From IMG/VR virus record IMGVR_UViG_3300020477_000001, positions 94,302 to 158,301 of that record: a DNA stretch of 64,000 nucleotides; one strand, written 5' to 3'. The DNA comes from a virus. How positions within the stretch are numbered: position 1 is the first letter of the stretch; each line of letters starts with the position of its first letter. The translations under genes and the position numbers were made by a program. Under the pieces are notes generated by a model. It saw only the letters and a program-made list of their open reading frames with translations, had not been told where the DNA came from and did not search any database. Shown in pieces: positions 1 through 64,000 of this stretch.

Positions 1-1
1 A

Positions 2-442
2 GACATTTTTAGCATCTCGTCGTTTAAAGCTTGGAAGAATATAAAAAAGTTCAAAGGAGACTCCAAGTTTTCTACTTGGTTAACCCGTATAGCGATAAAT
101 GAGATCACAGATGAAACCAGAAAAAATCTTAGAAAGCACTCACTCTCCCTCGACTCCCTAATTGAATCCACTGGAGACAAATCTGCGCTTCAATATTGCG
201 AACAATCAACCAACCAAGCATTCGACAATTTATCGCATAAAGATATCAGAAAAATTTACGAAAAAGCTTTAACCAAATTATCCCCACAGCAAAGAATGGC
301 GATCCATCTTTTTGTAAACGATGGTTTAACCTACGGAGAGATTTCTAAGGTCTGCTGCGTCCCAATAGGGACAATAATGTCTAGGCTTTTCTATTCTAGA
401 AAAAAACTAAAAAAAGAAATAGAATTGCTTCTCAATAAATAA
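2..442 (+). CDS. ECF-type sigma-70 factor (5' truncated by window edge)
   Basis: Frame 2 reads KAWKNIKKFKGDSKFSTWLTRIAIN (region 2) and LSPQQRMAIHL..GLTYGEISK...PIGTIMSRLFYSRKKL (region 4); stop at 440-442; not in the ORF track. Confidence 0.85.
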   Translation, partial: DIFSISSFKAWKNIKKFKGDSKFSTWLTRIAINEITDETRKNLRKHSLSLDSLIESTGDKSALQYCEQSTNQAFDNLSHKDIRKIYEKALTKLSPQQRMAIHLFVNDGLTYGEISKVCCVPIGTIMSRLFYSRKKLKKEIELLLNK

Positions 443-461
443 TTAAAAAAAGTGTAATTAT

Positions 462-803
462 ATGTTGAAGAAGATGACTCAAAAACTACTATCTAAGGTA
501 CGTGATATCATGGGCACATGCGATACGCTAGACAACCCACTTGATAGAACTCTTTCTGTAGACGGAGACTCTTTCATACTTAAAAACCGACAAAACGGTA
601 AAAGTATATTAATAGGCGAGGCTTACATAATACCCAAAAAAGAAGGCGGGCATAAACACATACTAGCTTTCAAAATAAATTCTAAAAAATGGAAGTGGGC
701 AGAAAGCGAAGGCTTTACTAGGGACGAAATAATTGATATATTCGCAAATGAGATTTTTGAAGAACTGCATATCGATGACGCAACAGACTACTTAACGTCT
801 TAA
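462..803 (+). CDS. hypothetical protein
   Basis: ORF track; preceded by the GTGTAATTA motif. Confidence 0.6.
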   Translation: MLKKMTQKLLSKVRDIMGTCDTLDNPLDRTLSVDGDSFILKNRQNGKSILIGEAYIIPKKEGGHKHILAFKINSKKWKWAESEGFTRDEIIDIFANEIFEELHIDDATDYLTS

Positions 804-804
804 A

Positions 805-993
805 ATGAAAGACCCGAAAATAAAGAATTTGAAAAAGTTGATCGGTCACTTACTTGAGAAGGCCCAACAAGAAGATTTGATTCACAAAAAGAAATCACTA
901 GAATCAAATAAAGCCTCAGAAGCAATAGGTGATAGCTTCTGGGTGTTTCACTTAAAGGAAGCTCAACGACTCATAAATGATATCGAAAGATAA
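805..993 (+). CDS. hypothetical protein
   Basis: ORF track; operon-like spacing. Confidence 0.55.
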   Translation: MKDPKIKNLKKLIGHLLEKAQQEDLIHKKKSLESNKASEAIGDSFWVFHLKEAQRLINDIER

Positions 994-1705
994 AAACATA
1001 TACCTCTTTGACATAGATGGCACACTCACTGAGCCTCTATCCAAGATGGATTCCAGTTTTACTTATTCTTTTCTTTCATGGATGGCCGATAAAAAAGTGT
1101 TCTTAGTAGGGGGCAGCGATTTTAAAAAAATATCATTACAAGTTCCTCAAAGCGTAATTAGCAGATGTTCTGGAATTTTTTCTTGCATGGGAAATGAACT
1201 TAGAACTAAAGAAGGAATAAAATATCAAAAAGAATGGAAAGCCCCAGTTAAGTTGCTCGACGAATTACTAGAGATAAGGAAGTCTTCTAGATACGAAAAC
1301 AAACGTTCCAAATATATAGAATCAAGGCGCGGCATGATTAATTTCTCTGTGGCTGGCCGAGACTCAAGCGAGGAAGAAAGAAAAGATTACTTTCTCTGGG
1401 ACCAGAAAAGTAAAGAAAGAATAGTAATTTCGAAAAATTTAAAACGCAAATTCCCAGAGCTAGATATCTGCATAGGCGGCATGATAAGCTTAGACATCCA
1501 ACCTCGCGGATGGGATAAAGCCCAAGCTGTAGACTGGATAAAAAGTCAAAGACAGTACGAAAACTGCAAAATGTTTTTCTTCGGAGATAAGTGTCACAAC
1601 GGGGGCAACGACGAGTCCCTGTTTAAGAGGGTTACGAAAGAAGGCGGGGAAGCATACAATGTAGAAGGCCCGAAAGAGACACTAGAAATAATCAGCAGAC
1701 TTTAG
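977..1705 (+). CDS. HAD-IIB phosphomannomutase-like enzyme (PMM2/Sec53 type)
   Basis: LFDIDGTLT, RGMINFSVAGR, GGMISLDIQPRGWDK and FFGDK..GGND motifs. Confidence 0.8.
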   Translation: MISKDKNIYLFDIDGTLTEPLSKMDSSFTYSFLSWMADKKVFLVGGSDFKKISLQVPQSVISRCSGIFSCMGNELRTKEGIKYQKEWKAPVKLLDELLEIRKSSRYENKRSKYIESRRGMINFSVAGRDSSEEERKDYFLWDQKSKERIVISKNLKRKFPELDICIGGMISLDIQPRGWDKAQAVDWIKSQRQYENCKMFFFGDKCHNGGNDESLFKRVTKEGGEAYNVEGPKETLEIISRL

Positions 1706-2057
1706 AGAGACTCTTTATTTGGCCTGTTAGATTTAAGGCGTTCTCGCAGCTAATAGAACTTGTTCTAATTGTCATTGGGTAGTTTAATTCCGTATCCAAT
1801 CGTATTCCTTCAATTTTCCATTCTGGATAAACAAAGTCATCAACGAAATCTATCCATCCCTTAGACTTCAAGGTCTTATAGTATGCATCTACTTCCTTCT
1901 GCCTAGCCTCAACCAGAACGTCTAGACCGATTTCCTCCTTAGATATCATTGTAACGTACCTAAAAAACAAACCCTCATTGCAAGTCAAATTTGACACAAC
2001 AATCAGATTCATATAGTATTTTACACTGAAAATGGACCAAATTAACAGCTTTTTCAT
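1692..2057 (-). CDS. hypothetical protein
   Basis: ORF track; real start probably the downstream ATG (MNLIVV...). Confidence 0.5.
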   Translation of the reverse strand: MKKLLIWSIFSVKYYMNLIVVSNLTCNEGLFFRYVTMISKEEIGLDVLVEARQKEVDAYYKTLKSKGWIDFVDDFVYPEWKIEGIRLDTELNYPMTIRTSSISCENALNLTGQIKSLSKVC

Positions 2058-2292
2058 ATCAGTTGCAGGAATTTTTTATTTTTTAAATTTATTTAAATTA
2101 TACAAAGACAAAGACGTAAAAGGTATTAGTGTCCTAAGTATTATGTTCTTTAGTTTTTGGAATTTCTGGACTTTATATTTTTTCTGGGGCACAGAATTTC
2201 TGTTAACTAAGTATGCATACATAGTCGTCTCCTTCGCCAACTTTCTTTACCTTTGCTTACTTTTTCGATACAAAGTGCTTGACAAGGATTAA
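2032..2292 (+). CDS. PQ-loop/SemiSWEET-like 3-TM membrane protein
   Basis: Three hydrophobic helices with LYKDKDVKGISV linker. Confidence 0.5.
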   Translation: MDQINSFFISVAGIFYFLNLFKLYKDKDVKGISVLSIMFFSFWNFWTLYFFWGTEFLLTKYAYIVVSFANFLYLCLLFRYKVLDKD

Positions 2293-2315
2293 AAAAAACA
2301 TTTTAATTCCCTCAC

Positions 2316-2519
2316 ATGACAGAAGTAAAAATCGAAAAAGGAATGACAGTAGACAGAGCGCTCAAACTTCTCAAGAAAAAATTAGACAGAGAAGGCACTC
2401 TAAAAGAAGTAAAAGAGAGAAAGCATTTTACCCCGAAAAGCAGGATTAGATACGACAAAAAAAGAACCGCCAAGTACAACGCGAAGCAGCAAGCGATTAG
2501 AGATAAGTACTGGAGATAG
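2316..2519 (+). CDS. rpsU: 30S ribosomal protein bS21
   Basis: VDRALKLLKKKLDREGTLKEVKERKHFTPKS; basic, 67 aa. Confidence 0.85.
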   Translation: MTEVKIEKGMTVDRALKLLKKKLDREGTLKEVKERKHFTPKSRIRYDKKRTAKYNAKQQAIRDKYWR

Positions 2520-2527
2520 ACGCCTAC

Positions 2528-3073
2528 ATGAGCCACCCCAACCTGCTTGAAAAAACTAAGACCTACCTCGTGGGTCATATGCAGTACGCCAGCGGTAGAG
2601 ATTGGCGAACACAGGTGGAGCTAGAGCTTGAAAAGCTAAACATCACAACTTTCAATCCCTACAGGAAGCCCTTCGTAAAAGACGTAGATGAAGCCGAGGG
2701 TGCTCGCGAAAAGCTGCACGAAGATATGGAGAATGGCTTTTACAATGATGTTGCTAGCTATATGAGCGTAATTAGGAGCTATGATTTAAATCTAGTCGAT
2801 AGATCAGACTTCATTATTGCTCACTTATTGCCAGATGTTGCAAGTTGGGGTAGCGCAGAAGAGCTAGTCACCGCAGTCAGAATGAAAAAACCCATATTCA
2901 TCTCCATGGAAGGCGGCAAAAACAAAACCCCTCTCTGGATGATGGGAATGATTCCACATAACTATATCTACAATAGCATCGAAGAAGTCTTAAAAATAAT
3001 TAAACAAATTGACTCTGGAGAAAAAACAATAGATAGCGACAGATGGAGGCTTTTGAGGAAAGATTTACGTTAA
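2528..3073 (+). CDS. nucleoside 2-deoxyribosyltransferase-like protein
   Basis: YLVG..WR..FNP, DLNLVDRSDFIIA, WGSAEEL. Confidence 0.65.
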   Translation: MSHPNLLEKTKTYLVGHMQYASGRDWRTQVELELEKLNITTFNPYRKPFVKDVDEAEGAREKLHEDMENGFYNDVASYMSVIRSYDLNLVDRSDFIIAHLLPDVASWGSAEELVTAVRMKKPIFISMEGGKNKTPLWMMGMIPHNYIYNSIEEVLKIIKQIDSGEKTIDSDRWRLLRKDLR

Positions 3074-3119
3074 TTTTTTTTGACTTAATTAAAAACATAT
3101 ATTACAGTTAATTAAGAAA

Positions 3120-3401
3120 ATGAGAATGGATAAGATAGTACTGGGTAGGTTTTACTTTGATAAAGAGGAAGAGCACGTTGTACAGGCTCGACAGAAAGCG
3201 AATACGTCGTCAATTTTAGCCACTAGACACAGCCCAACGCCTTTTTTTGTGAAAGCCTCGACTTTGAGGGAAGCCTCAAAACAAGAAGTAGATCAGTACA
3301 AAGAAGAGACAGAGCAAAGAAAAAACAATAACTTTAAACTCCAGAAGCGCACAGCTAAAGTCAAATCTATTAAGAAGAAGAAGAAGGAGGAGGTTGCTTA
3401 A
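3120..3401 (+). CDS. hypothetical basic protein
   Basis: ORF track; own TTGAC promoter. Confidence 0.55.
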   Translation: MRMDKIVLGRFYFDKEEEHVVQARQKANTSSILATRHSPTPFFVKASTLREASKQEVDQYKEETEQRKNNNFKLQKRTAKVKSIKKKKKEEVA

Positions 3402-3427
3402 AGGGTGGAGTCGAAGTGGTAACCACG

Positions 3428-3468
3428 AACCCCCGTCGTCTCCCCCACTTAGGACGGCGGGGGTTTTT
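3428..3468 (+). terminator. Rho-independent terminator
   Basis: AACCCCCGTCGTC...GACGGCGGGGGTT stem followed by a T-run. Confidence 0.7.
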
Positions 3469-3499
3469 AGTTTAGAGACAACAGTACGCACAAGAAATA

Positions 3500-4597
3500 A
3501 TGGTAAAAGATAACGAAATAAATATATCCCCAGAAGAGTGGCTGCGGTTAAATGAGTCTTTCCCTAAAGAGGAAATTAAGAAAATGATCTCTGACGCCAT
3601 AGGAGACAATAACTTACCTATGCCCATGAGAAAAATCTCCGAGATGGACTCTATCTCAGACTTCGACAAACTAATCTCCTTTGACGATAAAGAAATAATT
3701 AAAAAAGAAGAGTGGTTCACTAGGTACGATTATAGCAGTAAGTATCCATTGTCGAATGTTCTTTTTTCGACATGTAATACTGGCAACAAAGCCTCCGACT
3801 ACTACCAGCAAGAAAACCGTTGGCGATGCGATAGCATAAACTCCCCAAGCCCATACAGAACTTGGACCACGGAAAAATTTAGAATGACGCTCCTAAACGC
3901 CCTATGGAGTCTTAAGCTAGAAGAGGTAAACTCAAAAAATCTTAGAGCGTGTATCGCACTTAGAAAATACATAGCAAACCAGTTTAGACCTTCCGCAGCC
4001 AAAGCAATTTACAACTATTTCGGTGCTCAAAAAACATTAGATTTTAGCTCTGGGTGGGGAGACAGATTGTGTGGCTTTTTGGCTAGTGACGCAGAATCTT
4101 ATGTAGGAATAGACCCCAATGAAAAATTATTTTCTGGCTATGAAAATATGTACGACATGTTCCTAGGGGAAAAGGAAATAGAAATCATAAATTGCTGCGC
4201 GGAAGATGTAAAGCTACCCGATAATGATTTTGACTTGGTATTTACATCTCCTCCATACTTTAATATAGAAAGATACACCCAAGAAGATAATCAATCTTGG
4301 AAGAAATACAGGAAAATTAATTCTTGGCTTGAAAACTTTTTATTCGTAGCACTGCAAAAGTCTTGGGATAGCTTGATAAATGGAGGATACTTGGCTATAA
4401 ATATAAGTGATGTATACTCAAATCATACTATAAATAAAATTTGTGACCCAATGAACGATTTTATATCTGAATTAAAAAATTCTAAATACATTGGCTGCTA
4501 CGGGTATCAAATGAGAAAAAGGCCGAGTAGTGGAGCGTTAAAGGGCAAAAAAGGTAAATTCGCTGAGCCGATTTGGGTTTGGCAAAAAATAAAATGA
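3500..4597 (+). CDS. amino (N4-C/N6-A) DNA methyltransferase
   Basis: LDFSSGWGDRL SAM-binding motif and FTSPPYF catalytic motif. Confidence 0.8.
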   Translation: MVKDNEINISPEEWLRLNESFPKEEIKKMISDAIGDNNLPMPMRKISEMDSISDFDKLISFDDKEIIKKEEWFTRYDYSSKYPLSNVLFSTCNTGNKASDYYQQENRWRCDSINSPSPYRTWTTEKFRMTLLNALWSLKLEEVNSKNLRACIALRKYIANQFRPSAAKAIYNYFGAQKTLDFSSGWGDRLCGFLASDAESYVGIDPNEKLFSGYENMYDMFLGEKEIEIINCCAEDVKLPDNDFDLVFTSPPYFNIERYTQEDNQSWKKYRKINSWLENFLFVALQKSWDSLINGGYLAINISDVYSNHTINKICDPMNDFISELKNSKYIGCYGYQMRKRPSSGALKGKKGKFAEPIWVWQKIK

Positions 4598-5251
4598 GAT
4601 TATTTTTATTTAAATTACTATTTAAGATAACTTGGTGGATCGCGCCCGATCAACGCCGCGTAAATAGGCTATTTGAAATGTACTTAGAGTACATTAAAGC
4701 AGAAGAAGATTACATTGCTTGCCAGAAAAGACAAGCCGAAATGGATGCTTGCATCCAGCCCAGAACCGAGACTTACGAGCATCTCACCACTAAAAAACAA
4801 AGAGACCTATATCGCGCAAGTATGCCCCCTAGGTCTTCTGATTCGAGTCAACCAAGAAGCCATTATTCTGACTATGAAGAAGCGAAAGCCTACCATGAAG
4901 GCCGATAAAATGTCCAAAGATTTTGAAGATATTAAGTACTACATCAAACAAGCAGAAGAATATGGCCTCCTGCAAGAAGTAATAATTACTGCGATTAAAA
5001 CTGCACAAGTAAACCCCAACTACGAACCAGAGGTTATAATGGACATGGCCTGTGACGACTGGGATATCTAAAGCTACTTCTTTCCTACCCTAAAAGCTAT
5101 CACGCACACACCGATTGCCGTAGCGAGCTTACACAAAGAATCCAAAATGGCCATAGTTAATGCTAGTTCATTCATAAATATAATTACACTTAAAAAAGTT
5201 ATACAATTAAAAATATTATATTGATAACCGCAACACGGTGTATATATTTAT

Positions 5252-5479
5252 ATGGCCTCGAAAGAAGACAAGTACGAAGACAATGTAGCTGGTAAATTTT
5301 ACGTTGATACGGAATGCATTGATTGTAATTTATGCCGAGAATTAGCGCCAGAAAATTTCACCAACCACGAAGACGGATACTCTTACGTCTACAAACAACC
5401 GAAAGAACAAGGTGAAGCAGACGCTTGCTTAGAAGCAATGGATAACTGCCCCGTCGAAGCCATAGGTGACGATGGATAA
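5252..5479 (+). CDS. ferredoxin
   Basis: CIDCNLC...CP Fe-S motif; N-terminus resembles PVC-type ferredoxins. Confidence 0.85.
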   Translation: MASKEDKYEDNVAGKFYVDTECIDCNLCRELAPENFTNHEDGYSYVYKQPKEQGEADACLEAMDNCPVEAIGDDG

Positions 5480-5550
5480 AAGAAGCTCAAAACTTACGCC
5501 ACAGAAGCCTTAAAGAAGTGTAATTAATTTTAATTAAAAAAGGAATTAAC

Positions 5551-6777
5551 ATGCCCCTTCCGTCTCCAAATAAAGGACAAAAAAAAGAAGAATTCGTAAA
5601 CATCTGTATGGACAATACTAAAATGCTAAACGAATTCCCAGACGACAAACAAAGAGCCGCTGTATGCTACTCCCAGTGGGACAAGTCAAATGGCTCCGTA
5701 GAGATGGATTTTTCGGGGCAGTACGTTCAAGCCAAGGAAGGCAAAACCCTAAACAAGCCATTCAGAACGCCAAAGGGTCCAAAGAAATTTTCTGTGTACG
5801 TTAAGAACGAAAAAGGCAACGTAGTAAAGGTTAACTTTGGCGATCCGAACATGGAGATTAAGAGGGACGACCCGAAACGCAGAAAGAACTTCAGAGCAAG
5901 ACATAACTGCGAAAACCCCGGTCCTAAAACCAAAGCTAGATACTGGTCCTGCAAGATGTGGAGCAAGAAGAGCGTTACCAAAATGACCAAGGGCTCAGAA
6001 GACTGCGAATGGGATGGCGAAACTTTTTTCGATCACGACGAACTATTAACCCTTAACCCATCATTAGCCTTCGTAGAAACAGAAATCACCGAAAATGACG
6101 ACATCTGCGAGTGCGAACCCAATGAGGCTACTCTCGCCAAGAAGGAAAAAACCCTTCCGCCCGCCCTCCAAAAACAAATCTTAAAGAAAAAGGGCAAGAA
6201 AAAAGAAGAGAATTCTAAAGAGGAAGAAGAGAAAGCTGAGAATAAATCCAAGGCAGACGAAGACGATAAAGTAGTGCTTCCATACTTGAGGCAGAAAAAA
6301 ACTGCCGACGCTTACGAAATGAGTTACAATGAGTACAATCAAGTAATGAATTTCAATGACGCAGTAGAGACTAGGGATGACTTGCCAGTAGAAGACCTAG
6401 AAGAGGCTATTTCTGCGAAGCGTAGAGGACCAAAGTCTTCAGCGCAAACACCAGCTAAGCCCAGTGAAAGAAAAAAAGGTTCATCCAAAAATAAAAAAGG
6501 TAGCGCTGGCAAGAGCGGACCCGCAATTACTTTCTCAGCAAAAGTAACTGAGTCTCTAAAAAACAAAGTAAAAGAACACAACTCAAAATACCCTAAAAAA
6601 GTAACACTAAGCCAACTTAAAAAAGTATACAGAAGAGGTGCAGGAGCTTTCTCTTCATCGCACAGACCGGGTAAAACAAGAGGTCAATGGGCTATGGCCA
6701 GAGTCAACATGTTCTTAAAAATGAAAGCTGGTAAAAAAGTAAAAGACAGCTACAGAGCGGCTGACGGAGACATATAG
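5551..6777 (+). CDS. multi-domain basic phage protein
   Basis: ORF track; NFRARHNC..RYWSCKMW and KVYRRGAGAF..QWAMARVN modules recalled from large-phage proteins. Confidence 0.6.
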   Translation: MPLPSPNKGQKKEEFVNICMDNTKMLNEFPDDKQRAAVCYSQWDKSNGSVEMDFSGQYVQAKEGKTLNKPFRTPKGPKKFSVYVKNEKGNVVKVNFGDPNMEIKRDDPKRRKNFRARHNCENPGPKTKARYWSCKMWSKKSVTKMTKGSEDCEWDGETFFDHDELLTLNPSLAFVETEITENDDICECEPNEATLAKKEKTLPPALQKQILKKKGKKKEENSKEEEEKAENKSKADEDDKVVLPYLRQKKTADAYEMSYNEYNQVMNFNDAVETRDDLPVEDLEEAISAKRRGPKSSAQTPAKPSERKKGSSKNKKGSAGKSGPAITFSAKVTESLKNKVKEHNSKYPKKVTLSQLKKVYRRGAGAFSSSHRPGKTRGQWAMARVNMFLKMKAGKKVKDSYRAADGDI

Positions 6778-6778
6778 A

Positions 6779-7216
6779 ATGATATACTTGCTCTACGGTC
6801 AGCCAGCTTCTGGTAAGACGACCCTAGGCAAATTACTATCCGAATATTTAGACTCTCCGTTTTTCATAGACGGAGACGAGTTTCGCTCTTTATTTTCCAA
6901 TGAAGACTATGGCCCAAGCGGGCGGTATTCTAACATCAAAAACGCAAACGCAGCTTGTACGTATTTAAACAAAGGTTTAAATTATGACGTGGTATTATCT
7001 TTGGTCAACCCATACGAAAGCCTCAGAAAAGAACTAAAGGAAAACAACCCAGACGAAGTTCTTGAGATTTTTTTACACTCAGAAAGAGAACTCAGAAAAG
7101 AATTCCACGTACAAGAATTCGAAATAGGTAATCCAGACATAACAATCAGTACTGATAAGCCTACAGAGATCACCTTCGTAAGCTTACTAGCTTACATATC
7201 TGTCACTCTAAATTGA
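6779..7216 (+). CDS. adenylyl-sulfate kinase-like P-loop kinase
   Basis: GQPASGKTT, IDGDEFR, DY..GR..NI, VLSLVNPY..R. Confidence 0.65.
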   Translation: MIYLLYGQPASGKTTLGKLLSEYLDSPFFIDGDEFRSLFSNEDYGPSGRYSNIKNANAACTYLNKGLNYDVVLSLVNPYESLRKELKENNPDEVLEIFLHSERELRKEFHVQEFEIGNPDITISTDKPTEITFVSLLAYISVTLN

Positions 7217-7265
7217 TTTTTTAATTGACTTAAATTAAAAAACAAAATACCTTGTTACGCACGAC

Positions 7266-7613
7266 ATGGAAAAAGAGAAATGCGACAAGTGTGACTGCGA
7301 GGTGACAACTGAGAACTGCGCCATAACTATGCACGCAATTGCATGGGACGAGCCTTACGCTGGGTTATTTGCTAGGCGTAGGTGCATCAACTGCTCTCCA
7401 TCAAGAGCGCAGCACATTGTTCACCCAGACTTTCCGCCAGTAGTAGACGACAGGGAGCAGTTCGACAAACGCAATCGGGAAGTATTCCCCGCAGAGGAAA
7501 AGGTAAGAGAGTTTGAAAAACGATGGACCGCTGCATGGCTTATGTGCCAACACCCAGAGGTAGCGGAAGCGCAACTACAAAAACTCGCAGCGACATGGAA
7601 GTCGCCCGATTAA
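7266..7613 (+). CDS. hypothetical Cys-containing protein
   Basis: ORF track; upstream TTGAC promoter. Confidence 0.55.
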   Translation: MEKEKCDKCDCEVTTENCAITMHAIAWDEPYAGLFARRRCINCSPSRAQHIVHPDFPPVVDDREQFDKRNREVFPAEEKVREFEKRWTAAWLMCQHPEVAEAQLQKLAATWKSPD

Positions 7614-7824
7614 TTATGAACGGAATCGAAATAAATGGAAAATACGTGCGAGCCTTTAAGTCTGGCAAGTTACCGAACGGCAAGCCTAGATGGGCCGTAG
7701 GTCTATGGGAGTTCGGGGATAGTGAAACAGAATACACGTACCCTAAAAGTTTTGAGAGTAAGGAAGACGCCCAAGTCTTCATAGCAGAACTAAACATAAG
7801 AGAATCGTAGAATTAGATTATAGA

Positions 7825-8172
7825 ATGAAAGACTTAGCCCCCGATATATGTAGACAGAGGATCGTTATTGAAGGTACTCTTTATAACGCTTTCAGCCCAG
7901 AAGACATGGACAGGTACTGCCGCGAAATGACCAAAGTCTTAGGTATGACTGAAGTCACCGCCCCATTCTGCAATCATGACCCCCAGTATGGATGGTGTGC
8001 TTACGCACACTGGAAAGAAAGCGGAATGCATGTTTATGCATGGGACAACAGAAAGCCTCCGTTTTTCTCTGTTGATGTTTATACCTGCAAGCCATTTAAC
8101 CCAGATCATGCAGTAAACTTCACAAGAGAGTTTCTTGGGGAGAATCTAATTGAGCTAGCATGGAAAGAGTAA
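7825..8172 (+). CDS. speD: S-adenosylmethionine decarboxylase-like proenzyme
   Basis: KES self-cleavage site, HVYAW, SVDVYTCKPF. Confidence 0.65.
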   Translation: MKDLAPDICRQRIVIEGTLYNAFSPEDMDRYCREMTKVLGMTEVTAPFCNHDPQYGWCAYAHWKESGMHVYAWDNRKPPFFSVDVYTCKPFNPDHAVNFTREFLGENLIELAWKE

Positions 8173-8434
8173 CAAAAAAATACTGGAACCATGACGGTCC
8201 TCCCTCCCATTATCATGTTGAGGTAGATGGAGAGTTGGCCTTTAGAGGTAGCTATGACCAAGGGATACTGTTCATAAAGTCGCTCGACAACAATGGCATG
8301 ATAAACTTTAAAGACGACTTCATTCCCTATGCTGATATGCTTTGCAAAAGATATTACAGAGCCTTGATGTGCGAAAGGGAATTAAGGCGAGAAATAATTA
8401 AATTAAAAAAAGAAATAAAAAATAAAGCATCGTA

Positions 8435-9349
8435 ATGTCTTTAGTTAGATACAAAATTTATTACAAAGGAAAGCCTTGTCACGAGGTTAATGCACTTAAC
8501 AGACAAGACGCTGCCAGAAAGGCAAAATACTGGTTTTACAAACGTGTCGATAGAGGTGAGCTCAGCGGTAAGGTAAGAATGGTACTAACCATAGATGACC
8601 CAAATAAAGAGGGCGAGTTTGTCCCGAACTTTAACGTACAGTTAGCTAAAAATAACTTCTTCCTAAAAGAAGACGCCGATAGGATAATCCAGCAGTCCAA
8701 TGGAATGCTAAGATACTCCACCAAAAGAGAAATAGAAAAAGCTTCTCAAAAAATCGGACACATAACGCAGTTTACTCGCATAAAAAGGCACAGGGTATTA
8801 CCTAAAAAAGTTAAAGGAATCCCTTACCTCTATAAATGGTACGATAATTACTACTACAATATTACTTTCAAAAATCAAAAAACCGTAGGCACAGTTTGGA
8901 GGAAAGGCGGCTCCCTAAATGTTGAGAGTAGCCCCAGATGGGAAGGTGACGGAAGAAAAGTTTGGAATAGCAAATCAATTAAAAAATCACCTGCTTGCAT
9001 CAAAAAAGGCAAAATGACCAGCAAGCACCGGAGTAAGCTACTGAGATTACAATCACCCACGGAGCTTGAGGCCATTTCCGAAATCCTAGACAAAAGACTT
9101 TACGAACTAGACAAATCTAGGGATGTAAAGAAGAAGATCGAAAAGATCAGAGACGCTAAATTAGAACTACAATTAAAAGAGGCGTTATCCTTCTTCCCTA
9201 ATCTATGCAATATGCAAACCTCAGCCATCCTAAAAGATGGTATGAAAATCATAAATAATAAAGTATTCTACAGTAAAGACTGGCTTAGATTAATTGTAAA
9301 CGACGAACAACAACTCTACTCTGCTATCCGCAGCTTAATCAGACCATGA
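8435..9349 (+). CDS. hypothetical basic protein
   Basis: 304-aa ORF coupled to its neighbours. Confidence 0.55.
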   Translation: MSLVRYKIYYKGKPCHEVNALNRQDAARKAKYWFYKRVDRGELSGKVRMVLTIDDPNKEGEFVPNFNVQLAKNNFFLKEDADRIIQQSNGMLRYSTKREIEKASQKIGHITQFTRIKRHRVLPKKVKGIPYLYKWYDNYYYNITFKNQKTVGTVWRKGGSLNVESSPRWEGDGRKVWNSKSIKKSPACIKKGKMTSKHRSKLLRLQSPTELEAISEILDKRLYELDKSRDVKKKIEKIRDAKLELQLKEALSFFPNLCNMQTSAILKDGMKIINNKVFYSKDWLRLIVNDEQQLYSAIRSLIRP

Positions 9350-9696
9350 TAAAATATACAATTCAAGAAAGATTCTTCATTTTCCTAGGTTTAGTGTGTC
9401 TCGGCATGGTGTCTATTAATCACTATTACTTAAACAAGTACGATAAAGATATACAGGAGTCCTTAAATGAAAATTACGATATCTCTAAAAGACATATAGC
9501 AAACTCAATCAACAAAAGCATGGCCATAGAACACTGGAAATCCATGTACCTTGGCCAAAAAAGTTACTGCGAAATGCTAGAAAAACAGGTCAACGTAATA
9601 AATGACTACTGGGGCAAAGAAAATTTAAAATTGAAAGATGAGCTTTTCGATCTAAAACACTCAAATACAAACAACTCAACCACCCCTAAAAAATGA
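9346..9696 (+). CDS. N-terminally membrane-anchored hypothetical protein
   Basis: One TM helix followed by a helical region. Confidence 0.5.
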   Translation: MIKYTIQERFFIFLGLVCLGMVSINHYYLNKYDKDIQESLNENYDISKRHIANSINKSMAIEHWKSMYLGQKSYCEMLEKQVNVINDYWGKENLKLKDELFDLKHSNTNNSTTPKK

Positions 9697-10202
9697 ATCG
9701 TAGAGACTTTATAAAGTCAACAAGTGCGAGCGCGGTAGCACTCGCAACAGTACCCGCATCTATAGCAAGCGAATCAGAGCACTCTCCTCCAAGGCTAAAG
9801 CCAGAGTATCCTTATTTTGTAAATTGCTATATTCAAAATCAAAGATATTGGCCCCTAGAGGAATACAAAGATGGTATTTTTGGCGGTGATCATGAAGGTA
9901 TAAAAGATGAGGGGTACATGGGAGAAAAATGGATTGACGGTCAATTACGTTTTAATAGTTTCGGTGCAGCGGTTGAGTTTATAGATGTTCATAGCTTGGT
10001 AGTTCCTTTTTATAATGAAATTATGTATGAAGTATTTCATGAGAGAGTAAAAGACCAAATGGTTCCGCCAAAACATATTTTTAATTACTGGGTTAAATTA
10101 ATGCCCGATGGTTTGGTGGATAACTTTCCAGAAACTATTAGGTGGATTCACCCAGACTATATTGATCACACTGCTGATGGAGCCTTAATTGAATATGTAT
10201 AG
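9693..10202 (+). CDS. Tat (twin-arginine) signal-peptide protein
   Basis: MNRRDFIK plus hydrophobic stretch plus small-residue cleavage region. Confidence 0.65.
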   Translation: MNRRDFIKSTSASAVALATVPASIASESEHSPPRLKPEYPYFVNCYIQNQRYWPLEEYKDGIFGGDHEGIKDEGYMGEKWIDGQLRFNSFGAAVEFIDVHSLVVPFYNEIMYEVFHERVKDQMVPPKHIFNYWVKLMPDGLVDNFPETIRWIHPDYIDHTADGALIEYV

Positions 10203-10217
10203 AAGTTAAAGATCGCA

Positions 10218-10757
10218 TTATTTAGCTTCGCCCTCAATGTTGTCTTTGTATATTACCCCATACCAAGAATCAGACCTGTTATCCCCAATTACCCAATATT
10301 CGTCTTTCTTTAGTTTGGCGAATTTTACATTTTCATTTTCATATACGATTTGATTCGTTCTCCAATCTCTTAAAGGGATTCCTGCTGCGCCGACAAGCAT
10401 TACTCTTATTTTTTGGTGACTGAATTCGTCTTTGTGCAAAATCCCGTCTATATATATATCGCCATCAATTATTTCAATCACTTCATTAGGTAAACCTATT
10501 ATTCTTTTGATCATGTACTCATCATCTTTCCTGCTAACGAAAACAACCACATCCCCACGTTTAATTTGATTCATTTTGTGAGTAGTTTTATCCACCATAA
10601 CAGTCTCGCCATCGGCATAACTCCCCTTCATGCTTCCACCCACTACTTTAAATTTTTTATAACCTACATTTATTATCACGCCGAATACTAAAAGCAGAAC
10701 AAAAAGCCTAAAATATTTATTTTTAAAATTTATTTGATTTAAAACGTCTTTTTTCAT
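10218..10757 (-). CDS. lepB: signal peptidase I
   Basis: TM helix, GGSM (Ser), IKRIIGLP (Lys), GDNR..S. Confidence 0.85.
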   Translation of the reverse strand: MKKDVLNQINFKNKYFRLFVLLLVFGVIINVGYKKFKVVGGSMKGSYADGETVMVDKTTHKMNQIKRGDVVVFVSRKDDEYMIKRIIGLPNEVIEIIDGDIYIDGILHKDEFSHQKIRVMLVGAAGIPLRDWRTNQIVYENENVKFAKLKKDEYWVIGDNRSDSWYGVIYKDNIEGEAK

Positions 10758-10825
10758 AGCTATACCCCTAAGCTGTACATTTTTATTCCGGTACTTTAAT
10801 TACACTTGTATTGAGTTTTTTGCTA

Positions 10826-11614
10826 TTAAATTGATTCGCGTTTTATATTTGGAAATGGTTTGAAGTAATTTTTTTCGTAATTCCACATTAATTGGTCTAC
10901 ATCTTCAATAGTATTTACTTTTGAATCATTTTTGCACATTTTGATAAACATATCTCTATCGTTGCTCCATCTAGTGCCGTCCCAAAATTCGAATCCTTGA
11001 AAGGAGCTTTTGTAAACGCAAATGTTTTCGTATGCGGGCATTATATATACATAGTTTAAACCTTTTTCCTTCGCCACTTCCAGTTCTTTTATCATACTGT
11101 ATTTGCCTAAGAACATTTTGGGTTTATGATAATCCCAACAAAATTGTATCGAAGTCATCGCCTTTGAGTTGCGATGCATTCTACAAATAGTAAAAGCCCT
11201 AAGAATCCCTTCGTCCCTGTGCTCTAGGATATATTTGTCTTCGATGTCTAAATCATATAAATCTTTTATTTCCATATCATGACCAAAGCCACGTAGGTTT
11301 TGATATTTCTCATGTATGCGACTCAAGTCTTTTAAATTTGATTCTTTAAGTGGTTTGAATTCGGACTTTATATTTGCACAAGGCTTTAGCATTTTTCTTG
11401 TTTTTTTATTATATTTTAATTCAGAAACTTTTAATCTGGTTTGCCTACCTTGAATCCAAACTCTTTGCCTTTCATCTTTGGCCCACTCGTATATAAACCA
11501 CCCATTGTCCAGAGCGTACTCTTCTTCTTCTGGGTCGAAGTAAGCGCATACCTCGCAAAAAATGACGCTGGCATTCGACATCTTCCCACAGACGTGTTGA
11601 AAAAATAGTTTCAT
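10826..11614 (-). CDS. Ate1/Bpt-like aminoacyl-tRNA--protein transferase
   Basis: ALDNGW at the N-terminus; LGKYSMIKELEVAKEKGLNYVYI...YK..F resembles the ATE_C domain. Confidence 0.6.
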   Translation of the reverse strand: MKLFFQHVCGKMSNASVIFCEVCAYFDPEEEEYALDNGWFIYEWAKDERQRVWIQGRQTRLKVSELKYNKKTRKMLKPCANIKSEFKPLKESNLKDLSRIHEKYQNLRGFGHDMEIKDLYDLDIEDKYILEHRDEGILRAFTICRMHRNSKAMTSIQFCWDYHKPKMFLGKYSMIKELEVAKEKGLNYVYIMPAYENICVYKSSFQGFEFWDGTRWSNDRDMFIKMCKNDSKVNTIEDVDQLMWNYEKNYFKPFPNIKRESI

Positions 11615-11926
11615 TTATTTGGGGCAGCAAATGGGGCACTGTTCGCCTTTAGTTTTATCGCAGTCACATTCTTTATTATCTTTCATTTTTTTACTCCAAG
11701 GTCTGGGGTTAGTTTTGGGTTTTTCATGATAAGGTATCCCGAAAGTCTCATTCCCGCAGACCCTCAAATCGTTAGAATCGAAATGTTTGACCATTCCAGA
11801 ATCAGTTAAAAAAACCACCCAGATAGTATTAAAATCTGGACTATAATCTATAACTAATTGAGCCCACCCCTCGCCCAGCGGGGTTTCTACTGGTATAGGC
11901 GGATTAAGCTGAAGCATGTTCATCAA
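11615..11926 (-). CDS. hypothetical protein
   Basis: ORF track; GTGTAATTA motif upstream on the minus strand. Confidence 0.55.
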   Translation of the reverse strand: MMNMLQLNPPIPVETPLGEGWAQLVIDYSPDFNTIWVVFLTDSGMVKHFDSNDLRVCGNETFGIPYHEKPKTNPRPWSKKMKDNKECDCDKTKGEQCPICCPK

Positions 11927-12014
11927 TAATAATTACACCTAAATAAAAAAAGGTATTGACCTTTGCTAAAAATCTGTATATTATGCATTTCCTCCCATTG
12001 AGAGGAACATATAT

Positions 12015-12236
12015 ATGAAAACCATTAAATACCTAGTATTAGGCGCTGTTATTGCCACTTTTTCGGTGGGATGCGCCTTTACCAACAAGCTCCCCTCCGT
12101 TACAGTTGGTGGAGCAGCAAACAAAGATGCGGTCTTAGACGCAAAAGTTAACAAGCAAGGCGCTGCTTTGACATTGCCCCTAGTTAACGTGGATGTCCCA
12201 TTCCCGTCTGTTAAAACTGGTGACGACGTTAAGTAA
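12015..12236 (+). CDS. small lipoprotein
   Basis: Signal peptide ending in SVGC lipobox. Confidence 0.6.
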   Translation: MKTIKYLVLGAVIATFSVGCAFTNKLPSVTVGGAANKDAVLDAKVNKQGAALTLPLVNVDVPFPSVKTGDDVK

Positions 12237-12258
12237 AACTAACGTCTATTTCCCCTTA

Positions 12259-12291
12259 GCACCCCCCCTTTACAGGGGGGCTTTTTTTTTT
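12259..12291 (+). terminator. Rho-independent terminator
   Basis: C-run/G-run stem followed by a 10-T tract. Confidence 0.7.
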
Positions 12292-12371
12292 GCTATATAT
12301 TAAATTAGAAAATGAGCTAATTATGTGTAATTAAATAAGTGAGAATACAACCGACAACCCCCATAACCCCC

Positions 12372-12479
12372 ATGAATTCTAACGACAAAAAATCCTGTCA
12401 ATGTGGCTGCGGCTGTAAAACTTGCAATGATAGCTGCTCTTGTAAAGAGGGTTGTTCTTGCAAAAAACAAGAGGAATAA
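12372..12479 (+). CDS. metallothionein-like Cys-rich microprotein (35 aa)
   Basis: MNSNDKKSCQCGCGCKTCNDSCSCKEGCSCKKQEE; 9 Cys, mostly in CxC motifs; below the ORF-track size cutoff. Confidence 0.55.
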   Translation: MNSNDKKSCQCGCGCKTCNDSCSCKEGCSCKKQEE

Positions 12480-12593
12480 ATGATCCTACCACACGACGCA
12501 GACAAAGGGAAGCCGCCCAAAGACGCAAAAGCGTTTGGCTTTTTTGTTGTTTTAGTTATTGTTATTATAGGTGTAGTAATCTACAACATGTGA
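12480..12593 (+). CDS. small membrane protein (37 aa)
   Basis: MILPHDADKGKPPKDAKAFGFFVVLVIVIIGVVIYNM; TAA-ATG and TGATG coupling to neighbours. Confidence 0.45.
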   Translation: MILPHDADKGKPPKDAKAFGFFVVLVIVIIGVVIYNM

Positions 12594-12985
12594 TGGCTAA
12601 AAAAGATAAAATAACTTACAATAGCGAGCTAGACTACTTAGATATACAGGTAGACAGAAAACAGTGCAGCGATGTTTTTATTTCTAAGCCCCATCAAAAT
12701 GTTAGCCTAACTTTCAACAAAGACACGGGCGGTCTCATACAAGTAATGATTTCCGACTTCTTTGAAGTGATAAAACACTCTGATGGCGCTGTCAATTGGG
12801 ACATGGACTCTGACTCGCTATCCGTTAGTTTAACAAAAGATCACACAGTCGATGCTCTTTGCGACTTGGTTTATTTCGATGACAAGACCCAGACAATGGT
12901 AACCTTAAACAGAAATGAATATGGAAACCTAACGGGCATGGAAATAATTAATGTCCACAAACTCATCAAAAAATTCTCGACTTAA
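12593..12985 (+). CDS. DUF2283-like tandem-domain protein
   Basis: ITYNSELDYLDI and VNWDMDSDSLSV...GNLTGMEII; start moved to the coupled ATG. Confidence 0.45.
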   Translation: MAKKDKITYNSELDYLDIQVDRKQCSDVFISKPHQNVSLTFNKDTGGLIQVMISDFFEVIKHSDGAVNWDMDSDSLSVSLTKDHTVDALCDLVYFDDKTQTMVTLNRNEYGNLTGMEIINVHKLIKKFST

Positions 12986-13023
12986 TAATTGACTTAAATT
13001 AAAAAAAGCCTCTTAATGTTTTC

Positions 13024-13500
13024 ATGAGGTTTATGAAAGTCATTTTATTTATTTTATTTTTTAATTTCAGCTTACAAGCTCAAGACTTAACGCCTCAGCA
13101 GCGCATACTTACAGAGACGATTCTCGGAGAAGCGCGTGGCGAGGGGGAAGCTGGTATGTATGCAATCGCCTGTATTGTGAAGCGTCGTATGGAGCTAAAG
13201 AGCTACCCCAACACAGCAATTGGAGTTTGCCTTGAGCCTAGCCAGTTTGATTACTGGACACAGCACAAGCGTGTAAAGTGGGACGACCAAAACCGCGCTA
13301 ACGTGCGCCGACTCATGAAGGGCAACAATAAGCTTGTGCGCTATGCTAAGATGCTTGCCGTTAATATAGATAAAGTAGACTTAAACTATATAAACAACGC
13401 TGATCACTACTGCGCTCTAAGGACTCATAATTATTGGACTAAAAAAAATAAACCTGTAAAGATCATTGGTAATCATAAATTCTTTAAATTAAGAAACTAA
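13024..13500 (+). CDS. SleB/Hydrolase_2 cell-wall hydrolase (candidate endolysin)
   Basis: Signal peptide; TILGEARGEGEAGMYAIA, YPNT..GVCL.PSQF, IGNHKF. Confidence 0.85.
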   Translation: MRFMKVILFILFFNFSLQAQDLTPQQRILTETILGEARGEGEAGMYAIACIVKRRMELKSYPNTAIGVCLEPSQFDYWTQHKRVKWDDQNRANVRRLMKGNNKLVRYAKMLAVNIDKVDLNYINNADHYCALRTHNYWTKKNKPVKIIGNHKFFKLRN

Positions 13501-13580
13501 TTGATATTATAACAATGTATACTATATTGTGGTGGCTTTCTGTGTTGGGTTGTTTCAAGAGCACAGTCGTCGCCAGTGAA

Positions 13581-13612
13581 GGGAGCGGGCTTTTGCCCGC
13601 TCTCTTTTTTTT
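13581..13612 (+). terminator. Rho-independent terminator
   Basis: GAGCGGGC-TTTT-GCCCGCTC followed by a T-run. Confidence 0.8.
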
Positions 13613-13621
13613 AAAAACTTC

Positions 13622-13653
13622 TTGACCGAAATTAAAAAACCATATAGCATAAT
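13622..13653 (+). promoter_or_regulatory. sigma70-type promoter of the ncRNA/TnpB unit
   Basis: TTGACC-17 bp-TAGCAT, with the ATTAAAAAAC spacer shared by other promoters in this window. Confidence 0.65.
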
Positions 13654-13657
13654 CCCC

Positions 13658-13819
13658 AGTCGCTAACAGACTGCTACGGTGGGTTGCACCGGAAGGGGAG
13701 GGAAACCTCCAAATGCCGAATAGGTATGGTTCGCTTGCGAAGCAGATTCGGAAAGTTCCTAGGGGTCAACGGGGGGAGGATCATCCCGATCCTCCTCCCG
13801 CCCCCAAACCCTACAACAC
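13658..13819 (+). ncRNA. putative tracrRNA/omegaRNA-like scaffold upstream of the TnpB-like gene
   Basis: Hairpins CGGTG-GGTTG-CACCG, GGAGG-GAAA-CCTCC and CCGAAT..TTCG-CTTG-CGAA..ATTCGG, then AGTTCCT (13754-13760, complementary to the repeat core), a long GC stem and terminal CTACAACAC. Confidence 0.65.
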
Positions 13820-13828
13820 ATCTTTAAA

Positions 13829-15337
13829 ATGAAAAAAAAATCTAAACTTCAAAAGGTTGAACAAGAAACTATTCCTGTTAAATACCGAATCTACCCAAAC
13901 CTTAAGCAACGCAAATACCTTGACAGATGCTTTCTTTCCAGCCGAATCGTATGGAACTGGCTGCTAGGAGTACAGAAAGATTATGACCGTGGTCTTACTG
14001 AATGGGTAAAAGAAAAGTATGCCAAAGAGCTACAGAAATTCTGCAAGAAAGAAGGCTTCGAATTAAGCAGTCCATTTGAGCACGAAAAAATAAAAGAATT
14101 AAAAAAAGGAGAAGCGAAAAAATTTCACACGGAAGTCATTCGCCTCAAGAAGGAGGAAGTTTTCCCCTCTGTCTTAGGGATAGAACTCCTTAAAGCCATT
14201 ATTCCTAATGCAGAAGAAGACGAAATCAAGAAGATGATAGTCAACAAAAAGAATCCTTCCGCTTCTAACAAGACTATCAACATCATGGACTTAAAAAGGC
14301 AAGTAAAAAACCTTCGAGAAGATAAACCAATCTTAAACCAAGTCGCATCCCAAGGAATCCATCACGTACCGCTTAACCTAGCTAAAGCTTGGAAGGCGTG
14401 CTACGACAAGAACCGCCCAGATTCCGGTGAGCCTAAATTCAAGAACAAATTCGCGAAGCAGTCATTCACTTTTGACACAGCAAAGCTTCAAGGAAATAAG
14501 TTATTCCTCCCGCCTAAAAGCAAAAACATTTTCATTAAAACAAAAGTCCATCGAGAGATGGAGGGTGAGCAAAAAACAATTACTGTTACTAAAAGCAAAA
14601 CAGGAGAATACTACGCCTCAGTTAACTTTAGGCAAGATGTATTCTTCCCGAAGCCCAAAAGTTTTAGTAAATCGAGCACGGTTGGCATTGACCTAGGAAT
14701 TAAAGATGACTACATCATTATGTCTAACGACATGGGGTCAATCAAAAACCCAAAATTTTTCAAGAAGCATGAGCGCAAAATCGCAATGCTAAATCGAAAA
14801 TTATCGCGCTCCCAGCCGAATAGCAATTCACGCAACAAAGTTCTACACGAGCTTAACCGCGAGTACGAGAAGCTCTCTAAAGCAAGGGAAGATTTTCAGC
14901 ATAAGGTAACACACCAGATCGTAACTAACCCAAACATCAAGGCGGTGGCTGTCGAGGACTTGAATGTGAAGGGCATGACAGCTAAGAACAAACCAAAGGA
15001 GGGCGAAAATGGCCACTACTTACCAAACAATCAGTGCGCCAAACGAGGACAAAACAAAGCCACTCTGGACGCTGGGTTTGGAAGAGTTAGGCAGATGCTT
15101 GACTACAAATGTAAGCGCAATGGCAAAACGTTTGGAAAAGTTGACAGGTTCTTTGCATCCTCCAAAACATGCAACAACTGCGGTCATATCAATAAAGAGC
15201 TCAAAGTTTCCGACCAGTACTGGACCTGCGAAAAATGTGGCGAGCATCACGAGAGGAACTTTAATGCGGCAAATAACGTGCGAGATGAATTTATACGCGC
15301 AAGCAAGCAGAAAAAGAAAACCAAGAACTCGAAATAA
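13829..15337 (+). CDS. tnpB: TnpB/Cas12f-like RNA-guided RuvC protein, RuvC-III D>N
   Basis: KYRIYPN HTH-OrfB start, PKFK, GIDLG (D288), VEDLNVKGM (E376), CNNCG..CEKCG Zn finger, ERNFNAA (N477); no tnpA nearby. Confidence 0.9.
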   Translation: MKKKSKLQKVEQETIPVKYRIYPNLKQRKYLDRCFLSSRIVWNWLLGVQKDYDRGLTEWVKEKYAKELQKFCKKEGFELSSPFEHEKIKELKKGEAKKFHTEVIRLKKEEVFPSVLGIELLKAIIPNAEEDEIKKMIVNKKNPSASNKTINIMDLKRQVKNLREDKPILNQVASQGIHHVPLNLAKAWKACYDKNRPDSGEPKFKNKFAKQSFTFDTAKLQGNKLFLPPKSKNIFIKTKVHREMEGEQKTITVTKSKTGEYYASVNFRQDVFFPKPKSFSKSSTVGIDLGIKDDYIIMSNDMGSIKNPKFFKKHERKIAMLNRKLSRSQPNSNSRNKVLHELNREYEKLSKAREDFQHKVTHQIVTNPNIKAVAVEDLNVKGMTAKNKPKEGENGHYLPNNQCAKRGQNKATLDAGFGRVRQMLDYKCKRNGKTFGKVDRFFASSKTCNNCGHINKELKVSDQYWTCEKCGEHHERNFNAANNVRDEFIRASKQKKKTKNSK

Positions 15338-15348
15338 TTTTTGCCCAA

Positions 15349-15407
15349 GTGGCTGGCGGCGGCAGAGACTTTTATCTCTTCGGTCCTTGCTCCGCCAGCC
15401 ACATTTT
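15349..15407 (+). terminator. strong stem-loop after tnpB (terminator or structured 3' RNA)
   Basis: GTGGCTGGCGG...CCGCCAGCCAC 11-bp stem with an internal hairpin, then ATTTT. Confidence 0.55.
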
Positions 15408-15538
15408 AAAATAAATAAAAATGAAAAGCGACAATCCAAACCGAGGCAACGGCAAGCACATTCATAAGTCACCAATCAATATGGACAATCCACAAAAAAA
15501 AGAGGATAGTGACTGGTGGGCAGAATTGTGTAAAAAAC

Positions 15539-16111
15539 ATGGAGCAAAAAACGCTTGGAAAAAAGAGAACAAAAAGAAGGTATGACTACGCTCATGGCTC
15601 TGAATCAGCAGTGATCGCCAGAGATGAATACCTCGAAAGAATAAAATGGAAGCCGCACGAATATGAAGTCATAAAAAACAATTACAATAATCATTCTGAT
15701 GCGGAAATAAGCCTCAAGTTCCTGCCTCACCGCACACCCGAATCAATAAGAAGATGTAGGCGCTCAATGAAATGTCACAGAAAGCCGAGCCACCAAATTT
15801 GGACAGAAGAAGAATTAGAATTACTGTATATCCATTGGAGAGACTACGACCAGAGGGAGCTTAAGGAAAAATTCTTCCCAAACAAAACCGTTGAGCAGGT
15901 TAGGAATGCTAAAATGCATCGCGGGCTAAAGAAGCCCCCAGTCTGGACCAATGAAGAGAGAGGCTTGCTGATAGACCACGGAGCGAACTATGACAGAGGA
16001 CAGCTACAGAAGCTGTTTTTCCCAAATAAAACCAAGGACCAAATAAGCCACATGAGAAAGCACCTCGGAATCAGAAGAAACCTAGGCGATAAAGAGATTA
16101 AAAAAGTGTAA
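15539..16111 (+). CDS. Myb/SANT-like repeat DNA-binding protein
   Basis: Three repeats of W..EE..L......F.P.[RK]T. Confidence 0.6.
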   Translation: MEQKTLGKKRTKRRYDYAHGSESAVIARDEYLERIKWKPHEYEVIKNNYNNHSDAEISLKFLPHRTPESIRRCRRSMKCHRKPSHQIWTEEELELLYIHWRDYDQRELKEKFFPNKTVEQVRNAKMHRGLKKPPVWTNEERGLLIDHGANYDRGQLQKLFFPNKTKDQISHMRKHLGIRRNLGDKEIKKV

Positions 16112-16441
16112 TTGATATTGATGAAATCAGAGTATTTCCCTATTCTAATGCTTCTGTCATTTTTATTTTTATTATTTTTTGTCTTGAGATGGAATCGAAT
16201 TAAGATGAAGAATTTCCCAGAGGATATCTCCTTCAAGGATACGCTTAAACAAGTTTTCTTCATTGAGTCTTGACATAGATTAAAAAATCCCCCACCCTAC
16301 ACTCCTTGAAAGAAAAAGACAGCCGCATTAAAAGTTGCGAAAAATGTGGCGTATCAATGCTAAAGATGTTTAATGCTTGCCCGTACTGCGGTTTCTGCCA
16401 AAAGCAAAAAACTAAATTAGCGCAGACAACTAAGGAGAAAC

Positions 16442-16876
16442 ATGAGGAAAAACAAGATTTCATTAGTAAGCGGCGGATTTGATCCAATTCACGTTGGACA
16501 CATAGAACTCTTTAACAGGGCTAGAGAAATCTCTGACGGGCTATTCGTGATCTTGAATAGTGATAGGTTCCTCACAGAAAAGAAGGGCAAGCCCTTCATG
16601 CAGCAACCAGAAAGAAAAGTCATTATTGAAAACTTACAGATGGTTGACTTGGTTATACCTTCAATAGACGAAGACCAAACGGTTTGTGCTACCCTGCGAA
16701 AACTAGCTAGCCTCAAGGACGCAGTTGACTCTGAATTATATTTCTGCAATGGTGGAGACAGGACGGACGGCGAGAACACGCCAGAACACAAAGTCTGCGA
16801 AGAAGTCGGAATACACAACGTTTATGGATTAGGTGAAAAAATCCAAAGCAGTAGTTGGCTTACGAAAGGGAACTGA
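16442..16876 (+). CDS. cytidylyltransferase-family protein
   Basis: SGGFDPIHVGH (HxGH), NGGDR, KIQSSS. Confidence 0.85.
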   Translation: MRKNKISLVSGGFDPIHVGHIELFNRAREISDGLFVILNSDRFLTEKKGKPFMQQPERKVIIENLQMVDLVIPSIDEDQTVCATLRKLASLKDAVDSELYFCNGGDRTDGENTPEHKVCEEVGIHNVYGLGEKIQSSSWLTKGN

Positions 16877-16898
16877 AACACATAAAATCACCGTCGCG

Positions 16899-17450
16899 AT
16901 GAAGAATTTAACCTGCGATAGCAAGAAGGGGAGAGAGTATGAAGCTCACGAAGAGAAAGCTATACTCTATATACAAGAGAAAAGAAATGTTGTAATAACC
17001 TCTACGAGGTCAGAGCTCAATGAGGAATCAAAAATCCTAGAACAAGATATCTTAATCTCCAAAAAAGATGAAAGAGGAATCTTCAGACTAAGGGCGGTAG
17101 GCGAATTTAAGAACAGGAATGAATTCAAAAGAGGCTCTGGAATCCCGTTGACGCTAGAGAAGCTAAAAGGAGATAGACCTAATGACGGCTACATGATTAG
17201 CCTCAGAAAGCTAAAGAGTGGCCAAGCAATGTCTACGTCCCTAAAGGTTCCTTTCGTTGTTATTGTTAATTTAATGAATGATAAATACATTCTCTGCTGG
17301 AAGCTGACCAACGAGAAAGGTCAATGGGTTAAAAGACCGGAATCACTCAAACAAGAGACGCAGAAGAACATTGCAGGGGGAAATAAGCTTGACGACGTAG
17401 TTTATCTTAAATTATCAGAAACAGCTTTTCAACTTGAAAAAAACTACTAA
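16899..17450 (+). CDS. putative PD-(D/E)xK nuclease
   Basis: G.EYE, QD, GEFKNR pattern; weak match. Confidence 0.35.
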   Translation: MKNLTCDSKKGREYEAHEEKAILYIQEKRNVVITSTRSELNEESKILEQDILISKKDERGIFRLRAVGEFKNRNEFKRGSGIPLTLEKLKGDRPNDGYMISLRKLKSGQAMSTSLKVPFVVIVNLMNDKYILCWKLTNEKGQWVKRPESLKQETQKNIAGGNKLDDVVYLKLSETAFQLEKNY

Positions 17451-17479
17451 TAGGTTAAACTGAGAAAACTTAAAAAATT

Positions 17480-17842
17480 ATGAGCGAAGATAACAATAAC
17501 TCTAATACCGAAGAAACTACAAAAAACTCCAAAGACTTTTCGAGGCAAGAGGAAAACTGGAAAATTATGATTTTCTGTAATATTTCTTGGGAAGAGGCTT
17601 CGAAGGTAGAAGGCGACGACAGGGAGTTCCTTTTGCTGAAGGCTGACGAGCAGAAAGTAGAAGTACTCAAAAGGAAAAAAGAGTTGGCCGAGCAACAGAT
17701 GGCAGAGCAGCAGCAACAGGCCATGATGCAACAGCAAGCCTTGATGCAACAGCAGCAAATGATGCCCCAGCAGATGCCAATGCAGCAGCAAATGCCTATG
17801 AACGGCGGCGGTATGCCTCCCCAGATGCCCCAGAGAGTCTAG
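17480..17842 (+). CDS. protein with Q/M/P-rich low-complexity C-terminal tail
   Basis: AEQQMAEQQQQAMMQQQALMQQQQMMPQQMPMQQQMPM. Confidence 0.6.
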   Translation: MSEDNNNSNTEETTKNSKDFSRQEENWKIMIFCNISWEEASKVEGDDREFLLLKADEQKVEVLKRKKELAEQQMAEQQQQAMMQQQALMQQQQMMPQQMPMQQQMPMNGGGMPPQMPQRV

Positions 17843-17849
17843 AGGGAGC

Positions 17850-18167
17850 ATGGATGGCCATTTAAAGCTTCTAAATCCGAAAAGGATAAGAGTTAAGTCG
17901 CTGTGCTGCTCTTATTGTGATCTTTCTTATAACAGAGAACACTATAAGGCTTTATTCGAGGCTAAAAAATTAATTTATTTTAAATCTCTAGATACAAACA
18001 TATTTAGAGAGAAGGAAATAATTTGCCATGACTGTTTAGTTAATCTAGCAGACAAAGAGTCACTTTCATTCAAAGTAGAAACAGATACACATATTCTTAA
18101 ATTAGATATAGACCCAACGATAGGCAATAAAGGCGACACAGATGACTTTTTAGATGATTTAATATAG
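17850..18167 (+). CDS. hypothetical Zn-finger-like protein
   Basis: CSYC and CHDC pairs. Confidence 0.5.
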   Translation: MDGHLKLLNPKRIRVKSLCCSYCDLSYNREHYKALFEAKKLIYFKSLDTNIFREKEIICHDCLVNLADKESLSFKVETDTHILKLDIDPTIGNKGDTDDFLDDLI

Positions 18168-18205
18168 ACTTGACTTAACTTAAAAAACTCTATATCTTCC
18201 TATGC

Positions 18206-19129
18206 ATGTACAATTTGTGCTGCATATCAAATTCATTAGCCAAAGAGGGTCACAAGTTTCAGACCATGACTTGGGCTAGGTTCTCCAAGTTACCCCGCGA
18301 AGAAGCTATTGCAATCGTTTCTGCTCGCACTCTTAACAATCTGAAAGTTACGCGCAAGATTCTTGAGCAGTGTGCAGAGCATGGCTGGGGCTATCGCGTT
18401 AGCTCTGCTTTATTTCCACTTCTTACTTACGATGTAGCAGAACTCAAAATTCAAGACTACCCAGACTGGATTGACATACAAGCTGCATTTGCAGACTGCA
18501 ATATGTTCATCAATGACAATCGTATCCGCATCTCATGTCATCCAGATCAGTTCAATGTTCTTGCAAGCTTGGGTAAAGCGCAGGTAGAAAAGACTATCAA
18601 AGAACTCAATCATCATGGTTGGTTCATGGATATGCTTGGTGCTCCTCGCGACTATCGCGCACCCATCAACATTCATGTCAACAACACCAAAGGCGAGCCT
18701 TCAGAAATTGCTGACCGTTTTATGCTCAACCTTTACAAGTGCGACCAATCTGTACGCTCACGACTAGTCATAGAGAACGAAGACAAAGGCATCTGGACTC
18801 CAGCGTTACTTGTCGAGCATTTCACCACATTGCCCATTACTTACGACAACCTACACCACAAATGCTTACCCGATGGCCTCACAGAGGATGAAGCCTATCG
18901 CTTGTGCTATAACACATGGCAAGATAACGGTTACTTCAAACCACTGTTTCATTACTCAGAGTCTCACCCAGACAAAAACAATCCACGTAGCCATGCCGAC
19001 ACACCCACCGAGATACCGCTGGACGGCGGACATTCTTTCCCTGTTGACTACGACATAGAACTCAAGTCAAAAGATGACGCCATTAAAGAGATACAAAGAT
19101 TAGAACTGAAGGGGTTAATAAATGGATAA
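18206..19129 (+). CDS. uvsE: UV DNA damage endonuclease
   Basis: YRVSSALFP, ISCHPDQFNVL, ENEDK, DNLHH, HYSES, SHAD, ELKSKD. Confidence 0.9.
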   Translation: MYNLCCISNSLAKEGHKFQTMTWARFSKLPREEAIAIVSARTLNNLKVTRKILEQCAEHGWGYRVSSALFPLLTYDVAELKIQDYPDWIDIQAAFADCNMFINDNRIRISCHPDQFNVLASLGKAQVEKTIKELNHHGWFMDMLGAPRDYRAPINIHVNNTKGEPSEIADRFMLNLYKCDQSVRSRLVIENEDKGIWTPALLVEHFTTLPITYDNLHHKCLPDGLTEDEAYRLCYNTWQDNGYFKPLFHYSESHPDKNNPRSHADTPTEIPLDGGHSFPVDYDIELKSKDDAIKEIQRLELKGLING

Positions 19130-20039
19130 AAAAGAGAAAACAAAATCGACAGATAGAAATATAGTTTGCATAGATTGCGGGGAGGAGTTTACAGGATGCT
19201 ATAGAACCAAGAGATGCAAACCCTGCGCGAAAGAGAGGGCGAACGCTTTAGCTAGAAAGAGGAGGGCAGCTAACCCAGAGAAATATCGCACTTACGATAG
19301 AGCTAGATATGCCGCCTCCCCGAAGAGACGTGAGCAATCGCTTGCAAGTCAGCATCGCAATATAGAGAGAACTAGAGCAACCAGAAGAAAGAGTTACAAT
19401 AATAATAGAGATAAAATTTTAGCCAAAGCAAAATCGGATCGCGAGGCTAACCCAGAGAAATATCGTGAACGGAAGAGGGTTGCTTACCGCGCTAACCCAG
19501 AGAAACACCGAAAAGAGGCAAGAGACCGAAGGGCGGCTAATCCAGAAAAGTACCGCGCCCAAGCTAAGGCTAGGTATCATGCCAACCCGCAAAAATTCCG
19601 CGATCAAAGGAAAAAGTCTTTTGAAAACAACCGAGAGGAAGTAAACAGACGAGCTAAGGAGAAAAGGGCAGCTAACCTAGAGAAATATCGCGCTAGAGAC
19701 AAAGAGGCTGAAAAAAGACGACCTGCTGGGCAAGCACTGGCGAAATCCAATGCGAGAAAAGCACTTAAACAGTCTGCAATCTTACCTACAACAGATTTTG
19801 ATAAAATAAAAAATCTTTACAAAGAAAGGACTAGACTAACAAAAAAAACAGGCATAGAGCATCACGTTGATCATATAATCCAATTAACCCTAGGAGGCGC
19901 ACACCATCAAGACAATTTGCGCGTGATAACAGCAAAAGAAAACCTCACAAGGGGTTACGACTACGACCCCACTCTTGGTGGTGTATGGGCAAACAATGAC
20001 CGAGCAAGGAAAACTAAGAAAAAATTAGGAATCAAATAA
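19122..20039 (+). CDS. HNH endonuclease with N-terminal Zn ribbon and ANPEKYR helical repeats
   Basis: CIDC..CKPC; several ANPEK repeats; HVDHIIQL..GGAH..DNLRVITAKEN. Confidence 0.85.
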   Translation: MDKKEKTKSTDRNIVCIDCGEEFTGCYRTKRCKPCAKERANALARKRRAANPEKYRTYDRARYAASPKRREQSLASQHRNIERTRATRRKSYNNNRDKILAKAKSDREANPEKYRERKRVAYRANPEKHRKEARDRRAANPEKYRAQAKARYHANPQKFRDQRKKSFENNREEVNRRAKEKRAANLEKYRARDKEAEKRRPAGQALAKSNARKALKQSAILPTTDFDKIKNLYKERTRLTKKTGIEHHVDHIIQLTLGGAHHQDNLRVITAKENLTRGYDYDPTLGGVWANNDRARKTKKKLGIK

Positions 20040-20207
20040 TGATAACGCCCCCGAAGATCATAGGTTTTATATGGGTAGCATTCTTAACACTGTTTTACTT
20101 CTTCGCCTCAATAGCTGTTTTTATTGTTACTTCAATCGCTAATATTTTTAAAAAAGAATAAATAAAAAACCTTGACTAAAGTTAAAAAACTCTCTATTAT
20201 ATTACCC

Positions 20208-21089
20208 ATGAAGAGAATTGATACTTATTTCGCAAAAGAGTACGAGGCAGACACACCCACTGCCTCTATGCGTAAGTTGCGCCCAGTGGCTGAAGCAGCT
20301 AGTGCTGCTGGTTACGCAAACATCTTGAAGACATCCTCCAGCGAAGGCGTTAGCGACAAGCTAAAAAAAATTCACAATGCAGATTACGTGGAAGCCTTCT
20401 CTAACGGTACTTATCCGCTCAGCGAAAGCAATGGATGGGGCTGGAGCAAAGAGATTAGGGACGGCGTTTTCAGAATTAACACAGGGCAGCTTGACGCTGC
20501 TAAAGCTGCGTTAAGCAACGGCATTGCAGCAAATGTAGCGCAGGGGTTTCACCATGCTGGAATCGAAAGAGGCTGCGGTTATTGTACCTTCAATGGGTTA
20601 GCACTAGTCGCTAATGAATACAAGACCAAGAAAGTATTCGTTTTAGACTGCGATGAGCATGGAGGCAATGGTACGGCTGAGTTTACCAACATACTGGACA
20701 ACTTATCGCAGGTAACCATCAACGGCTCTAATTTCGGAACCGAAGAGAACCCCCGCAGCCGATGCATTACTCTTCCTCGAATCACTAACCGATTTGAGCT
20801 TTACGAAGATGCACTGGAAGAAGGCTTCTCTATAATGGATAGGTTCGAGCCCGACTTGGTTATCTACCAAGCTGGTGCTGATCCTCACATTGACGATCCC
20901 TTGGGCTCTCTGGGTATGACAACCGAACAAATGTACAACAGAGACAAGAAAGTATTTACGAAGCTCAAAGCTTCAAATATACCGACAATGTTCGTACTGG
21001 CGGGGGGCTATCAAACCCCGATTGAGGAAAAACTTGTACCGCTGCACTTGAACACCTTCAAGGCTGCTCACGAAGTATACAACAATTAA
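20208..21089 (+). CDS. histone deacetylase/acetylpolyamine amidohydrolase-family protein
   Basis: GFHHAG, GYCTFN, LDCDEHGGNGT, QAGADPH.DDPLG, GGY; start moved to the leaderless ATG. Confidence 0.9.
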   Translation: MKRIDTYFAKEYEADTPTASMRKLRPVAEAASAAGYANILKTSSSEGVSDKLKKIHNADYVEAFSNGTYPLSESNGWGWSKEIRDGVFRINTGQLDAAKAALSNGIAANVAQGFHHAGIERGCGYCTFNGLALVANEYKTKKVFVLDCDEHGGNGTAEFTNILDNLSQVTINGSNFGTEENPRSRCITLPRITNRFELYEDALEEGFSIMDRFEPDLVIYQAGADPHIDDPLGSLGMTTEQMYNRDKKVFTKLKASNIPTMFVLAGGYQTPIEEKLVPLHLNTFKAAHEVYNN

Positions 21090-21134
21090 AGGAACAACAA
21101 CACAGCACCAAAGATACTATCTCCGTAGCATACT

Positions 21135-21545
21135 ATGAACATCAAAAGAGAAACAACAACAGCATGGGTAGTTTTCCCAGAATATACCCAATGGGAAAAC
21201 AAGGACAATAAAATGTTCTGGGATGAAGATTACGACCTAGAAGCTGCCGCAGATGCTGCCGTAAAACATTCATGGAAAAAGCCCATAATGACTAGAAAAT
21301 GGCCTCGGCCTGTCACTTTCGGTGACTTTGTGCTTGTTACCAATAGCAATTCAAGCGAGTGGTTTAAGATGATTCGCTGTAAAGGCGGATGTAATGGCTA
21401 TGAGTGGCAAGTCTCATCTTGGGAAGAGGTTTTTGGCGAAGAGGCGGCAGTTAGGAAAGACATGAAAGGATACCTTGAAGACGCTGCTAAAGTAAATGAC
21501 GCCCTAACTGAATTTGAGGAGAAACAATGCACAACGGAAAAGTAG
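21135..21545 (+). CDS. hypothetical protein
   Basis: ORF track. Confidence 0.5.
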   Translation: MNIKRETTTAWVVFPEYTQWENKDNKMFWDEDYDLEAAADAAVKHSWKKPIMTRKWPRPVTFGDFVLVTNSNSSEWFKMIRCKGGCNGYEWQVSSWEEVFGEEAAVRKDMKGYLEDAAKVNDALTEFEEKQCTTEK

Positions 21546-21961
21546 GATTTACTTGTAGCTGCTTTGACCTTTTACACGCTGGCCACTGCTTGATGCTGAA
21601 GGACTGCAAAGAGCAGTGCGACTGGCTTGTCGTTGGCCTCCAAACCGACCCCAGCGTCGATAGACCAGAGAAAAACAAACCAGTCCAGTCACTTGAAGAA
21701 AGAAAGATACAATTAGAAAGCATAAAGTACGTTGATCAAGTGCAAATATACGAAACAGAATCAGACCTAGTAAAACTGATTGAGGATGTCCATCCAGACG
21801 TAAGGATACTCGGTAGCGATTATATAAATAAAAAATTCACTGGCGATCACCTAGACATTCCCGTATACTACCACGAAAGAAACCACGATTGGTCCACTAG
21901 CGATTTAAGAAAAAGAATCAAAGGGGAATGGCCTCACCATACAGACTATCTGGATGACTAA
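21527..21961 (+). CDS. glycerol-3-phosphate cytidylyltransferase-like protein
   Basis: FDLLHAGH, LVVGLQTDPS.DRPEKNKP, STSDLR. Confidence 0.85.
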   Translation: MHNGKVGFTCSCFDLLHAGHCLMLKDCKEQCDWLVVGLQTDPSVDRPEKNKPVQSLEERKIQLESIKYVDQVQIYETESDLVKLIEDVHPDVRILGSDYINKKFTGDHLDIPVYYHERNHDWSTSDLRKRIKGEWPHHTDYLDD

Positions 21962-22189
21962 CCAGCGTACTGCAACACAATAAAAAAACGCGATTAATAA
22001 AATAATGAAAGCCTTTCCTTTAGTTCTTTTAATTTTATTTATTTTTATTTCTGGCCCTTTAGTTACCATTTGGATGCTTAATACTCTATTTTCTGTAGAT
22101 ATTCCATACACTTTGGAAACTTGGGCTGCTGCTTTTGTATTAGGAGCCGCGCTTTACGGTCCTAACGCAAGGAAAGAACTACGCGATAA

Positions 22190-22468
22190 ATGAAGAGAGT
22201 AGATATACAAAATCATATAAATGAACACTACCCAGAAATGGATGAAGATATTCTTTTAGCTGATGGATTCGAGAAAGCTTTTTTGGGGATTGCTAATAGT
22301 TATTGCTCCGCGCCCAGAGCTTGCTATGATGCTGATAAATGTATAGAAATCCTAGAAAAGAGAGACGGAATGAGTCATGAGGAAGCTATTGAATTTTTTA
22401 ATTTTAATGTTTCTTCTGCTTATGTCGGGGAGTTTACGCCAGCATTTATGAAATTGGCGCATAGTTGA
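22190..22468 (+). CDS. conserved phage hypothetical protein
   Basis: ADGFEKAFLG...EEAIEFFNFNV..AYVGE.TP. Confidence 0.55.
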   Translation: MKRVDIQNHINEHYPEMDEDILLADGFEKAFLGIANSYCSAPRACYDADKCIEILEKRDGMSHEEAIEFFNFNVSSAYVGEFTPAFMKLAHS

Positions 22469-22738
22469 TATTTCTTGACACTGTTTTTGTTTATGTTATT
22501 TTTTCGGCCATGAGAATGGCCGACTTCGTGAAAGGGCATAATAAGCTGAAAATTAGCAGTTTTCAGTACCTTTGTGCGTTTCAAGCTGGCCACTTAGATA
22601 AAGACAAGGATGATTCTTATTGTCCTTATACATTTCCGCCGCAAATAGAAGCATATTTTCAAGGTAAAAAAAATAAAAACAAAAAAATTATTAACAAATT
22701 CTTGACTTAATTAAAAATGAATGGAATAGTGGGACTCC

Positions 22739-23692
22739 ATGAGTAGCTACCTAGAAGAAAAGTCGTCGGAAGATTTATATTTTAATGAAATTTCAAGATA
22801 CGATTTAATCTCCTCGGATCGAGAAAAAGAGTTAGCAAAAAAAATAAAAAAAGGCGGAAGAACTGGCAAAAAAGCCCTTGAAGAATTAGTTAATGCTAAT
22901 TTAAGATTAGTCGTAAAGATAGCTGGAGAGTTCAAAGGCTTTGGGTTGGATTCTGGCGATTTAATCAACGAGGGAAACCTCGGATTGATGAGGGCCGCTG
23001 AAAAGTATGATGGCCGCGAAGGCGTTAAGTTTTCAACATATTCCGCGTATTGGATAAGGCAAAGTATCTACAGAGCCCTCTCGAATAAGAGCAGAACAAT
23101 TAGGCTTCCCGTTCATGTTTGCGCTGCTAATTCTAAAATAATTAAATTTATTTCAAAATACCAAGAATCCAACAATGGAAAAAAGCCTTCAGTTAAGCAG
23201 ATAGCGAAAGCCACCAACGCAACAGAAAGATTGGTGTCGGATGTAATAAATGGTGGAGTGACCAACGTAAACTCTCTAGACAGAGAAATCGGAACTGATG
23301 ACAGCGGCTCTAAAGAGACCCTAGGGAACATAATTGAGGACCAAAACGCTGAATCCCCCGACCAAATCTGGAAAAACGTGGAAGATGTTAGTATTCTATT
23401 AAAATTGATACAAAAATTAAATAATAGAGAAAGATACATAATTTGCAATAGATATGGAATAGGAACCAAGACCCCAAAAACTCTAGAAGAAATTGGGGAA
23501 CACTTCGGCGTTACTAGGGAAAGAATAAGGCAGGTACAAAAAGTAGCAATGATGAAGTTAAAAAACTACATGGATAAGTATTATAGATACAAGCCAGAGG
23601 TTGAGGATCATTATGTTGAAGGCCGAAGATTTGTAGCAAGGGTTAAAAGAGAAGAAAAAGCCAGAGAAAAGAAAAAAAAGGTTAAAAAATAG
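22739..23692 (+). CDS. RpoD/RpoS-like sigma-70 factor
   Basis: ANLRLVVKIA, DLINEGNLGLMRAAEKYD, FSTYSAYWIRQ, TLEEIG..FGVTRERIRQ. Confidence 0.92.
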   Translation: MSSYLEEKSSEDLYFNEISRYDLISSDREKELAKKIKKGGRTGKKALEELVNANLRLVVKIAGEFKGFGLDSGDLINEGNLGLMRAAEKYDGREGVKFSTYSAYWIRQSIYRALSNKSRTIRLPVHVCAANSKIIKFISKYQESNNGKKPSVKQIAKATNATERLVSDVINGGVTNVNSLDREIGTDDSGSKETLGNIIEDQNAESPDQIWKNVEDVSILLKLIQKLNNRERYIICNRYGIGTKTPKTLEEIGEHFGVTRERIRQVQKVAMMKLKNYMDKYYRYKPEVEDHYVEGRRFVARVKREEKAREKKKKVKK

Positions 23693-23944
23693 TGTAATTT
23701 TTTTAAGAACTGCTACACTGGTTCAATAATAGAATAACAATCAAACTAAATATGTAAACACAACAACAATAAAGGGGGCGCATGAAAGATTCAGAATTAT
23801 TATTAAGGGAGGTTTCTTTTGAGTTATTAGGCAAGTTGAACGATACTTACGAAAGTGATTCCGAATATGCGGCGGGGCAAAGGTTTGCATACCTTAAATC
23901 AATTTTAATCATTAAAAAGAAACTATCTGAAACTAGGAATAATA

Positions 23945-24514
23945 ATGCCAAGACACCCAATTGATGATGAGGTTTACACGTTCGACGATATAGGCAAAAA
24001 TGCGCCAAGGTTGAGCTACAATCGTAAAATTAAAAAGATCGTCTTCGAGAACTACGAAGCTTTCTGGCTTTTGCTTCACGCCACAAAACACCCAGATATT
24101 ATTAATGGAGTTATCTTTGAAACAGATGACAACTTCAAGGCTCATTATATAAAACAAACAGGGGATAAAGACTTAAATAATCTTTATATAAATAAATTTA
24201 TTTTAAAAGAGATGATGGAGGCTATGAACATAAGCGACCAGCATGATACCTTCCAAGGGTCATTCCAAGATAAGAATATGCACCTCTGGATGACCAACCA
24301 AAATGAATCCGAGAACATGGAGGATGCCAAGGTTCTCAGCAGTAAGTCTCAGTCAGAGCGGCAGAAGAGATTTGATCAAAAGACCAAGGAGAGAGAGCAA
24401 CAAGGAGAAGAAAGAATGAACGCACAAGAATTCCTTGAGTGGTCATCGGAGCATGTAGAAGAAGACTTAAAAAAGAGAATAGATGCAGGAGACACAAATT
24501 GGAAATTCTTATAA
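23945..24514 (+). CDS. hypothetical protein
   Basis: ORF track. Confidence 0.5.
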   Translation: MPRHPIDDEVYTFDDIGKNAPRLSYNRKIKKIVFENYEAFWLLLHATKHPDIINGVIFETDDNFKAHYIKQTGDKDLNNLYINKFILKEMMEAMNISDQHDTFQGSFQDKNMHLWMTNQNESENMEDAKVLSSKSQSERQKRFDQKTKEREQQGEERMNAQEFLEWSSEHVEEDLKKRIDAGDTNWKFL

Positions 24515-25381
24515 TGCAAAAGCCAGACAACAAAATGAAGCGCTGGCTAAACTCTCAGACCAAAGATTTAAAAAAAATTAATTTTAATTCTCTGGTAAAT
24601 TCATTCAAAGACAAGTTTAAGGTCAGTATCAACGATGCTCGTATGTACGTGATGCAATGGGACCACGACAGAAACAAGCATTAAACCGCCGTATTAGATG
24701 CTTGACATATATTAAAAAACTCCTTATCATATATCTACAGACATACCTTAAGATATATATAGGAACAAACAATGGACTTAATATTTGCGGCAATAGTGAT
24801 ATACTTCTTCTGCTTTGCTTTTAAGCAGCTAGTCAAGGATTTGTAAATCGAGGGGGAGCTACAACACAACAAATTGTGAAAACAATAGCCCTGTTTTTAC
24901 GAGCTTTTTACACATTTTTTAAAACACTCACAGTGAACTACAACACTATAAGCTAGTATGGAACTAATAAACACAATAAAGCATTTCAAAAGAATAAAAT
25001 AAAATATTGAAGTGTATTAAAATGGGTTAATGTGGGGTGCATATTATATATATATCCGTCAAGCATTAAATTTAAAAACTATTCACATATTTATTAACAC
25101 TGAAACCACGTCAAGCAAAAACAACAAAAAACAATAAAAAACTTATTAATATTTTCTAAGTCAAGAAAAAACAAACAAAAACTTAAAAAATTATTATTGA
25201 CTATATAGCAAATATATGGGCTTAAAACCAAGAAAAGAAGGAGAAGCAAAAAGAATAGCAACATACATAATATTAATCATATATGGAATTGTTATACTTA
25301 TAGTTTATCTATTAAATAAATTATTTTCTTGACACAGATAAATGGAATTAAAACACAATAAAGAATAGAGGGTTTTTTTTG

Positions 25382-25482
25382 TTGACTTAACTTAAATAAA
25401 TTAGTATAATGTTTCCAAAGGGGCTTCATCACAACAAAGGTAAGATTTTTCTTGACTTAAGTTAAATAATATATTAAAATTT
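25382..25482 (+). promoter_or_regulatory. tandem duplicated sigma70 promoters upstream of the repeat region
   Basis: TTGACT-17-TATAAT at 25382-25410 and a near-copy at about 25453, both followed by TTTCCAAAGGG; no ORF downstream. Confidence 0.6.
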
Positions 25483-25577
25483 TCCAAAGGGATTTTTTTT
25501 ATTTTTTTTAATTCTTATAATAGGAATTATTTTTTTCTTGACAAGTAAATAATGTTTCTTATTCTTATTATGCTTAA

Positions 25578-25795
25578 GGAGCTACACCACGTTATTAACA
25601 CCAACGTACACGGAACTACACCACCCATTTGCCGACGATTGATTTTTAAGGAACTAAAGCACGGATTCGAACTCACGTCTGGAACTACGACACCCATTTA
25701 CCAAGGAGCCGCAACACGTCGAATGCAGTGGTATATTTGTGAACGCAATCGAGCCAAATAATAGGAACTAAATACACGAGGTCGGGAGTTCAGAA
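25578..25795 (+). repeat. mini-array of 13-nt cores GGARCT-NNNN-CAC
   Basis: Cores at 25578, 25612, 25650, 25681, 25705 and 25764, separated by unique sequence. Confidence 0.7.
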
Positions 25796-25800
25796 AAGCC

Positions 25801-25829
25801 TTGACTCATCTTAAAAAACTCTTCATAAT
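25801..25829 (+). promoter_or_regulatory. promoter of the CRISPR array
   Basis: TTGACT-catcttaaaaaactctt(17)-CATAAT; same class as the tnpB-unit promoter. Confidence 0.7.
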
Positions 25830-25925
25830 AGTCCCCAGATTAAGAAACTGATCTTTGACATAGGCACTGCAACACACGAGGCCAAAGACATTCAAGGGAC
25901 TACAACACAACATTATGGTATTCCT

Positions 25926-26476
25926 TAGCAATTTAAGGGACTGCAACACAGTAAGGCGATTATAACATCGCGCTCGACGGTTCGCACTGGTACTAATTTA
26001 AGGGACTGCAACACTGCAACCATGCTAACTAACGTGGTTACACAGCTTCGCACTGGTAGCAATTTAAGGGACTGCAACACTGTTACACACATCGCTGCGA
26101 TGAAGCGGCGGCTTCGCACTGGTACAGATTTTAGGGACTGCAACACCGTATCAGAACGAGATATCGTCCCGCCTTGGGCTTCGCACTGGTAGCAATTTAA
26201 GGGACTGCAACACTTAGTCGAACCGCATAACGTCGAGTGTCTGCTTCGCACTGATAGCAATTTAAGGGACTGCAACACAATGAGGCAGATAATGGAAGGG
26301 GTAGCTAGCTTCGCACTGATAGCAATTTAAGGGACTGCAACACAAAACTGCACCAACAGGAAGCGGAATCACAGTTTTGCACTGGTACTAATTTAAGGGA
26401 CTGCAACACAAGGGGTGACGTAGTGGAAGCGACCACATAAGCTTCGCACTGGTACAGATTTTAGGGACAACAACAC
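25926..26476 (+). CRISPR. CRISPR array: 8 full repeats plus 1 partial, 36 bp (GCTTCGCACTGGTAGCAATTTAAGGGACTGCAACAC), 8 spacers of 29-31 bp, no adjacent cas genes
   Basis: Repeats start at 25926 (partial), 25979, 26045, 26111, 26178, 26243, 26308, 26374, 26441; spacers are unique, lengths 29,30,30,31,29,29,30,31. Confidence 0.92.
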
Positions 26477-26495
26477 AGTAAAGAACCCTACGTAC

Positions 26496-27358
26496 ATATT
26501 TGTGAATGATTTTTGGACAAATAAAGGAACAACAACACTGAATCTCTAGGCGATATTTGTGAATGATTTTAAGGCAAATAAAGGGAACTACAACACTCTG
26601 TTAAAGTCCGTCCAACACGAGGCGGCGAGAATTGATGCCGATCAAAATACTTAATTATTGATTGACTAATTTTTTTGTCGCTCATTTGTGAACGTCAAAG
26701 AGGCAAATAATATAGGGGAATTAAATTAGATATTTTAGATTAATAGGGACTAATTAAACACGATGCTCAATCCCAATATTGTTAATTTATGAATGATTTT
26801 TTGCCAAATAAGGGTTATTTAACATAAGGGAATTTCGTATACAAGAAAAATGTTGCCCCGGAGAAAACACCCCCTTATAAGAAATATATTAAAGGAACTA
26901 AAACACAACAAAAGTGATGAAGAATTTAATTTTAATTATTATTATTTTAATTATTACTGGTTGTTATACAGCCAAGGAAAGAGTAATGCCTCTTGGTCCC
27001 CATGATGATAGCTATGGTAAGAATTGGGTAAGTAATTAAGGAACTGTAACACCAAATCCAGCATGGCGTTTAGATATTTTGGGAACTAAAACACGGGTAT
27101 AGCTCATTTGAAATAGGAACTAGAACACATGTGGTGCGCCATTATATTTGTGAACGCGATTTTTGCAAATAAAGGAACTACAACACCAGCGGTTTCAGAA
27201 GCTATCTGTGAACGCGATTTTTGCAAATAAAGGAACTACAACACCCGTCATGGAATTATAACACTAACTCCTCAGATGGAACTACAACACGTTGAGATAC
27301 TGCTTTCGCGGGAGCTATCTGTGAACACAATTTTTGCAAATATAGGGAACTACAACAC
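26496..27358 (+). repeat. second repeat family (~43 bp) ATATTTGTGAAYG..TTTT.GCAAATAAAGGAACTACAACAC
   Basis: Copies at 26496-26538, 26553-26596, 27144-27186, 27203-27244, 27316-27358 (also 25733-25777; decayed copies near 26684 and 26785). Confidence 0.75.
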
Positions 27359-27510
27359 GACGGGAACTCACGACGGAGAGTTAATCAAGGAACAACAACA
27401 CGAAAACTTTTTCTGTATTCTTGATCTTGTAATGGAACTACAACACTCAAGGGCGGCTCATTTTAATTTAAAATAAAAAAGGGAACTACGACACTTGCTA
27501 TTATTAATTG
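27040..27510 (+). repeat. mini-array of 13-nt cores
   Basis: Cores at 27040, 27082, 27116, 27174, 27232, 27252, 27278, 27346, 27389, 27434, 27482. Confidence 0.75.
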
Positions 27511-27589
27511 TATCTTTAATTAGTGTAATTATTATTGTCTATAAGTTTTTATTGACTGTAATTAAATTGCTCTATATAAAAGGATACAC

Positions 27590-27826
27590 ATGAAAAAAAA
27601 GAAACTATCCCCGCAAGCCCAAATATACGAGAAGGCTTGGAACGACGTAGTGTCCGAAATGAGTGACCATAAAAGAAATATTATTATTAATAATTTTACT
27701 GTTGTCAGTGGTCATCATGTATATGAGAATAAATATGATCAAAGGGTAGCAGATGAAGCAGCTAAGGAAGCCCGTATACGAGGTGACCAACAAATAGAAG
27801 CACTGTTTCCAACTGGCAAGTATTAA
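27590..27826 (+). CDS. hypothetical protein
   Basis: ORF track; upstream TTGACT promoter. Confidence 0.5.
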   Translation: MKKKKLSPQAQIYEKAWNDVVSEMSDHKRNIIINNFTVVSGHHVYENKYDQRVADEAAKEARIRGDQQIEALFPTGKY

Positions 27827-27827
27827 A

Positions 27828-27925
27828 GGTACTACAACACGAGCGGGCACTACAGTGGTAGGAACAACAACACAGTCCCCTGCTATAATCTATGGAACTA
27901 AAGCACGAGTGCATATAGTAGAAAA
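27828..27925 (+). repeat. three-unit mini-array, 33-bp period (13-nt core plus 20-nt spacer)
   Basis: Cores at 27828, 27861 and 27894, directly after a stop codon. Confidence 0.75.
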
Positions 27926-27977
27926 AAATAAAAAAAAATAATTGACTTAAATTAAAAAAAACTTCATACTGGTCGCC

Positions 27978-28220
27978 ATGAAGAGAAAAGGTTCTGGCAA
28001 AACAAAGGGAGCGACCAGCTTCGTACAAGTGACACTGGGAGAGCTCAACCGCGTACTCAAAGAGGGTGCAGTGGTTGTGGTCAGTCGCAAGTACGCCGAG
28101 CAACTGGAGCTCGATTCTAAGCCCATGTATTCTAATTACAAGAATCTTGAGGCCCACTCAAACCAAATCGATGTCAAGATCGATGAACCGGAGGACACAA
28201 TTGATTTCAAAGTAGAATAA
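27978..28220 (+). CDS. hypothetical protein
   Basis: ORF track; leaderless promoter architecture. Confidence 0.6.
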   Translation: MKRKGSGKTKGATSFVQVTLGELNRVLKEGAVVVVSRKYAEQLELDSKPMYSNYKNLEAHSNQIDVKIDEPEDTIDFKVE

Positions 28221-28293
28221 TGGAATAACAACACGAACGAAAAGACTTCATAAAAGTCTTGACCTAACTTAAAAAACTATATAATATATCCCT

Positions 28294-29253
28294 ATGACGA
28301 ACGAACGAACTATCCCCAACCCTTTCGAGGGTATCATTGGCCAAAAGAAGGCTAAGAAACAGATAAACTTTTACAGGCGAGGCTACAATGCCACAGGTAT
28401 TCTTCCTCACCTATTGTTTGTTGCTCCGAAAGGATGCGGCAAGACCATGCTGGCTAAGGCTGTTAAAGACACTCTTATGTCCAGAGAGAACCCAGAGAAA
28501 GCTAAGAAGTTTCTGGAGATTAACTGCTCTACGCTTCGCAACGTCAAGCAGTTCTTTAATCAAATCATGATTCCTCATGTTCAACACGAGGAAGTCACAA
28601 TCTTATTCGATGAATCCTCTGAGATTCCTCACGATGTTTCGATGGCACTGCTTACGTGCTTAAACCCGAACAAGCATAATCGTAACGAGTTCTCTTACGA
28701 GGACTATACGGTAGAGATTGACTTCTCGCGACACACTTTCATGTTCGCCACCACCGAGGTGCAGACCATGTTCCACGCTCTTATTGACCGATGCAAGCGC
28801 ATCGATCTACAGGAGTACTCTTTAAAGCAACTCGGACAGATTCTCAAGGTTAACCTTGAGGGTATCGAGTTCGAGGAGGGTCTGATGCCCGACATCGCCT
28901 CTACTCTTAGGGGCAATGCTCGTAAAGCAGTTCAGACTGCCAACGACATTTCCTCGTACATGGCGGCGGAGGAGCGAGGTTACTTCACTCGCAAGGACTG
29001 GAACCTGTTCAAAGATGAGCTAGGAATCGAGCCACTCGGATTGTCTCCGATTGAGATTCAACTCTTAGAGATTCTCAACGACAAACCAGAGTGCAGCTTG
29101 ACCTACCTGTCAGCCAAGACTGGCATGACCAAGGCGGCAGTACAGAGGGACATTGAGATGTACCTTCTCAAGAACGATCTAATGGAGATCGGCACTGGCG
29201 GACGCAAGATCACCAACAATGGACGTGAGACCTTGGAGGTCATCAATGGATAA
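28294..29253 (+). CDS. ruvB: Holliday junction branch migration ATPase, RuvB-like
   Basis: IIGQ, HLLFVAPKGCGKT, LFDE, FATTE, LIDR, RGNARKA, C-terminal winged helix E.YL..GRKIT. Confidence 0.8.
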   Translation: MTNERTIPNPFEGIIGQKKAKKQINFYRRGYNATGILPHLLFVAPKGCGKTMLAKAVKDTLMSRENPEKAKKFLEINCSTLRNVKQFFNQIMIPHVQHEEVTILFDESSEIPHDVSMALLTCLNPNKHNRNEFSYEDYTVEIDFSRHTFMFATTEVQTMFHALIDRCKRIDLQEYSLKQLGQILKVNLEGIEFEEGLMPDIASTLRGNARKAVQTANDISSYMAAEERGYFTRKDWNLFKDELGIEPLGLSPIEIQLLEILNDKPECSLTYLSAKTGMTKAAVQRDIEMYLLKNDLMEIGTGGRKITNNGRETLEVING

Positions 29254-30332
29254 AGTTACTGCGGAACAGCTTAAGAGAGAGCCATCGGCTCCCTTCGATA
29301 GAATCGTTCGTCATATGGAGGATTTCCTCGCTGCGCGGATGTGCAGCGAGGAGTCCTTCAACCAAGTGAAGCGTAACACCTACAAGTACACAGACTGCGG
29401 CGCTTGGATTGACGAGGACGAGAACGGTATTACTGTAGGAAGTATTGTCGAAGGAGCAGACTACGGAACCTCGACTTACGTTTTAATCTACCCATTCAAG
29501 ATTCAAGAATTCTGGGATGCATTGAATGAAGTAGAGATGGAGGCTAAACAAATCTGGGAGGAGGTCAATGGAGAAGAACAATGACATAGACTTCGCAATA
29601 TTAAACCAAAAAAGATATGAAAAATATAAAGGAATTAATTTAAGTACTTGTTTCTTAGTACATGAATCAGAAAAGGGACACATGAAGGACTGGACTTGTA
29701 TCACGCGGAATGATGACTTCTTTAGAGTAAACATTATCGCAGGTATGGTCTCAATGATGAGAGGAGAAACAGAGTACGACATTACGGGACCAGCAACAAA
29801 TATACTAAACCCCGTACTAGGATTACAGAACAAAGAAGATTTGGAAAAATGTAAATTCTCTGATATAAAGAAGTTTATGAAATGGAGAATCAATAAAGAT
29901 AACTATATAGAATAAGATTATGAATAAGAAAGATACAAATACATATGTTGTTAAGATGACCGAAACCAGCAACGGAGTGGTCGTAGACTCAGTGCAGCAA
30001 CTCGTACAAGTGCTCGGTGTAGATCGTGAGAAGTATAAGACTATCGACAAGCGCGACTTCACCAGCAAGCATCTCAATACTGTTACTAAATTCACAGCGC
30101 GTTAATGAAGAAGTCTCACTGGAAAGAAGGTCTTGAAATACCCAAGCCACCAAAGGGAATCACTCACGCCCAAATAAAGTGTGGCAAGAAGAAGTCTACC
30201 GTAACTATAAACGACTTCGACACTTTCCGAGGGGTAGAGGGAATGGTGCGCTGGGGTAAGCAAAAGAAGAACAGTAAAACAATTGAATTAATAGGAGAAG
30301 AATTCTTTTGGGACGGATTTAAAGTAGAATAG
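29246..30332 (+). CDS. run of four small hypothetical genes (29246-29584, 29568-29915, 29920-30105, 30105-30332)
   Basis: ORF track; overlapping starts and stops. Confidence 0.5.
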
Positions 30333-30400
30333 GAACTACAACACAACATAATATTCGCGACTCGCAAGGGAACTACAACACGTTCAAGGACTTGGTATAA
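30332..30400 (+). repeat. two 13-nt cores GGAACTACAACAC at a stop codon
   Basis: 30332-30344 and 30369-30381, 24-nt spacer. Confidence 0.7.
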
Positions 30401-30906
30401 AAATTTCCTCCCAAACCGTGGGCTATCCCAACCCCACACCGGAGTCGATGGAATAGAGGCGGAAGAGAGCTCCGCACTAGCGATGGGGATATCGCTACGT
30501 TTAACACCATCGGCTCCTTGACTTCTTTCAAATAACCTCGTATACTAATACCAGCAAACCAAATAATACAATTTTATCTTTCCTGTATTATTGAAAGTTC
30601 AAACTTCTTAATGTCTCTATGCAATTTAGGGACAACTTCTGCCCTTCATCGGCAAACAAAAATGAATCAAATAACACCAAATAAAAGCGAACCATATACG
30701 AACAAATAATAGACAAATAAAATAGATATAAGAATATAAGAATATAAAATTTGGCGGGTGACCCTATAATAATAGAACAACAATTGTTAATAACTTTTTA
30801 ATAATGTTAATAATTTTTTCTTGACTTAAACATACAGAAAAACGGAATAACAATTATTTTTTTCTTGACAAGCAAAATCGTGTAGAAAATTTTTTATATT
30901 TTTTTG

Positions 30907-30968
30907 TTGACTCGAAAACCTCGGCGCGAGACAATTGCATTGTCGCCCGCCACGTTTTGGCCTGTCAA
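30907..30968. repeat. TTGAC...GTCAA palindromic element, copy 1
   Basis: CGGCGCGAGACAAT-n-ATTGTCGCCCGCC core. Confidence 0.85.
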
Positions 30969-31385
30969 GCATTTAATTAAATTATTTTACCAAGCCACAG
31001 TACCTTTCGTATTACTATTAATACAAGTAATATTATTATAAGATTATTATAGTTCATTTATTCTAGTGATAAGATTGTCGATTCCGTCTTGCTTCTTTTG
31101 GTAGCTCTCTTTATCTCTGCCTATGTGGGGACTTAAGTCACTAAGGAAAGACACACGCCACCGCTGCCATTCTAATAAAGAAACCTTTAATAATTCTAGT
31201 TCTTGTTTTGATATTTCTATTTTCATTATTGTTATAAGATTCGAAGGGTTTACCCGCCCCCATTACGGGGGCGGGGTGGGCGCAGATACTATCGCGTGAG
31301 CTTTTCCATCTCACAAAACAATACTATCAACACATACGCCCCGATGATGTATCCGAATATTTCGCCACGCATCACCTCCTTCCAA

Positions 31386-32132
31386 CTACTTCCACTCAAC
31401 AAAGCCAGTGATTTGCTCTGGTTGACGTAGAAACTTTTTGATATTCCCAATCTCAGCAATGCTAGGCTTGTATTTAAGGCCCACGATTTTACCAATTGGG
31501 TCTGTAAAGCGCAAGTCTGATTCATCGCCGTTAATCACTTCCCAACCCCCGAAGTCTGTAGCAGGTAGTTCACCCGCGTATACTACAGCAACATTGACGC
31601 CCCAGCCCAGAAATTGCGCTACTTGCTCGTCACTGGTGTTTTCACTGCGGGAATAAGTTAGGTGGTAGTTCTTGGGCAGTTTACCCTGTGCATATTCTAC
31701 AACGCGGGAAATGTGCTTGGTATAATCATAGAACTGTAAATTGGGGAAAGCTTCAAAGATGTTCTGCCCGTCCAGCTTGTAATCCTCCCAACGTAAATCA
31801 CTTGTACCGTTGAGACGTTCGCAGGGAATGAGATTCTTTTTATTGGATAGCTTGATATGATTTGCTGTTTCCTTCCATAGTTGACGCAAAAATGCTTCTT
31901 CATCATTGACAAGAAACTTTGTCTTTTTGATTCGTGCCTCTTGAATTGGATTCATGCGCCCACGGCCAGAAGTAAACAAACACGCCTTGCGGCATTCTTT
32001 GGATGCGCTTGTGCAGGTGTTCGTTACTCCGCTGACGTTACTTGGGGCAAGGTAAATGATGGCGGTGGAGTATTGCTTTTTGCGTCCTTTGACAGTCTTT
32101 GCGTTGTTATCGATACCGAGAATCTTTTGCAT
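31386..32132 (-). CDS. GP88-family phage protein
   Basis: C..AS..C...CL, RLNGTSD, FYDYTK, NYHLTYS, GDESDLRF. Confidence 0.7.
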   Translation of the reverse strand: MQKILGIDNNAKTVKGRKKQYSTAIIYLAPSNVSGVTNTCTSASKECRKACLFTSGRGRMNPIQEARIKKTKFLVNDEEAFLRQLWKETANHIKLSNKKNLIPCERLNGTSDLRWEDYKLDGQNIFEAFPNLQFYDYTKHISRVVEYAQGKLPKNYHLTYSRSENTSDEQVAQFLGWGVNVAVVYAGELPATDFGGWEVINGDESDLRFTDPIGKIVGLKYKPSIAEIGNIKKFLRQPEQITGFVEWK

Positions 32133-32200
32133 GAGTAGATTATAGGGATAAGAATAAAGAGAGTCCAGAATAAAATTTAATTATTTTTAAAATTAAATGC

Positions 32201-32264
32201 TTGACTCTGAAAACGCGGCGCGAGACAATCTCTGATTGTCGCTCGCCGAGCTTTAGCGTGTCAA
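32201..32264. repeat. 64-bp palindromic element, copy 2
   Basis: TTGACTCTGAAAACGCGGCGCGAGACAATC-TCT-GATTGTCGCTCGCCGAG...GTCAA. Confidence 0.9.
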
Positions 32265-32615
32265 TAAAAAAAGCCCACCTTTCGGCGGGCTGTGAATTGC
32301 AAGAACTAAATTAAGCCGAGTAGCCTAAGCCAGCTATCTGGATGGTCTGGCTCTACTGGGTCTCCGTCTGGCGTTTCGCATACAGAGTCCCAGACCCATT
32401 CCTCAATTTGTTCCATGTCGGGAGTCATAAATTCCCGCCCTTGCCATGTTATTACTTTAGGTATCATAATATTTTAGTCCTCCAATCTTTCGTTATCGCG
32501 AGCCATGTTCTCAAGTTTGCCCCGCTTGTCTTCACTGAGTTTCTCCATTTCTTCGCGGTTTAACTCCTCATCCCATAATATGTCTTCTCTTGATACACTC
32601 ATTGTTTTCCTTTGG

Positions 32616-32810
32616 TTAGTCGTTAAAAATGTTCATTGCCCTCTCCAAGCCTTGTCGAACTTCGTATGGGTAAGAGCTATGTTGCTCTATGATTCTCTTG
32701 GCTTGATGCTCTACGGTTTCGGCAACCTCAAGTGATATTCTGAGCTTCTGGGTGATTTCTTGCATTTGCCTCACCCTTTCGTCTTGCTTCTCGCGTTCTT
32801 CGTTCGACAT
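32616..32810 (-). CDS. hypothetical protein (leaderless)
   Basis: TATAAT-6 nt-ATG. Confidence 0.5.
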   Translation of the reverse strand: MSNEEREKQDERVRQMQEITQKLRISLEVAETVEHQAKRIIEQHSSYPYEVRQGLERAMNIFND

Positions 32811-32887
32811 GGTTCTATTATAGGGACACGAATAAGGAACACAAGAAAAAAAGAAAAAAAGTTTTTTTAAAAAAGAGAAGAATAAGC

Positions 32888-32951
32888 TTGACCCAAAAAA
32901 CGCGGCGCGAGACAATCTTCGATTGTCGCCCGCCGAGCTTTCGCTCGTCAA
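32888..32951. repeat. 64-bp palindromic element, copy 3
   Basis: Same consensus; loop TTC. Confidence 0.9.
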
Positions 32952-33387
32952 GCTTTTTTTATCGCTGCGGCGGAAGTTCTATCGAGTCGCCGCCAGAGAA
33001 GTCAAGATTATCTTCATCTGGGTATGATTGTTGCCACGCGATAAAATCCAGCATTATTTTTTCGGGGTTCGGCGTATTCCGCACAACCCTGCTCAACTTA
33101 CAAGCTACCTCGTATGCGTTGGGGCTTTCGTCTTTTATGATTTTATTGTCAAATTTGTATTCAACTGCGCGAGTTTTGTCATTTAATAGAATTGCAAAGT
33201 GTTTGTCCATAATGTTTCGGGGATTTGCCCCGCCCCGAAAGGGGCGAGGCTTTTGTTTTTGTTTTAATTAAAGGCATCCCAAAAGATTGCCAGCATTATT
33301 ATTAGTAGGAACCACGAGGCATCGCCAACGCATCACCTCCCTTCATCTTAAAAAGTTCCCCGCCCCCGAAGGGGCGGGGTGTGATTG

Positions 33388-34284
33388 TTAAGCCTCGACG
33401 GCTACGAGTTCCTCCTCTTTAGGAGCCTCGACCTTGAGCACTAGCTCGGAGCGATTCTCTGGAATCGCGAGCCGATTTACTGCCTTGGTGAACCGCTGAG
33501 TCAGCGTGTTCGCTTGCAGGTAGCGACCATCCGCAACGCTGGTTTGGTGCGTGAAGTGCTGAGTGCCAGCATTCAGCAGATTCCACAAGTTGCGGTCACT
33601 GTCCTCCTCATGGCGAGGATCGTTCCAGACTTGCGCGATGCCCTCGCGGACAACCTCGCTCACCACTTTGTCCTTCACCATGTGCTGAAGGATGTTCAAG
33701 CCCTGTTCTTGGGTCAACTCGACAGCAGCCATGCGGCTGAAGATGTTGTCCTCATTCCGCAATGCGCGGAACGAATCCAGAGCCTTGCTCAACCCATCGG
33801 CAATGCCGCCTAGGTTGATGATGCCAGTGTGGCGCTTGGAGAAGTCAAACTCCTTGTCCATAGCGACCATGCCGTTGCTGCAAACCAGTCGCAGCATACC
33901 CAAAGCGAAACTCGCTTTCTGGGTTTTGTCGAAGGAATTACCCAGTGTAAGGCGCATTCCCATAGCGTCCCCAACTTTGACGTTGGGAATGTTGACAACC
34001 TCATTCGGGAAGTTGTATTCGGCCCACACACTCGCGCCATCGGCGGTTGCGCGGATAGTCCTCTCCCAATCGAGATTGGCAGAGCGGAACGCGTCCTCGG
34101 CGGTATTCACCAAGTCGCGTGTTTGAACCACTTTGTAGTGGTCGGAGACGGGAGCGATTAGCTGACCAGTGTCCATACGCTTGGTGAAGAAACCGGGAGC
34201 TTTGACTCCCTCGCCATCACGGACGCGCACTAACTCAACGTCATAATCCCAAACGTCATTTAGCTTACGGGCTGTTCGTGCCAT
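33388..34284 (-). CDS. DUF932-family protein
   Basis: VSDHYKVVQ, NSFD, RLVCSNG, RH, NLWNLLNA.T. Confidence 0.75.
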   Translation of the reverse strand: MARTARKLNDVWDYDVELVRVRDGEGVKAPGFFTKRMDTGQLIAPVSDHYKVVQTRDLVNTAEDAFRSANLDWERTIRATADGASVWAEYNFPNEVVNIPNVKVGDAMGMRLTLGNSFDKTQKASFALGMLRLVCSNGMVAMDKEFDFSKRHTGIINLGGIADGLSKALDSFRALRNEDNIFSRMAAVELTQEQGLNILQHMVKDKVVSEVVREGIAQVWNDPRHEEDSDRNLWNLLNAGTQHFTHQTSVADGRYLQANTLTQRFTKAVNRLAIPENRSELVLKVEAPKEEELVAVEA

Positions 34285-34470
34285 AAGTTGTCCTTTCGCT
34301 TTCGGGGTTTCGTTTCGCGAGGTACTGCCTGTTTCCCTCGCACTGGGAATATTAAACCATTATTTTTAAGTTCGTACAAGATTAAAATGTAACTATTTTA
34401 AGTAGTCACAGGAATGATCACGGGGGAAAGTCAAGAATAAAAAGAAACTTTAATTGTGAGTATTTAGGGC

Positions 34471-34534
34471 TTGACTCTGAAAACGCGGCGCGAGACAATC
34501 GGAGATTGTCGCCCGCCGAGCCTTCGCTCGTCAA
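34471..34534. repeat. 64-bp palindromic element, copy 4
   Basis: Same consensus; loop GGA. Confidence 0.9.
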
Positions 34535-34611
34535 GCTTTTATTTTAATAAAATTACTCGAAAAACATTGCTATAATACTTATCGAAATTACTATTGCACT
34601 AATCGCTTCCA

Positions 34612-34968
34612 TTATATCACCTCCAGTTTTTTTATTGATTTTGTTTTAACTTTAAGCATCCAAGACTCGGCGTTTTCTCCGATGGCTTGCAACCAATCTT
34701 TAGGGGTAGGTACGAACCCGCAGTCTTCCTCAACGTGTTGTTCTGCCAGCATCTTCGTGGGAATCAACTTACCATTTGAGTTTCGGATAACGTGTCCGAA
34801 CCTTTCAACGGCCCATTGAATACCCGCAGAATGATGACGCAATGCGCGGTGAGTCCAATCACCTGTGAATGCTTTGGTTTCATCAAACCAATCGTGCAGA
34901 GCAATGTAGTCAGTAGGGTTACCTCCCCACTTTTTAGCAGATGACTCACTGTGTTTCCAAGGTGTCAT
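34612..34968 (-). CDS. DUF6915-like protein
   Basis: P..H..SSAKKWGG...DYIALHDWFDETK, HRALRHHS.G, EQHV.EDCG..PT..DW. Confidence 0.65.
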   Translation of the reverse strand: MTPWKHSESSAKKWGGNPTDYIALHDWFDETKAFTGDWTHRALRHHSAGIQWAVERFGHVIRNSNGKLIPTKMLAEQHVEEDCGFVPTPKDWLQAIGENAESWMLKVKTKSIKKLEVI

Positions 34969-35305
34969 GGTACTCCTCCCCTTTCTGAACGGCGTGATAC
35001 CATTCTTGCGTTGACATTGTTTGGTTGTTGAGGTCATAAGTGATAGTGTCACCATAGCTTGTCCCATCACCAGCACCACTGTATTGGTAAACAGTCCATA
35101 CCCATTCTTCAATGTCTGATTCTAGGTCACGGATTTTTTTACGAACCTCATCCGTTTGTTCACCGTATTGGGCCATGTTATCACCTCGTATTTCAACGTA
35201 AAGGTATCCTTCATCGCTACCTCCCGAAAATTCGAGAGTGACAATATCGCCTCCGAGGGCGACGACTCTTTCGTATAGTTCTTTCTTTAATGGTTTTGCG
35301 TCCAT
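34946..35305 (-). CDS. DUF6878-like protein
   Basis: LEFSGGSDEG motif; adjacent to the DUF6915-like gene. Confidence 0.5.
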   Translation of the reverse strand: MDAKPLKKELYERVVALGGDIVTLEFSGGSDEGYLYVEIRGDNMAQYGEQTDEVRKKIRDLESDIEEWVWTVYQYSGAGDGTSYGDTITYDLNNQTMSTQEWYHAVQKGEEYHDTLETQ

Positions 35306-35692
35306 GATTTATTCTCCTATTAGGGTTACTCCAACCACTTTCTCGTGGGGATATGTTTGTTCGAATTTCCTCAATGCATGCGCCCGACTCTCGGCAAGGA
35401 TAGATACCCTTTCTCCGAACTGGGTGCAGATTGCGTATAGTTTACATTTTACTTTCATGTTAGCTCCTTTTTAGTCTCTGTCTTTCAAGTCAAGAGGGGC
35501 GTTGAATTGGGCATCCCACTGGGCTTGCTCTTCATCACGCTTGCGGTTGATCTCCTGCCTTCTTTTCATCTCAGCGAGCCACTCGTGGAGGTCTTTCTTG
35601 AATTCGTTTTTGTTGTCTTTCATGTGTCTGATTATAGAGAGTTTAATAATAATGTCGAGAATTATTTTTAATTATTTTTATCAATTATATGC

Positions 35693-35756
35693 TTGACTTG
35701 AAAAACGCGGCGCGAGACAATCTTCGATTGTCGCCCGCCGAGCTTTCGTTCGTCAA
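35693..35756. repeat. 64-bp palindromic element, copy 5
   Basis: Same consensus. Confidence 0.9.
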
Positions 35757-35871
35757 GCTTTTATTTTAATAAAAAAACCCCAGCAGTGAAGCCGCACTGC
35801 TGGGGAGTCTAGTGGTAATGATGCCGACGTTTGAGCAGCGAATCTCGCCCGTCAACATACTCCGTTCAATT

Positions 35872-37863
35872 TTACGAAATTGTCCCGTGATATTCTTGTT
35901 CTATCTTTTCAACATTCGTTTGGGACTTCGGGCTGTAGTCGTGGACTTTTATGTGATTCTTTTGGAATCTGTGATAGTCTTCCTTTTCTATGCTACTAAT
36001 CCACTCTTCGGCCTTCTTTTCCAAGAGTTTTTCCATAGCCTCTTCTTCTTCCAAACTATCGTAACTAGCCGCGCCGTACTTCATATCCAATGCGCTTTTG
36101 AGTCCGCGCTTGAGGCGTTGCCTGTTGGTCCAGACGAACGCGCAGTATGGTGCGTGTGTTTCATTAATCCAGTCTAGCTCTTTGCTGCCCGTGGCGTTGT
36201 TGTTGTACAAAGACCAGTAGCGAGCGATTAGTGCTTCCTTGTCGTCGGATGTTAGCACCAGCTTCATCACTGAGCCGTTCTTGGCGCAACTAAGTTTTAC
36301 TCCGTCGTTATTCATGTTCTAGTATTCTCCTCTCTGTAATTCGAGTTGTTCTTGGTGGTCGGCAGCGCATTCGCGTTCGCTCGGCATTTCCTCTGGGTTG
36401 TTTTGCACATAGGCTTCCGCGTGCTCCATAAGAAACTTTTCAATGTCTTTGCTCCAGCTAACTAGTTCCACCTCTTTATCGCCCATCCACTCTGTGGCTT
36501 TCGTGATGTAGATATGCTCTGGTTGTCCGTGCTTATCCCACTCGACTTCAAACTCCGCGTAGAGTTCGATTCCGTCTTTTTCTAGTTCTTCTAAACTGTG
36601 TTTCGTTGTCATGCTTCTGATTATATAGATTAGCTTTTATGAGTCAAGATATTTTTATTTGAGTGGCACGAAATATCCTTCTTCCTCATAAATACCCAAG
36701 GGCAAATTCTTTGATTTAAGTCTTTCGTATGTTTCTAATTCAAGCGCAACTTCATCTTCGATAAGTTCATTTACATAGTATGCACCATTACTAAATTCTT
36801 CAGCGTAGAATTTCTTGTAGTATTTTCTAGCTTTAGCTTCAATAGCTTCTGCTTCAGCAATTGATTCTTCTAAATGGGGATTTGTTTCGTTTTTCATAAT
36901 TGTTATTCTTTTTCTTCTAGATATTCTTCCATGTAGTTCTGCATCTCGGAATGAGCCTTGTTCATCTTCACCAACCAAGGCGGAAGGTTAGGGTTGTCGT
37001 GCCAAATTCCATAGCGTTCATAGAGTTCGCAAAGTATGGTGTCGATTTTGTCTTCGTAGTACTTTAAGTCTTCGTGTGTCATGATATTAATGAATTACTT
37101 TTGTATTGGTCACCATGTCAAAGTTTAGCTGAACGTGTTTAGACCTATCTTCGTAATAGGGTTGTCGTGTGTCACTTATGGCATCTTCGACACAACCATA
37201 TGGGCCTTGTTCAACAAACCAGCCATTTTGGCTTGTTATAAACCAGCATTCGTCTGCGGGATGTGTTCCCGCTTGGATGACTCGCTTTTCGATTTGAAAG
37301 ATTTCGTTTGTCATGGTGTTGATTATAGGGATATGGGCTTCATTGGTCAAGATTATTTATCCTCCATAAATTAATATTTTAAGTTCTTTTGCGACGTTGA
37401 CTAGAATAAACCAATCAACAGATATCAATATTGTTTCTATAATTGTTTTCATATTAAAATGTCCTATGTTTCAAGTCTTTTGGCGTAGTAGTTGGTGGTC
37501 GCCACCCTTGATCGCATTTGCAATACTTTGGGCAATCATCTTCCGCGTTGCCTTCTTTCGCTGCCGTTTCGTGACAGGTGGGACAAAGAAATAGATGCCT
37601 CATCTGCGGATGGTCTTGGCAGAACTTTTTAGTTAACGGGCCGTATTTCATTAGTATATCCAGTTCGTTACTTGTGCGTGAACGAAATCGGATGGTAGAC
37701 TATCCAATTCGTCATCAGTTAAATCTCTCACTTCACCATCTGGCGTGTCTGGGTCATCGTATTTTGCGCTCTCGATGTAAGCATCTACATAGTCGGGAGC
37801 ATCCTCATGGTTGATTCCATCGATTTTCACGTCTTCAATAAATGCTAGGTTAATCTCTTTCAT
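35872..37863 (-). CDS. run of small minus-strand hypothetical genes (35872-36315, 36319-36612, 36655-36897, 37087-37314, 37454-37651, 37651-37863)
   Basis: ORF track; several have TTGAC/TATAAT promoters 6-7 nt from the ATG. Confidence 0.5.
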
Positions 37864-37930
37864 GCCTCGATTATACAGACCTCAATAACTATGTCGAGAA
37901 TTATTTTGAGAAAGTTTTTTAATTATATGC

Positions 37931-37994
37931 TTGACCTAGAAAACGCGGCGCGAGACAATCGGAGATTGTCGCCCGCCGAGCTTTAGCTCGTCAA
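37931..37994. repeat. 64-bp palindromic element, copy 6 (at the strand switch)
   Basis: Same consensus. Confidence 0.9.
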
Positions 37995-38061
37995 GCTTTT
38001 CTTTCTTTTATTTTCTTTATTTTTTACTGTACTTATATTTTCGTATCTCTATAATGGAGCC

Positions 38062-38598
38062 ATGCAAAGCACAAGAAGGAGAGACTTGAAGATAAAGGTC
38101 AATCAAAGGATTGATGAGTTAGATGAGATGACTACTCGCAAGTGGGGTTCTGGTGCAGTTCCAGAGGTGTCATTGGATTACGGTCTTAAAGGTCACGTTG
38201 GTGGTCGCGCTAACTATCTCAAGGAAGAGATTCAGATTAATTATTATTTGTTGGATAAGTATGAAGATGATTATATCCACCAAACCATCGGGCATGAATA
38301 TGCCCACCTTGTAGCTTTCAAGGTTTATGGTCGCTCTATATTAGGCAAGCCACATGGCAAGGCTTGGAAGTATGTGATGCGTTGCTTGGGCATGGAACCA
38401 AAGCGCTGTCACAACTACGAGACGAAAGCGGCACGCAGAACACGTACTCATTCCTGTGAGTGTAGTCGCTGTGGTAAAAGATTTGAATTGAGTACTATAC
38501 GATTTAATCGAATATTGAGAGGCACGCGCTACCTGTGTCCAAAATGTAAAGGTAGAATTGAGCCTGTGATGATTGAAGGCCCGAAGATGTATTCTTAA
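38062..38598 (+). CDS. SprT-family zinc metalloprotease
   Basis: GGRA, HEYAH, PHGKAWK.VM, C.C..C...CPKC. Confidence 0.85.
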   Translation: MQSTRRRDLKIKVNQRIDELDEMTTRKWGSGAVPEVSLDYGLKGHVGGRANYLKEEIQINYYLLDKYEDDYIHQTIGHEYAHLVAFKVYGRSILGKPHGKAWKYVMRCLGMEPKRCHNYETKAARRTRTHSCECSRCGKRFELSTIRFNRILRGTRYLCPKCKGRIEPVMIEGPKMYS

Positions 38599-38703
38599 AA
38601 AAAAGATTGACTATGATATTTGATAATGTTAATCTCTTTTCAGTCATAGGTGAAGTACATTAAACGCCCGTTAAGAGGTAGCGGCCTGTGACAATTAATT
38701 TAT

Positions 38704-38851
38704 GTTGGTGAAATTGGTGCTATGACGAGGGAAACATTGCGAACGCCTTTAAGAATAGCAGCCCGACGCAGGAAAGCCCCTAGTGGAAGCGCGACGAAGC
38801 TAGACGGTGACACGATACTGGTCGGGTCGGGTTCGAATCCCGACACCAGCA
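38704..38851 (+). ncRNA. tRNA-like RNA (acceptor stem plus T-arm, ~148 nt, no canonical anticodon arm)
   Basis: GTTGGTG/CACCAGC-A acceptor stem; TCGGG-TTCGAAT-CCCGA T-arm; internal CCCGAC/GTCGGG stem. Confidence 0.6.
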
Positions 38852-38858
38852 ACAATTT

Positions 38859-39072
38859 GAGAGAAACATACTCGTTGAAATGAAGGCGCAGCCTTAAATG
38901 CCACTATACGAAGAAAGTGGAGCCGAAAGGTGGGGAAACGGGAAACCGCCGATGTTCCTCTCTAGGGGGTCGTTGTTAGTAGGTGATTGGTATAACGTAA
39001 AACCAGATGCCGATGATAACGGCTCCTGCCAATTTCTCGCAATAACGCGGGGATGTAAACAAAAACTCCTAG
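38859..39072 (+). ncRNA. two adjacent multi-hairpin structured RNAs
   Basis: Closing stems GAGAGAAACAT/ATGTTCCTCTC and CTAGGGG/CTCCTAG; GAAA tetraloops; ATAAC-containing loops. Confidence 0.45.
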
Positions 39073-39151
39073 TATAAAACCGTGAAGCATCGGACTAGGA
39101 CAAAAAAGGTCTGTGTGGGGATCACAGAAAAAAAAACTCCCCATATTTTTC

Positions 39152-39215
39152 TTGACTCTTAAAAACGCGGCGGGGTACAATCGGAGATTGTCTCGCGCCG
39201 AGATTTCGATGTCAA
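39152..39215. repeat. 64-bp palindromic element, copy 7
   Basis: Variant with TACAAT in the left arm. Confidence 0.85.
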
Positions 39216-39282
39216 TGTTTTTCTTTTTTTATTTTTTTTATTTTTCTCTAGACATAATTTCTTGAGTCTGTATAATCGGGGC

Positions 39283-41690
39283 ATGACAAACGAAGAAGCA
39301 ATGGAAATAGTATTAGAGGCAGCAAAACACAGGGCGAGTATTCTCCCACCTCAAAACGATACAGGAAAGAAAATCCTAGCAGCGTCTCGGCAACTACAAG
39401 CCCGATTACAATGGCAAAAGCTCGCCGCGTATGACGCAAAGTACGCATCACATTATTTAATATTGGAGGACTAAATGAAGTATCAAGGAAACATCAAAAT
39501 TATAGTAGAAGGCGAGGACAATTATTCTCGCGCAACCGAACACTGGCTTCACTCAATCGTGCAAGAGGGTGTTGGGGAGCAATGCGACGAAACAGGGCTA
39601 TCTATCGTTGGCGCATGGTGCGTTGATGTTAAAAAATTGGAGGACTAATAATGAAAGAAGATAATATAACTTATTTAGAAATGGCGCGAATAGCAATGGC
39701 TACAATCCCAGAAGATTTAGCCGAAGGAATGGACATATCCGACGATGAACTAATTCGCTTACGCGATCAACTACATATTTATTTAGATTGGGAGGTTAAA
39801 GAATGAAGGTAAAAGATATTATTGAAACACTAAAGAAGAACTATAATCCAGAAGATAGTCTGGTTGTAGCTACATGGGACAAAGAACAGTTTGCTCCCTT
39901 ACTGGAGGAAGATGACGATTGGGCCGAGATTGCTCAATCCTGTATGGACGAAGTGGATTGGGCTGATATAAGCCAAGACATTATCGAACACATTCAATCA
40001 CACCAAGGCACTCATTACGGAGATAGTATCTTTGAAGGAGTCGAGGAATAGTTCTTGACTTATTAAACCAAGTCTTTATAATCAAACGCATGATGACCAA
40101 AGAAGAATGCAGAGAACAAATTCAAGAGGATATACTTACATTTATGGATGATAGGTTTGTGGAAGATGGTTGGGATGCCGAGTTCTTGAAAGACAATCTT
40201 TGCCAAATCGTAGTTGATAACTTTAAGAAATTGGAGGACTAAATGAAAACATACGAAGTAGAATTCAAATCAACAACCTATCGCACCTACCATGTGGAGG
40301 CTCCAAGCAAAAAGTTTGCAGAGGAGGCAGCGATAGAAGAATTACAAATGGATACCGAAGTTAGTAACGCTTGGGTTGAGAACGCAGAAGTTTCCGCTAT
40401 CACCGCAGATGTGGATGTGTGTGGTAACAAATTGGAGGATTAAATGAAACTAAACATAGAAATTAGAACTCACGACAAGGATCAAATACCTTCTATAATC
40501 GAGCGTATCGCTAACGATGTAGAGTACGATTTGTTGGCATATAAAAACAACGGTAGAGCGATCATCAGCGCAGACATTGGAGTAGTTGTTGATGGTGATT
40601 TAGTTGGGCATTATAGAATGGAGGAGGACTAAATGAGACGACTAAAAAAAGCCAAAGAAAACCTTTCGCGTACTGAAAGACTACACCGCATTGTTACCCG
40701 TGGATTCTTCAAGGGCGACGGACACCAACGTAAAGGTCGAACCATTAGAATGTGGCCTAGCTTTCACGAAAACGACGAAAATGTTGAATTAGTTTTTGAT
40801 ATTCTTTCTGAAGAACTAGACAAATTATTAAAAGAATAATCCTTGACTTATTAACCTAAATCTCTATAATCAAACGCATGACGAAAGAAAAACAAGCTAT
40901 ATTAGAAGTATTGGAATACTATGCTAATAATGAAGCGAACCTAACTTCTGAATTCGCAAGAGAACACATCGCAGACGCTATTATGGAAGCTCAGAAACAA
41001 GTATGGACTGAAGCATTACTCGACGTAGGCATTGAACTAACAACAAAGGAGGAGGACTAAATGAAATACAATCACGCATACGATATCGCCTTCTCTCTTG
41101 AGTCTAATGATGAATATGGAGAGGATGTAACACCAGATATGTTGAGGACGGCATTACTTAACAGAATCAAAGACTTGGATAGAGCAAACGAATGGGGAGA
41201 GATTCACGCGAACTCTGTACCTTTTGATACATACGAAGTGGAGGAGGATTAAATTATGAAAACAGAACTCATTGAAGTTTACATTTATTACTACGAAAAT
41301 ACTCCCTACGATGAGGTGGAAGCCTACCTCGCAGAGAAGCAGAAGGTCAATGGCAAAAAATGGGCTGACGAAGCATGGGATTTGTACGCTAAATGGAGCA
41401 GCGGAAAATTAGGAGATTAAATTATGGGATACAAGATACTAGACGTTAAAGCAGACATTCACGAAGATGTTGAGAAGTATATGGACTCTTGCATTAACGG
41501 GAACGAGATCAACCCGATATTGGGTCAGACCATTTTGGAGGATATGTGTGACATTGTAGACAAACACTTTGAGAAGATAGAAAGGTAATTAATAATGTTA
41601 GAATTAATTCACGGAGGGGCTATTGTTGTATCACTAATGATAGTCGCGTACATACAAGACTTGAACGACGAAGAAGAAGAAGGCAAATAG
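39283..41690 (+). CDS. chain of about 12 small acidic hypothetical genes joined by GGAGGAYTAAATG-type junctions
   Basis: ORF track (39283-39474, 39803-40051, 40243-40443, 40444-40632, 40633-40839, 40878-41060, 41061-41252) plus sub-60-aa ORFs in between. Confidence 0.6.
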
Positions 41691-41736
41691 GTCGTCGGCA
41701 AATAGGTTATCGGCAAATAGGGGTTAAGCAAATAGG
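41682..41736 (+). repeat. GGCAAATAGG direct repeat x4, 15-bp period
   Basis: Starts at 41682, 41697, 41712 and 41727 (last copy has one mismatch). Confidence 0.75.
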
Positions 41737-41788
41737 CCGCGCCATCGGGCGCGGCCTTTGCTGTTATAAGAATCTCGGCGGGCGACTA

Positions 41789-42223
41789 TTACAACTCGCC
41801 TTTCCGTGCTGAGTCATATAAATCACACTCGTGCTGATACTCTCTTTTCTCGGCGGGCGACATTAGGCTCACATCCAACTGTCTCAGCTTGGCGTGTTCT
41901 TGTAACAACATTTTAACCACGTTATCACTACCATTCTGCCATGCTTTTTCCATAGCTGCGCTCACCTTGGCGATCTCGCGATTGACGGATTCCCGTGTGA
42001 TGATTTGATTGCGCCAATCCTGTGGATCATCCACCCAACAACGATCAACGCAGTCCTCCACCTCGTTACGCAGCAGGAACGCACCCGATTCACTCTTGAA
42101 ACCGAATGACAGGGGTTCGGAAGAGGGTAGCTCATTCAACTGCTCGGCAATCGCATCGCGTGCGGGCATAGGGTTCTTACCTTTGTTTAACACTTTCTTT
42201 AGGTCGCTCATCTTAATTGGCAT
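41789..42223 (-). CDS. hypothetical protein (leaderless)
   Basis: TATAAT-6 nt-ATG (MPIKMSDL...). Confidence 0.55.
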   Translation of the reverse strand: MPIKMSDLKKVLNKGKNPMPARDAIAEQLNELPSSEPLSFGFKSESGAFLLRNEVEDCVDRCWVDDPQDWRNQIITRESVNREIAKVSAAMEKAWQNGSDNVVKMLLQEHAKLRQLDVSLMSPAEKREYQHECDLYDSARKGEL

Positions 42224-42428
42224 GACATGATTATAGGGATAACAATAAAGTAGCACAACAATAAAAATAAAAAAAATAAACGCACACGAATGCGAACGCG
42301 AGAGATACAAATACAAATACCTCAAATACAAATACCTTCTACAATATTTTATTATAATAATAAAAAAGGATTTTAAGGTTATTAACAATTTTTGGATTTT
42401 TTGTGAAAAACTTGTGGATAACTTTTTC

Positions 42429-42542
42429 TTGACAATCGAAAACGCGGCGGGCGACAATAGGGGGAGACTTGTCTCCCTAGGGACACCCGCCGAGATTCTT
42501 TCCCACTGTATAATTGTCTCACGCCGAGATTTGGCGTGTCAA
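42429..42542. repeat. expanded palindromic element with internal insertion; half-copies at about 41770-41790 and 42904-42932
   Basis: TTGAC..AAAACGCGGCGGGCGACAAT ... ATTGTCTCACGCCGAG..GTCAA. Confidence 0.75.
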
Positions 42543-42571
42543 CAAAAAAAACCCCTTTCGGGGTTTTTCTT

Positions 42572-42835
42572 CTAGTTTTCTTCTAGGTAAGCTTCGGCAA
42601 TTTCGCGCCAGTTAACTTCCCTTAATGATGCGTTGAGCATATCCGAAAACATACTTGCTTCGAGTTCTGGCTTAAACACCATCGCGAATTCTTCTAAACG
42701 CTCGGCAAGTTCTGCCTCGTTAGGAAATTCTTCCGCGAGGTCTACGCAATACCGATAAGTTGGCTCGTCATTTGAGAGCCACAAGTTTACATTCCATGTT
42801 TCGTAATTTGTCCAGCCGTTGTATTTATTTGACAT
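42572..42835 (-). CDS. conserved phage hypothetical protein (YNGWTNYETW family)
   Basis: YNGWTNYETWNVNLWLSND...VNWREIA. Confidence 0.6.
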   Translation of the reverse strand: MSNKYNGWTNYETWNVNLWLSNDEPTYRYCVDLAEEFPNEAELAERLEEFAMVFKPELEASMFSDMLNASLREVNWREIAEAYLEEN

Positions 42836-43208
42836 GGCTTTATAATACAGAAAAGCATGACGCTTGCCAAGAGAAATCGTATCATTGCAATACGATTTTT
42901 TGCTTGACTTGGAAAACGCGGCGCGTGAGAATTGATGGAAAACCCTAGACATAAGTCAAACAAATAGGATTACCACCCATTTACTAAAAAAAACAAATTG
43001 ACATCTGCCTAAATAGAGGCTTGGGGGTGTAATTTCAATCTCCACGGTCTTTTCAAATCAGTGCTTATCATATATAAACTTTCAATAACAACCATAAACC
43101 CCCCTTTTATAAAATTGTTATTATATTTTTTATATTTAAACGCCCGCTAACTAAAAAAATCCCCGAACAGCCCCCCAAAATCAAAGACTTGTGATATAAT
43201 AAACCTAA

Positions 43209-43928
43209 ATGCAAAAAAATAACTTTTTTAAAGCTAAAAAAAGGTTTTTAATAGTAGGCCCAAGGCTCAGTGGGTCTACTAGGGTTTTCAATTTACTTAG
43301 ATTTTTATCTGAATCAGCAGGATACTCTACATACAGCAGTAGTATTGTTGGATACGAATTCTCTAACCAAAACCAAGTACATATCATTAAAGCTCATGAT
43401 GGCTTTGTGAACGACGCTCAGAGAACAAAATATATACAATCTTCTTACGTAATCCTGCCGTACAGAGATTTTAGAGATTCCGCCGTATCTCGCAATGTAA
43501 GATGGCCAGAATCAGATAAAAGCTATCTTGAGGGTGTTCTTGATAGCATTGCCTTGTTTTATAAGTACGAGGGCTATTCTGATCTAACAATCAAGTATGA
43601 AAACTATGGATACGATCAAGTAGAGAAAATTTGCAAAATATTAAAGCTACCAGCAGAGCTTTCCGTGATAAACGACGCAATGAATTTAACTGATGAGCTT
43701 TACAACTCTGACATTGTTCCCGAAAACGAAGAAGAACTAGAAGATTTAAAGTCCGAAGAAGTATTGGTTAAAATGAGAGAATATAAAAAACACTTATATA
43801 CCAAAGCCACAAATACCTCTGGAGGAAAATCAGAAAAATACAAAGAATTCTTTACTGAAGAAGAAAATGAAGAAATTCTAAATAATTTAATTATTAAAAA
43901 TTTTTTAAATGAAAATGGATATCTGTAA
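43209..43928 (+). CDS. sulfotransferase-like P-loop protein
   Basis: GPRLSGST, KAH, YRDFRDSAVS, YE. Confidence 0.55.
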   Translation: MQKNNFFKAKKRFLIVGPRLSGSTRVFNLLRFLSESAGYSTYSSSIVGYEFSNQNQVHIIKAHDGFVNDAQRTKYIQSSYVILPYRDFRDSAVSRNVRWPESDKSYLEGVLDSIALFYKYEGYSDLTIKYENYGYDQVEKICKILKLPAELSVINDAMNLTDELYNSDIVPENEEELEDLKSEEVLVKMREYKKHLYTKATNTSGGKSEKYKEFFTEEENEEILNNLIIKNFLNENGYL

Positions 43929-44708
43929 ATGAAAACAGCAGTAATACTTTCTGGTCAACCAAGAAACCTAGAAGATAACTATAAAAATCTTTTAAGTAAT
44001 TTTGTTGATTGTAATGATGCTGACTTGTTTTGCCACTTTTGGGATGATCCACAGTCTTATGGAGAATATCATAGGCCCGACAGAGAAATGGGTAATGTCA
44101 CCACCAAACACCAAAACATAGATGATTTAGTTAAAGACATAAAAGCAACAAGAAGCGTTATAGAACAACAAGTAGATTTTCAATATAATCCTTTCTTTTG
44201 TGAGACTTATGGGAGAGAGATTAAAACGCCCGTAAATGACGATTTCCCCACCGAAAGAGGAACAACATATTCTGGCAGTAAAATTTGGACCCACGCAACG
44301 TTTCCGACTTGGGGAGCTAGACCCGGTCATAACATCAGCCAATGGTACTCGTGGAAGCAAGCCCTGCTTCTCTTAAAGAGCTACGAGCAAGAAAAAGACT
44401 TTCGCTACGACGCGATCATAAGAACCCGCACAGACTTTCGTATTAACTCCCCGTTCACCATCACTGGACCAATAGAAGGAGTATTATCAAGTAAACCAAC
44501 AGACCACACAGACTATTCCATCAACGACCACATAGGAATAGGTAAAAGAGACTATATGTTTAAATATTTAAGTATTATTGATTATATCAACGAATATTAC
44601 TTTTTTGATAAGATTCCATTTAATACTGAAGTATATCTAGGCTGGCACTTGAAGAAACAGAGAATCCCCGTTAGCTTTATGAACTTCGAAACAGTAATCA
44701 ATAGATGA
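43929..44708 (+). CDS. glycosyltransferase-like protein
   Basis: KTAVILSGQPR, DLFCHFW, SQWYS, YDAIIRTRTD, NDHIGIG. Confidence 0.5.
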   Translation: MKTAVILSGQPRNLEDNYKNLLSNFVDCNDADLFCHFWDDPQSYGEYHRPDREMGNVTTKHQNIDDLVKDIKATRSVIEQQVDFQYNPFFCETYGREIKTPVNDDFPTERGTTYSGSKIWTHATFPTWGARPGHNISQWYSWKQALLLLKSYEQEKDFRYDAIIRTRTDFRINSPFTITGPIEGVLSSKPTDHTDYSINDHIGIGKRDYMFKYLSIIDYINEYYFFDKIPFNTEVYLGWHLKKQRIPVSFMNFETVINR

Positions 44709-45409
44709 TACTACCCTCCTCTATAAATCCATTAGAAGCAGACAAATTAAAAGAACAATTTAATTTAAATAAAAAGGTCGTAATAAAAGACTTCTTAAAA
44801 GAAGAAACGGCTGATTTTTTATTTGATTTTTTGAGTGGAGAAGAATCCGCCGTTTATTGGTACACCGCCGTATTGGCTGGAAACGACGCTACCGGATACG
44901 AAGCTGAACCTAATTACTTCAGCCGTACAGATTCAATAGAAGATATTGAAGCAAATGAATTCGCCGCTATACAATCATTTGGAAGAGGATTTTTTTCTTA
45001 TTCTTTTGACAAAACTGGCGAGCATCCCAAGACTTGTACTTGTGAGATTTGTAATTTTACTAATTTGATTCAAAGCAGCGAAATCTTTGGAAAGATAGCG
45101 GAAATCTTTAACGCGGAATTAAAAAAGTCGGTTTTCTATGCAACGCGGTTTAAACAGGTGCAATTCTTTGCGCCGCATGAAATCAATTCTGGCAAAATCG
45201 GTTTCCGTTATGAACTAACCAAAAACTGGAGACCAGAGTGGGGCGGTAATACTTTCTTTACTGAAGAAGATAAAATTAAAGAAATAATTACTCCATCCTT
45301 TAATACTTTAACTCTTTTTGATATTTCTTCTTATAACAGTAAGTTTGTATCACAAGTAGCTGCGGGAGTCACAGATGGAGTGCATTCTATCGAAGGTTAT
45401 ATTAAATGA
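44705..45409 (+). CDS. 2OG-Fe(II) oxygenase-fold protein, degenerate metal ligands
   Basis: LTKNWRPEWGG.T.F and PSFNTLTLFD motifs; HxD and distal His not intact. Confidence 0.55.
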   Translation: MILPSSINPLEADKLKEQFNLNKKVVIKDFLKEETADFLFDFLSGEESAVYWYTAVLAGNDATGYEAEPNYFSRTDSIEDIEANEFAAIQSFGRGFFSYSFDKTGEHPKTCTCEICNFTNLIQSSEIFGKIAEIFNAELKKSVFYATRFKQVQFFAPHEINSGKIGFRYELTKNWRPEWGGNTFFTEEDKIKEIITPSFNTLTLFDISSYNSKFVSQVAAGVTDGVHSIEGYIK

Positions 45410-46005
45410 GTTATTGTTTTTTTGATTTAGATAAAGCTGGTAACGAGAGACAATTTTGTACTTATTATTATGCTCAAAAGCTTTTCAACGACGAAGAAGT
45501 AGAACAAATTAAAAAAATAGGAGATTCCTTATCTTCTGATAATGCATCCACTTTTGGCGGCGATTTAAAAGATGTGCGGCGAGGCAAAGTGGGTTGGGTT
45601 CCAAGAACACAAGATTATACTTGGATTTATGATCGTCTTTTTGGAATTGTTAAAGAAGCTAATGATAGTCTTTGGAGATTTGAATTAGCTGGTTTCCTAG
45701 AGGACTGCCAATACACCACTTATCATGGTTCTGCCAAGAAAGGTGGCAAATATGATTATCATCTTGATATAGATGGCCCAAGGGGCGTACATCGAAAGAT
45801 ATCGGGAGTACTACAGCTTACTGACCCGTCTGATTATGAAGGCGGCGAACTAGAGATTCTTTCTAGAGATACCCCTTTCACTGCATCCAAAGAAAAAGGT
45901 ACTATCACTCTTTTTCCTTCTTTCTTACTCCACAGGGTTAAAGAAGTCACAAAGGGCAAAAGAAACTCATTGGTTATTTGGGTTTCTGGATATCCATTTA
46001 AATAA
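45406..46005 (+). CDS. PKHD-type 2OG-Fe(II) hydroxylase
   Basis: YDYHLD, RKIS..QL..P.DYEGGEL, FPSFLLHRV..VTKG.RNSLV.W. Confidence 0.9.
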   Translation: MSYCFFDLDKAGNERQFCTYYYAQKLFNDEEVEQIKKIGDSLSSDNASTFGGDLKDVRRGKVGWVPRTQDYTWIYDRLFGIVKEANDSLWRFELAGFLEDCQYTTYHGSAKKGGKYDYHLDIDGPRGVHRKISGVLQLTDPSDYEGGELEILSRDTPFTASKEKGTITLFPSFLLHRVKEVTKGKRNSLVIWVSGYPFK

Positions 46006-46045
46006 TGGTTTTTTTTGTGGATAATTAAGTGTAATTAAATATAGA

Positions 46046-46843
46046 ATGCCAAGAAAATCTAGCAACGCGAAAAATCGCGCCTCAATGCTGAAAAAGATCA
46101 ATACCGCAGATCAACTTGATGAGATTTCAGACGCGATGTGTCCTATCATTGGAGAAAATCCAAATCCAATAAAAAGACAGATCAAAGTTCATCAATTACC
46201 TTGGACAAAAAAGCAAAAAGACTTCTTTAAGTTAGCTCTTGACGATGAAAGCAGAATCGTATTCGTAAACGGTCCTGCGGGCACTTCCAAAACGCTGTTA
46301 AGCGTTTACTGCGGCTTACAATTACTTAATAAAAAGGTTATTTCTGATATTATGTATTTGAGGTCGGCGGTTGAATCTTCTGAATCAAAGCTTGGTTTTT
46401 TACCCGGTTCTGCCGACGATAAATTAAGATTTTATAATTTGCCCTTCTTGGACAAACTAGACGAACTACTACCAGACACCAGAGTCGAGAAGCTTGAACA
46501 AGAGGGGCGCATTTCCATGTTTCCAGTGAATTTTGCGCGAGGCATGAACTGGGCGTCAAAATGTATAATTTTGGATGAAGCCCAAAATAGCACTTTAAAG
46601 GAAATTACTACTGTATTGACCAGAATGGGCAATCACAGTAGATGCTTTATCTTAGCGGACCCAATGCAAACTGATCTGCATCACAATAAAGATGGTGCGT
46701 TTGAAAAGTTATTTAAATTATTTTCAGATCAAGAAAGTCACGAAAAAGGCGTTAGAACGTTCGAGTTCGACGAAGAAGACATCATGAGGTCAGACTTAGT
46801 TAAGTTCTTAGTTAAGAAGATGAAAAATATTAACAAGCACTAA
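46046..46843 (+). CDS. phoH: PhoH-family ATPase
   Basis: GPAGTSKT, R.AVE...LGFLPG, RG, ILDEAQN, LTRMG, D..Q.D, DI.RS.LVK. Confidence 0.9.
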   Translation: MPRKSSNAKNRASMLKKINTADQLDEISDAMCPIIGENPNPIKRQIKVHQLPWTKKQKDFFKLALDDESRIVFVNGPAGTSKTLLSVYCGLQLLNKKVISDIMYLRSAVESSESKLGFLPGSADDKLRFYNLPFLDKLDELLPDTRVEKLEQEGRISMFPVNFARGMNWASKCIILDEAQNSTLKEITTVLTRMGNHSRCFILADPMQTDLHHNKDGAFEKLFKLFSDQESHEKGVRTFEFDEEDIMRSDLVKFLVKKMKNINKH

Positions 46844-47074
46844 ACCTTTATGCCGTTAGACTCAAGTATATTTTTTATATCTTCTATTTTTAAAGTCTTC
46901 CTCTTGGAGAGTTTATAAATAGAATTTGATATATCTCTTTGAGTATTAGATTGTTCTTTCTTTAGGTCATAAATCTGATTATTGATTTTAACAGCCGCTT
47001 TAGAAACCTCAGCATCATCGTGCTCGCAAAGTTCATAAGATAAATCTAAAATCTCCTCTATTTTTTCAAAAAAA

Positions 47075-47464
47075 TTATTTGTCATTTTCTTCCCCCTTCT
47101 TTTTATTGGAAGACTTGCCCCTTTTTCTAGGAGGTGCTTGGAATTTTCTTTTTTCGAGTCTCCAACCATTTTGATACAAAAAATTAGAACAAACATCCGC
47201 AAATCTAGTAACGTCTGTTTCTGACTTGTCCCAGAAGAATGCATGAGCTATTTCATGAATACAAGTGTTTAATTCTGATTTTTTTGTTAAATACGGATTT
47301 ATGTAGATTTTAGGAGTATAATCTCCCTTAGCTTCACTGGGGTCTACGCACAACCCAAAGGTATCGCTCCCATAAGCATCTTTTCTGGGCTTACGAAAAA
47401 CAATCTCATACGTAACACCTTTAGTGTTCGTAAAAAGAAAGCTTTCCTGTTGTTGTTTTCCCAT
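47075..47464 (-). CDS. HExxH metallopeptidase-like protein
   Basis: IHEIAHA. Confidence 0.5.
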   Translation of the reverse strand: MGKQQQESFLFTNTKGVTYEIVFRKPRKDAYGSDTFGLCVDPSEAKGDYTPKIYINPYLTKKSELNTCIHEIAHAFFWDKSETDVTRFADVCSNFLYQNGWRLEKRKFQAPPRKRGKSSNKKKGEENDK

Positions 47465-47568
47465 GTTAAATAATATTACAGTTATTTAAGTCTAAGTACA
47501 TATTAAATTACATATTAAATAAGTCGGGGTTTGATTTTATTTAAATCCGTGTATATTTAAAATTATTT

Positions 47569-47940
47569 ATGAAAAAATATTGCACATCTTGCGGTTCGCA
47601 GATTGTTTACTCTGTAACTAACAAACCTAAGTTTTGTGCTAGTTGTGGCGCTAAGCTTGATTTAGGTAAAAATTACGCTTCATCAAAAAAGCAAGAAGAG
47701 CAAGTGGAGGTAGAGCAGGAGGTCTTGGGTGTCGAGGAGGAAGAATCGACGGACGGCTACTCTACGAAGATAAATAAACTGGATTTCGACATTGAAAGAT
47801 TTGAAGCTCCTAAAGAAACCCTAGGGGGACTAATTGACAGTCCAGTGCAAAGCAGTAACGAAGGAGAAAGGCAACTACCCAACAACGAGAATTTTTTGAA
47901 TGATTTTCGAAAAGAGGCTGGATCGATAAGGAAAAAATAA
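47569..47940 (+). CDS. zinc-ribbon protein
   Basis: YCTSCG...KFCASCG. Confidence 0.6.
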   Translation: MKKYCTSCGSQIVYSVTNKPKFCASCGAKLDLGKNYASSKKQEEQVEVEQEVLGVEEEESTDGYSTKINKLDFDIERFEAPKETLGGLIDSPVQSSNEGERQLPNNENFLNDFRKEAGSIRKK

Positions 47941-48651
47941 TTGGACGATCCAGACCGAGACGAGGATAAGAAAGAAATTAAGATCAGTTTCGAGGATTTT
48001 ATCCACGAAATTGATTTTGAAATAAATAAGCGTAGAAAAAAATGGAGCCTAACGGCTATATCATGGATGGATTTCGAAGATGTAGCCCAGATACTAAGGA
48101 TACACATATATACTAAATGGGAGTTATACGACCCACAAAAGCCCTTAGCTCCTTGGTTGAACAGAATAATATCTAATCAAATAAAAAACTTAATAAGGAA
48201 TAACTATTCTAATTTTACAAGACCCTGTTTAAAATGTTCAGCCTCAGAGGGTATAGATTACTGTTCTATATACGGGAAACAAGACAATAGATGTCCTTTG
48301 TATGCATTTTGGGAAAGAAGCAAGAAAAAAGCTCACGACGTTAAAATACCCCTCCCTTTAGAAAACCACTCTCAAGAAATATTTAAATCATCTGGAGAAG
48401 ACTGCGATTTAGAAAGCAACTTTAAAAGACTAAACAAGGCGCTGGAAACTCACCTCAAGCCAACGGAGTGGAAAGTCTATCAGTATCTATACATAGAAAA
48501 CTTATCTGAGGAAGAAACAGCCAAGAAAATGGGATACAGAAGCACAGAAAAAAACAGACCACCGGGTTATAAGCAAATCAAGAATATTAGAAAATCTATA
48601 ATCGAAAAAACAAAAAGCCTTATAAACTCTGGGAAGTTAGATATTTTTTAG
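47941..48651 (+). CDS. ECF-like sigma factor with a Cys4 insertion (candidate late sigma)
   Basis: DFEDVAQ..YDP.KPLAPWLNRII.NQIKNLIR (region 2); CLKC..C..C; LSEEETAKKMGY (region 4 HTH). Confidence 0.65.
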   Translation: MDDPDRDEDKKEIKISFEDFIHEIDFEINKRRKKWSLTAISWMDFEDVAQILRIHIYTKWELYDPQKPLAPWLNRIISNQIKNLIRNNYSNFTRPCLKCSASEGIDYCSIYGKQDNRCPLYAFWERSKKKAHDVKIPLPLENHSQEIFKSSGEDCDLESNFKRLNKALETHLKPTEWKVYQYLYIENLSEEETAKKMGYRSTEKNRPPGYKQIKNIRKSIIEKTKSLINSGKLDIF

Positions 48652-48653
48652 TT

Positions 48654-49772
48654 ATGGAACGTGATGAATTTTGTTTAGAGGAAATATGCTTATCTTCAGA
48701 TGGGCAAAATTCTATAATTGAAGAATGGAACTCTAACAAAGAGAATCCCCCTTCTTTAAAGAAATTAGTTCAAGTTGGCTTTCCAGAAATACCGGAAGAA
48801 CTACAAGACGGTAGAAGTAAATACGGTAAGTGCATCAAAGCTTTCTTAAGCTCTGTAAACATATCCGCTAAAAAGGCTCACGAGAGTAAAAGTAAGGACA
48901 TAGTTCTAACCGAAGAACATAAAGAATTTATAGTTAATAATGTAGGCACTATGAGGGGTCACGAGATGGCTCGCGTGCTTTTCGAAGATCACAAGCTAAA
49001 CAACTTAAGCTCAGAAGCTAGAGTCGTAAATGATTACATAGCTACTCTACCTAGCCAAGTATCTGTATTTGAGCCAGAATCAAATGAAGAGATCGTAGAA
49101 TACAAGCCACCCAAGACTTTTGATAAAACTTTAGCTAGAATCAATAAGTTTGTTTTAGATGGGGTTGATAAGAATAACATACCCGCAAGCACAAAGAAGG
49201 GCATAAACGCCCTAATAGGCTATATGCATACCTACAGATTTTTGCATATCATAAATGGTTACGACAGCTTCACAGACAGAGAGTTGTACGAATCGAGTTT
49301 TATTAGGTATACATACGACAAACCAGATTTAACCCAAGAGGAAGTAGACCAATACATAGTACTATCTGCGGAAGTTGTTATCTCTTCTAACATCCAAAGA
49401 AGAGTAGAGCACCTTCAAGCACTGCTAGATCAAAACGCAGACCAAACAGACGGCGCGAGAATATCTATGGCTTTGGTAGAATCGATCAACACCGCGCAAA
49501 ACGAATACAATCAATGTGTTAATAGACAGCAAAAGCTTCTTAACGATCTAAAAGAAAAAAGAAGCGATAGACTCAAGAATCAAATCAAAGAGAACGCGAG
49601 TATCTTAAACCTAGTTCAACTCTGGAAAGAAGAAGAGTCTAGAAAGAAACTTATAGAGCTAGCAGAGAGAAAGAAGCAAGTAATCTCCGAAGAAGTAGAC
49701 AAGTTCGAGGATATGGACGACGTAAAGTGTAGGATAATGGGTTTATCTAAAGATGAAGCAGTTAATGGTTAA
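48654..49772 (+). CDS. hypothetical coiled-coil protein in the packaging operon
   Basis: 372-aa ORF upstream of the terminase. Confidence 0.55.
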   Translation: MERDEFCLEEICLSSDGQNSIIEEWNSNKENPPSLKKLVQVGFPEIPEELQDGRSKYGKCIKAFLSSVNISAKKAHESKSKDIVLTEEHKEFIVNNVGTMRGHEMARVLFEDHKLNNLSSEARVVNDYIATLPSQVSVFEPESNEEIVEYKPPKTFDKTLARINKFVLDGVDKNNIPASTKKGINALIGYMHTYRFLHIINGYDSFTDRELYESSFIRYTYDKPDLTQEEVDQYIVLSAEVVISSNIQRRVEHLQALLDQNADQTDGARISMALVESINTAQNEYNQCVNRQQKLLNDLKEKRSDRLKNQIKENASILNLVQLWKEEESRKKLIELAERKKQVISEEVDKFEDMDDVKCRIMGLSKDEAVNG

Positions 49773-50697
49773 ATGCGCTGTTTGCGGCAAAGAGTTTGAG
49801 TCAGATAGAAAGCTACACGCTCATCTTAAGGCTCATAAGCTCAGAATGGTTGAGTACTATCAAAAGTACTTCCCTAGGTACGACAAGCATGATAATAAAA
49901 TCATTAAATTTAAAAACAAGAAACAATACTTCAGTACAGATTTTAACTCTAGAGAAAACCTAAGAAACTGGCTTAAGTCGTCAGATGAAGAAACAGTTAA
50001 AAATTACTGCGAAGATTTACTTACAAAGAGAAAAGAAGAAAAGTCTTTAGTTTATTCCCCTACTCAAGTAGAGCTAAGAACTCTATTGTTTCCCCCTATC
50101 CAATTCTACCATAAGAGGTTCGGAAATTACTATAAGTTATGTGAGTCAATAGGTTACCAGAATAGATTCGAAAACGTAACTAAAATCCCAGAACCAGAAG
50201 AGTATGATAAGAATGAATACAAAATTTTTATAGATACCAGAGAGCAAACGCCACTGAAATTCGACAGAGACTTCAGAGTGAGAAAGCTCAAGTTTGGAGA
50301 TTATACCTTCAGCGACAGGTCGGTATCCTGTAATTCCTATATAGAGAGAAAGTCCTTAAACGACTTCATAGGAACGATAAGCGGAGGCTTTGATAGGTTC
50401 CAGAGAGAAATAGAAAGAGCAGAGTCCGAAGACGCATACTTGATTATAGTTGTTGAAAAGAAGTTGAGCTCTGCATTGAATTTTAATTCTTTAAGAGAAC
50501 TATCTAGCAAAATTAAAGCTACGCCAGAATTCATATTCCATAGAGTAAGGCAGCTTATACAAAACAATAATCACATCCAATTCTTATTTGTTGATGGCCA
50601 AGATGAAGCGTCTAGGGTTACTGAAAAAATTCTAACTGTAGGATGTATAGTGAGGGGCGTAGATTTACAGTTATGCTACGATACTAAAAATCTATAA
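49765..50697 (+). CDS. C2H2 Zn finger plus ERCC4/XPF-type nuclease
   Basis: CAVC...LHAHLKAH; IDTREQ, GDY, IERKSLND. Confidence 0.8.
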   Translation: MVKCAVCGKEFESDRKLHAHLKAHKLRMVEYYQKYFPRYDKHDNKIIKFKNKKQYFSTDFNSRENLRNWLKSSDEETVKNYCEDLLTKRKEEKSLVYSPTQVELRTLLFPPIQFYHKRFGNYYKLCESIGYQNRFENVTKIPEPEEYDKNEYKIFIDTREQTPLKFDRDFRVRKLKFGDYTFSDRSVSCNSYIERKSLNDFIGTISGGFDRFQREIERAESEDAYLIIVVEKKLSSALNFNSLRELSSKIKATPEFIFHRVRQLIQNNNHIQFLFVDGQDEASRVTEKILTVGCIVRGVDLQLCYDTKNL

Positions 50698-52526
50698 TGT
50701 GGTACGCAACTGACAACGAAAAAGAATTCCCTAATCTAAACGAAGGTTTTGTTAGGTTAGAGGGAGAGCTAGAGGATAAAGAAGCTAAGATATCTTTAGC
50801 TAAATTTCTTCGACATAACTTAAGCTTTACTACAGAGCTTATCTCTGGCTTAAAGCTAGCGCCCTTTCAAGAGATTACTTTGAAAGGTTTAATGAACAAA
50901 AACTTTTCCATGTGTGTGTGGGGTCGTGGTTGCGGAAAAACATTTATTGCTTCTGTATTTTGTTTCCTGCAATGCATTTTTAATCCCGGTACTAAGATTC
51001 TTATAGCTGGCCCAACTTTTCGTACCGCTCGTTTTATTTTTAATAATTTAGAAAAGCTAGTAAAAACAAAGGGAGCAGAGTTACTCATGCAAGCTTTCTC
51101 TGTAAATCCGTCCAAAAGGAATGACCAATATGAGTGGCAAATCAATGGAGGGACGATTACAGCTATTCCTTTGTCTGGTGAAAAAATTCGTGGTTTTAGA
51201 GCAAACGTTCTTGTGCTGGATGAGTTCTTGCTGCTCCCAGAAGAAACAATTAAAACAGTGTTAATGCCATTCCTTGTAGCTCCTCAAGACATGGCAGAAA
51301 GAATTAAAATAAGGGAAATGGAAGACTCTCTTATAGAGAAAGGCGCTATGGAGGAAAAAGACCGCATGGTGTTCGAGAACAACACCAAGATGGTAGCTTT
51401 ATCTTCTGCTAGTTATACTTTTGAAAATCTATATAAAACGTACCAAGACTGGACAGAGAAAATATACAACCCAGATAAAGATAGCACTGCGTCGTATTTT
51501 ATTTCACAAATGAGCTACGAAGCTCTACCAGAGCAGATGATCGATAAGACCATTATCGAAGAAGCTCAAAGCGGTGGTCAGTCTCACTCCTCGTTCCAAA
51601 GAGAGTATTGCGCTCAGTTTACCGATGGCTCAGATAGCTATTTCAGCGCTAAGAAGATGCATGAATGCACAATACCGAATGGAGAGGAGCCGACAACTCT
51701 TATAAAAGGAAAGCCTTCAGAGAAATATATAATTGGAATTGACCCGTCTTTCTCTAATAGTCCTAGCTCTGACTTTTTTGCTATGTCGGTTTTGGAAATA
51801 GACGAAGAACATAAAACTGGAACGTTAGTTCATAGTTATGCAGTCGCTGGTGGAGACTTAAAGAATCATATAAAGTATCTACATTATTTAGTAAGCAACT
51901 TTAATGTAGAGATGATATGTATTGATAATGCGGGCTATCAGTTTATCGACTCCGCTTGCCAAAGCGAAATATTCGTTAAGAGCGGAACTAAATTAGGATT
52001 CTTTGATTTCAATAGTAATGCTGATGGCGCTGATTACCAAAAAGCTTTAATGGAGGCTAAATCTAAATACAATAAAGAACTTGGGAGTATTTGTTTTAAG
52101 CAAATTTTCACTAGCGACTTTATACGGAGAGCAAACGAATACCTGCAAACTTCTATCGACCACAAGAGAATATGGTTCTCGTCAAAAACAACAGCTAATG
52201 GCTCAGTTTTCGATAAAACCGTAAATCAAAGAATACCAATAAAAGAAACTAACGCGGAAAGCATTCTAGACCTTATTGAAACGCAAGACGACCTAATACA
52301 CCAAACTAAGAAGCAATGCGCTTTAATTGAGGTTAAAAGCACAGCTAAGGGCACTCAGACATTCGACTTGCCACATCATTTAAAAAGAAGCACCTCTGTT
52401 AATAGAGCTAGACGAGATAACTACACTACATTAATGTTAGCTAACTGGGCTTTAAGGAGTTATTTTGACATGAAAAACCTAAAAGTAGAAAATGTAGCTG
52501 CTACTTTTACTCCCAGATTAATTTAA
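50697..52526 (+). CDS. terminase large subunit
   Basis: GRGCGKT Walker A, VLVLDE Walker B, QREY.A.F, GIDP..D nuclease motif. Confidence 0.85.
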   Translation: MWYATDNEKEFPNLNEGFVRLEGELEDKEAKISLAKFLRHNLSFTTELISGLKLAPFQEITLKGLMNKNFSMCVWGRGCGKTFIASVFCFLQCIFNPGTKILIAGPTFRTARFIFNNLEKLVKTKGAELLMQAFSVNPSKRNDQYEWQINGGTITAIPLSGEKIRGFRANVLVLDEFLLLPEETIKTVLMPFLVAPQDMAERIKIREMEDSLIEKGAMEEKDRMVFENNTKMVALSSASYTFENLYKTYQDWTEKIYNPDKDSTASYFISQMSYEALPEQMIDKTIIEEAQSGGQSHSSFQREYCAQFTDGSDSYFSAKKMHECTIPNGEEPTTLIKGKPSEKYIIGIDPSFSNSPSSDFFAMSVLEIDEEHKTGTLVHSYAVAGGDLKNHIKYLHYLVSNFNVEMICIDNAGYQFIDSACQSEIFVKSGTKLGFFDFNSNADGADYQKALMEAKSKYNKELGSICFKQIFTSDFIRRANEYLQTSIDHKRIWFSSKTTANGSVFDKTVNQRIPIKETNAESILDLIETQDDLIHQTKKQCALIEVKSTAKGTQTFDLPHHLKRSTSVNRARRDNYTTLMLANWALRSYFDMKNLKVENVAATFTPRLI

Positions 52527-52566
52527 AAAAGTGTAATAGATTCTGTAAATTGGAGAAAAAAACGAG

Positions 52567-53574
52567 ATGCCCGACAACAAGATAAGAGTAAATCAAATTT
52601 ATAAACCAGAATTATCTGGTTATATTCTAGATGTTGGTCAATCGGGTCCAAGCGGCACAGATGGCCAAATTCAATTTGCTAGCGGCCATGCTGGGCAGAA
52701 TTATTTTAAAGGCGCTTATGGCTTGTTCTATGATCATACTGGAGATCAACTGTCCATAGGAGAAGGATTAATCCCCCAGCACAAGCTTCACGTATCTGGG
52801 CATGTTTCAGCGCAAGATGTAATAGTTAATGGTACTGGAGTTTTTACGGCAAGTGGCTCTACTAGTATTAATAATTATATTTACGTAGACACTACGAATG
52901 ATAATCTAATAGTAAGAAAAGCAAATAATACAAATAATTGTTTTATATTTGATGGAGACGTAGGTAATTACGGTGTTGGCTTTCCAGAAAGCTATGTCCC
53001 CGCTTTTGATTTAGATGTTTCTGGCAACCAAGGAGTTAGATCAGTAAGTTCATTAAGCGACTCTAAAGGCCAGATTGAGCATGAGGCTGGAGGAACTAAT
53101 TTAGTTGTTTACGATCTATCTGGAGTTGCAAAGGGTAAGGTCTCATCTCATGAGGATTCTTACATGTTAGGAGGGGGCTTGTCTGTGGGTACGGGAGCTT
53201 TAGCTAGCTATTCTAGTACTTACAAAGGGCTAAATGTAGTAGGGGATAACTTTGTTAGCGGTAACGTGGAGCTTCATGGCACTGGCTATTTCAAGAACGA
53301 TTTAAATATAGGCGGAAATACTGTATCTAGCGGAAATATTACTGATAAAGGTACTTTAGTCGTAGACGGAACTAGCCACCATAATAGTAGTTTAAGCGTG
53401 GGAGGTAGCGGTATCGTAAGCGGGGGTCTAATTGCTCAGTCTCCGCACGTTCCAACTAGCACTGGTTCTCATGGAGTTAGTGGGCAAATAGCCTTTGATA
53501 CTGGTTATCTCTACTTATGTATCAATACAGATCACTGGACTAGGGTTCAATTACTAACTGGGGCTTGGACTTAA
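52567..53574 (+). CDS. virion structural/fibre-like protein
   Basis: Gly/Ser-rich beta repeats (LHVSG, LDVSGN); C-terminal G..GQIAFD..YLYLC....W.R. Confidence 0.55.
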   Translation: MPDNKIRVNQIYKPELSGYILDVGQSGPSGTDGQIQFASGHAGQNYFKGAYGLFYDHTGDQLSIGEGLIPQHKLHVSGHVSAQDVIVNGTGVFTASGSTSINNYIYVDTTNDNLIVRKANNTNNCFIFDGDVGNYGVGFPESYVPAFDLDVSGNQGVRSVSSLSDSKGQIEHEAGGTNLVVYDLSGVAKGKVSSHEDSYMLGGGLSVGTGALASYSSTYKGLNVVGDNFVSGNVELHGTGYFKNDLNIGGNTVSSGNITDKGTLVVDGTSHHNSSLSVGGSGIVSGGLIAQSPHVPTSTGSHGVSGQIAFDTGYLYLCINTDHWTRVQLLTGAWT

Positions 53575-53684
53575 ACCTAGTTTTTTTCCTCTTTTAAAAA
53601 AACTGTATTTTTTACGTTGAATACGTAAGAATATAGTGTAATTTTAAACGAATAAATTTACACCGTTAATTTTATAGGTCGAAA

Positions 53685-55679
53685 ATGAGCAAAAAACCAG
53701 AAAACACCCCACGTCAGACTCAGACATCACTTCCTTTGCCGCTAATGTCTGAAGGCTCTTCACCCAAAGTCGCTACGGCCTCCACTAGAACCAGAAGAAA
53801 TGCTTCTTCGACCATAGAAAGAACTGACAAATATAAAAACATTGATGACGGACTAGTACCGTTCAAGTACTCATCCGATGGCTACGGTAGTGGTAACCGG
53901 AACTTAATTGATGTAAGAGATGCCGTTAAGTTGTGTCAAAAGGCTTATTATAATTTTTCAGTTTTCAGAAACACAATCGATTTAATGACTGAGTTTTCAG
54001 TCAATCAAATTTACTTCAAGGGTGGCAGTAAAAAGTCTAGAGAATTCTTTAATGCTTTATTTAAGAAAATTAATATTCTAGCTTTTCAAGATAAGTTCTT
54101 TAGGGAGTATTATCGCTCTGGCAATGTTTTCACTTATAGGTTTGATGCTGAGCTTAAGCAGAACGACTTGAGAAACTTAAACAGAGTTTTTGGCAACTTG
54201 AATCTAGCTGCTGAGGAATCAGTTAGCTTACCAGTAAAATACATTATCTTAAACCCAGCAGACGTTAGACTAACTGGAACCTTATCTTTCTCTGCTGGTA
54301 AATACAGTAAATACGTAACTGACTACGAGTTGGAGAGATTGAAAAATCCTCAAACTGACGAAGAGATACAGCTACTAGATTCTCTACCAGATAACATAAA
54401 GAAAGAATTAGAAAAACATAAGAAAGATAAAAGAAGCACCTATGCTCTTCACCTCCCACTAAGCGAAGACAAGGTAAGTGCGGTTTTCTATAAAAAACAA
54501 GATTACGAGCCTTTCGCTGTGCCAATGGGTTACCCAGTTCTGGAGGACTTAAACGCAAAAGCGGAGATGAAGAAAATCGATATGGCTATCGCTCGCACAA
54601 TGCAGCAAGCAATATTGCTCGTTACAATGGGTACTGACCCAGACAAAGGAGGCGTCAATCAGAAAAACCTAGAGGCCATGCAGAAGCTGTTTACCAATGA
54701 GTCTGTTGGTAGAGTTTTAATTGCCGACTATACGACTAAAGCGGAATTCATTGTTCCTAATATTTCTGCTCTTTTAAATTCTTCCAAGTACGAAATTTTT
54801 GAAAGGGATATTAGGATAGGTCTTAACAATATTCTAATCGGAGAAGGTGAGAAGTTCGCTAATGAGAGCATTAAAGTAAAAGTCTTCATCGAAAGACTTA
54901 AACAAGCTAGAGAGATTTTTATAAATGAATTCTTAGGTCAAGAAATAAAAAGAATTTCCAAGATCATGGGATTCAAAAGCGTTCCGACTCCTCACTTCGA
55001 TGATATTGATCTGAGGGATGGCCTTTCTTATAGTCGAGTTTACACTAGACTTATTGAGCTTGGAATCTTAACTCCAGAGGAAGGATTGGAGGCTATCGAA
55101 AAGGGAAGACTGCCCGACGAAAGCTTAATCCCTCAATCTCAAAAAGAGTACAGAGAAATGAGAGACAAGGGATTCTTCGAGCCATTAATCGGAGGTGCAA
55201 AAGCAGCGCCTCAAGACAGGGGCGAAGACGACAACAAAAAAGAAGAGCCAAAAGATAAAGAAGAGAATGAGGTTCCAAATCAAGTTGGTAGACCCGCAGA
55301 CTCGAAAGGACCAAGAGAAGAAGGCGAGAGAGCGCCTATGGGCGGCGAAGTAGTTTCTAGTTTTTACAGTTTGGAAAAAGTAAAGAATAACTTAATACAA
55401 GCACAAAAATTAAATCTTGAAGTTGAAAAACACTTAAGAAGTAAGCATAATAAGAGAAAGCTAAGTAACGCCCAAAAGGATATAGCTAGTAAGATTACTG
55501 AGACCATTATAGCTAATGAAGAACCGGAAAACTGGAGTAAATCAGTTAAAAAATATTCTTCTAATCCAGTTGATCATAACCCAGACAGAATAAAAAAAGT
55601 AAATGACATATCCTACGAGCACGGTTTAGATACATATCTATCTAGTATTTTATGTGCTAGTAAAAAAGAGGATTTATAA
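53685..55679 (+). CDS. portal protein
   Basis: FRNTIDLM.EF and REYYRSGNVF motifs; size; position after the terminase. Confidence 0.7.
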   Translation: MSKKPENTPRQTQTSLPLPLMSEGSSPKVATASTRTRRNASSTIERTDKYKNIDDGLVPFKYSSDGYGSGNRNLIDVRDAVKLCQKAYYNFSVFRNTIDLMTEFSVNQIYFKGGSKKSREFFNALFKKINILAFQDKFFREYYRSGNVFTYRFDAELKQNDLRNLNRVFGNLNLAAEESVSLPVKYIILNPADVRLTGTLSFSAGKYSKYVTDYELERLKNPQTDEEIQLLDSLPDNIKKELEKHKKDKRSTYALHLPLSEDKVSAVFYKKQDYEPFAVPMGYPVLEDLNAKAEMKKIDMAIARTMQQAILLVTMGTDPDKGGVNQKNLEAMQKLFTNESVGRVLIADYTTKAEFIVPNISALLNSSKYEIFERDIRIGLNNILIGEGEKFANESIKVKVFIERLKQAREIFINEFLGQEIKRISKIMGFKSVPTPHFDDIDLRDGLSYSRVYTRLIELGILTPEEGLEAIEKGRLPDESLIPQSQKEYREMRDKGFFEPLIGGAKAAPQDRGEDDNKKEEPKDKEENEVPNQVGRPADSKGPREEGERAPMGGEVVSSFYSLEKVKNNLIQAQKLNLEVEKHLRSKHNKRKLSNAQKDIASKITETIIANEEPENWSKSVKKYSSNPVDHNPDRIKKVNDISYEHGLDTYLSSILCASKKEDL

Positions 55680-55681
55680 TT

Positions 55682-56845
55682 ATGAGTGAAGAAAACGACA
55701 ACAAAATTGAAGATGTAGTCAGCTACAATGTTGATATTGATTTTGACTGCGATATTCCAGAAATTCCAGTACCAGAACCACAAGAACCAGATGCAGAAAT
55801 AGAGGATGAATTTGAAGCTTCCTTCAAGTTCGCTTTCATTGGTGCTGGTCAAGGCGGTTCTCGCGTTGCTGAAACTTTTCATAAAATGGGATACAGAAAA
55901 GTTTGCGTTCTAAATACAGCCCAGCAAGACCTCAATACAATTAAGTTAGAGGACGAAAGAAAACTTTGCATCGGAGAAGGTGGCGCAGGAAAAAATCCTA
56001 AAAAAGCTGCTGAGAAATTCTCAGAAAGAAAAGATGATACTATCGACTTCATGAGAAAAAATTTCGGTAATGAAATCGATAGAGTGTTTGTATGTGCTGG
56101 AGGAGGCGGCGGAACGGGAACGGGTACAGGTATCCCAATTGCAAAAGCAGTAAAAGAAATGATTGGCCTCTCAGACGTAAACTGTAAGAGCGATAAAGTG
56201 GGGCTAATACTAACCTTACCCAAAGTGTCAGAAGGAAAGAAGGTCTGTAAAAATGCAGCAGACGCTTTAAATGAAGCTTACGAGCATGTGAAAAACGGGC
56301 TCATATCTCCTCTGATCGTAATCGATAATGAGAAAATAAATTCGTTGTACCCCAACCTACCTGTAGGTAAATTTTGGGAGACTGCTAACAGAAGCATTGC
56401 GGGCCTTTTTCATTTATTTAATATGACCGCTAACAAAGACAGCAGTTTTTCGTCTTTTGACGCTAATGACTACAAGCATGTTTTAGATTCTGGAATGTTA
56501 TCTTTTGGAGCTTCTCCTGTTAGGGAATGGAAAGATACTTTTTCAATTTCAAAAACAGTTAGAGATAATCTTAAGAATAATTTACTTACAGGTGGAGTCG
56601 ATTTATCTAGCGCTAACTCCGCAGGAGTAATAGTAATAGGAAGTAACGATATACTCAACGAGTTACCTCAAGAGAATCTAGATCATGCCTTCGAGCAGTT
56701 TTCTAGAATGATGAAAGGTAACAGCACCGTACATAGAGGAATCTATAGCGGAACCAAACAAAGCTTAACCGTATACACATGTATGGGCGGATTTGCTAAA
56801 CCAGACGAAAAAATAGAAGAGTTGCATAAGTACGCTAATTCTTAA
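55682..56845 (+). CDS. tubulin/FtsZ-family GTPase
   Basis: IGAGQGG, NT..QDL, GAGKNP, GGGGGTGTG signature, IDNEK, FDAND. Confidence 0.85.
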   Translation: MSEENDNKIEDVVSYNVDIDFDCDIPEIPVPEPQEPDAEIEDEFEASFKFAFIGAGQGGSRVAETFHKMGYRKVCVLNTAQQDLNTIKLEDERKLCIGEGGAGKNPKKAAEKFSERKDDTIDFMRKNFGNEIDRVFVCAGGGGGTGTGTGIPIAKAVKEMIGLSDVNCKSDKVGLILTLPKVSEGKKVCKNAADALNEAYEHVKNGLISPLIVIDNEKINSLYPNLPVGKFWETANRSIAGLFHLFNMTANKDSSFSSFDANDYKHVLDSGMLSFGASPVREWKDTFSISKTVRDNLKNNLLTGGVDLSSANSAGVIVIGSNDILNELPQENLDHAFEQFSRMMKGNSTVHRGIYSGTKQSLTVYTCMGGFAKPDEKIEELHKYANS

Positions 56846-56910
56846 AAAATCGTTTGACTTTAAAAACTTTCCCGCTAGGTTTGCGGGGAACATTAATAAA
56901 CCTAAATATT

Positions 56911-57123
56911 ATGGCTACTAAAAAAGAAGAAGTAAAACCCGGTTATAAAAGTACCGAGTTCTGGATCACGGTTTGCGTCACTTTGGCATCTCTCGCATGG
57001 GGTGCAGGAGTCGTAGACCCAGAGGGCAGTTCGAATGCAGATAAAGTTTTTGGATTTATCTGTAGTGCTGCCGCAGCGCTGGGTTATACCATTTCCAGAG
57101 GTCTCGCTAAAAAACAAGACTAA
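56911..57123 (+). CDS. putative holin
   Basis: KPGYKSTEFW followed by two TM helices and a basic tail. Confidence 0.55.
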   Translation: MATKKEEVKPGYKSTEFWITVCVTLASLAWGAGVVDPEGSSNADKVFGFICSAAAALGYTISRGLAKKQD

Positions 57124-57128
57124 GTTTT

Positions 57129-57314
57129 ATGGGCTGGTTAACTGCATTGTTTAAAGCTGTTTTAGAATGGCTCTCTGCTGAAGTAAAAAAAGATACTAAA
57201 GCGAGTGATGCAGATGCTACACCCAAGGACTTAAAGAATAAGTGGCGTAAGCGTATAGAAGAACAAGAAAGAAGGATGAAAGATGAAAAGAATTCTGATT
57301 CTAATTCTGATTAG
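57129..57314 (+). CDS. small amphipathic protein (possible spanin component)
   Basis: Lies between the putative holin and a lipoprotein. Confidence 0.35.
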   Translation: MGWLTALFKAVLEWLSAEVKKDTKASDADATPKDLKNKWRKRIEEQERRMKDEKNSDSNSD

Positions 57315-57501
57315 TTTATTTCTAGTTGGTTGCGGTTCGACTCGTGTTGTTTTCGTTGACACTCAGTCAAACCTAGTCCGTATCGGTCCAGATGTTTCGG
57401 GAAGAGTCTATGTCCAAAAGAATGGGGAATGGGTTCTTTCAAAGAACGAAGTAAAGTTACCGGAAGGATGGTATGCTGGCGGCTTGCCTACTGACGACTA
57501 A
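57283..57501 (+). CDS. lipoprotein (possible o-spanin)
   Basis: LVGC lipobox; overlaps the upstream gene. Confidence 0.5.
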   Translation: MKRILILILISLFLVGCGSTRVVFVDTQSNLVRIGPDVSGRVYVQKNGEWVLSKNEVKLPEGWYAGGLPTDD

Positions 57502-57524
57502 AATAATTAAAATATAAACAAACA

Positions 57525-57553
57525 CAGAGAGGCTTTTGCCTCTCTTTTTTTTT
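57525..57553 (+). terminator. Rho-independent terminator
   Basis: AGAGAGGC-TTTT-GCCTCTCT followed by a T-run. Confidence 0.8.
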
Positions 57554-57609
57554 ATAGCGAAATGTTTTTTAAGTTAGCTTGGCGATTTTAAGTGTAATTA
57601 TAATCGACC

Positions 57610-58056
57610 ATGAACTACAACAAGAACACGGAAAAAATGTCTCCTAGCAATAAGGCGGGATGGAGAGTTGATGATTTCTTTAAGAAGTTTAAAGATTTTT
57701 TTCAAGGAAAATATTTTATTGGCATCTTGTCCTCGGCGCTTATTTTCTTTCCTATAATGATTGTGCAAAAACAAAATCAGAAAGCAGAGATTGTTCGTAT
57801 GCAAGCTGATTTTGAGGGAGAGCTTGTTAATCAACATAATGAATTTATGGATATGAATTCTAAATTTAGGAAAAGCTTTATAGAAATGCAAAGAGAGCTA
57901 TACCAAAAGAATCAAGAGAGTGCGATTCAAAAAGAAATGATTATAGAGCTTAGCGACAGGATTAAAAATTACAGGCAAGCTATAGAGAGATACAATGAGG
58001 TCATAAAACAGTTACTAGAAAGACTCAATCAAGGTAAAAGTAGATCAGAGGCTTAA
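57610..58056 (+). CDS. TM plus coiled-coil protein
   Basis: One TM helix, long heptad region. Confidence 0.5.
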   Translation: MNYNKNTEKMSPSNKAGWRVDDFFKKFKDFFQGKYFIGILSSALIFFPIMIVQKQNQKAEIVRMQADFEGELVNQHNEFMDMNSKFRKSFIEMQRELYQKNQESAIQKEMIIELSDRIKNYRQAIERYNEVIKQLLERLNQGKSRSEA

Positions 58057-58293
58057 AAAATGAGGTATGAAAATAGAGGTAAAGAACATAAAAAAATCCA
58101 GTTTTCCTATTACTAGTCTTTTGACTGGTATATTAATTGTGTCCTTACTCGTAGCTAGCTTGGCTTTGAACTTTTATCAATTTAAGATAATAAGTTTATT
58201 AACTGAATAATTGATTTTTTTTTATTTATTGTTGTATATTTTTTTTTATTTTAGTGTATATACTTATGTTAACTTTTAAAGTTTATTAAAAAG

Positions 58294-58869
58294 ATGAGCG
58301 ATACTCCGAAAAAGAAAACTAAGCTTACCAAGCTTACCGCAGATTATTTCGTTCATCACTCGGCCAATAGAGGAATAGAAATAGACCTTACCGCCAACTT
58401 AAACACTCAAAGCGAACCCAAGGGAGAAGAAGGGGAAACTGGCTGTTCTGGAGAAGAGGAGCAATTAGAAGCAATAGATTTTTCTAATAGAATCATTAGT
58501 GCTTTAGAACATAAGGCTAAAAAATTCAATAAAGACCACTCTCCCAAAAGAGTTACTGTTAATAGGTTGAAATCTATATATTGCTCTATTGTTTCTCCTT
58601 GCTCGGAATCGGACAACAAGAATTTAATAGGGTTTGCTAGAGTCAACCAATTTTTACATACTATATCTAATTTTGATTCTTTAGGTAAAGCTAAGTATGA
58701 TTTAGTGCTGGAAGAATTAGATTTCTGTAGCGAAGCTCAACACAGTGACTTTATTAAAGACGCGGAACAAGATATAGAAGAATTTAATTTAAATTTTAAA
58801 TTTAAGAATCTAAATGAACTTTTTATCGAAATTCCGAAATCTTCTCTTGGATATGAAATCGAATTTTAA
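58294..58869 (+). CDS. hypothetical protein
   Basis: ORF track. Confidence 0.5.
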   Translation: MSDTPKKKTKLTKLTADYFVHHSANRGIEIDLTANLNTQSEPKGEEGETGCSGEEEQLEAIDFSNRIISALEHKAKKFNKDHSPKRVTVNRLKSIYCSIVSPCSESDNKNLIGFARVNQFLHTISNFDSLGKAKYDLVLEELDFCSEAQHSDFIKDAEQDIEEFNLNFKFKNLNELFIEIPKSSLGYEIEF

Positions 58870-60427
58870 CCAACCCAAGTTTACAACTTCTTTTAGTTCT
58901 GAGCTAAAACCTTTAGTTTCAGAGGAAAAAGATAAATTTCTCTCCTACGCTTCTTTACAGGAGATAGGGGACTTTATTCCAAAGGTAGATTCCGACAGAG
59001 ATATCGACCTGCTTCCGGTTGCATTTAACGCTTGTGTGATTAACAGGGCCAATAAAAACGGTGATGTAATTGATTCGGTTTCTGCAACTGATATATACAA
59101 AAATTTCATCAACAAGCCAATCAATATCGAACATAATCGAGAAAATGTTATTGGTGTTATACTAACGGCGGGCTTTAGTGAGTTTGGTACTGATAAACCA
59201 CTAACCGAAGAGCAAGCCTCCGAATTGAATGCTCCTTATAATATCACATTGGGTGGTGTTTTATGGAAGATCGTAAACGGTAACATCACTAGCTTAGTGG
59301 AGGAAGCTAGCGACCCTACCAGTGAATTTTACAAAAAAATTTCAGCTAGCTGGGAGCTAGGCTTTAGTGAATATGAGATTGCTGTCCTTAAGGACGACAA
59401 TAAAGACATAGCTGAAGCAGAATATATTTCAGATGTAGAGCAAATAGACGAGATGAAAGCCTTTCTTAAAGGCTTTGGAGGAAAAGGAAAGCTAGAAAAC
59501 GGTAAATCTGTTTACAGAAAGATTGTAGGCAGTATAGTTCCGTTAGGAATTGGCTTAACTGAGAATCCCGCCGCTGAAGTCGAAGGAGTTCTTACTGAAA
59601 AATACAAGGTAAAAGTAGAAGATTCCAAAGAAAATCTAAAAGTAGAAAGCTCTGAGGATGAACAGCAAAAGGAACAAGAAGAAGAAACTAACTTAAATAA
59701 CTCTGAAATCACAGAAAATATTTCACAATTTAGAGAAAATGATGTAATTGAAGATAAGGATTGTCTTATGGAAATCAAAACTATTAGCGATATCACAGAG
59801 GAAAATCTGAAGCAAATTACGGCTTCGGCTGTTTCTGATTATATCGAGACTGAACTCAAGAAGGCTTCTGAGCAGTTTAACGCTGAGAAGAAAGAGATTT
59901 CTCAGAAACTCGATGAGTCTAAACAGCAGAACGTCACTCTTGCTGAAGACATTAAAACACTGAAGAGCGACTTCGATTCTGTCCAGTCTGAGCTTGAAAC
60001 TCTTAAGGCCGAAAAGTCTGAGAGAGAAGCGACTGATAGATTCAATGAACGTATGTCTCTTCTAGACGAAAATTATGAGCTTTCCGCTGAGGAAAGAGAA
60101 GTTATTGCTTCTGACATCAAAAACCTCGACGATGAGGCTTTTGAAGCTCATATGAACAAAATTTCTGTCCTTCTTTCTCATAAGGATCGTAAAGCCATCG
60201 CTGAGGCTAAGGAAGCTGAAGAAGCTGCCGCCGCTGAAGAGAAGGTTACTGAAGAAGCGGTTGCTTCTGAAGACGATTCCGAAGCTGAAGAAGTGGTAGA
60301 AGAGGCTATCGATCAAGCAGAAGTTGAAGGTGAACAAATTCCTGTTTCTACCGCCGCTGAAGAGGAAACTCTTGGTGATAGATACAAGAAAGCTTTTAGC
60401 ATCGACAATTTCGATATCAAACTTTAA
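58853..60427 (+). CDS. prohead protease/scaffold fusion
   Basis: NKNGD, KPINIEH, SASWE protease-like N-half; acidic coiled-coil C-half; upstream of capsid genes. Confidence 0.65.
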   Translation: MKSNFNQPKFTTSFSSELKPLVSEEKDKFLSYASLQEIGDFIPKVDSDRDIDLLPVAFNACVINRANKNGDVIDSVSATDIYKNFINKPINIEHNRENVIGVILTAGFSEFGTDKPLTEEQASELNAPYNITLGGVLWKIVNGNITSLVEEASDPTSEFYKKISASWELGFSEYEIAVLKDDNKDIAEAEYISDVEQIDEMKAFLKGFGGKGKLENGKSVYRKIVGSIVPLGIGLTENPAAEVEGVLTEKYKVKVEDSKENLKVESSEDEQQKEQEEETNLNNSEITENISQFRENDVIEDKDCLMEIKTISDITEENLKQITASAVSDYIETELKKASEQFNAEKKEISQKLDESKQQNVTLAEDIKTLKSDFDSVQSELETLKAEKSEREATDRFNERMSLLDENYELSAEEREVIASDIKNLDDEAFEAHMNKISVLLSHKDRKAIAEAKEAEEAAAAEEKVTEEAVASEDDSEAEEVVEEAIDQAEVEGEQIPVSTAAEEETLGDRYKKAFSIDNFDIKL

Positions 60428-60457
60428 AACAACTATTTATTGGAGTAATAAAATATT

Positions 60458-61021
60458 ATGGCAACTAAATTAGGTCAATTCAGAGATTACGACGAGCATG
60501 ATGTAATCAATCTGTTTACCCTCAATGAGGATGCAATCGGTACTGACGGCGGAGTAACCAATGGTCACTTCGTTAAGATTTCAACCGCTAGTGGTTGGAT
60601 GAACACCGATGAGCTACAGATGATTGGTGCTGCTGGTCAAGATTATAACAACACCGAGTCTCAACGCTACGGAGTTAATGCTAAGGTGGTTCTGGCTGAC
60701 GCCAACGACCCCGTCTTAGGCATGATGCTCTATGATTGCAAAGAGACCGATGAAAACGGAGAGAAACTTCTCTACAATCCTCGCAAAGCTGCTGAGATGG
60801 GTGTTACCATCAGTGGTCAGTCTTGCCCGATTGTAACTAAGGGAATCTTCTCTTATAGCGGTTCAGTTCTCGCTACTGATCAAGTAGCTGGTACTGGTCA
60901 AGCATTGTATGTAGACGCCAATGGCGAACTTACTACTACCGATGGTGGTGGAACTAAAGTTGGTCAATGTCTTGGCTCTAAGGACACCAATGGTCATTTC
61001 TTGATCCGTATCGATCTGTAA
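60458..61021 (+). CDS. capsid decoration/cement-like protein
   Basis: Between scaffold and MCP; beta-rich, G..LYV..NG.L, KVGQCL. Confidence 0.5.
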   Translation: MATKLGQFRDYDEHDVINLFTLNEDAIGTDGGVTNGHFVKISTASGWMNTDELQMIGAAGQDYNNTESQRYGVNAKVVLADANDPVLGMMLYDCKETDENGEKLLYNPRKAAEMGVTISGQSCPIVTKGIFSYSGSVLATDQVAGTGQALYVDANGELTTTDGGGTKVGQCLGSKDTNGHFLIRIDL

Positions 61022-61050
61022 TTTAAACACTCAACGGAGAATAATTAAAG

Positions 61051-62157
61051 ATGAAATTAAAACTCAAAAACACTCCAGAACAAGTTGAGCTTATTAAGGC
61101 TATGGGTTCTAAGAACCAAACCGAAGCTCGTGAAGCCAATGAGGCTTTTGCGGCTTTTGTTGGCCCTGTAATTCAAGAAGTTCTGAATCACGCAGGTACT
61201 GCGAGTGCTGTTTACACCGACGCTCCTTACGACGAAGACGATAGCCCAAGCTTTCCTCTTGATTTGTACTACAATGCTAGCGATAACCACGTTAGCGTTT
61301 GGTCTCAAAACATGGCTGGCGGTCTTCCTTCCAGTCACGTAGAGGGCATGAACGAGCTCAAAATCGCTACCTATCGTTTGGATAGCGCGGTTAGCTTCCT
61401 TAAGAAGTATGCTCGTCGTGGTCGTTTAGACATCGTTAGCAAGGCTGTTGAAAGAATGGCTCAAGAGGTTCTTGTTAAGCAAGAGCGTAACGCTTGGGCA
61501 GTTATCCTCAAGGCTCTCGCTGAGGCGAGCACTGATAGCGCAGACCATTTGGTTGCCGCTGGCACTGCTGGTCAATTTGGCGTAGATGACTTGAGCACTC
61601 TGATGACTCGCATCAAGAGAATCAATCAGTCCTTCGCTGGTGGTACTCCCGAAAATGCTTACAGCAACGGAATCACTGACCTTTACGTCAGCCCCGAAGT
61701 TAAAGCTGAAATTCGTGGATTCGCTTATCAGCCGATGAACACTAGAGGCGTACCGGATACTGCTGAATCCACTGCGGTTCCTTTGCCCGATGCGGTTCGC
61801 GAAGAAATCTATCGCAATGCTGGTACTCAAGAAATCTTCGGTGTTAACATCGTAGAGATGAACGAGTTCGGTAAGAGCCAGAAGTACAACACCCTGTTCG
61901 ACGAGTTCGACAGCGGTAATATCTCCCCAGATGGTGGCGCATTCGCTACTGCTGGTGAAGAGGTTGCTGTCGGTATCGACAACAGCAGAGGCGCTTTCAT
62001 TCGTCCGGTTGCTCAGCAATCTGATAGTGGCAGCACCTTCGTTGCTCTTGCTGATGATCAATACACTTCCAGACAAGAGAAAATGGGCTTCTATGGCTCT
62101 CTCGAAGAAGGTCGTGTCTGCATCGACGCTCGCGCCGTATGCGGTATCATCATCTAA
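61051..62157 (+). CDS. major capsid protein
   Basis: 368 aa; position; highly biased codon usage; HK97-like layout; strong terminator follows. Confidence 0.7.
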   Translation: MKLKLKNTPEQVELIKAMGSKNQTEAREANEAFAAFVGPVIQEVLNHAGTASAVYTDAPYDEDDSPSFPLDLYYNASDNHVSVWSQNMAGGLPSSHVEGMNELKIATYRLDSAVSFLKKYARRGRLDIVSKAVERMAQEVLVKQERNAWAVILKALAEASTDSADHLVAAGTAGQFGVDDLSTLMTRIKRINQSFAGGTPENAYSNGITDLYVSPEVKAEIRGFAYQPMNTRGVPDTAESTAVPLPDAVREEIYRNAGTQEIFGVNIVEMNEFGKSQKYNTLFDEFDSGNISPDGGAFATAGEEVAVGIDNSRGAFIRPVAQQSDSGSTFVALADDQYTSRQEKMGFYGSLEEGRVCIDARAVCGIII

Positions 62158-62177
62158 CAAGTTAATAAACTTAACCA

Positions 62178-62203
62178 AAGCCCCACTTCGGTGGGGCTTT
62201 TTT
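62178..62203 (+). terminator. Rho-independent terminator
   Basis: AAGCCCCAC-TTCG-GTGGGGCTT followed by a T-run. Confidence 0.9.
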
Positions 62204-62248
62204 ATTGCATTTTTTAAATTTGAGTGTAATCTTTATTAAAGGAATTTT

Positions 62249-62644
62249 ATGCCAAGAAAAAAAAGTACATCTAAAGCCTCAGCTAAGAAGCCTAAACTAG
62301 AAAATTTAGCTCAAGCTGATGGTAGAGACGATAGCAAACAAGAAACAGTGATCGCAAGCAAGGCTAGAACTCTGAGCCAAGTTTGGGGTGATGATGGATT
62401 GTGGAAATACAGTACAATGAATGCCGATGAGTATAACGTTCAATTGGATGAAATGAATAAATCCGATTTACAAGCTCATGCTCAGTCCGTAGGTTTGATT
62501 CCGATTGATGATGTTGTTTTGCTTAGAAAAAGACTCAAAAACGAGTTTAAGAGTCATGTCGCTAAATACAAAAACATCGACCAACCTAAACAAACTACCA
62601 GTATTTCAAAGGAAGCAATGAATATACTTAAAGAAGGTAGATAA
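62249..62644 (+). CDS. hypothetical protein
   Basis: ORF track. Confidence 0.55.
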   Translation: MPRKKSTSKASAKKPKLENLAQADGRDDSKQETVIASKARTLSQVWGDDGLWKYSTMNADEYNVQLDEMNKSDLQAHAQSVGLIPIDDVVLLRKRLKNEFKSHVAKYKNIDQPKQTTSISKEAMNILKEGR

Positions 62645-62702
62645 AAGAAAAATATTATTTTTTTTGTGCTCCTTTTGTGTAATAACAGGGGGAGCTTTTT
62701 TT

Positions 62703-63041
62703 ATGGCTACTAATTATAATTTAAATATAACTCAAGGATCAGACTTCAATATCCGCTTGGCCGCTAAAGACGAAAACGGCACTCCTATAGATTTGACTAA
62801 TTATTCAGTGAGCGGTCAAGCGAAACGAAGATACTCTGACGCTACGCCTTTGTTGAATTTGTCTCCAAGTAAGGTAGACGGATATCTTGCGAGCGGATAC
62901 ATAGACATTAACATACCTGCGGAAACAGGCAAAGCTCTGCCCGTAGTTCAAGGTGTGTACGATGTGGAGATATACTCTGGAACATATCACCAGAAAGTGG
63001 TACAAGGCCGAATCAACGTATACCCAGAAGTAACGAGCTAA
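62703..63041 (+). CDS. BppU-like Ig-fold virion adaptor protein
   Basis: NL.I.QGSDF, PIDLT.Y, YDVEI, G.I.V.PEVT. Confidence 0.55.
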   Translation: MATNYNLNITQGSDFNIRLAAKDENGTPIDLTNYSVSGQAKRRYSDATPLLNLSPSKVDGYLASGYIDINIPAETGKALPVVQGVYDVEIYSGTYHQKVVQGRINVYPEVTS

Positions 63042-63044
63042 AAT

Positions 63045-64000
63045 ATGGCAACTGTAGACGTAATAGTTACAGGCAGTTCCCCTACTGCCGACGTAATAGT
63101 GAAAGGTCAGACAGTCTCTGCCTCCGCAGAGATTAAGGGTAGTCAAGGGCCAACTGGCCCAGTTGGTCCTACTGGCCCTGCTGGCGGCGCTGGGCCTTCT
63201 GGCCCTACTGGTCCTACAGGGGCGACAGGCTTAGATAATTTCGTAAAAGAATTTACCGTAACTGTAGCTAATCCGGGTTCTGGGAATAAGTATTATATTG
63301 ATTCGTCTCTTACTCCTACTCTAACTTTATATAGGGGGTTTTCTTACAAGTTTGTATTATCTAACTCCTCCAACGCAGAGCATGACTTAAAGTTTTCAAC
63401 TACATCAGATGGCTCACATAATTCTGGGACGGCTTATACGGATGGGGTAACTAGTTATGGCACTGATGGGAGTTCTGGGGCTTACGTAAGGTTCAAAGTT
63501 GGACATTCGGCCCCTTCTACTCTTTATTACTTTTGTAACAATCACTCTGGAATGGGTGGAACTATTAGTGTTATAGATTTAGCTAATGGACCTACCGGAC
63601 CCACTGGAGGCACTGGTCCAACCGGACCTACCGGACCCACTGGAAGTACTGGACCTACTGGTCCTGCTAGTACCGTAGCTGGACCTGCTGGACCCACTGG
63701 ACCCACTGGCGGAACTGGACCCACTGGTTCTGCTGGTCCTGCTGGTCCCACTGGACCTACTGGAGGCACTGGCCCAACCGGACCTGCTGGAAGCACTGGG
63801 CCTACTGGTCCTGCTAGCACCGTAGCTGGACCTACTGGACCTGCTGGACCCACTGGTCCCACTGGAGGCACTGGCCCAACCGGACCCGCTGGACCTACTG
63901 GTCCCACTGGAGGCACTGGCCCAACCGGACCCGCTGGAAGCACTGGTCCAACCGGACCTGCTGGACCTACTGGACCTACTGGAGGAACTGGACCCGCTGG
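63045..64000 (+). CDS. collagen-like fibre protein (runs off the window end)
   Basis: ATG at 63045; Gly-X-Y (GPT/GPA) repeats at about 63139-63231 and from 63588 to the end, flanking a globular domain ending [13 protein letters not shown]. Confidence 0.85.

Follow-up and report, generated by a model that had tools for sequence, protein, structure and literature searches.

The 64,000-nt stretch of phage DNA analysed here (the window) carries dozens of short units that, with a probability of roughly two in three, are truncated repeat-spacer units of a type known singly in Cas12k transposons and act as minimal guides for a phage-encoded effector that probably does not cut. Each unit begins with a 13-nt core, GGAACTACAACAC, which, with one or two changes allowed, is the 3′-terminal 13 nt of the 36-nt repeat in a canonical CRISPR array of the same tract. 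We counted core matches with at most two mismatches on both strands and compared the result with shuffled sequence. The window contains 43 matches, all on the plus strand (43/43), whereas shuffled windows have 1.21 on average and at most 5; the enrichment implied by the earlier note, which had described arrays of bare 13-nt repeats, is thus borne out. The full 158,301-bp phage genome has 45 matches on the plus strand and 2 on the minus strand, and about 40 of them fall within window positions 16869–30381. The units of the window, together with the effector gene and its scaffold RNA, are as follows.

13650–13818, plus strand: structured scaffold RNA (tracrRNA/omegaRNA-like) with its own sigma-70-type promoter and a fold z-score of −3.5
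13829–15337, plus strand: TnpB-derived effector of 502 aa (Pfam Cas12f1-like_TNB, OrfB_IS605 and HTH_OrfB_IS605)
16869–16881, plus strand: single core that shares bases with the stop codon of the preceding gene
21091–21103, plus strand: single core, 1 nt past the stop of a deacetylase-like gene; the next ATG lies 31 nt on
24855–24946, plus strand: two single cores, at 24855 and 24934, downstream of a promoter at 24702
25344–25356, plus strand: single core GGAATTAAAACAC
25578–25776, plus strand: mini-array 1, with cores at 25578, 25612, 25650 and 25681 and a weaker one at 25705 (3 mismatches)
25863–25908, plus strand: two bare cores, at 25863 and 25896, 33 bp apart, between a promoter at 25801–25829 and the canonical array
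25914–26476, plus strand: canonical CRISPR array with nine 36-nt repeats that end in GGGACTGCAACAC and unique spacers of about 30 nt
26497–26596, plus strand: two hairpin-type units with cores at 26526 and 26584 and guides of 15–17 nt
26894–26906, plus strand: single core; a 40-codon ORF begins 10 nt downstream
27040–27494, plus strand: mini-array 2, 11 cores, 3 of them hairpin-type, with gaps of 7 to 55 nt
27828–27906, plus strand: mini-array 3, with cores at 27828, 27861 and 27894, an exact 33-bp period and two 20-nt guides
28222–28234, plus strand: single core, 1 nt past the stop codon of ORF 27978–28220
30332–30381, plus strand: two perfect cores with a 24-nt gap, the first overlapping the stop of ORF 30105–30332 and the second at 30369

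Leaving aside the nine-repeat array, the units number about 30–40 and lie 1.5–16 kb downstream of the effector gene. A unit comprises the 13-nt handle and roughly 10–20 variable nt. The distance from the effector to the units in the window phage, about 10 kb, is an observation that weighs against reading them as guides.

The three clusters of bare cores proposed in the earlier note lie where it placed them, although not all of them are purely bare. The cores at 27174, 27232 and 27346 and the last unit of mini-array 1 have a hairpin of about 29 nt upstream, and part of the supposedly unique sequence between cores is a conserved AT-rich linker rather than spacer. Mini-array 1 begins about 5–10 nt downstream of a promoter (25538–25565), has gaps of 21, 25, 18 and 11 nt, and ends in a hairpin-type unit (25734–25776) whose core is a 14-nt variant (25763–25776). 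In mini-array 2, the cores lie at 27040, 27082, 27116, 27174, 27232, 27252, 27278, 27346, 27389, 27434 and 27482, and the hairpin-type units span 27145–27186, 27203–27244 and 27316–27358. The hairpin-type units at 26497–26596 consist of the hairpin TATTTGTGAA...CAAATA, followed by AAGG and the core. Mini-array 3 starts 1 nt past the stop codon of a 78-aa ORF (27590–27826); its exact period and the two 20-nt spacers quoted for it were confirmed. The same holds for the pair at 25863 and 25896, which runs into the canonical array, and for the gradient from full repeat to partial repeat to core: the first array repeat (25914–25949) has lost its 5′ side and keeps the consensus 3′ 24 nt alone. Among the single cores listed earlier, those at 24855, 24934, 25344 and 26894 are sound, whereas that at 24960, with 3 mismatches, is weak. 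Cores at 16869, 21091, 26526, 26584, 28222, 30332 and 30369 come in addition. Two ORFs that overlap the mini-arrays (25552–25761 and 27276–27476) were rejected as genes: the cores lie in differing frames, there are stops in the related locus L131, and a close relative, L145, has non-triplet indels.

The layout recurs in 29 marine metagenome loci, with 322 cores on one strand and 1 on the other. The core strand is that of the effector wherever an effector is present, and in the 13 effector-bearing loci both effector and scaffold are encoded on the strand of the cores. A search of IMG/VR for related loci with the effector returned nothing, and IMG/VR matches to a two-core pattern were mostly 15-bp coding tandem repeats, which we discarded as false positives. 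Across 196 non-redundant units classed as bare, some of which are misclassified full repeats, the information profile shows a 13-nt block that falls from 2.4 to 0.05 bits past base 13. The 14 nt past bare cores have a GC content of 0.435, compared with 0.415 for canonical spacers and 0.29 for the upstream linkers. In the 29 loci, a core is most often separated by 20 nt from the bare core that follows, and gaps in the window span 7–55 nt. Even by the standard of TldR-like guides, gaps of 7, 11 and 13 nt are short, and they count against the guide reading. Repeats of about 23–50 nt with spacers of similar length, the usual mark of a CRISPR array, are found only at 25914–26476 and not in the 13-nt-repeat clusters.

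The effector has TnpB, Cas12n and TranC (9jfo/9jfq) as its best PDB relatives and is a TnpB derivative rather than a classical Cas12. It is full length and retains the RuvC-I D and the RuvC-II E, and its RuvC-III motif reads ERN instead of DRD, so that the third catalytic Asp is Asn. ERN is present in 10/10 members of the lineage (the window protein and P0001–P0009), and cyanobacterial TnpBs have DRD. Judged from these residues, DNA cleavage by the effector is probably impaired, a single D-to-N exchange being no proof of lost cleavage. The complete phage genome contains no Cas1, Cas2 or TniQ. A resemblance of the repeat to Cas13a, Cas12a and type II-C Cas9 repeats was considered and dropped, since the genome encodes no such effector and its large ORFs are without Cas domains.

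The scaffold RNA ends in CTACAACAC, 10 nt ahead of the effector ATG. Its anti-repeat, AGTTCC at 13754–13759, is complementary to GGAACU, with which the handle begins. The phage combines a TnpB-like effector, a CRISPR array and a separate scaffold RNA complementary to the repeat, the layout of TranC or type V systems with a split omegaRNA. The scaffold is conserved: it also precedes the effector gene in 11 other loci, in 7 distinct versions. Its consensus fold (alifold) has 39 pairs, 15 of them with compensatory changes. The same consensus also permits the anti-repeat to pair in cis with a 5′ AGGG, which counts against pairing with the handle. Rfam gave no match, even at E up to 1. Scaffolds with AGTCCC (two versions) go almost exclusively with GGGAC-type cores, core base 3 is G in 85/87 cores of all the loci in which GGA cores are scarce, and loci with AGTTCC scaffolds have mixed GGAAC, GGGAC, GGAAT and GGAGC cores; this comparison includes about two independent AGTCCC lineages and is partly confounded with unit type, full repeats being GGGAC in all lineages. 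At core positions 3–5, wobble-compatible transitions outnumber other changes by 114 to 19. On comparative grounds, the covariation of handle and anti-repeat suggests that the retained handle is the scaffold-pairing part of the repeat. Pairing of the 5′ half of the repeat with the scaffold was also considered and dropped, as its RNAduplex partners differ between lineages.

It is highly improbable that the cores are read as double-stranded DNA, as iterons, operators or promoter elements for the phage sigma factor (22739–23692). A non-coding, AT-rich tract of 3 kb that is densely filled with short repeats and lies beside a sigma-factor gene does resemble an origin or control region. Yet strand use is absolute over 14 kb and among the 29 loci, the information profile holds no partner element at a fixed distance on either side of the core, and the tract already has a separate conserved promoter family of the sigma-70 type, TTGAC-N17-TATAAT. 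Moreover, positions 3–5 vary as G·U wobble would allow, the motif ends a CRISPR repeat and covaries with an RNA anti-repeat, and the sequences between cores are mostly not conserved.

It is also very unlikely that the cores are decoys, that is, solitary repeat units like those of RNA anti-CRISPRs that would titrate a type V effector of the host or its tracrRNA. Phage solitary repeat units that possibly inhibit cognate effectors have been discussed (PMC11656645; 10.1101/2023.03.03.530964), and a handle present in many copies would be well suited as a sponge. An RNA anti-CRISPR mimics the repeat of a host system, but here the phage itself encodes the matching effector and scaffold, as do 13 relative loci, and the handle covaries with the phage's own scaffold. 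None of 46 metagenome matches was a host locus with the repeat, and the loci that were checked, L007 and L009, look phage-like.

In favour of the guide reading, relatives have bare cores and full repeats interleaved inside one tract. Further support comes from unit turnover. In L145, hairpins, linkers and cores are about 95–100% identical to those of the window, and the guides are swapped; the sequence past the core is thus replaced in a close relative while the core is kept, as the earlier note's reading predicted. Whole core-plus-guide units are inserted or deleted between L145 and the window, and one natural variant lacks exactly one unit of mini-array 2. Spacers of the canonical array vary between strains in DNA runs. 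One bare-core guide of L145, AAGGGGAGACGTAGC, matches the canonical spacer that the window has at 26410 over the spacer's first 14–15 nt (13/14 aligned). The same guide stands behind a full repeat in the window and behind a bare core in L145.

Most inter-core sequences are not conserved among relatives. A few guides persist at syntenic places between lineages whose effectors are only about 40% identical. The guides at 25591 and 25625 are common to distant relatives, the guide at 26539 is conserved as 8 variants across loci, and the second guide of mini-array 3 has relatives in L139, L172 and L174. Three conserved guide families show codon-like substitution patterns.

Could bare cores be functionless stumps, left when deletions in a recombining array removed most of a full repeat? 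Partial repeats of intermediate length, at 25914 and in L154, L157 and L141, would fit such decay, and deletions from repeat to repeat do occur in nature. However, bare units are commoner than full repeats across loci (220 versus 124 as classed), their 13 nt are nearly intact, and a spacing of 20 nt is preferred. They favour the perfectly pairing GGAAC, whereas full repeats have GGGAC, and they recur syntenically with conserved guides in spite of the divergence of the effectors. We consider decay distinctly unlikely.

A role in RNA punctuation is unlikely as well, although several positions invite it. The effector-scaffold complex or a host RNase would then recognise or cleave the core, so that phage transcripts are cut or stabilised between cistrons, and the downstream sequence would be no guide. 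TnpB processes its own transcript, which lends this some weight. Seven cores lie on or within 1–2 nt of stop codons, at 16869, 21091, 27040, 27828, 28222, 30332 and genome position 83808, the last on the minus strand and in sense with its gene, and after several cores the leader of the next gene follows. Against this, most cores stand in tandem in non-coding tracts with nothing to punctuate, the sequence past the core resembles spacers in GC content and is exchanged as a unit, some guides are kept over deep divergence, and each repeat of a true array ends in this motif. As a separate observation that tells against guides, what follows several single cores is the next gene's leader or start codon and no obvious guide.

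Taken together, the 13-nt boundary, the 20-nt mode, the spacer-like GC content, unit turnover, covariation and the Cas12k precedent, all of them comparative evidence, favour minimal, crRNA-sized, type V-like units as suggested in the earlier note. Transcription, processing, protein loading, binding without cutting and the targets would, we infer, fit together as follows. The units would be transcribed on the plus strand from the sigma-70-type promoters of the tract, or as 3′ tails of small genes, giving RNAs that consist of the last 13 nt of the repeat and then a guide of about 10–20 nt. The GGAACU of the handle may pair with AGUUCC of the scaffold, and its last seven bases, ACAACAC, are identical to the scaffold's own 3′ end, where the guide of an omegaRNA-type molecule starts. 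This two-RNA complex of scaffold and unit would load the guide onto the 502-aa protein. The loaded complex may then bind matching DNA beside a TAM, probably without cutting it, since the third RuvC Asp is Asn throughout the lineage. Once bound, it could block or steer transcription or replication of host or rival-element genes.

Searches for protospacers of the guides in the phage itself, cultured phages, IMG/VR and GTDB genomes returned none, and yielded no TAM. When the 30 nt past each core were compared with the phage's own genome (blastn-short), there was one notable match, 19/19, between 21109–21127 and 40016–40034 on the minus strand; the match leaves out the first 5 nt of the guide and is therefore not seed-anchored. 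Guide 16-mers with at most two mismatches gave 10 matches in the phage genome compared with 6.6 in shuffles, not above chance, and seeds of 10–13 nt were at shuffle level (2 versus 1.05 for 12-nt seeds). No phage ORF of at least 80 aa contains the peptide motifs that follow from the conserved guides. In the cultured-phage collection, the array found only chance-level pieces at E up to 10. Among GTDB genome contigs, the 21-mer GTTATTAACACCAACGTACAC had 0 matches and the 17-mer TGAATCTCTAGGCGATA had 9, in unrelated taxa and without a common gene. As IMG/VR 18-mers, two guides had one match each, in short ORFs, and the first guide of mini-array 3 had none. The codon-degenerate motif V-I-N-T-[ND]-[VI]-[HY] was found in 2/401 genomes of the class of G001 (labelled as an alphaproteobacterium of the PS1 clade) as against 11 control matches, and in 0/101 genomes of the class of G002 (labelled as a cyanobacterium). 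Contigs from two RNA libraries cover 26554–26762 and 27776–28300; such libraries may hold DNA and the contigs show no ends, so this coverage was not used as evidence.

More tentatively, and with the odds rather against it, this widespread marine phage family may run a natural multiplexed CRISPRi, in which one cut-disabled TnpB-derived protein and one helper RNA serve dozens of minimal guides. Some guides would be hard-wired to protein-coding genes of hosts or rivals and the rest would turn over fast, so that many host or competitor genes are silenced or redirected at once during infection. Hard-wired guides that track protein-coding genes would explain the codon-like patterns of the three guide families. 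If the units are loaded as proposed, 33 bp per guide would be the densest natural encoding of guide RNAs that we found described, with no full repeat required and possibly no processing enzyme beyond trimming, and the protein served would be an RNA-guided DNA binder of 502 aa. They would provide a concrete intermediate between omegaRNA, tracrRNA plus crRNA, and minimal handles, and would suggest a compact design for multiplexed guide arrays. Once identified, their targets would reveal what functions of hosts or rivals are shut down by abundant ocean phages.

The closest precedent is the att-crRNA unit of Cas12k (type V-K Tn7-CRISPR) elements, where about 13 bp of the repeat 3′ end, the part that pairs with the tracrRNA, are joined to a 17-bp spacer (10.1101/2021.02.06.429022). 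Both systems place a 3′-end handle and a short spacer (17 bp there, a mode of 20 here) at the edge of a normal array or beyond it, and serve an effector of the type V family that does not cut, or in the phage probably does not, with targets that are, or here may be, hard-wired. A Cas12k element has one such unit and the phage genome about 30, some of them arranged in tandem with a period of 33 bp. The match of Cas12k units to tRNA att sites is exact, whereas no protospacer of a phage guide was found in the collections searched. Type V-K loci encode Cas12k with tnsB, tnsC and tniQ, whereas here the carrier is a lytic-type phage genome without Tn7 machinery or TniQ, and the effector is a small TnpB derivative.

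[quoted passage not shown] The phage effector likewise has mutated RuvC catalytic residues. TldRs are commonly truncated at the C-terminus, while the phage effector is full length with a single D-to-N plus a D-to-E exchange. In TldRs, one guide is fused in cis to an omegaRNA-type scaffold by the gene. Here, the scaffold is separate and upstream, and dozens of trans units accompany an array; neither CRISPR array nor tracrRNA is mentioned in the TldR preprint (PMC13622181). If the proposed reading is true, the single-unit trick of Cas12k and the single-guide repression of TldRs would be extended to a many-target network in lytic marine phages.

TranC (Jin et al. 2025; 10.64898/2026.03.27.714800) comprises TnpB-like effectors with CRISPR arrays and a tracrRNA from a split omegaRNA. 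The repeat bears the guide-adjacent part, and some systems are phage-borne and without cas1/cas2. TranC arrays have repeats of 32–38 bp and active defence nucleases with intact RuvC, unlike the phage effector with Asn as its third catalytic residue, and arrays of bare 13-nt handles or a RuvC-impaired effector are not described for them. RNA-guided transcription by dCas12f-sigmaE, together with a CRISPR-linked dCas12f cluster, has been reported by Hoffmann et al. (Nature 2026, PMC13472631). These are miniature non-cleaving proteins of the type V family that regulate transcription through 13–14-bp matches, and one gRNA addresses up to seven loci (PMC13472631). However, they are chromosomal loci of Bacteroidetes with single chimeric gRNAs and an ECF sigma factor in the operon. 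A sigma-factor gene is nearby in the phage as well; its product is of the full four-region sigma-70 type, and it lies 7 kb from the effector. Finally, virus mini-CRISPR arrays and solitary repeat units (PMC11656645; 10.1101/2023.03.03.530964) similarly lack adaptation genes and act against rivals or in regulation. Their repeats are full-length or nearly so and match the host system, whereas the 13 nt retained here match the phage's own effector and scaffold.

The phage genome is complete (158,301 bp, direct terminal repeats), and the window forms its final 64 kb. The 13-nt core GGAACTACAACAC, equal to the 3' end of the 36-nt canonical repeat, has 43 matches in the window at up to two mismatches, all on the + strand, where dinucleotide-preserving shuffles average 1.21 and never exceed 5. 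Genome-wide, 45 matches lie on the + strand and 2 on the - strand, with about 40 falling within 16869-30381 of the window. The elements discussed below are:

13650-13818, + strand: scaffold, a structured tracrRNA/omegaRNA-like RNA
13829-15337, + strand: effector, a TnpB-family protein of 502 aa
25578-25776, 27040-27494 and 27828-27906, + strand: core clusters 1, 2 and 3
25914-26476, + strand: canonical CRISPR array, nine 36-nt repeats with ~30-nt spacers
24702, 25382, 25452, 25538, 25801, 27942 and 28259, + strand: promoter-like sites preceding tracts

All core positions given in the earlier note were recovered on rescanning, that at 24960 weakly. The cores of cluster 3 (27828, 27861, 27894) lie exactly 33 bp apart with both quoted 20-nt spacers in place, and those at 25863 and 25896, also 33 bp apart, lead into the canonical array, whose first repeat is reduced to its 3' 24 nt. 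The description of the clusters as bare cores is right for most units and fails for four, three of them in cluster 2, in which a conserved hairpin module of ~29 nt precedes the core. The intervening sequence, described as unique, is so only in part, some of it being a conserved AT-rich linker. We propose, with a probability of about two in three, that truncated repeat-spacer units, arrayed in the clusters, serve the TnpB-derived effector and its scaffold RNA.

Across 196 non-redundant units classed as bare by regular expression, a set that includes some misclassified full repeats, the information is restricted to the 13 nt: base 13 has 2.4 bits and base 14 has 0.05, with a weak TTTAA-like preference upstream and no signal downstream; the two-mismatch scan raises the values inside the core and leaves the flanks unaffected. 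The gap to the next bare core has a mode of 20 nt (18-22) and a tail to ~38, and the G+C content of the 14 nt after bare cores is 43.5%, against 41.5% in canonical spacers and 29% in the linkers before cores. It is unlikely that the cores punctuate RNA instead of introducing guides.

Homologues of the effector are 95, 71 and 68% identical, with six more at ~39-43%. A canonical-repeat pattern scan of metagenomes returned 46 loci. Together with two further loci, L009 and L010, 29 hold at least three cores, with 322 on one strand and a single core on the opposite one, and the 13 loci encoding the effector carry it on the strand of the cores. All come from marine or estuarine metagenome contigs, and the window's stretch is itself present in DNA runs from about a dozen marine studies. 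L009 (a TARA scaffold; effector 38% identical) has the same architecture, with 20-21 cores on the effector's strand only, hairpin-type units, and a canonical array directly 3' of the effector gene that bare cores flank at gaps of 13-50 nt. The comparison set out in the earlier note comes out in its support, relatives keeping the core and mostly varying the sequence after CAC: for only 4 of the 42 window guides (25591, 25625, 26539, 27874) can relatives be recognised at other loci. That the cores are sites in DNA is extremely improbable.

Turnover is visible in L145, a 1.5-kb contig collinear with window 26490-27540. Hairpins, linkers and cores barely differ between the two; what directly follows each core has been replaced, and some core-and-guide units exist as a whole in only one of the genomes. 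One of the bare-core guides of L145, AAGGGGAGACGTAGC, corresponds to the opening 14-15 nt of the spacer at 26410 in the window's canonical array, with identity at 13 of 14 aligned positions. Contigs from other DNA runs include a natural variant missing one such unit (~42-46 nt from 27053), and arrays with different spacers or fewer repeats. We consider it quite improbable that the cores are decay products. Hairpin modules also occur at 26684 and 26784 (region 26684-26830), each with a degenerate core-like sequence behind it (GGGGAATTAAATTAG; GGGTTATTTAACAT), and these sequences are still ~100% conserved in L145.

The scaffold is a ~170-nt structured RNA with its own promoter (fold z = -3.5), conserved 5' of the effector gene wherever that gene is present; its consensus fold has 39 pairs, 15 with compensatory changes. 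It carries AGTTCC and ends in CTACAACAC, 10 nt from the effector ATG. Core bases 1-6 are complementary to the scaffold AGUUCC. In the five loci with AGTCCC scaffolds (two lineages, L157/L169/L141 and L173/L165), 47 of 48 cores read GGGACT and the remaining one GGGGCT, including their few truly bare or truncated units, a covariation that involves few independent lineages and is partly confounded with unit type. Taking all loci poor in GGA-type cores, G stands at core base 3 in 85 of 87. AGTTCC lineages have mixed cores (GGAAC, GGGAC, GGAAT, GGAGC), with perfectly pairing GGAAC favoured in bare cores and GGGAC in full repeats; at core positions 3-5, 114 changes keep a pair via G.U against 19 others. 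Alternatively, the anti-repeat could pair in cis with a 5' AGGG in some lineages. It is very unlikely that the cores are decoys. Core bases 7-13 (ACAACAC) match the scaffold 3' end, which agrees with the published proposal that the splitting of an omegaRNA gave rise to type V crRNA and tracrRNA (as cited in 10.64898/2026.03.27.714800).

At 13819-13830 the scaffold end CAACAC runs into ATCTTTAAAATG, the leader and start codon of the effector, and a bare-core guide in locus L131 (reverse strand, about 2913) starts ATCTTTAAAATA; this weak match in AT-rich sequence may hint at autoregulation. Directly after the last core (30369) lies a GC-rich structured RNA-like element (30382-30520; MFE -44.8, z = -2.5), 89% conserved over 127 nt in locus L133. 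It holds AGCTCC, complementary to the GGAGCT core variant, and near its 3' end TTTAACAC, which resembles the scaffold ends of some relatives; its overall similarity to the effector scaffold scores no better than borderline against shuffles. This could be a divergent second helper RNA.

Transcription from the 25538 promoter would be expected to start ~5-10 nt from the first core of cluster 1, and cluster 3 begins 1 nt after the stop codon of a small gene. A promoter family that recurs across the phage (CTTGAC and a TATAAT-like box, separated by 17 nt with AAAAAAC among them; 24701, 25381, 25451, 25800, 28258, 13614 and others) precedes many short transcription units of the non-coding tract, and its reader may be the four-region sigma-70 homologue that the phage encodes (22739-23692). 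A 40-codon ORF (26917-27039; MKNLILIIIILIITGC...) with a lipoprotein-like signal and Cys occupies the stretch from 10 nt after core 26894 to 1 nt before cluster 2's first core; core 16869 is followed by a similar start, ATGAAGAATTTAA. Genes for a UvdE-type UV endonuclease (18206-19129) and a histone-deacetylase-family protein (20172-21089), both unusual phage cargo, lie between effector and guide tract, a place taken by ThyX and proline dehydrogenase in relatives (L007).

No Cas9-, Cas12a- or Cas13-sized candidate is present in the genome, whose large ORFs are structural or replication proteins without Cas domains, and which lacks Cas1, Cas2 and TniQ. The effector matches Pfam Cas12f1-like_TNB, OrfB_IS605 and HTH_OrfB_IS605, and its closest solved structures are TnpB, Cas12n and TranC. 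It retains the RuvC-I Asp and RuvC-II Glu; the RuvC-III motif is ERN here and in 9/9 close homologues, against DRD in ordinary TnpBs, including eight cyanobacterial ones compared. Solely from this D-to-N change, we infer that the effector would bind DNA without cutting it.

Nine guide families have at least three distinct variants. The largest shares only its first 9 nt, CCAYTTRCC; on the opposite strand, 9/9 variants read x-hydrophobic-[VILM]-G-K-W, with the Ser codons TCA and AGC in two different phages. Similarly, TGAATCTC-YAR-GCGATW reads [YN]-R-L-[EK]-[IN] on the opposite strand, with Leu as CTA, TTG, CTG or TTA (Ser in one variant), and the GTTATYAAYACN... family varies mostly at every third base (V-I-N-T-...). 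As this variation is codon-like, it is suggestive, though only that, of protein-coding targets differing between hosts or rivals. With so few sequences, a conserved 9-nt seed showing Y/R variation could equally stem from a single fixed target read by wobble; TldRs function with 9-nt guides (PMC13622181). In the window and its relatives, the conserved-guide stretches are bracketed by stop codons and are not phage ORFs. Relative to the coding sense inferred for them, guides occur in either orientation, which argues for DNA, not mRNA, as the target. The phage genome and proteome, cultured phages, IMG/VR and GTDB genomes yielded no guide targets, nor did 502 genomes sampled from the classes of an alphaproteobacterium (G001) and a cyanobacterium (G002). 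A 19-nt perfect match links 21109-21127, in the leader of the gene following core 21091, to 40016-40034 on the minus strand (E about 1e-5 for that query); since it starts 5 nt past the core, it is not an obvious seed-anchored target.

Dozens of tandem units with a 13-nt handle appear in none of the descriptions of Cas12k, TldR, TranC or dCas12f-sigmaE systems compared here. Nearest to these arrays is the truncated repeat-spacer unit that Cas12k transposons use for a fixed tRNA target (10.1101/2021.02.06.429022). Each TldR is a nuclease-dead TnpB that has a single short guide in cis (10.1101/2023.11.30.569447; PMC13622181). TranC systems, as cited in 10.64898/2026.03.27.714800, are TnpB-like nucleases whose repeats have the normal 32-38 bp and whose omegaRNA is split, and dCas12f-sigmaE directs RNA-guided transcription via matches of 13-14 bp (PMC13472631).

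Follow-up and report, generated by a model that had tools for sequence, protein, structure and literature searches.

A degenerate CRISPR array in an uncultured phage as the probable guide cassette of an adaptation-free TnpB-derived system

Why would a phage carry a CRISPR array whose repeat variants are interleaved along its length, and which protein, if any, would use the guides it encodes? The array in question lies in a virus record of 158,301 bp, within its final 64 kb; the record has direct terminal repeats, is rated complete and represents an uncultured phage. We refer to this whole 64-kb stretch as the window, and all coordinates are window positions unless another contig is named. The phage is remote from cultured phages, its terminase being only ~24% identical to theirs. 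A search of GenBank phages with the array region and 24 kb of the window returned nothing matching, a tRNA scan of the window found no tRNA, and Rfam yielded nothing either at gathering thresholds or at E≤10, with no CRISPR repeat family matched on either strand.

Measurement of the repeats confirmed an array of nine repeats, the first of which (R0) is 5'-truncated, and eight unique spacers of 29–31 nt. It thus has the make-up of a CRISPR array, with at least three direct repeats of 23–50 nt separated by regular, unique spacers of similar length. The regular geometry of 36 + 29–31 bp given in a first-pass annotation of this DNA was borne out, with 36-nt repeats and spacers that measure 29, 30, 30, 31, 29, 29, 30 and 31 nt from S1 to S8, in units of 65–67 nt. 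Below, the 3' 13 nt of the repeat are called the handle. The array and its immediate surroundings comprise the following parts:

25801–25829, + strand: sigma-70-like promoter directly 5' of the array (10 of 12 consensus matches, 17-nt spacer; a consensus match only)
25863–25875 and 25896–25908, + strand: two bare 13-nt handles with short guides, in the interval from promoter to R0 (part 25863–25913)
~25926–25949, + strand: R0, a 5'-truncated repeat with its 3' 24 nt recognisable
25979, 26045, 26111, 26178, 26243, 26308, 26374 and 26441 (starts), to 26476, + strand: R1–R8, eight full 36-nt repeats in four middle forms
25950–25978, 26015–26044, 26081–26110 and 26147–26177, + strand: spacers S1–S4
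26214–26242, 26279–26307, 26344–26373 and 26410–26440, + strand: spacers S5–S8
26477–26596, + strand: terminal ~20-nt guide, then two hairpin-type repeat units with handle ends of the same kind
26497–26539 and 26554–26596, + strand: the hairpin-type units 3' of R8

With bare handles before R0 and hairpin-type units after R8, the putative transcription unit is larger than 25926–26476. The spacers have a mean GC content of 49.3%, compared with 39.6% for the genome (P=0.004), which suggests either a foreign origin or selection for stable pairing. A 117-codon frame that runs across the array on the minus strand was dismissed as an artefact of the repeats, since the majority of unit lengths are not divisible by three.

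The repeats fall into four forms according to their middle part: R1 and R7; R0, R2 and R4; R3 and R8; and R5 and R6. These forms and their interleaved order exactly reproduce the first-pass annotation, and R1 and R7 further differ from the other repeats at repeat positions 2 and 5. Two to four linked positions separate the recurring forms from one another, so common descent and not parallel mutation accounts for their recurrence. Only one pair of neighbouring repeats shares a form, which is what a random order gives by permutation, and a fully blocky order would have a probability of 0.009 under the same permutation. The array is therefore not one of near-identical repeats with contiguous or trailer-end variants, and its order is indistinguishable from random. 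That this order is no blockier than a random shuffle agrees with the non-polar origin proposed earlier.

A search of IMG/VR with the repeat end recovered one other contig, of 73 kb, with 70–82% nucleotide identity in places. On this second phage contig the repeat family recurs in two mini-arrays, whose spacers span 9–33 nt and no two of whose repeats are alike, and the contig allowed repeat conservation to be compared between phages. In the window, the 3' 13 nt are identical in R0–R7 and carry two central changes in R8. The 5' 23 nt of this array contain 22 differences in 184 positions. Across 16 full repeats from the two phages, 53 of 368 cells differ at positions 1–23 compared with 7 of 208 at positions 24–36 (Fisher P ~1e-5, the cells not being independent), making the handle the most constrained part of the repeat, its conservation exceeding that of the 5' 23 nt fourfold. 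In these 16 repeats 12 of the 23 5' positions are nevertheless invariant, and the variable ones show mostly transitions with a hot spot at positions 15–17, so the 5' part is not free to drift. The earlier suggestion that selection acts only on the 3' end was accordingly too strong.

Comparison of the two phages also bears on how the array was assembled. The repeat at 26374 is identical at 36 of 36 positions to a repeat in the second phage, whose adjoining spacer is unrelated. All four allele combinations occur at 14 site pairs when the repeats of both phages are pooled, and at none within this array. Among the spacers, the neighbours S6–S8 are 50–52% identical when aligned in register from the handle, a level reached in 0 of 3,000 shuffles (P<3e-4), and 7-mers common to the array spacers occur on the same strand only. 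The likeness of S6–S8, together with the repeat form common to both phages, points to unit duplication and shuffling; alternatively, S6–S8 may be three guides against homologous sites. The order of the forms fits an origin by unit duplication and divergence combined with exchange of units between relatives. Of the recombination between relatives that had been postulated, the shared 26374 repeat supports either exchange or shared ancestry.

We found no match to Cas1 (PF01867) or Cas2 (PF09827) in the complete phage genome with profiles whose controls matched, which extends to the whole genome the earlier statement that the window has neither gene. Cas9 (TIGR01865) is likewise absent from the phage genome. 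The description of the array as an orphan did not hold, as the same phage encodes a candidate effector of the TnpB/Cas12 family with a RuvC domain, as expected of a type V-like, TranC-like system:

13829–15337, + strand: TnpB/Cas12f-like effector gene, 502 aa, with PF07282, PF01385 and PF12323 above cut-offs

This gene is single-copy in the complete genome and lies 10.6 kb upstream of the array. Its lineage comprises nine protein clusters with 39–95% identity, in all members of which the RuvC-I Asp and the RuvC-II Glu are kept. At RuvC-III, canonical TnpB has DRD and 10 of 10 lineage members have ERN, an Asp-to-Asn replacement that falls at Asn477 of this effector, so that the RuvC catalytic triad is not intact. 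Because the RuvC-III Asp is Asn in every lineage member seen, binding without cutting, and hence silencing, appears likelier than cleavage; the Asp-to-Asn change alone is no proof that cleavage has been lost. An effector-based search for further loci in IMG/VR and JGI metagenomes gave only generic TnpBs of <40% identity among the matches listed. Between the effector gene and the guide-rich region, at 22739–23692, lies a phage gene for a full-length member of the sigma-70 family that has regions 1.2, 2, 3 and 4.

Between a dedicated promoter and the effector gene lie ~165 nt of structured RNA, and no terminator intervenes ahead of the start codon:

13623–13828, + strand: promoter (13623–13652) and predicted structured, tracrRNA-like scaffold RNA
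13754–13759, + strand: anti-handle of the scaffold RNA
13677–13691, + strand: hairpin with a conserved 5-nt loop at 13682–13686
13811–13819, + strand: handle-like tail

An RNA homologous to this scaffold lies 5' of the effector gene in the second phage, and alignment of the two gave a consensus fold with nine compensatory pairs, including the conserved-loop hairpin. In this phage, the six bases that open the majority handle are perfectly complementary to 13754–13759. The form of handle found in the array is one base off the majority form and pairs with 13754–13759 through one G–U wobble. In the relative, the anti-handle has C for U, and nearly all its handles have G at handle position 3. This matching base difference between anti-handle and handle is suggestive of docking, as one difference in one comparison. 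The scaffold therefore has the character of a tracrRNA-like RNA with an anti-repeat, the pairing being short (6 nt). Duplex energies of the whole repeat with the scaffold RNA were not better than those of shuffles (z about -2 to +1). We did not rely on an 8-nt perfect complement of repeat positions 1–8 at 13736–13743 that the relative's RNA lacks at the homologous position. The handle-like tail lies just 5' of the start codon (13811–13831), and its 'guide' position would cover that codon. With no terminator in the scaffold RNA and the tail adjoining the start codon, a single transcript may comprise both the scaffold and the leader of the effector mRNA, and autoregulation of the effector through the tail is possible.

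The second phage contig supplies one independent case in which the effector lineage and the repeat family occur together, one mini-array there being followed, on the same strand and after 1.4 kb, by a gene of the lineage. The proposed link between array and effector across 10.6 kb rests on ~6 nt of complementarity, the one matching base difference and this co-occurrence in two contigs. The mini-array at ~2990–2880 of the related phage (contig L009, minus strand) has its start immediately 3' of a tRNA-like gene, so tRNA processing could set the 5' end of the first crRNA there; three further tRNA-like genes lie between this mini-array and the effector. A third contig (L292, IMGVR_UViG_3300025096_002977) carries on its minus strand 18 bare handles, all on one strand and in two clusters, and no effector was found within the 12 kb examined. 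The two related contigs come from IMG samples 3300025769 and 3300025096. Two of three matches to a double-handle pattern turned out to be coding repeats and were discarded.

Copies of the handle extend well beyond the array. A degenerate 13-mer representing the repeat 3' end gave 34 matches in the window at ≤1 mismatch, all on the + strand, with 0.17 expected. Across the genome at ≤2 mismatches there are 45 on the + strand and 2 on the minus strand, ~40 of them within 16869–30381. Beyond the regular units, ~35 bare-handle guides are scattered near the array. Strong sigma-70-like promoters on the + strand cluster at 24700–28300 (24702, 25382, 25452, 25538, 25801, 27942 and 28259), a promoter-dense stretch of non-coding DNA with 32% GC. 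A consensus scan found no minus-strand promoter-like site within 25900–26500. The promoter, the strand bias and the conservation of the 3' end agree, at the level of sequence, on an orientation with the guide 3' of the handle. The + strand, type V-like orientation favoured earlier is likewise in line with the co-oriented handles, the upstream promoter and the complementarity to a + strand scaffold RNA.

Three observations concern individual handles in this region. After the handle at 25650–25662 comes a short guide (25650–25680 with its handle) that runs antisense to the conserved tRNA T-arm; it matched 44 of 176 predicted tRNAs, with a best E value of 8e-4, and the array spacers gave 10-nt chance matches only against the same 176. 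The sequence downstream of the handle at 21091 (21104–21133) perfectly matches 19 nt of the minus strand at ~40016–40034 (E 2e-4), a match that begins at guide position 6 and has both partners in the same phage. At 26917–27039, a 40-codon frame sits precisely between two handles and has, by eye, a lipoprotein-signal-like hydrophobic start followed by Cys.

Searching the spacers against viral and host databases was the check that the first-pass annotation had proposed, and no protospacer was found in the searches made, which were narrow: the phage's own genome, GenBank phages, plasmids, two 22-mers in IMG/VR, 400 gammaproteobacterial genomes and the comparison loci of this analysis. Self-targeting within the phage's own genome was rejected, with 10 matches at ≤2 mismatches compared with 3–8 in shuffles. 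BLAST against GenBank phages and plasmids (E up to 10) gave chance-level matches only, exact 22-mers of spacers 3 and 4 gave none in IMG/VR, and the 400 gammaproteobacterial genomes gave 15 matches at E≤0.05 where ~20 were expected. No target of the array spacers was found in the comparison loci. A 14-mer of the repeat, a pattern too short to inform, gave only single chance matches among the matches listed when searched against bacterial genomes.

Together, these results make it probable that the array is the guide-RNA cassette of an adaptation-free, TnpB-derived system of the phage, type V-like and akin to TranC and Cas12r. The array would be transcribed on the + strand from the promoter at 25801–25829, and each unit would give a crRNA with the 13-nt 3' handle of the repeat as its 5' part and the 29–31-nt guide as its 3' part. 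The handle would dock on the structured RNA encoded just 5' of the effector gene, its first six bases pairing with 13754–13759, and the hairpin's conserved loop (13682–13686) may serve as a partner for the CAAC of the handle. The resulting ribonucleoprotein is predicted to bind matching DNA, more likely without cutting. New units would arise not through Cas1–Cas2 but by duplication and divergence, and units would recombine both inside one phage and among related phages. It is this process that would leave the repeat forms interleaved, with selection preserving the handle together with a small number of blocks in the 5' part.

The same array could be a decaying relic, acquired from a relative with a working system and now unused, its repeats drifting. 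The heterogeneous repeats, the truncated first repeat and the changed last handle are compatible with such decay, as are the lack of a target in the narrow spacer searches and an array handle form one base off the majority handle of the phage. We consider this unlikely, given that the handle is identical in eight of nine repeats while the 5' part varies, that the promoter consensus is intact and that the deviant handle base is still wobble-compatible with the anti-handle of this phage. The variation is, moreover, patterned and not random: some blocks never change, most substitutions are transitions and positions 15–17 form a hot spot. The relative, too, keeps similar arrays.

Two further explanations would have the array act through host proteins. 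In one, which the first-pass annotation had raised, a host Cas9 would use the array as a type II-C-like one transcribed from the minus strand; the array would then come from the host or hijack its enzyme. The spacers of ~30 nt suit this reading, as does the reverse complement of the repeat, which is reminiscent of type II-C repeats; tracrRNA pairing would in that case fall to the conserved end. Minus-strand transcription of type II-C arrays often starts from promoters inside the repeats; here the consensus scan found no minus-strand promoter-like site within the array. The phage genome is devoid of Cas9, all ~45 handles point the same way as its genes and promoters, a + strand RNA of the phage carries the complement of the + strand handle, and neither strand matched an Rfam CRISPR repeat family, all of which make this alternative very improbable. 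We give equally little credence to an RNA decoy (an anti-CRISPR RNA), in which repeat mimics would soak up a host Cas protein and the spacers would be irrelevant. Many solitary copies of the repeat end do lie in an early region of the phage with strong promoters, as a decoy might require, but a matching effector and scaffold RNA are supplied by the phage itself, the array spacers are regular, unique and enriched in GC, and we know of no host repeat that matches.

The locus, read as a guide cassette of the phage's own TnpB-derived system, can be compared with systems described before. In Cas12r-CRISPR of Thermus Lalka phages, a TnpB-like effector is accompanied by a short degenerate-repeat array and no adaptation genes (bioRxiv 10.64898/2026.04.20.719267). 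Both systems have a phage-encoded TnpB-like effector, degenerate repeats, unique spacers of ~30 nt with odd short ones, and no adaptation genes, a likeness judged on system features. Cas12r has its array directly 3' of the gene, is an active nuclease and needs no tracrRNA (bioRxiv 10.64898/2026.04.20.719267), whereas the present locus has its array 10.6 kb away, a scaffold RNA before the gene, a RuvC-III Asn and ~35 bare-handle guides. In TranC, effectors of TnpB size use a transposon RNA split into tracrRNA and crRNA, with arrays of 3–20 repeats of 32–38 bp, no associated adaptation proteins and some representatives in phage genomes (bioRxiv 10.64898/2026.03.27.714800; 10.1101/2025.09.28.678669). 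The locus shares with TranC the effector size, the split RNA, the small array, the absence of adaptation proteins and the phage genome; TranC differs in having active nucleases and homogeneous-enough arrays beside the gene, and 'TranC-like' here assigns no numbered clade.

A parallel for the likely mode of action is TldR, a group of nuclease-dead TnpB-like repressors in phages whose natural guides bind DNA and repress (bioRxiv 10.1101/2023.11.30.569447). Like TldR, the effector is a phage-carried, TnpB-derived protein with a damaged RuvC site. TldR has a single adjacent guide RNA, whereas this locus has an array plus many guides in trans and one catalytic residue replaced; with guides that are many and remote, it is not a nuclease-dead TnpB with a single adjacent promoter-targeting guide. 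Altae-Tran et al. (PNAS 2023, PMC10691335) report, in the parts of their paper considered here, Cas12f/V-U arrays without Cas1/Cas2, for which serial duplication of guide-RNA segments was proposed, and inactivated lineages proposed to be regulators. The arrays in those parts lie within 10 kb of the gene and mostly downstream, and interleaved repeat forms common to different phages are not described in them (PMC10691335). Virus-borne mini-CRISPR arrays are also short, have no adaptation genes and are thought to act in virus–virus conflicts (Nat Commun 2019, PMC6858448); they borrow host Cas machinery and have host-type repeats, whereas this phage brings its own effector. The locus is set apart by its remote array, the altered RuvC-III site in combination with an array, a very short handle that suffices, and interleaved repeat forms common to phages.

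Only recently have small-array systems derived from TnpB, and devoid of adaptation genes, been described in phages. The present locus provides clues to how such arrays gain or change guides, in repeat forms that are common to phages with different spacers, in an order without polarity and in three neighbouring spacers that look like diverged copies. As a tentative extension, for which we claim only a modest chance of being right, the array and the ~35 bare-handle guides may give a lytic-type phage a hard-wired silencing programme with many guides, in which a non-cutting TnpB-derived protein is loaded in trans through a 13-nt handle, and guides come from unit duplication and divergence, as S6–S8 suggest, and from swaps between co-infecting relatives, not from spacer capture. 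If so, guides would evolve here without any adaptation machinery. If the effector binds without cutting, the phage would possess a natural, CRISPRi-like tool for multiplexed use whose handle is very short, of practical interest for the design of compact guides.
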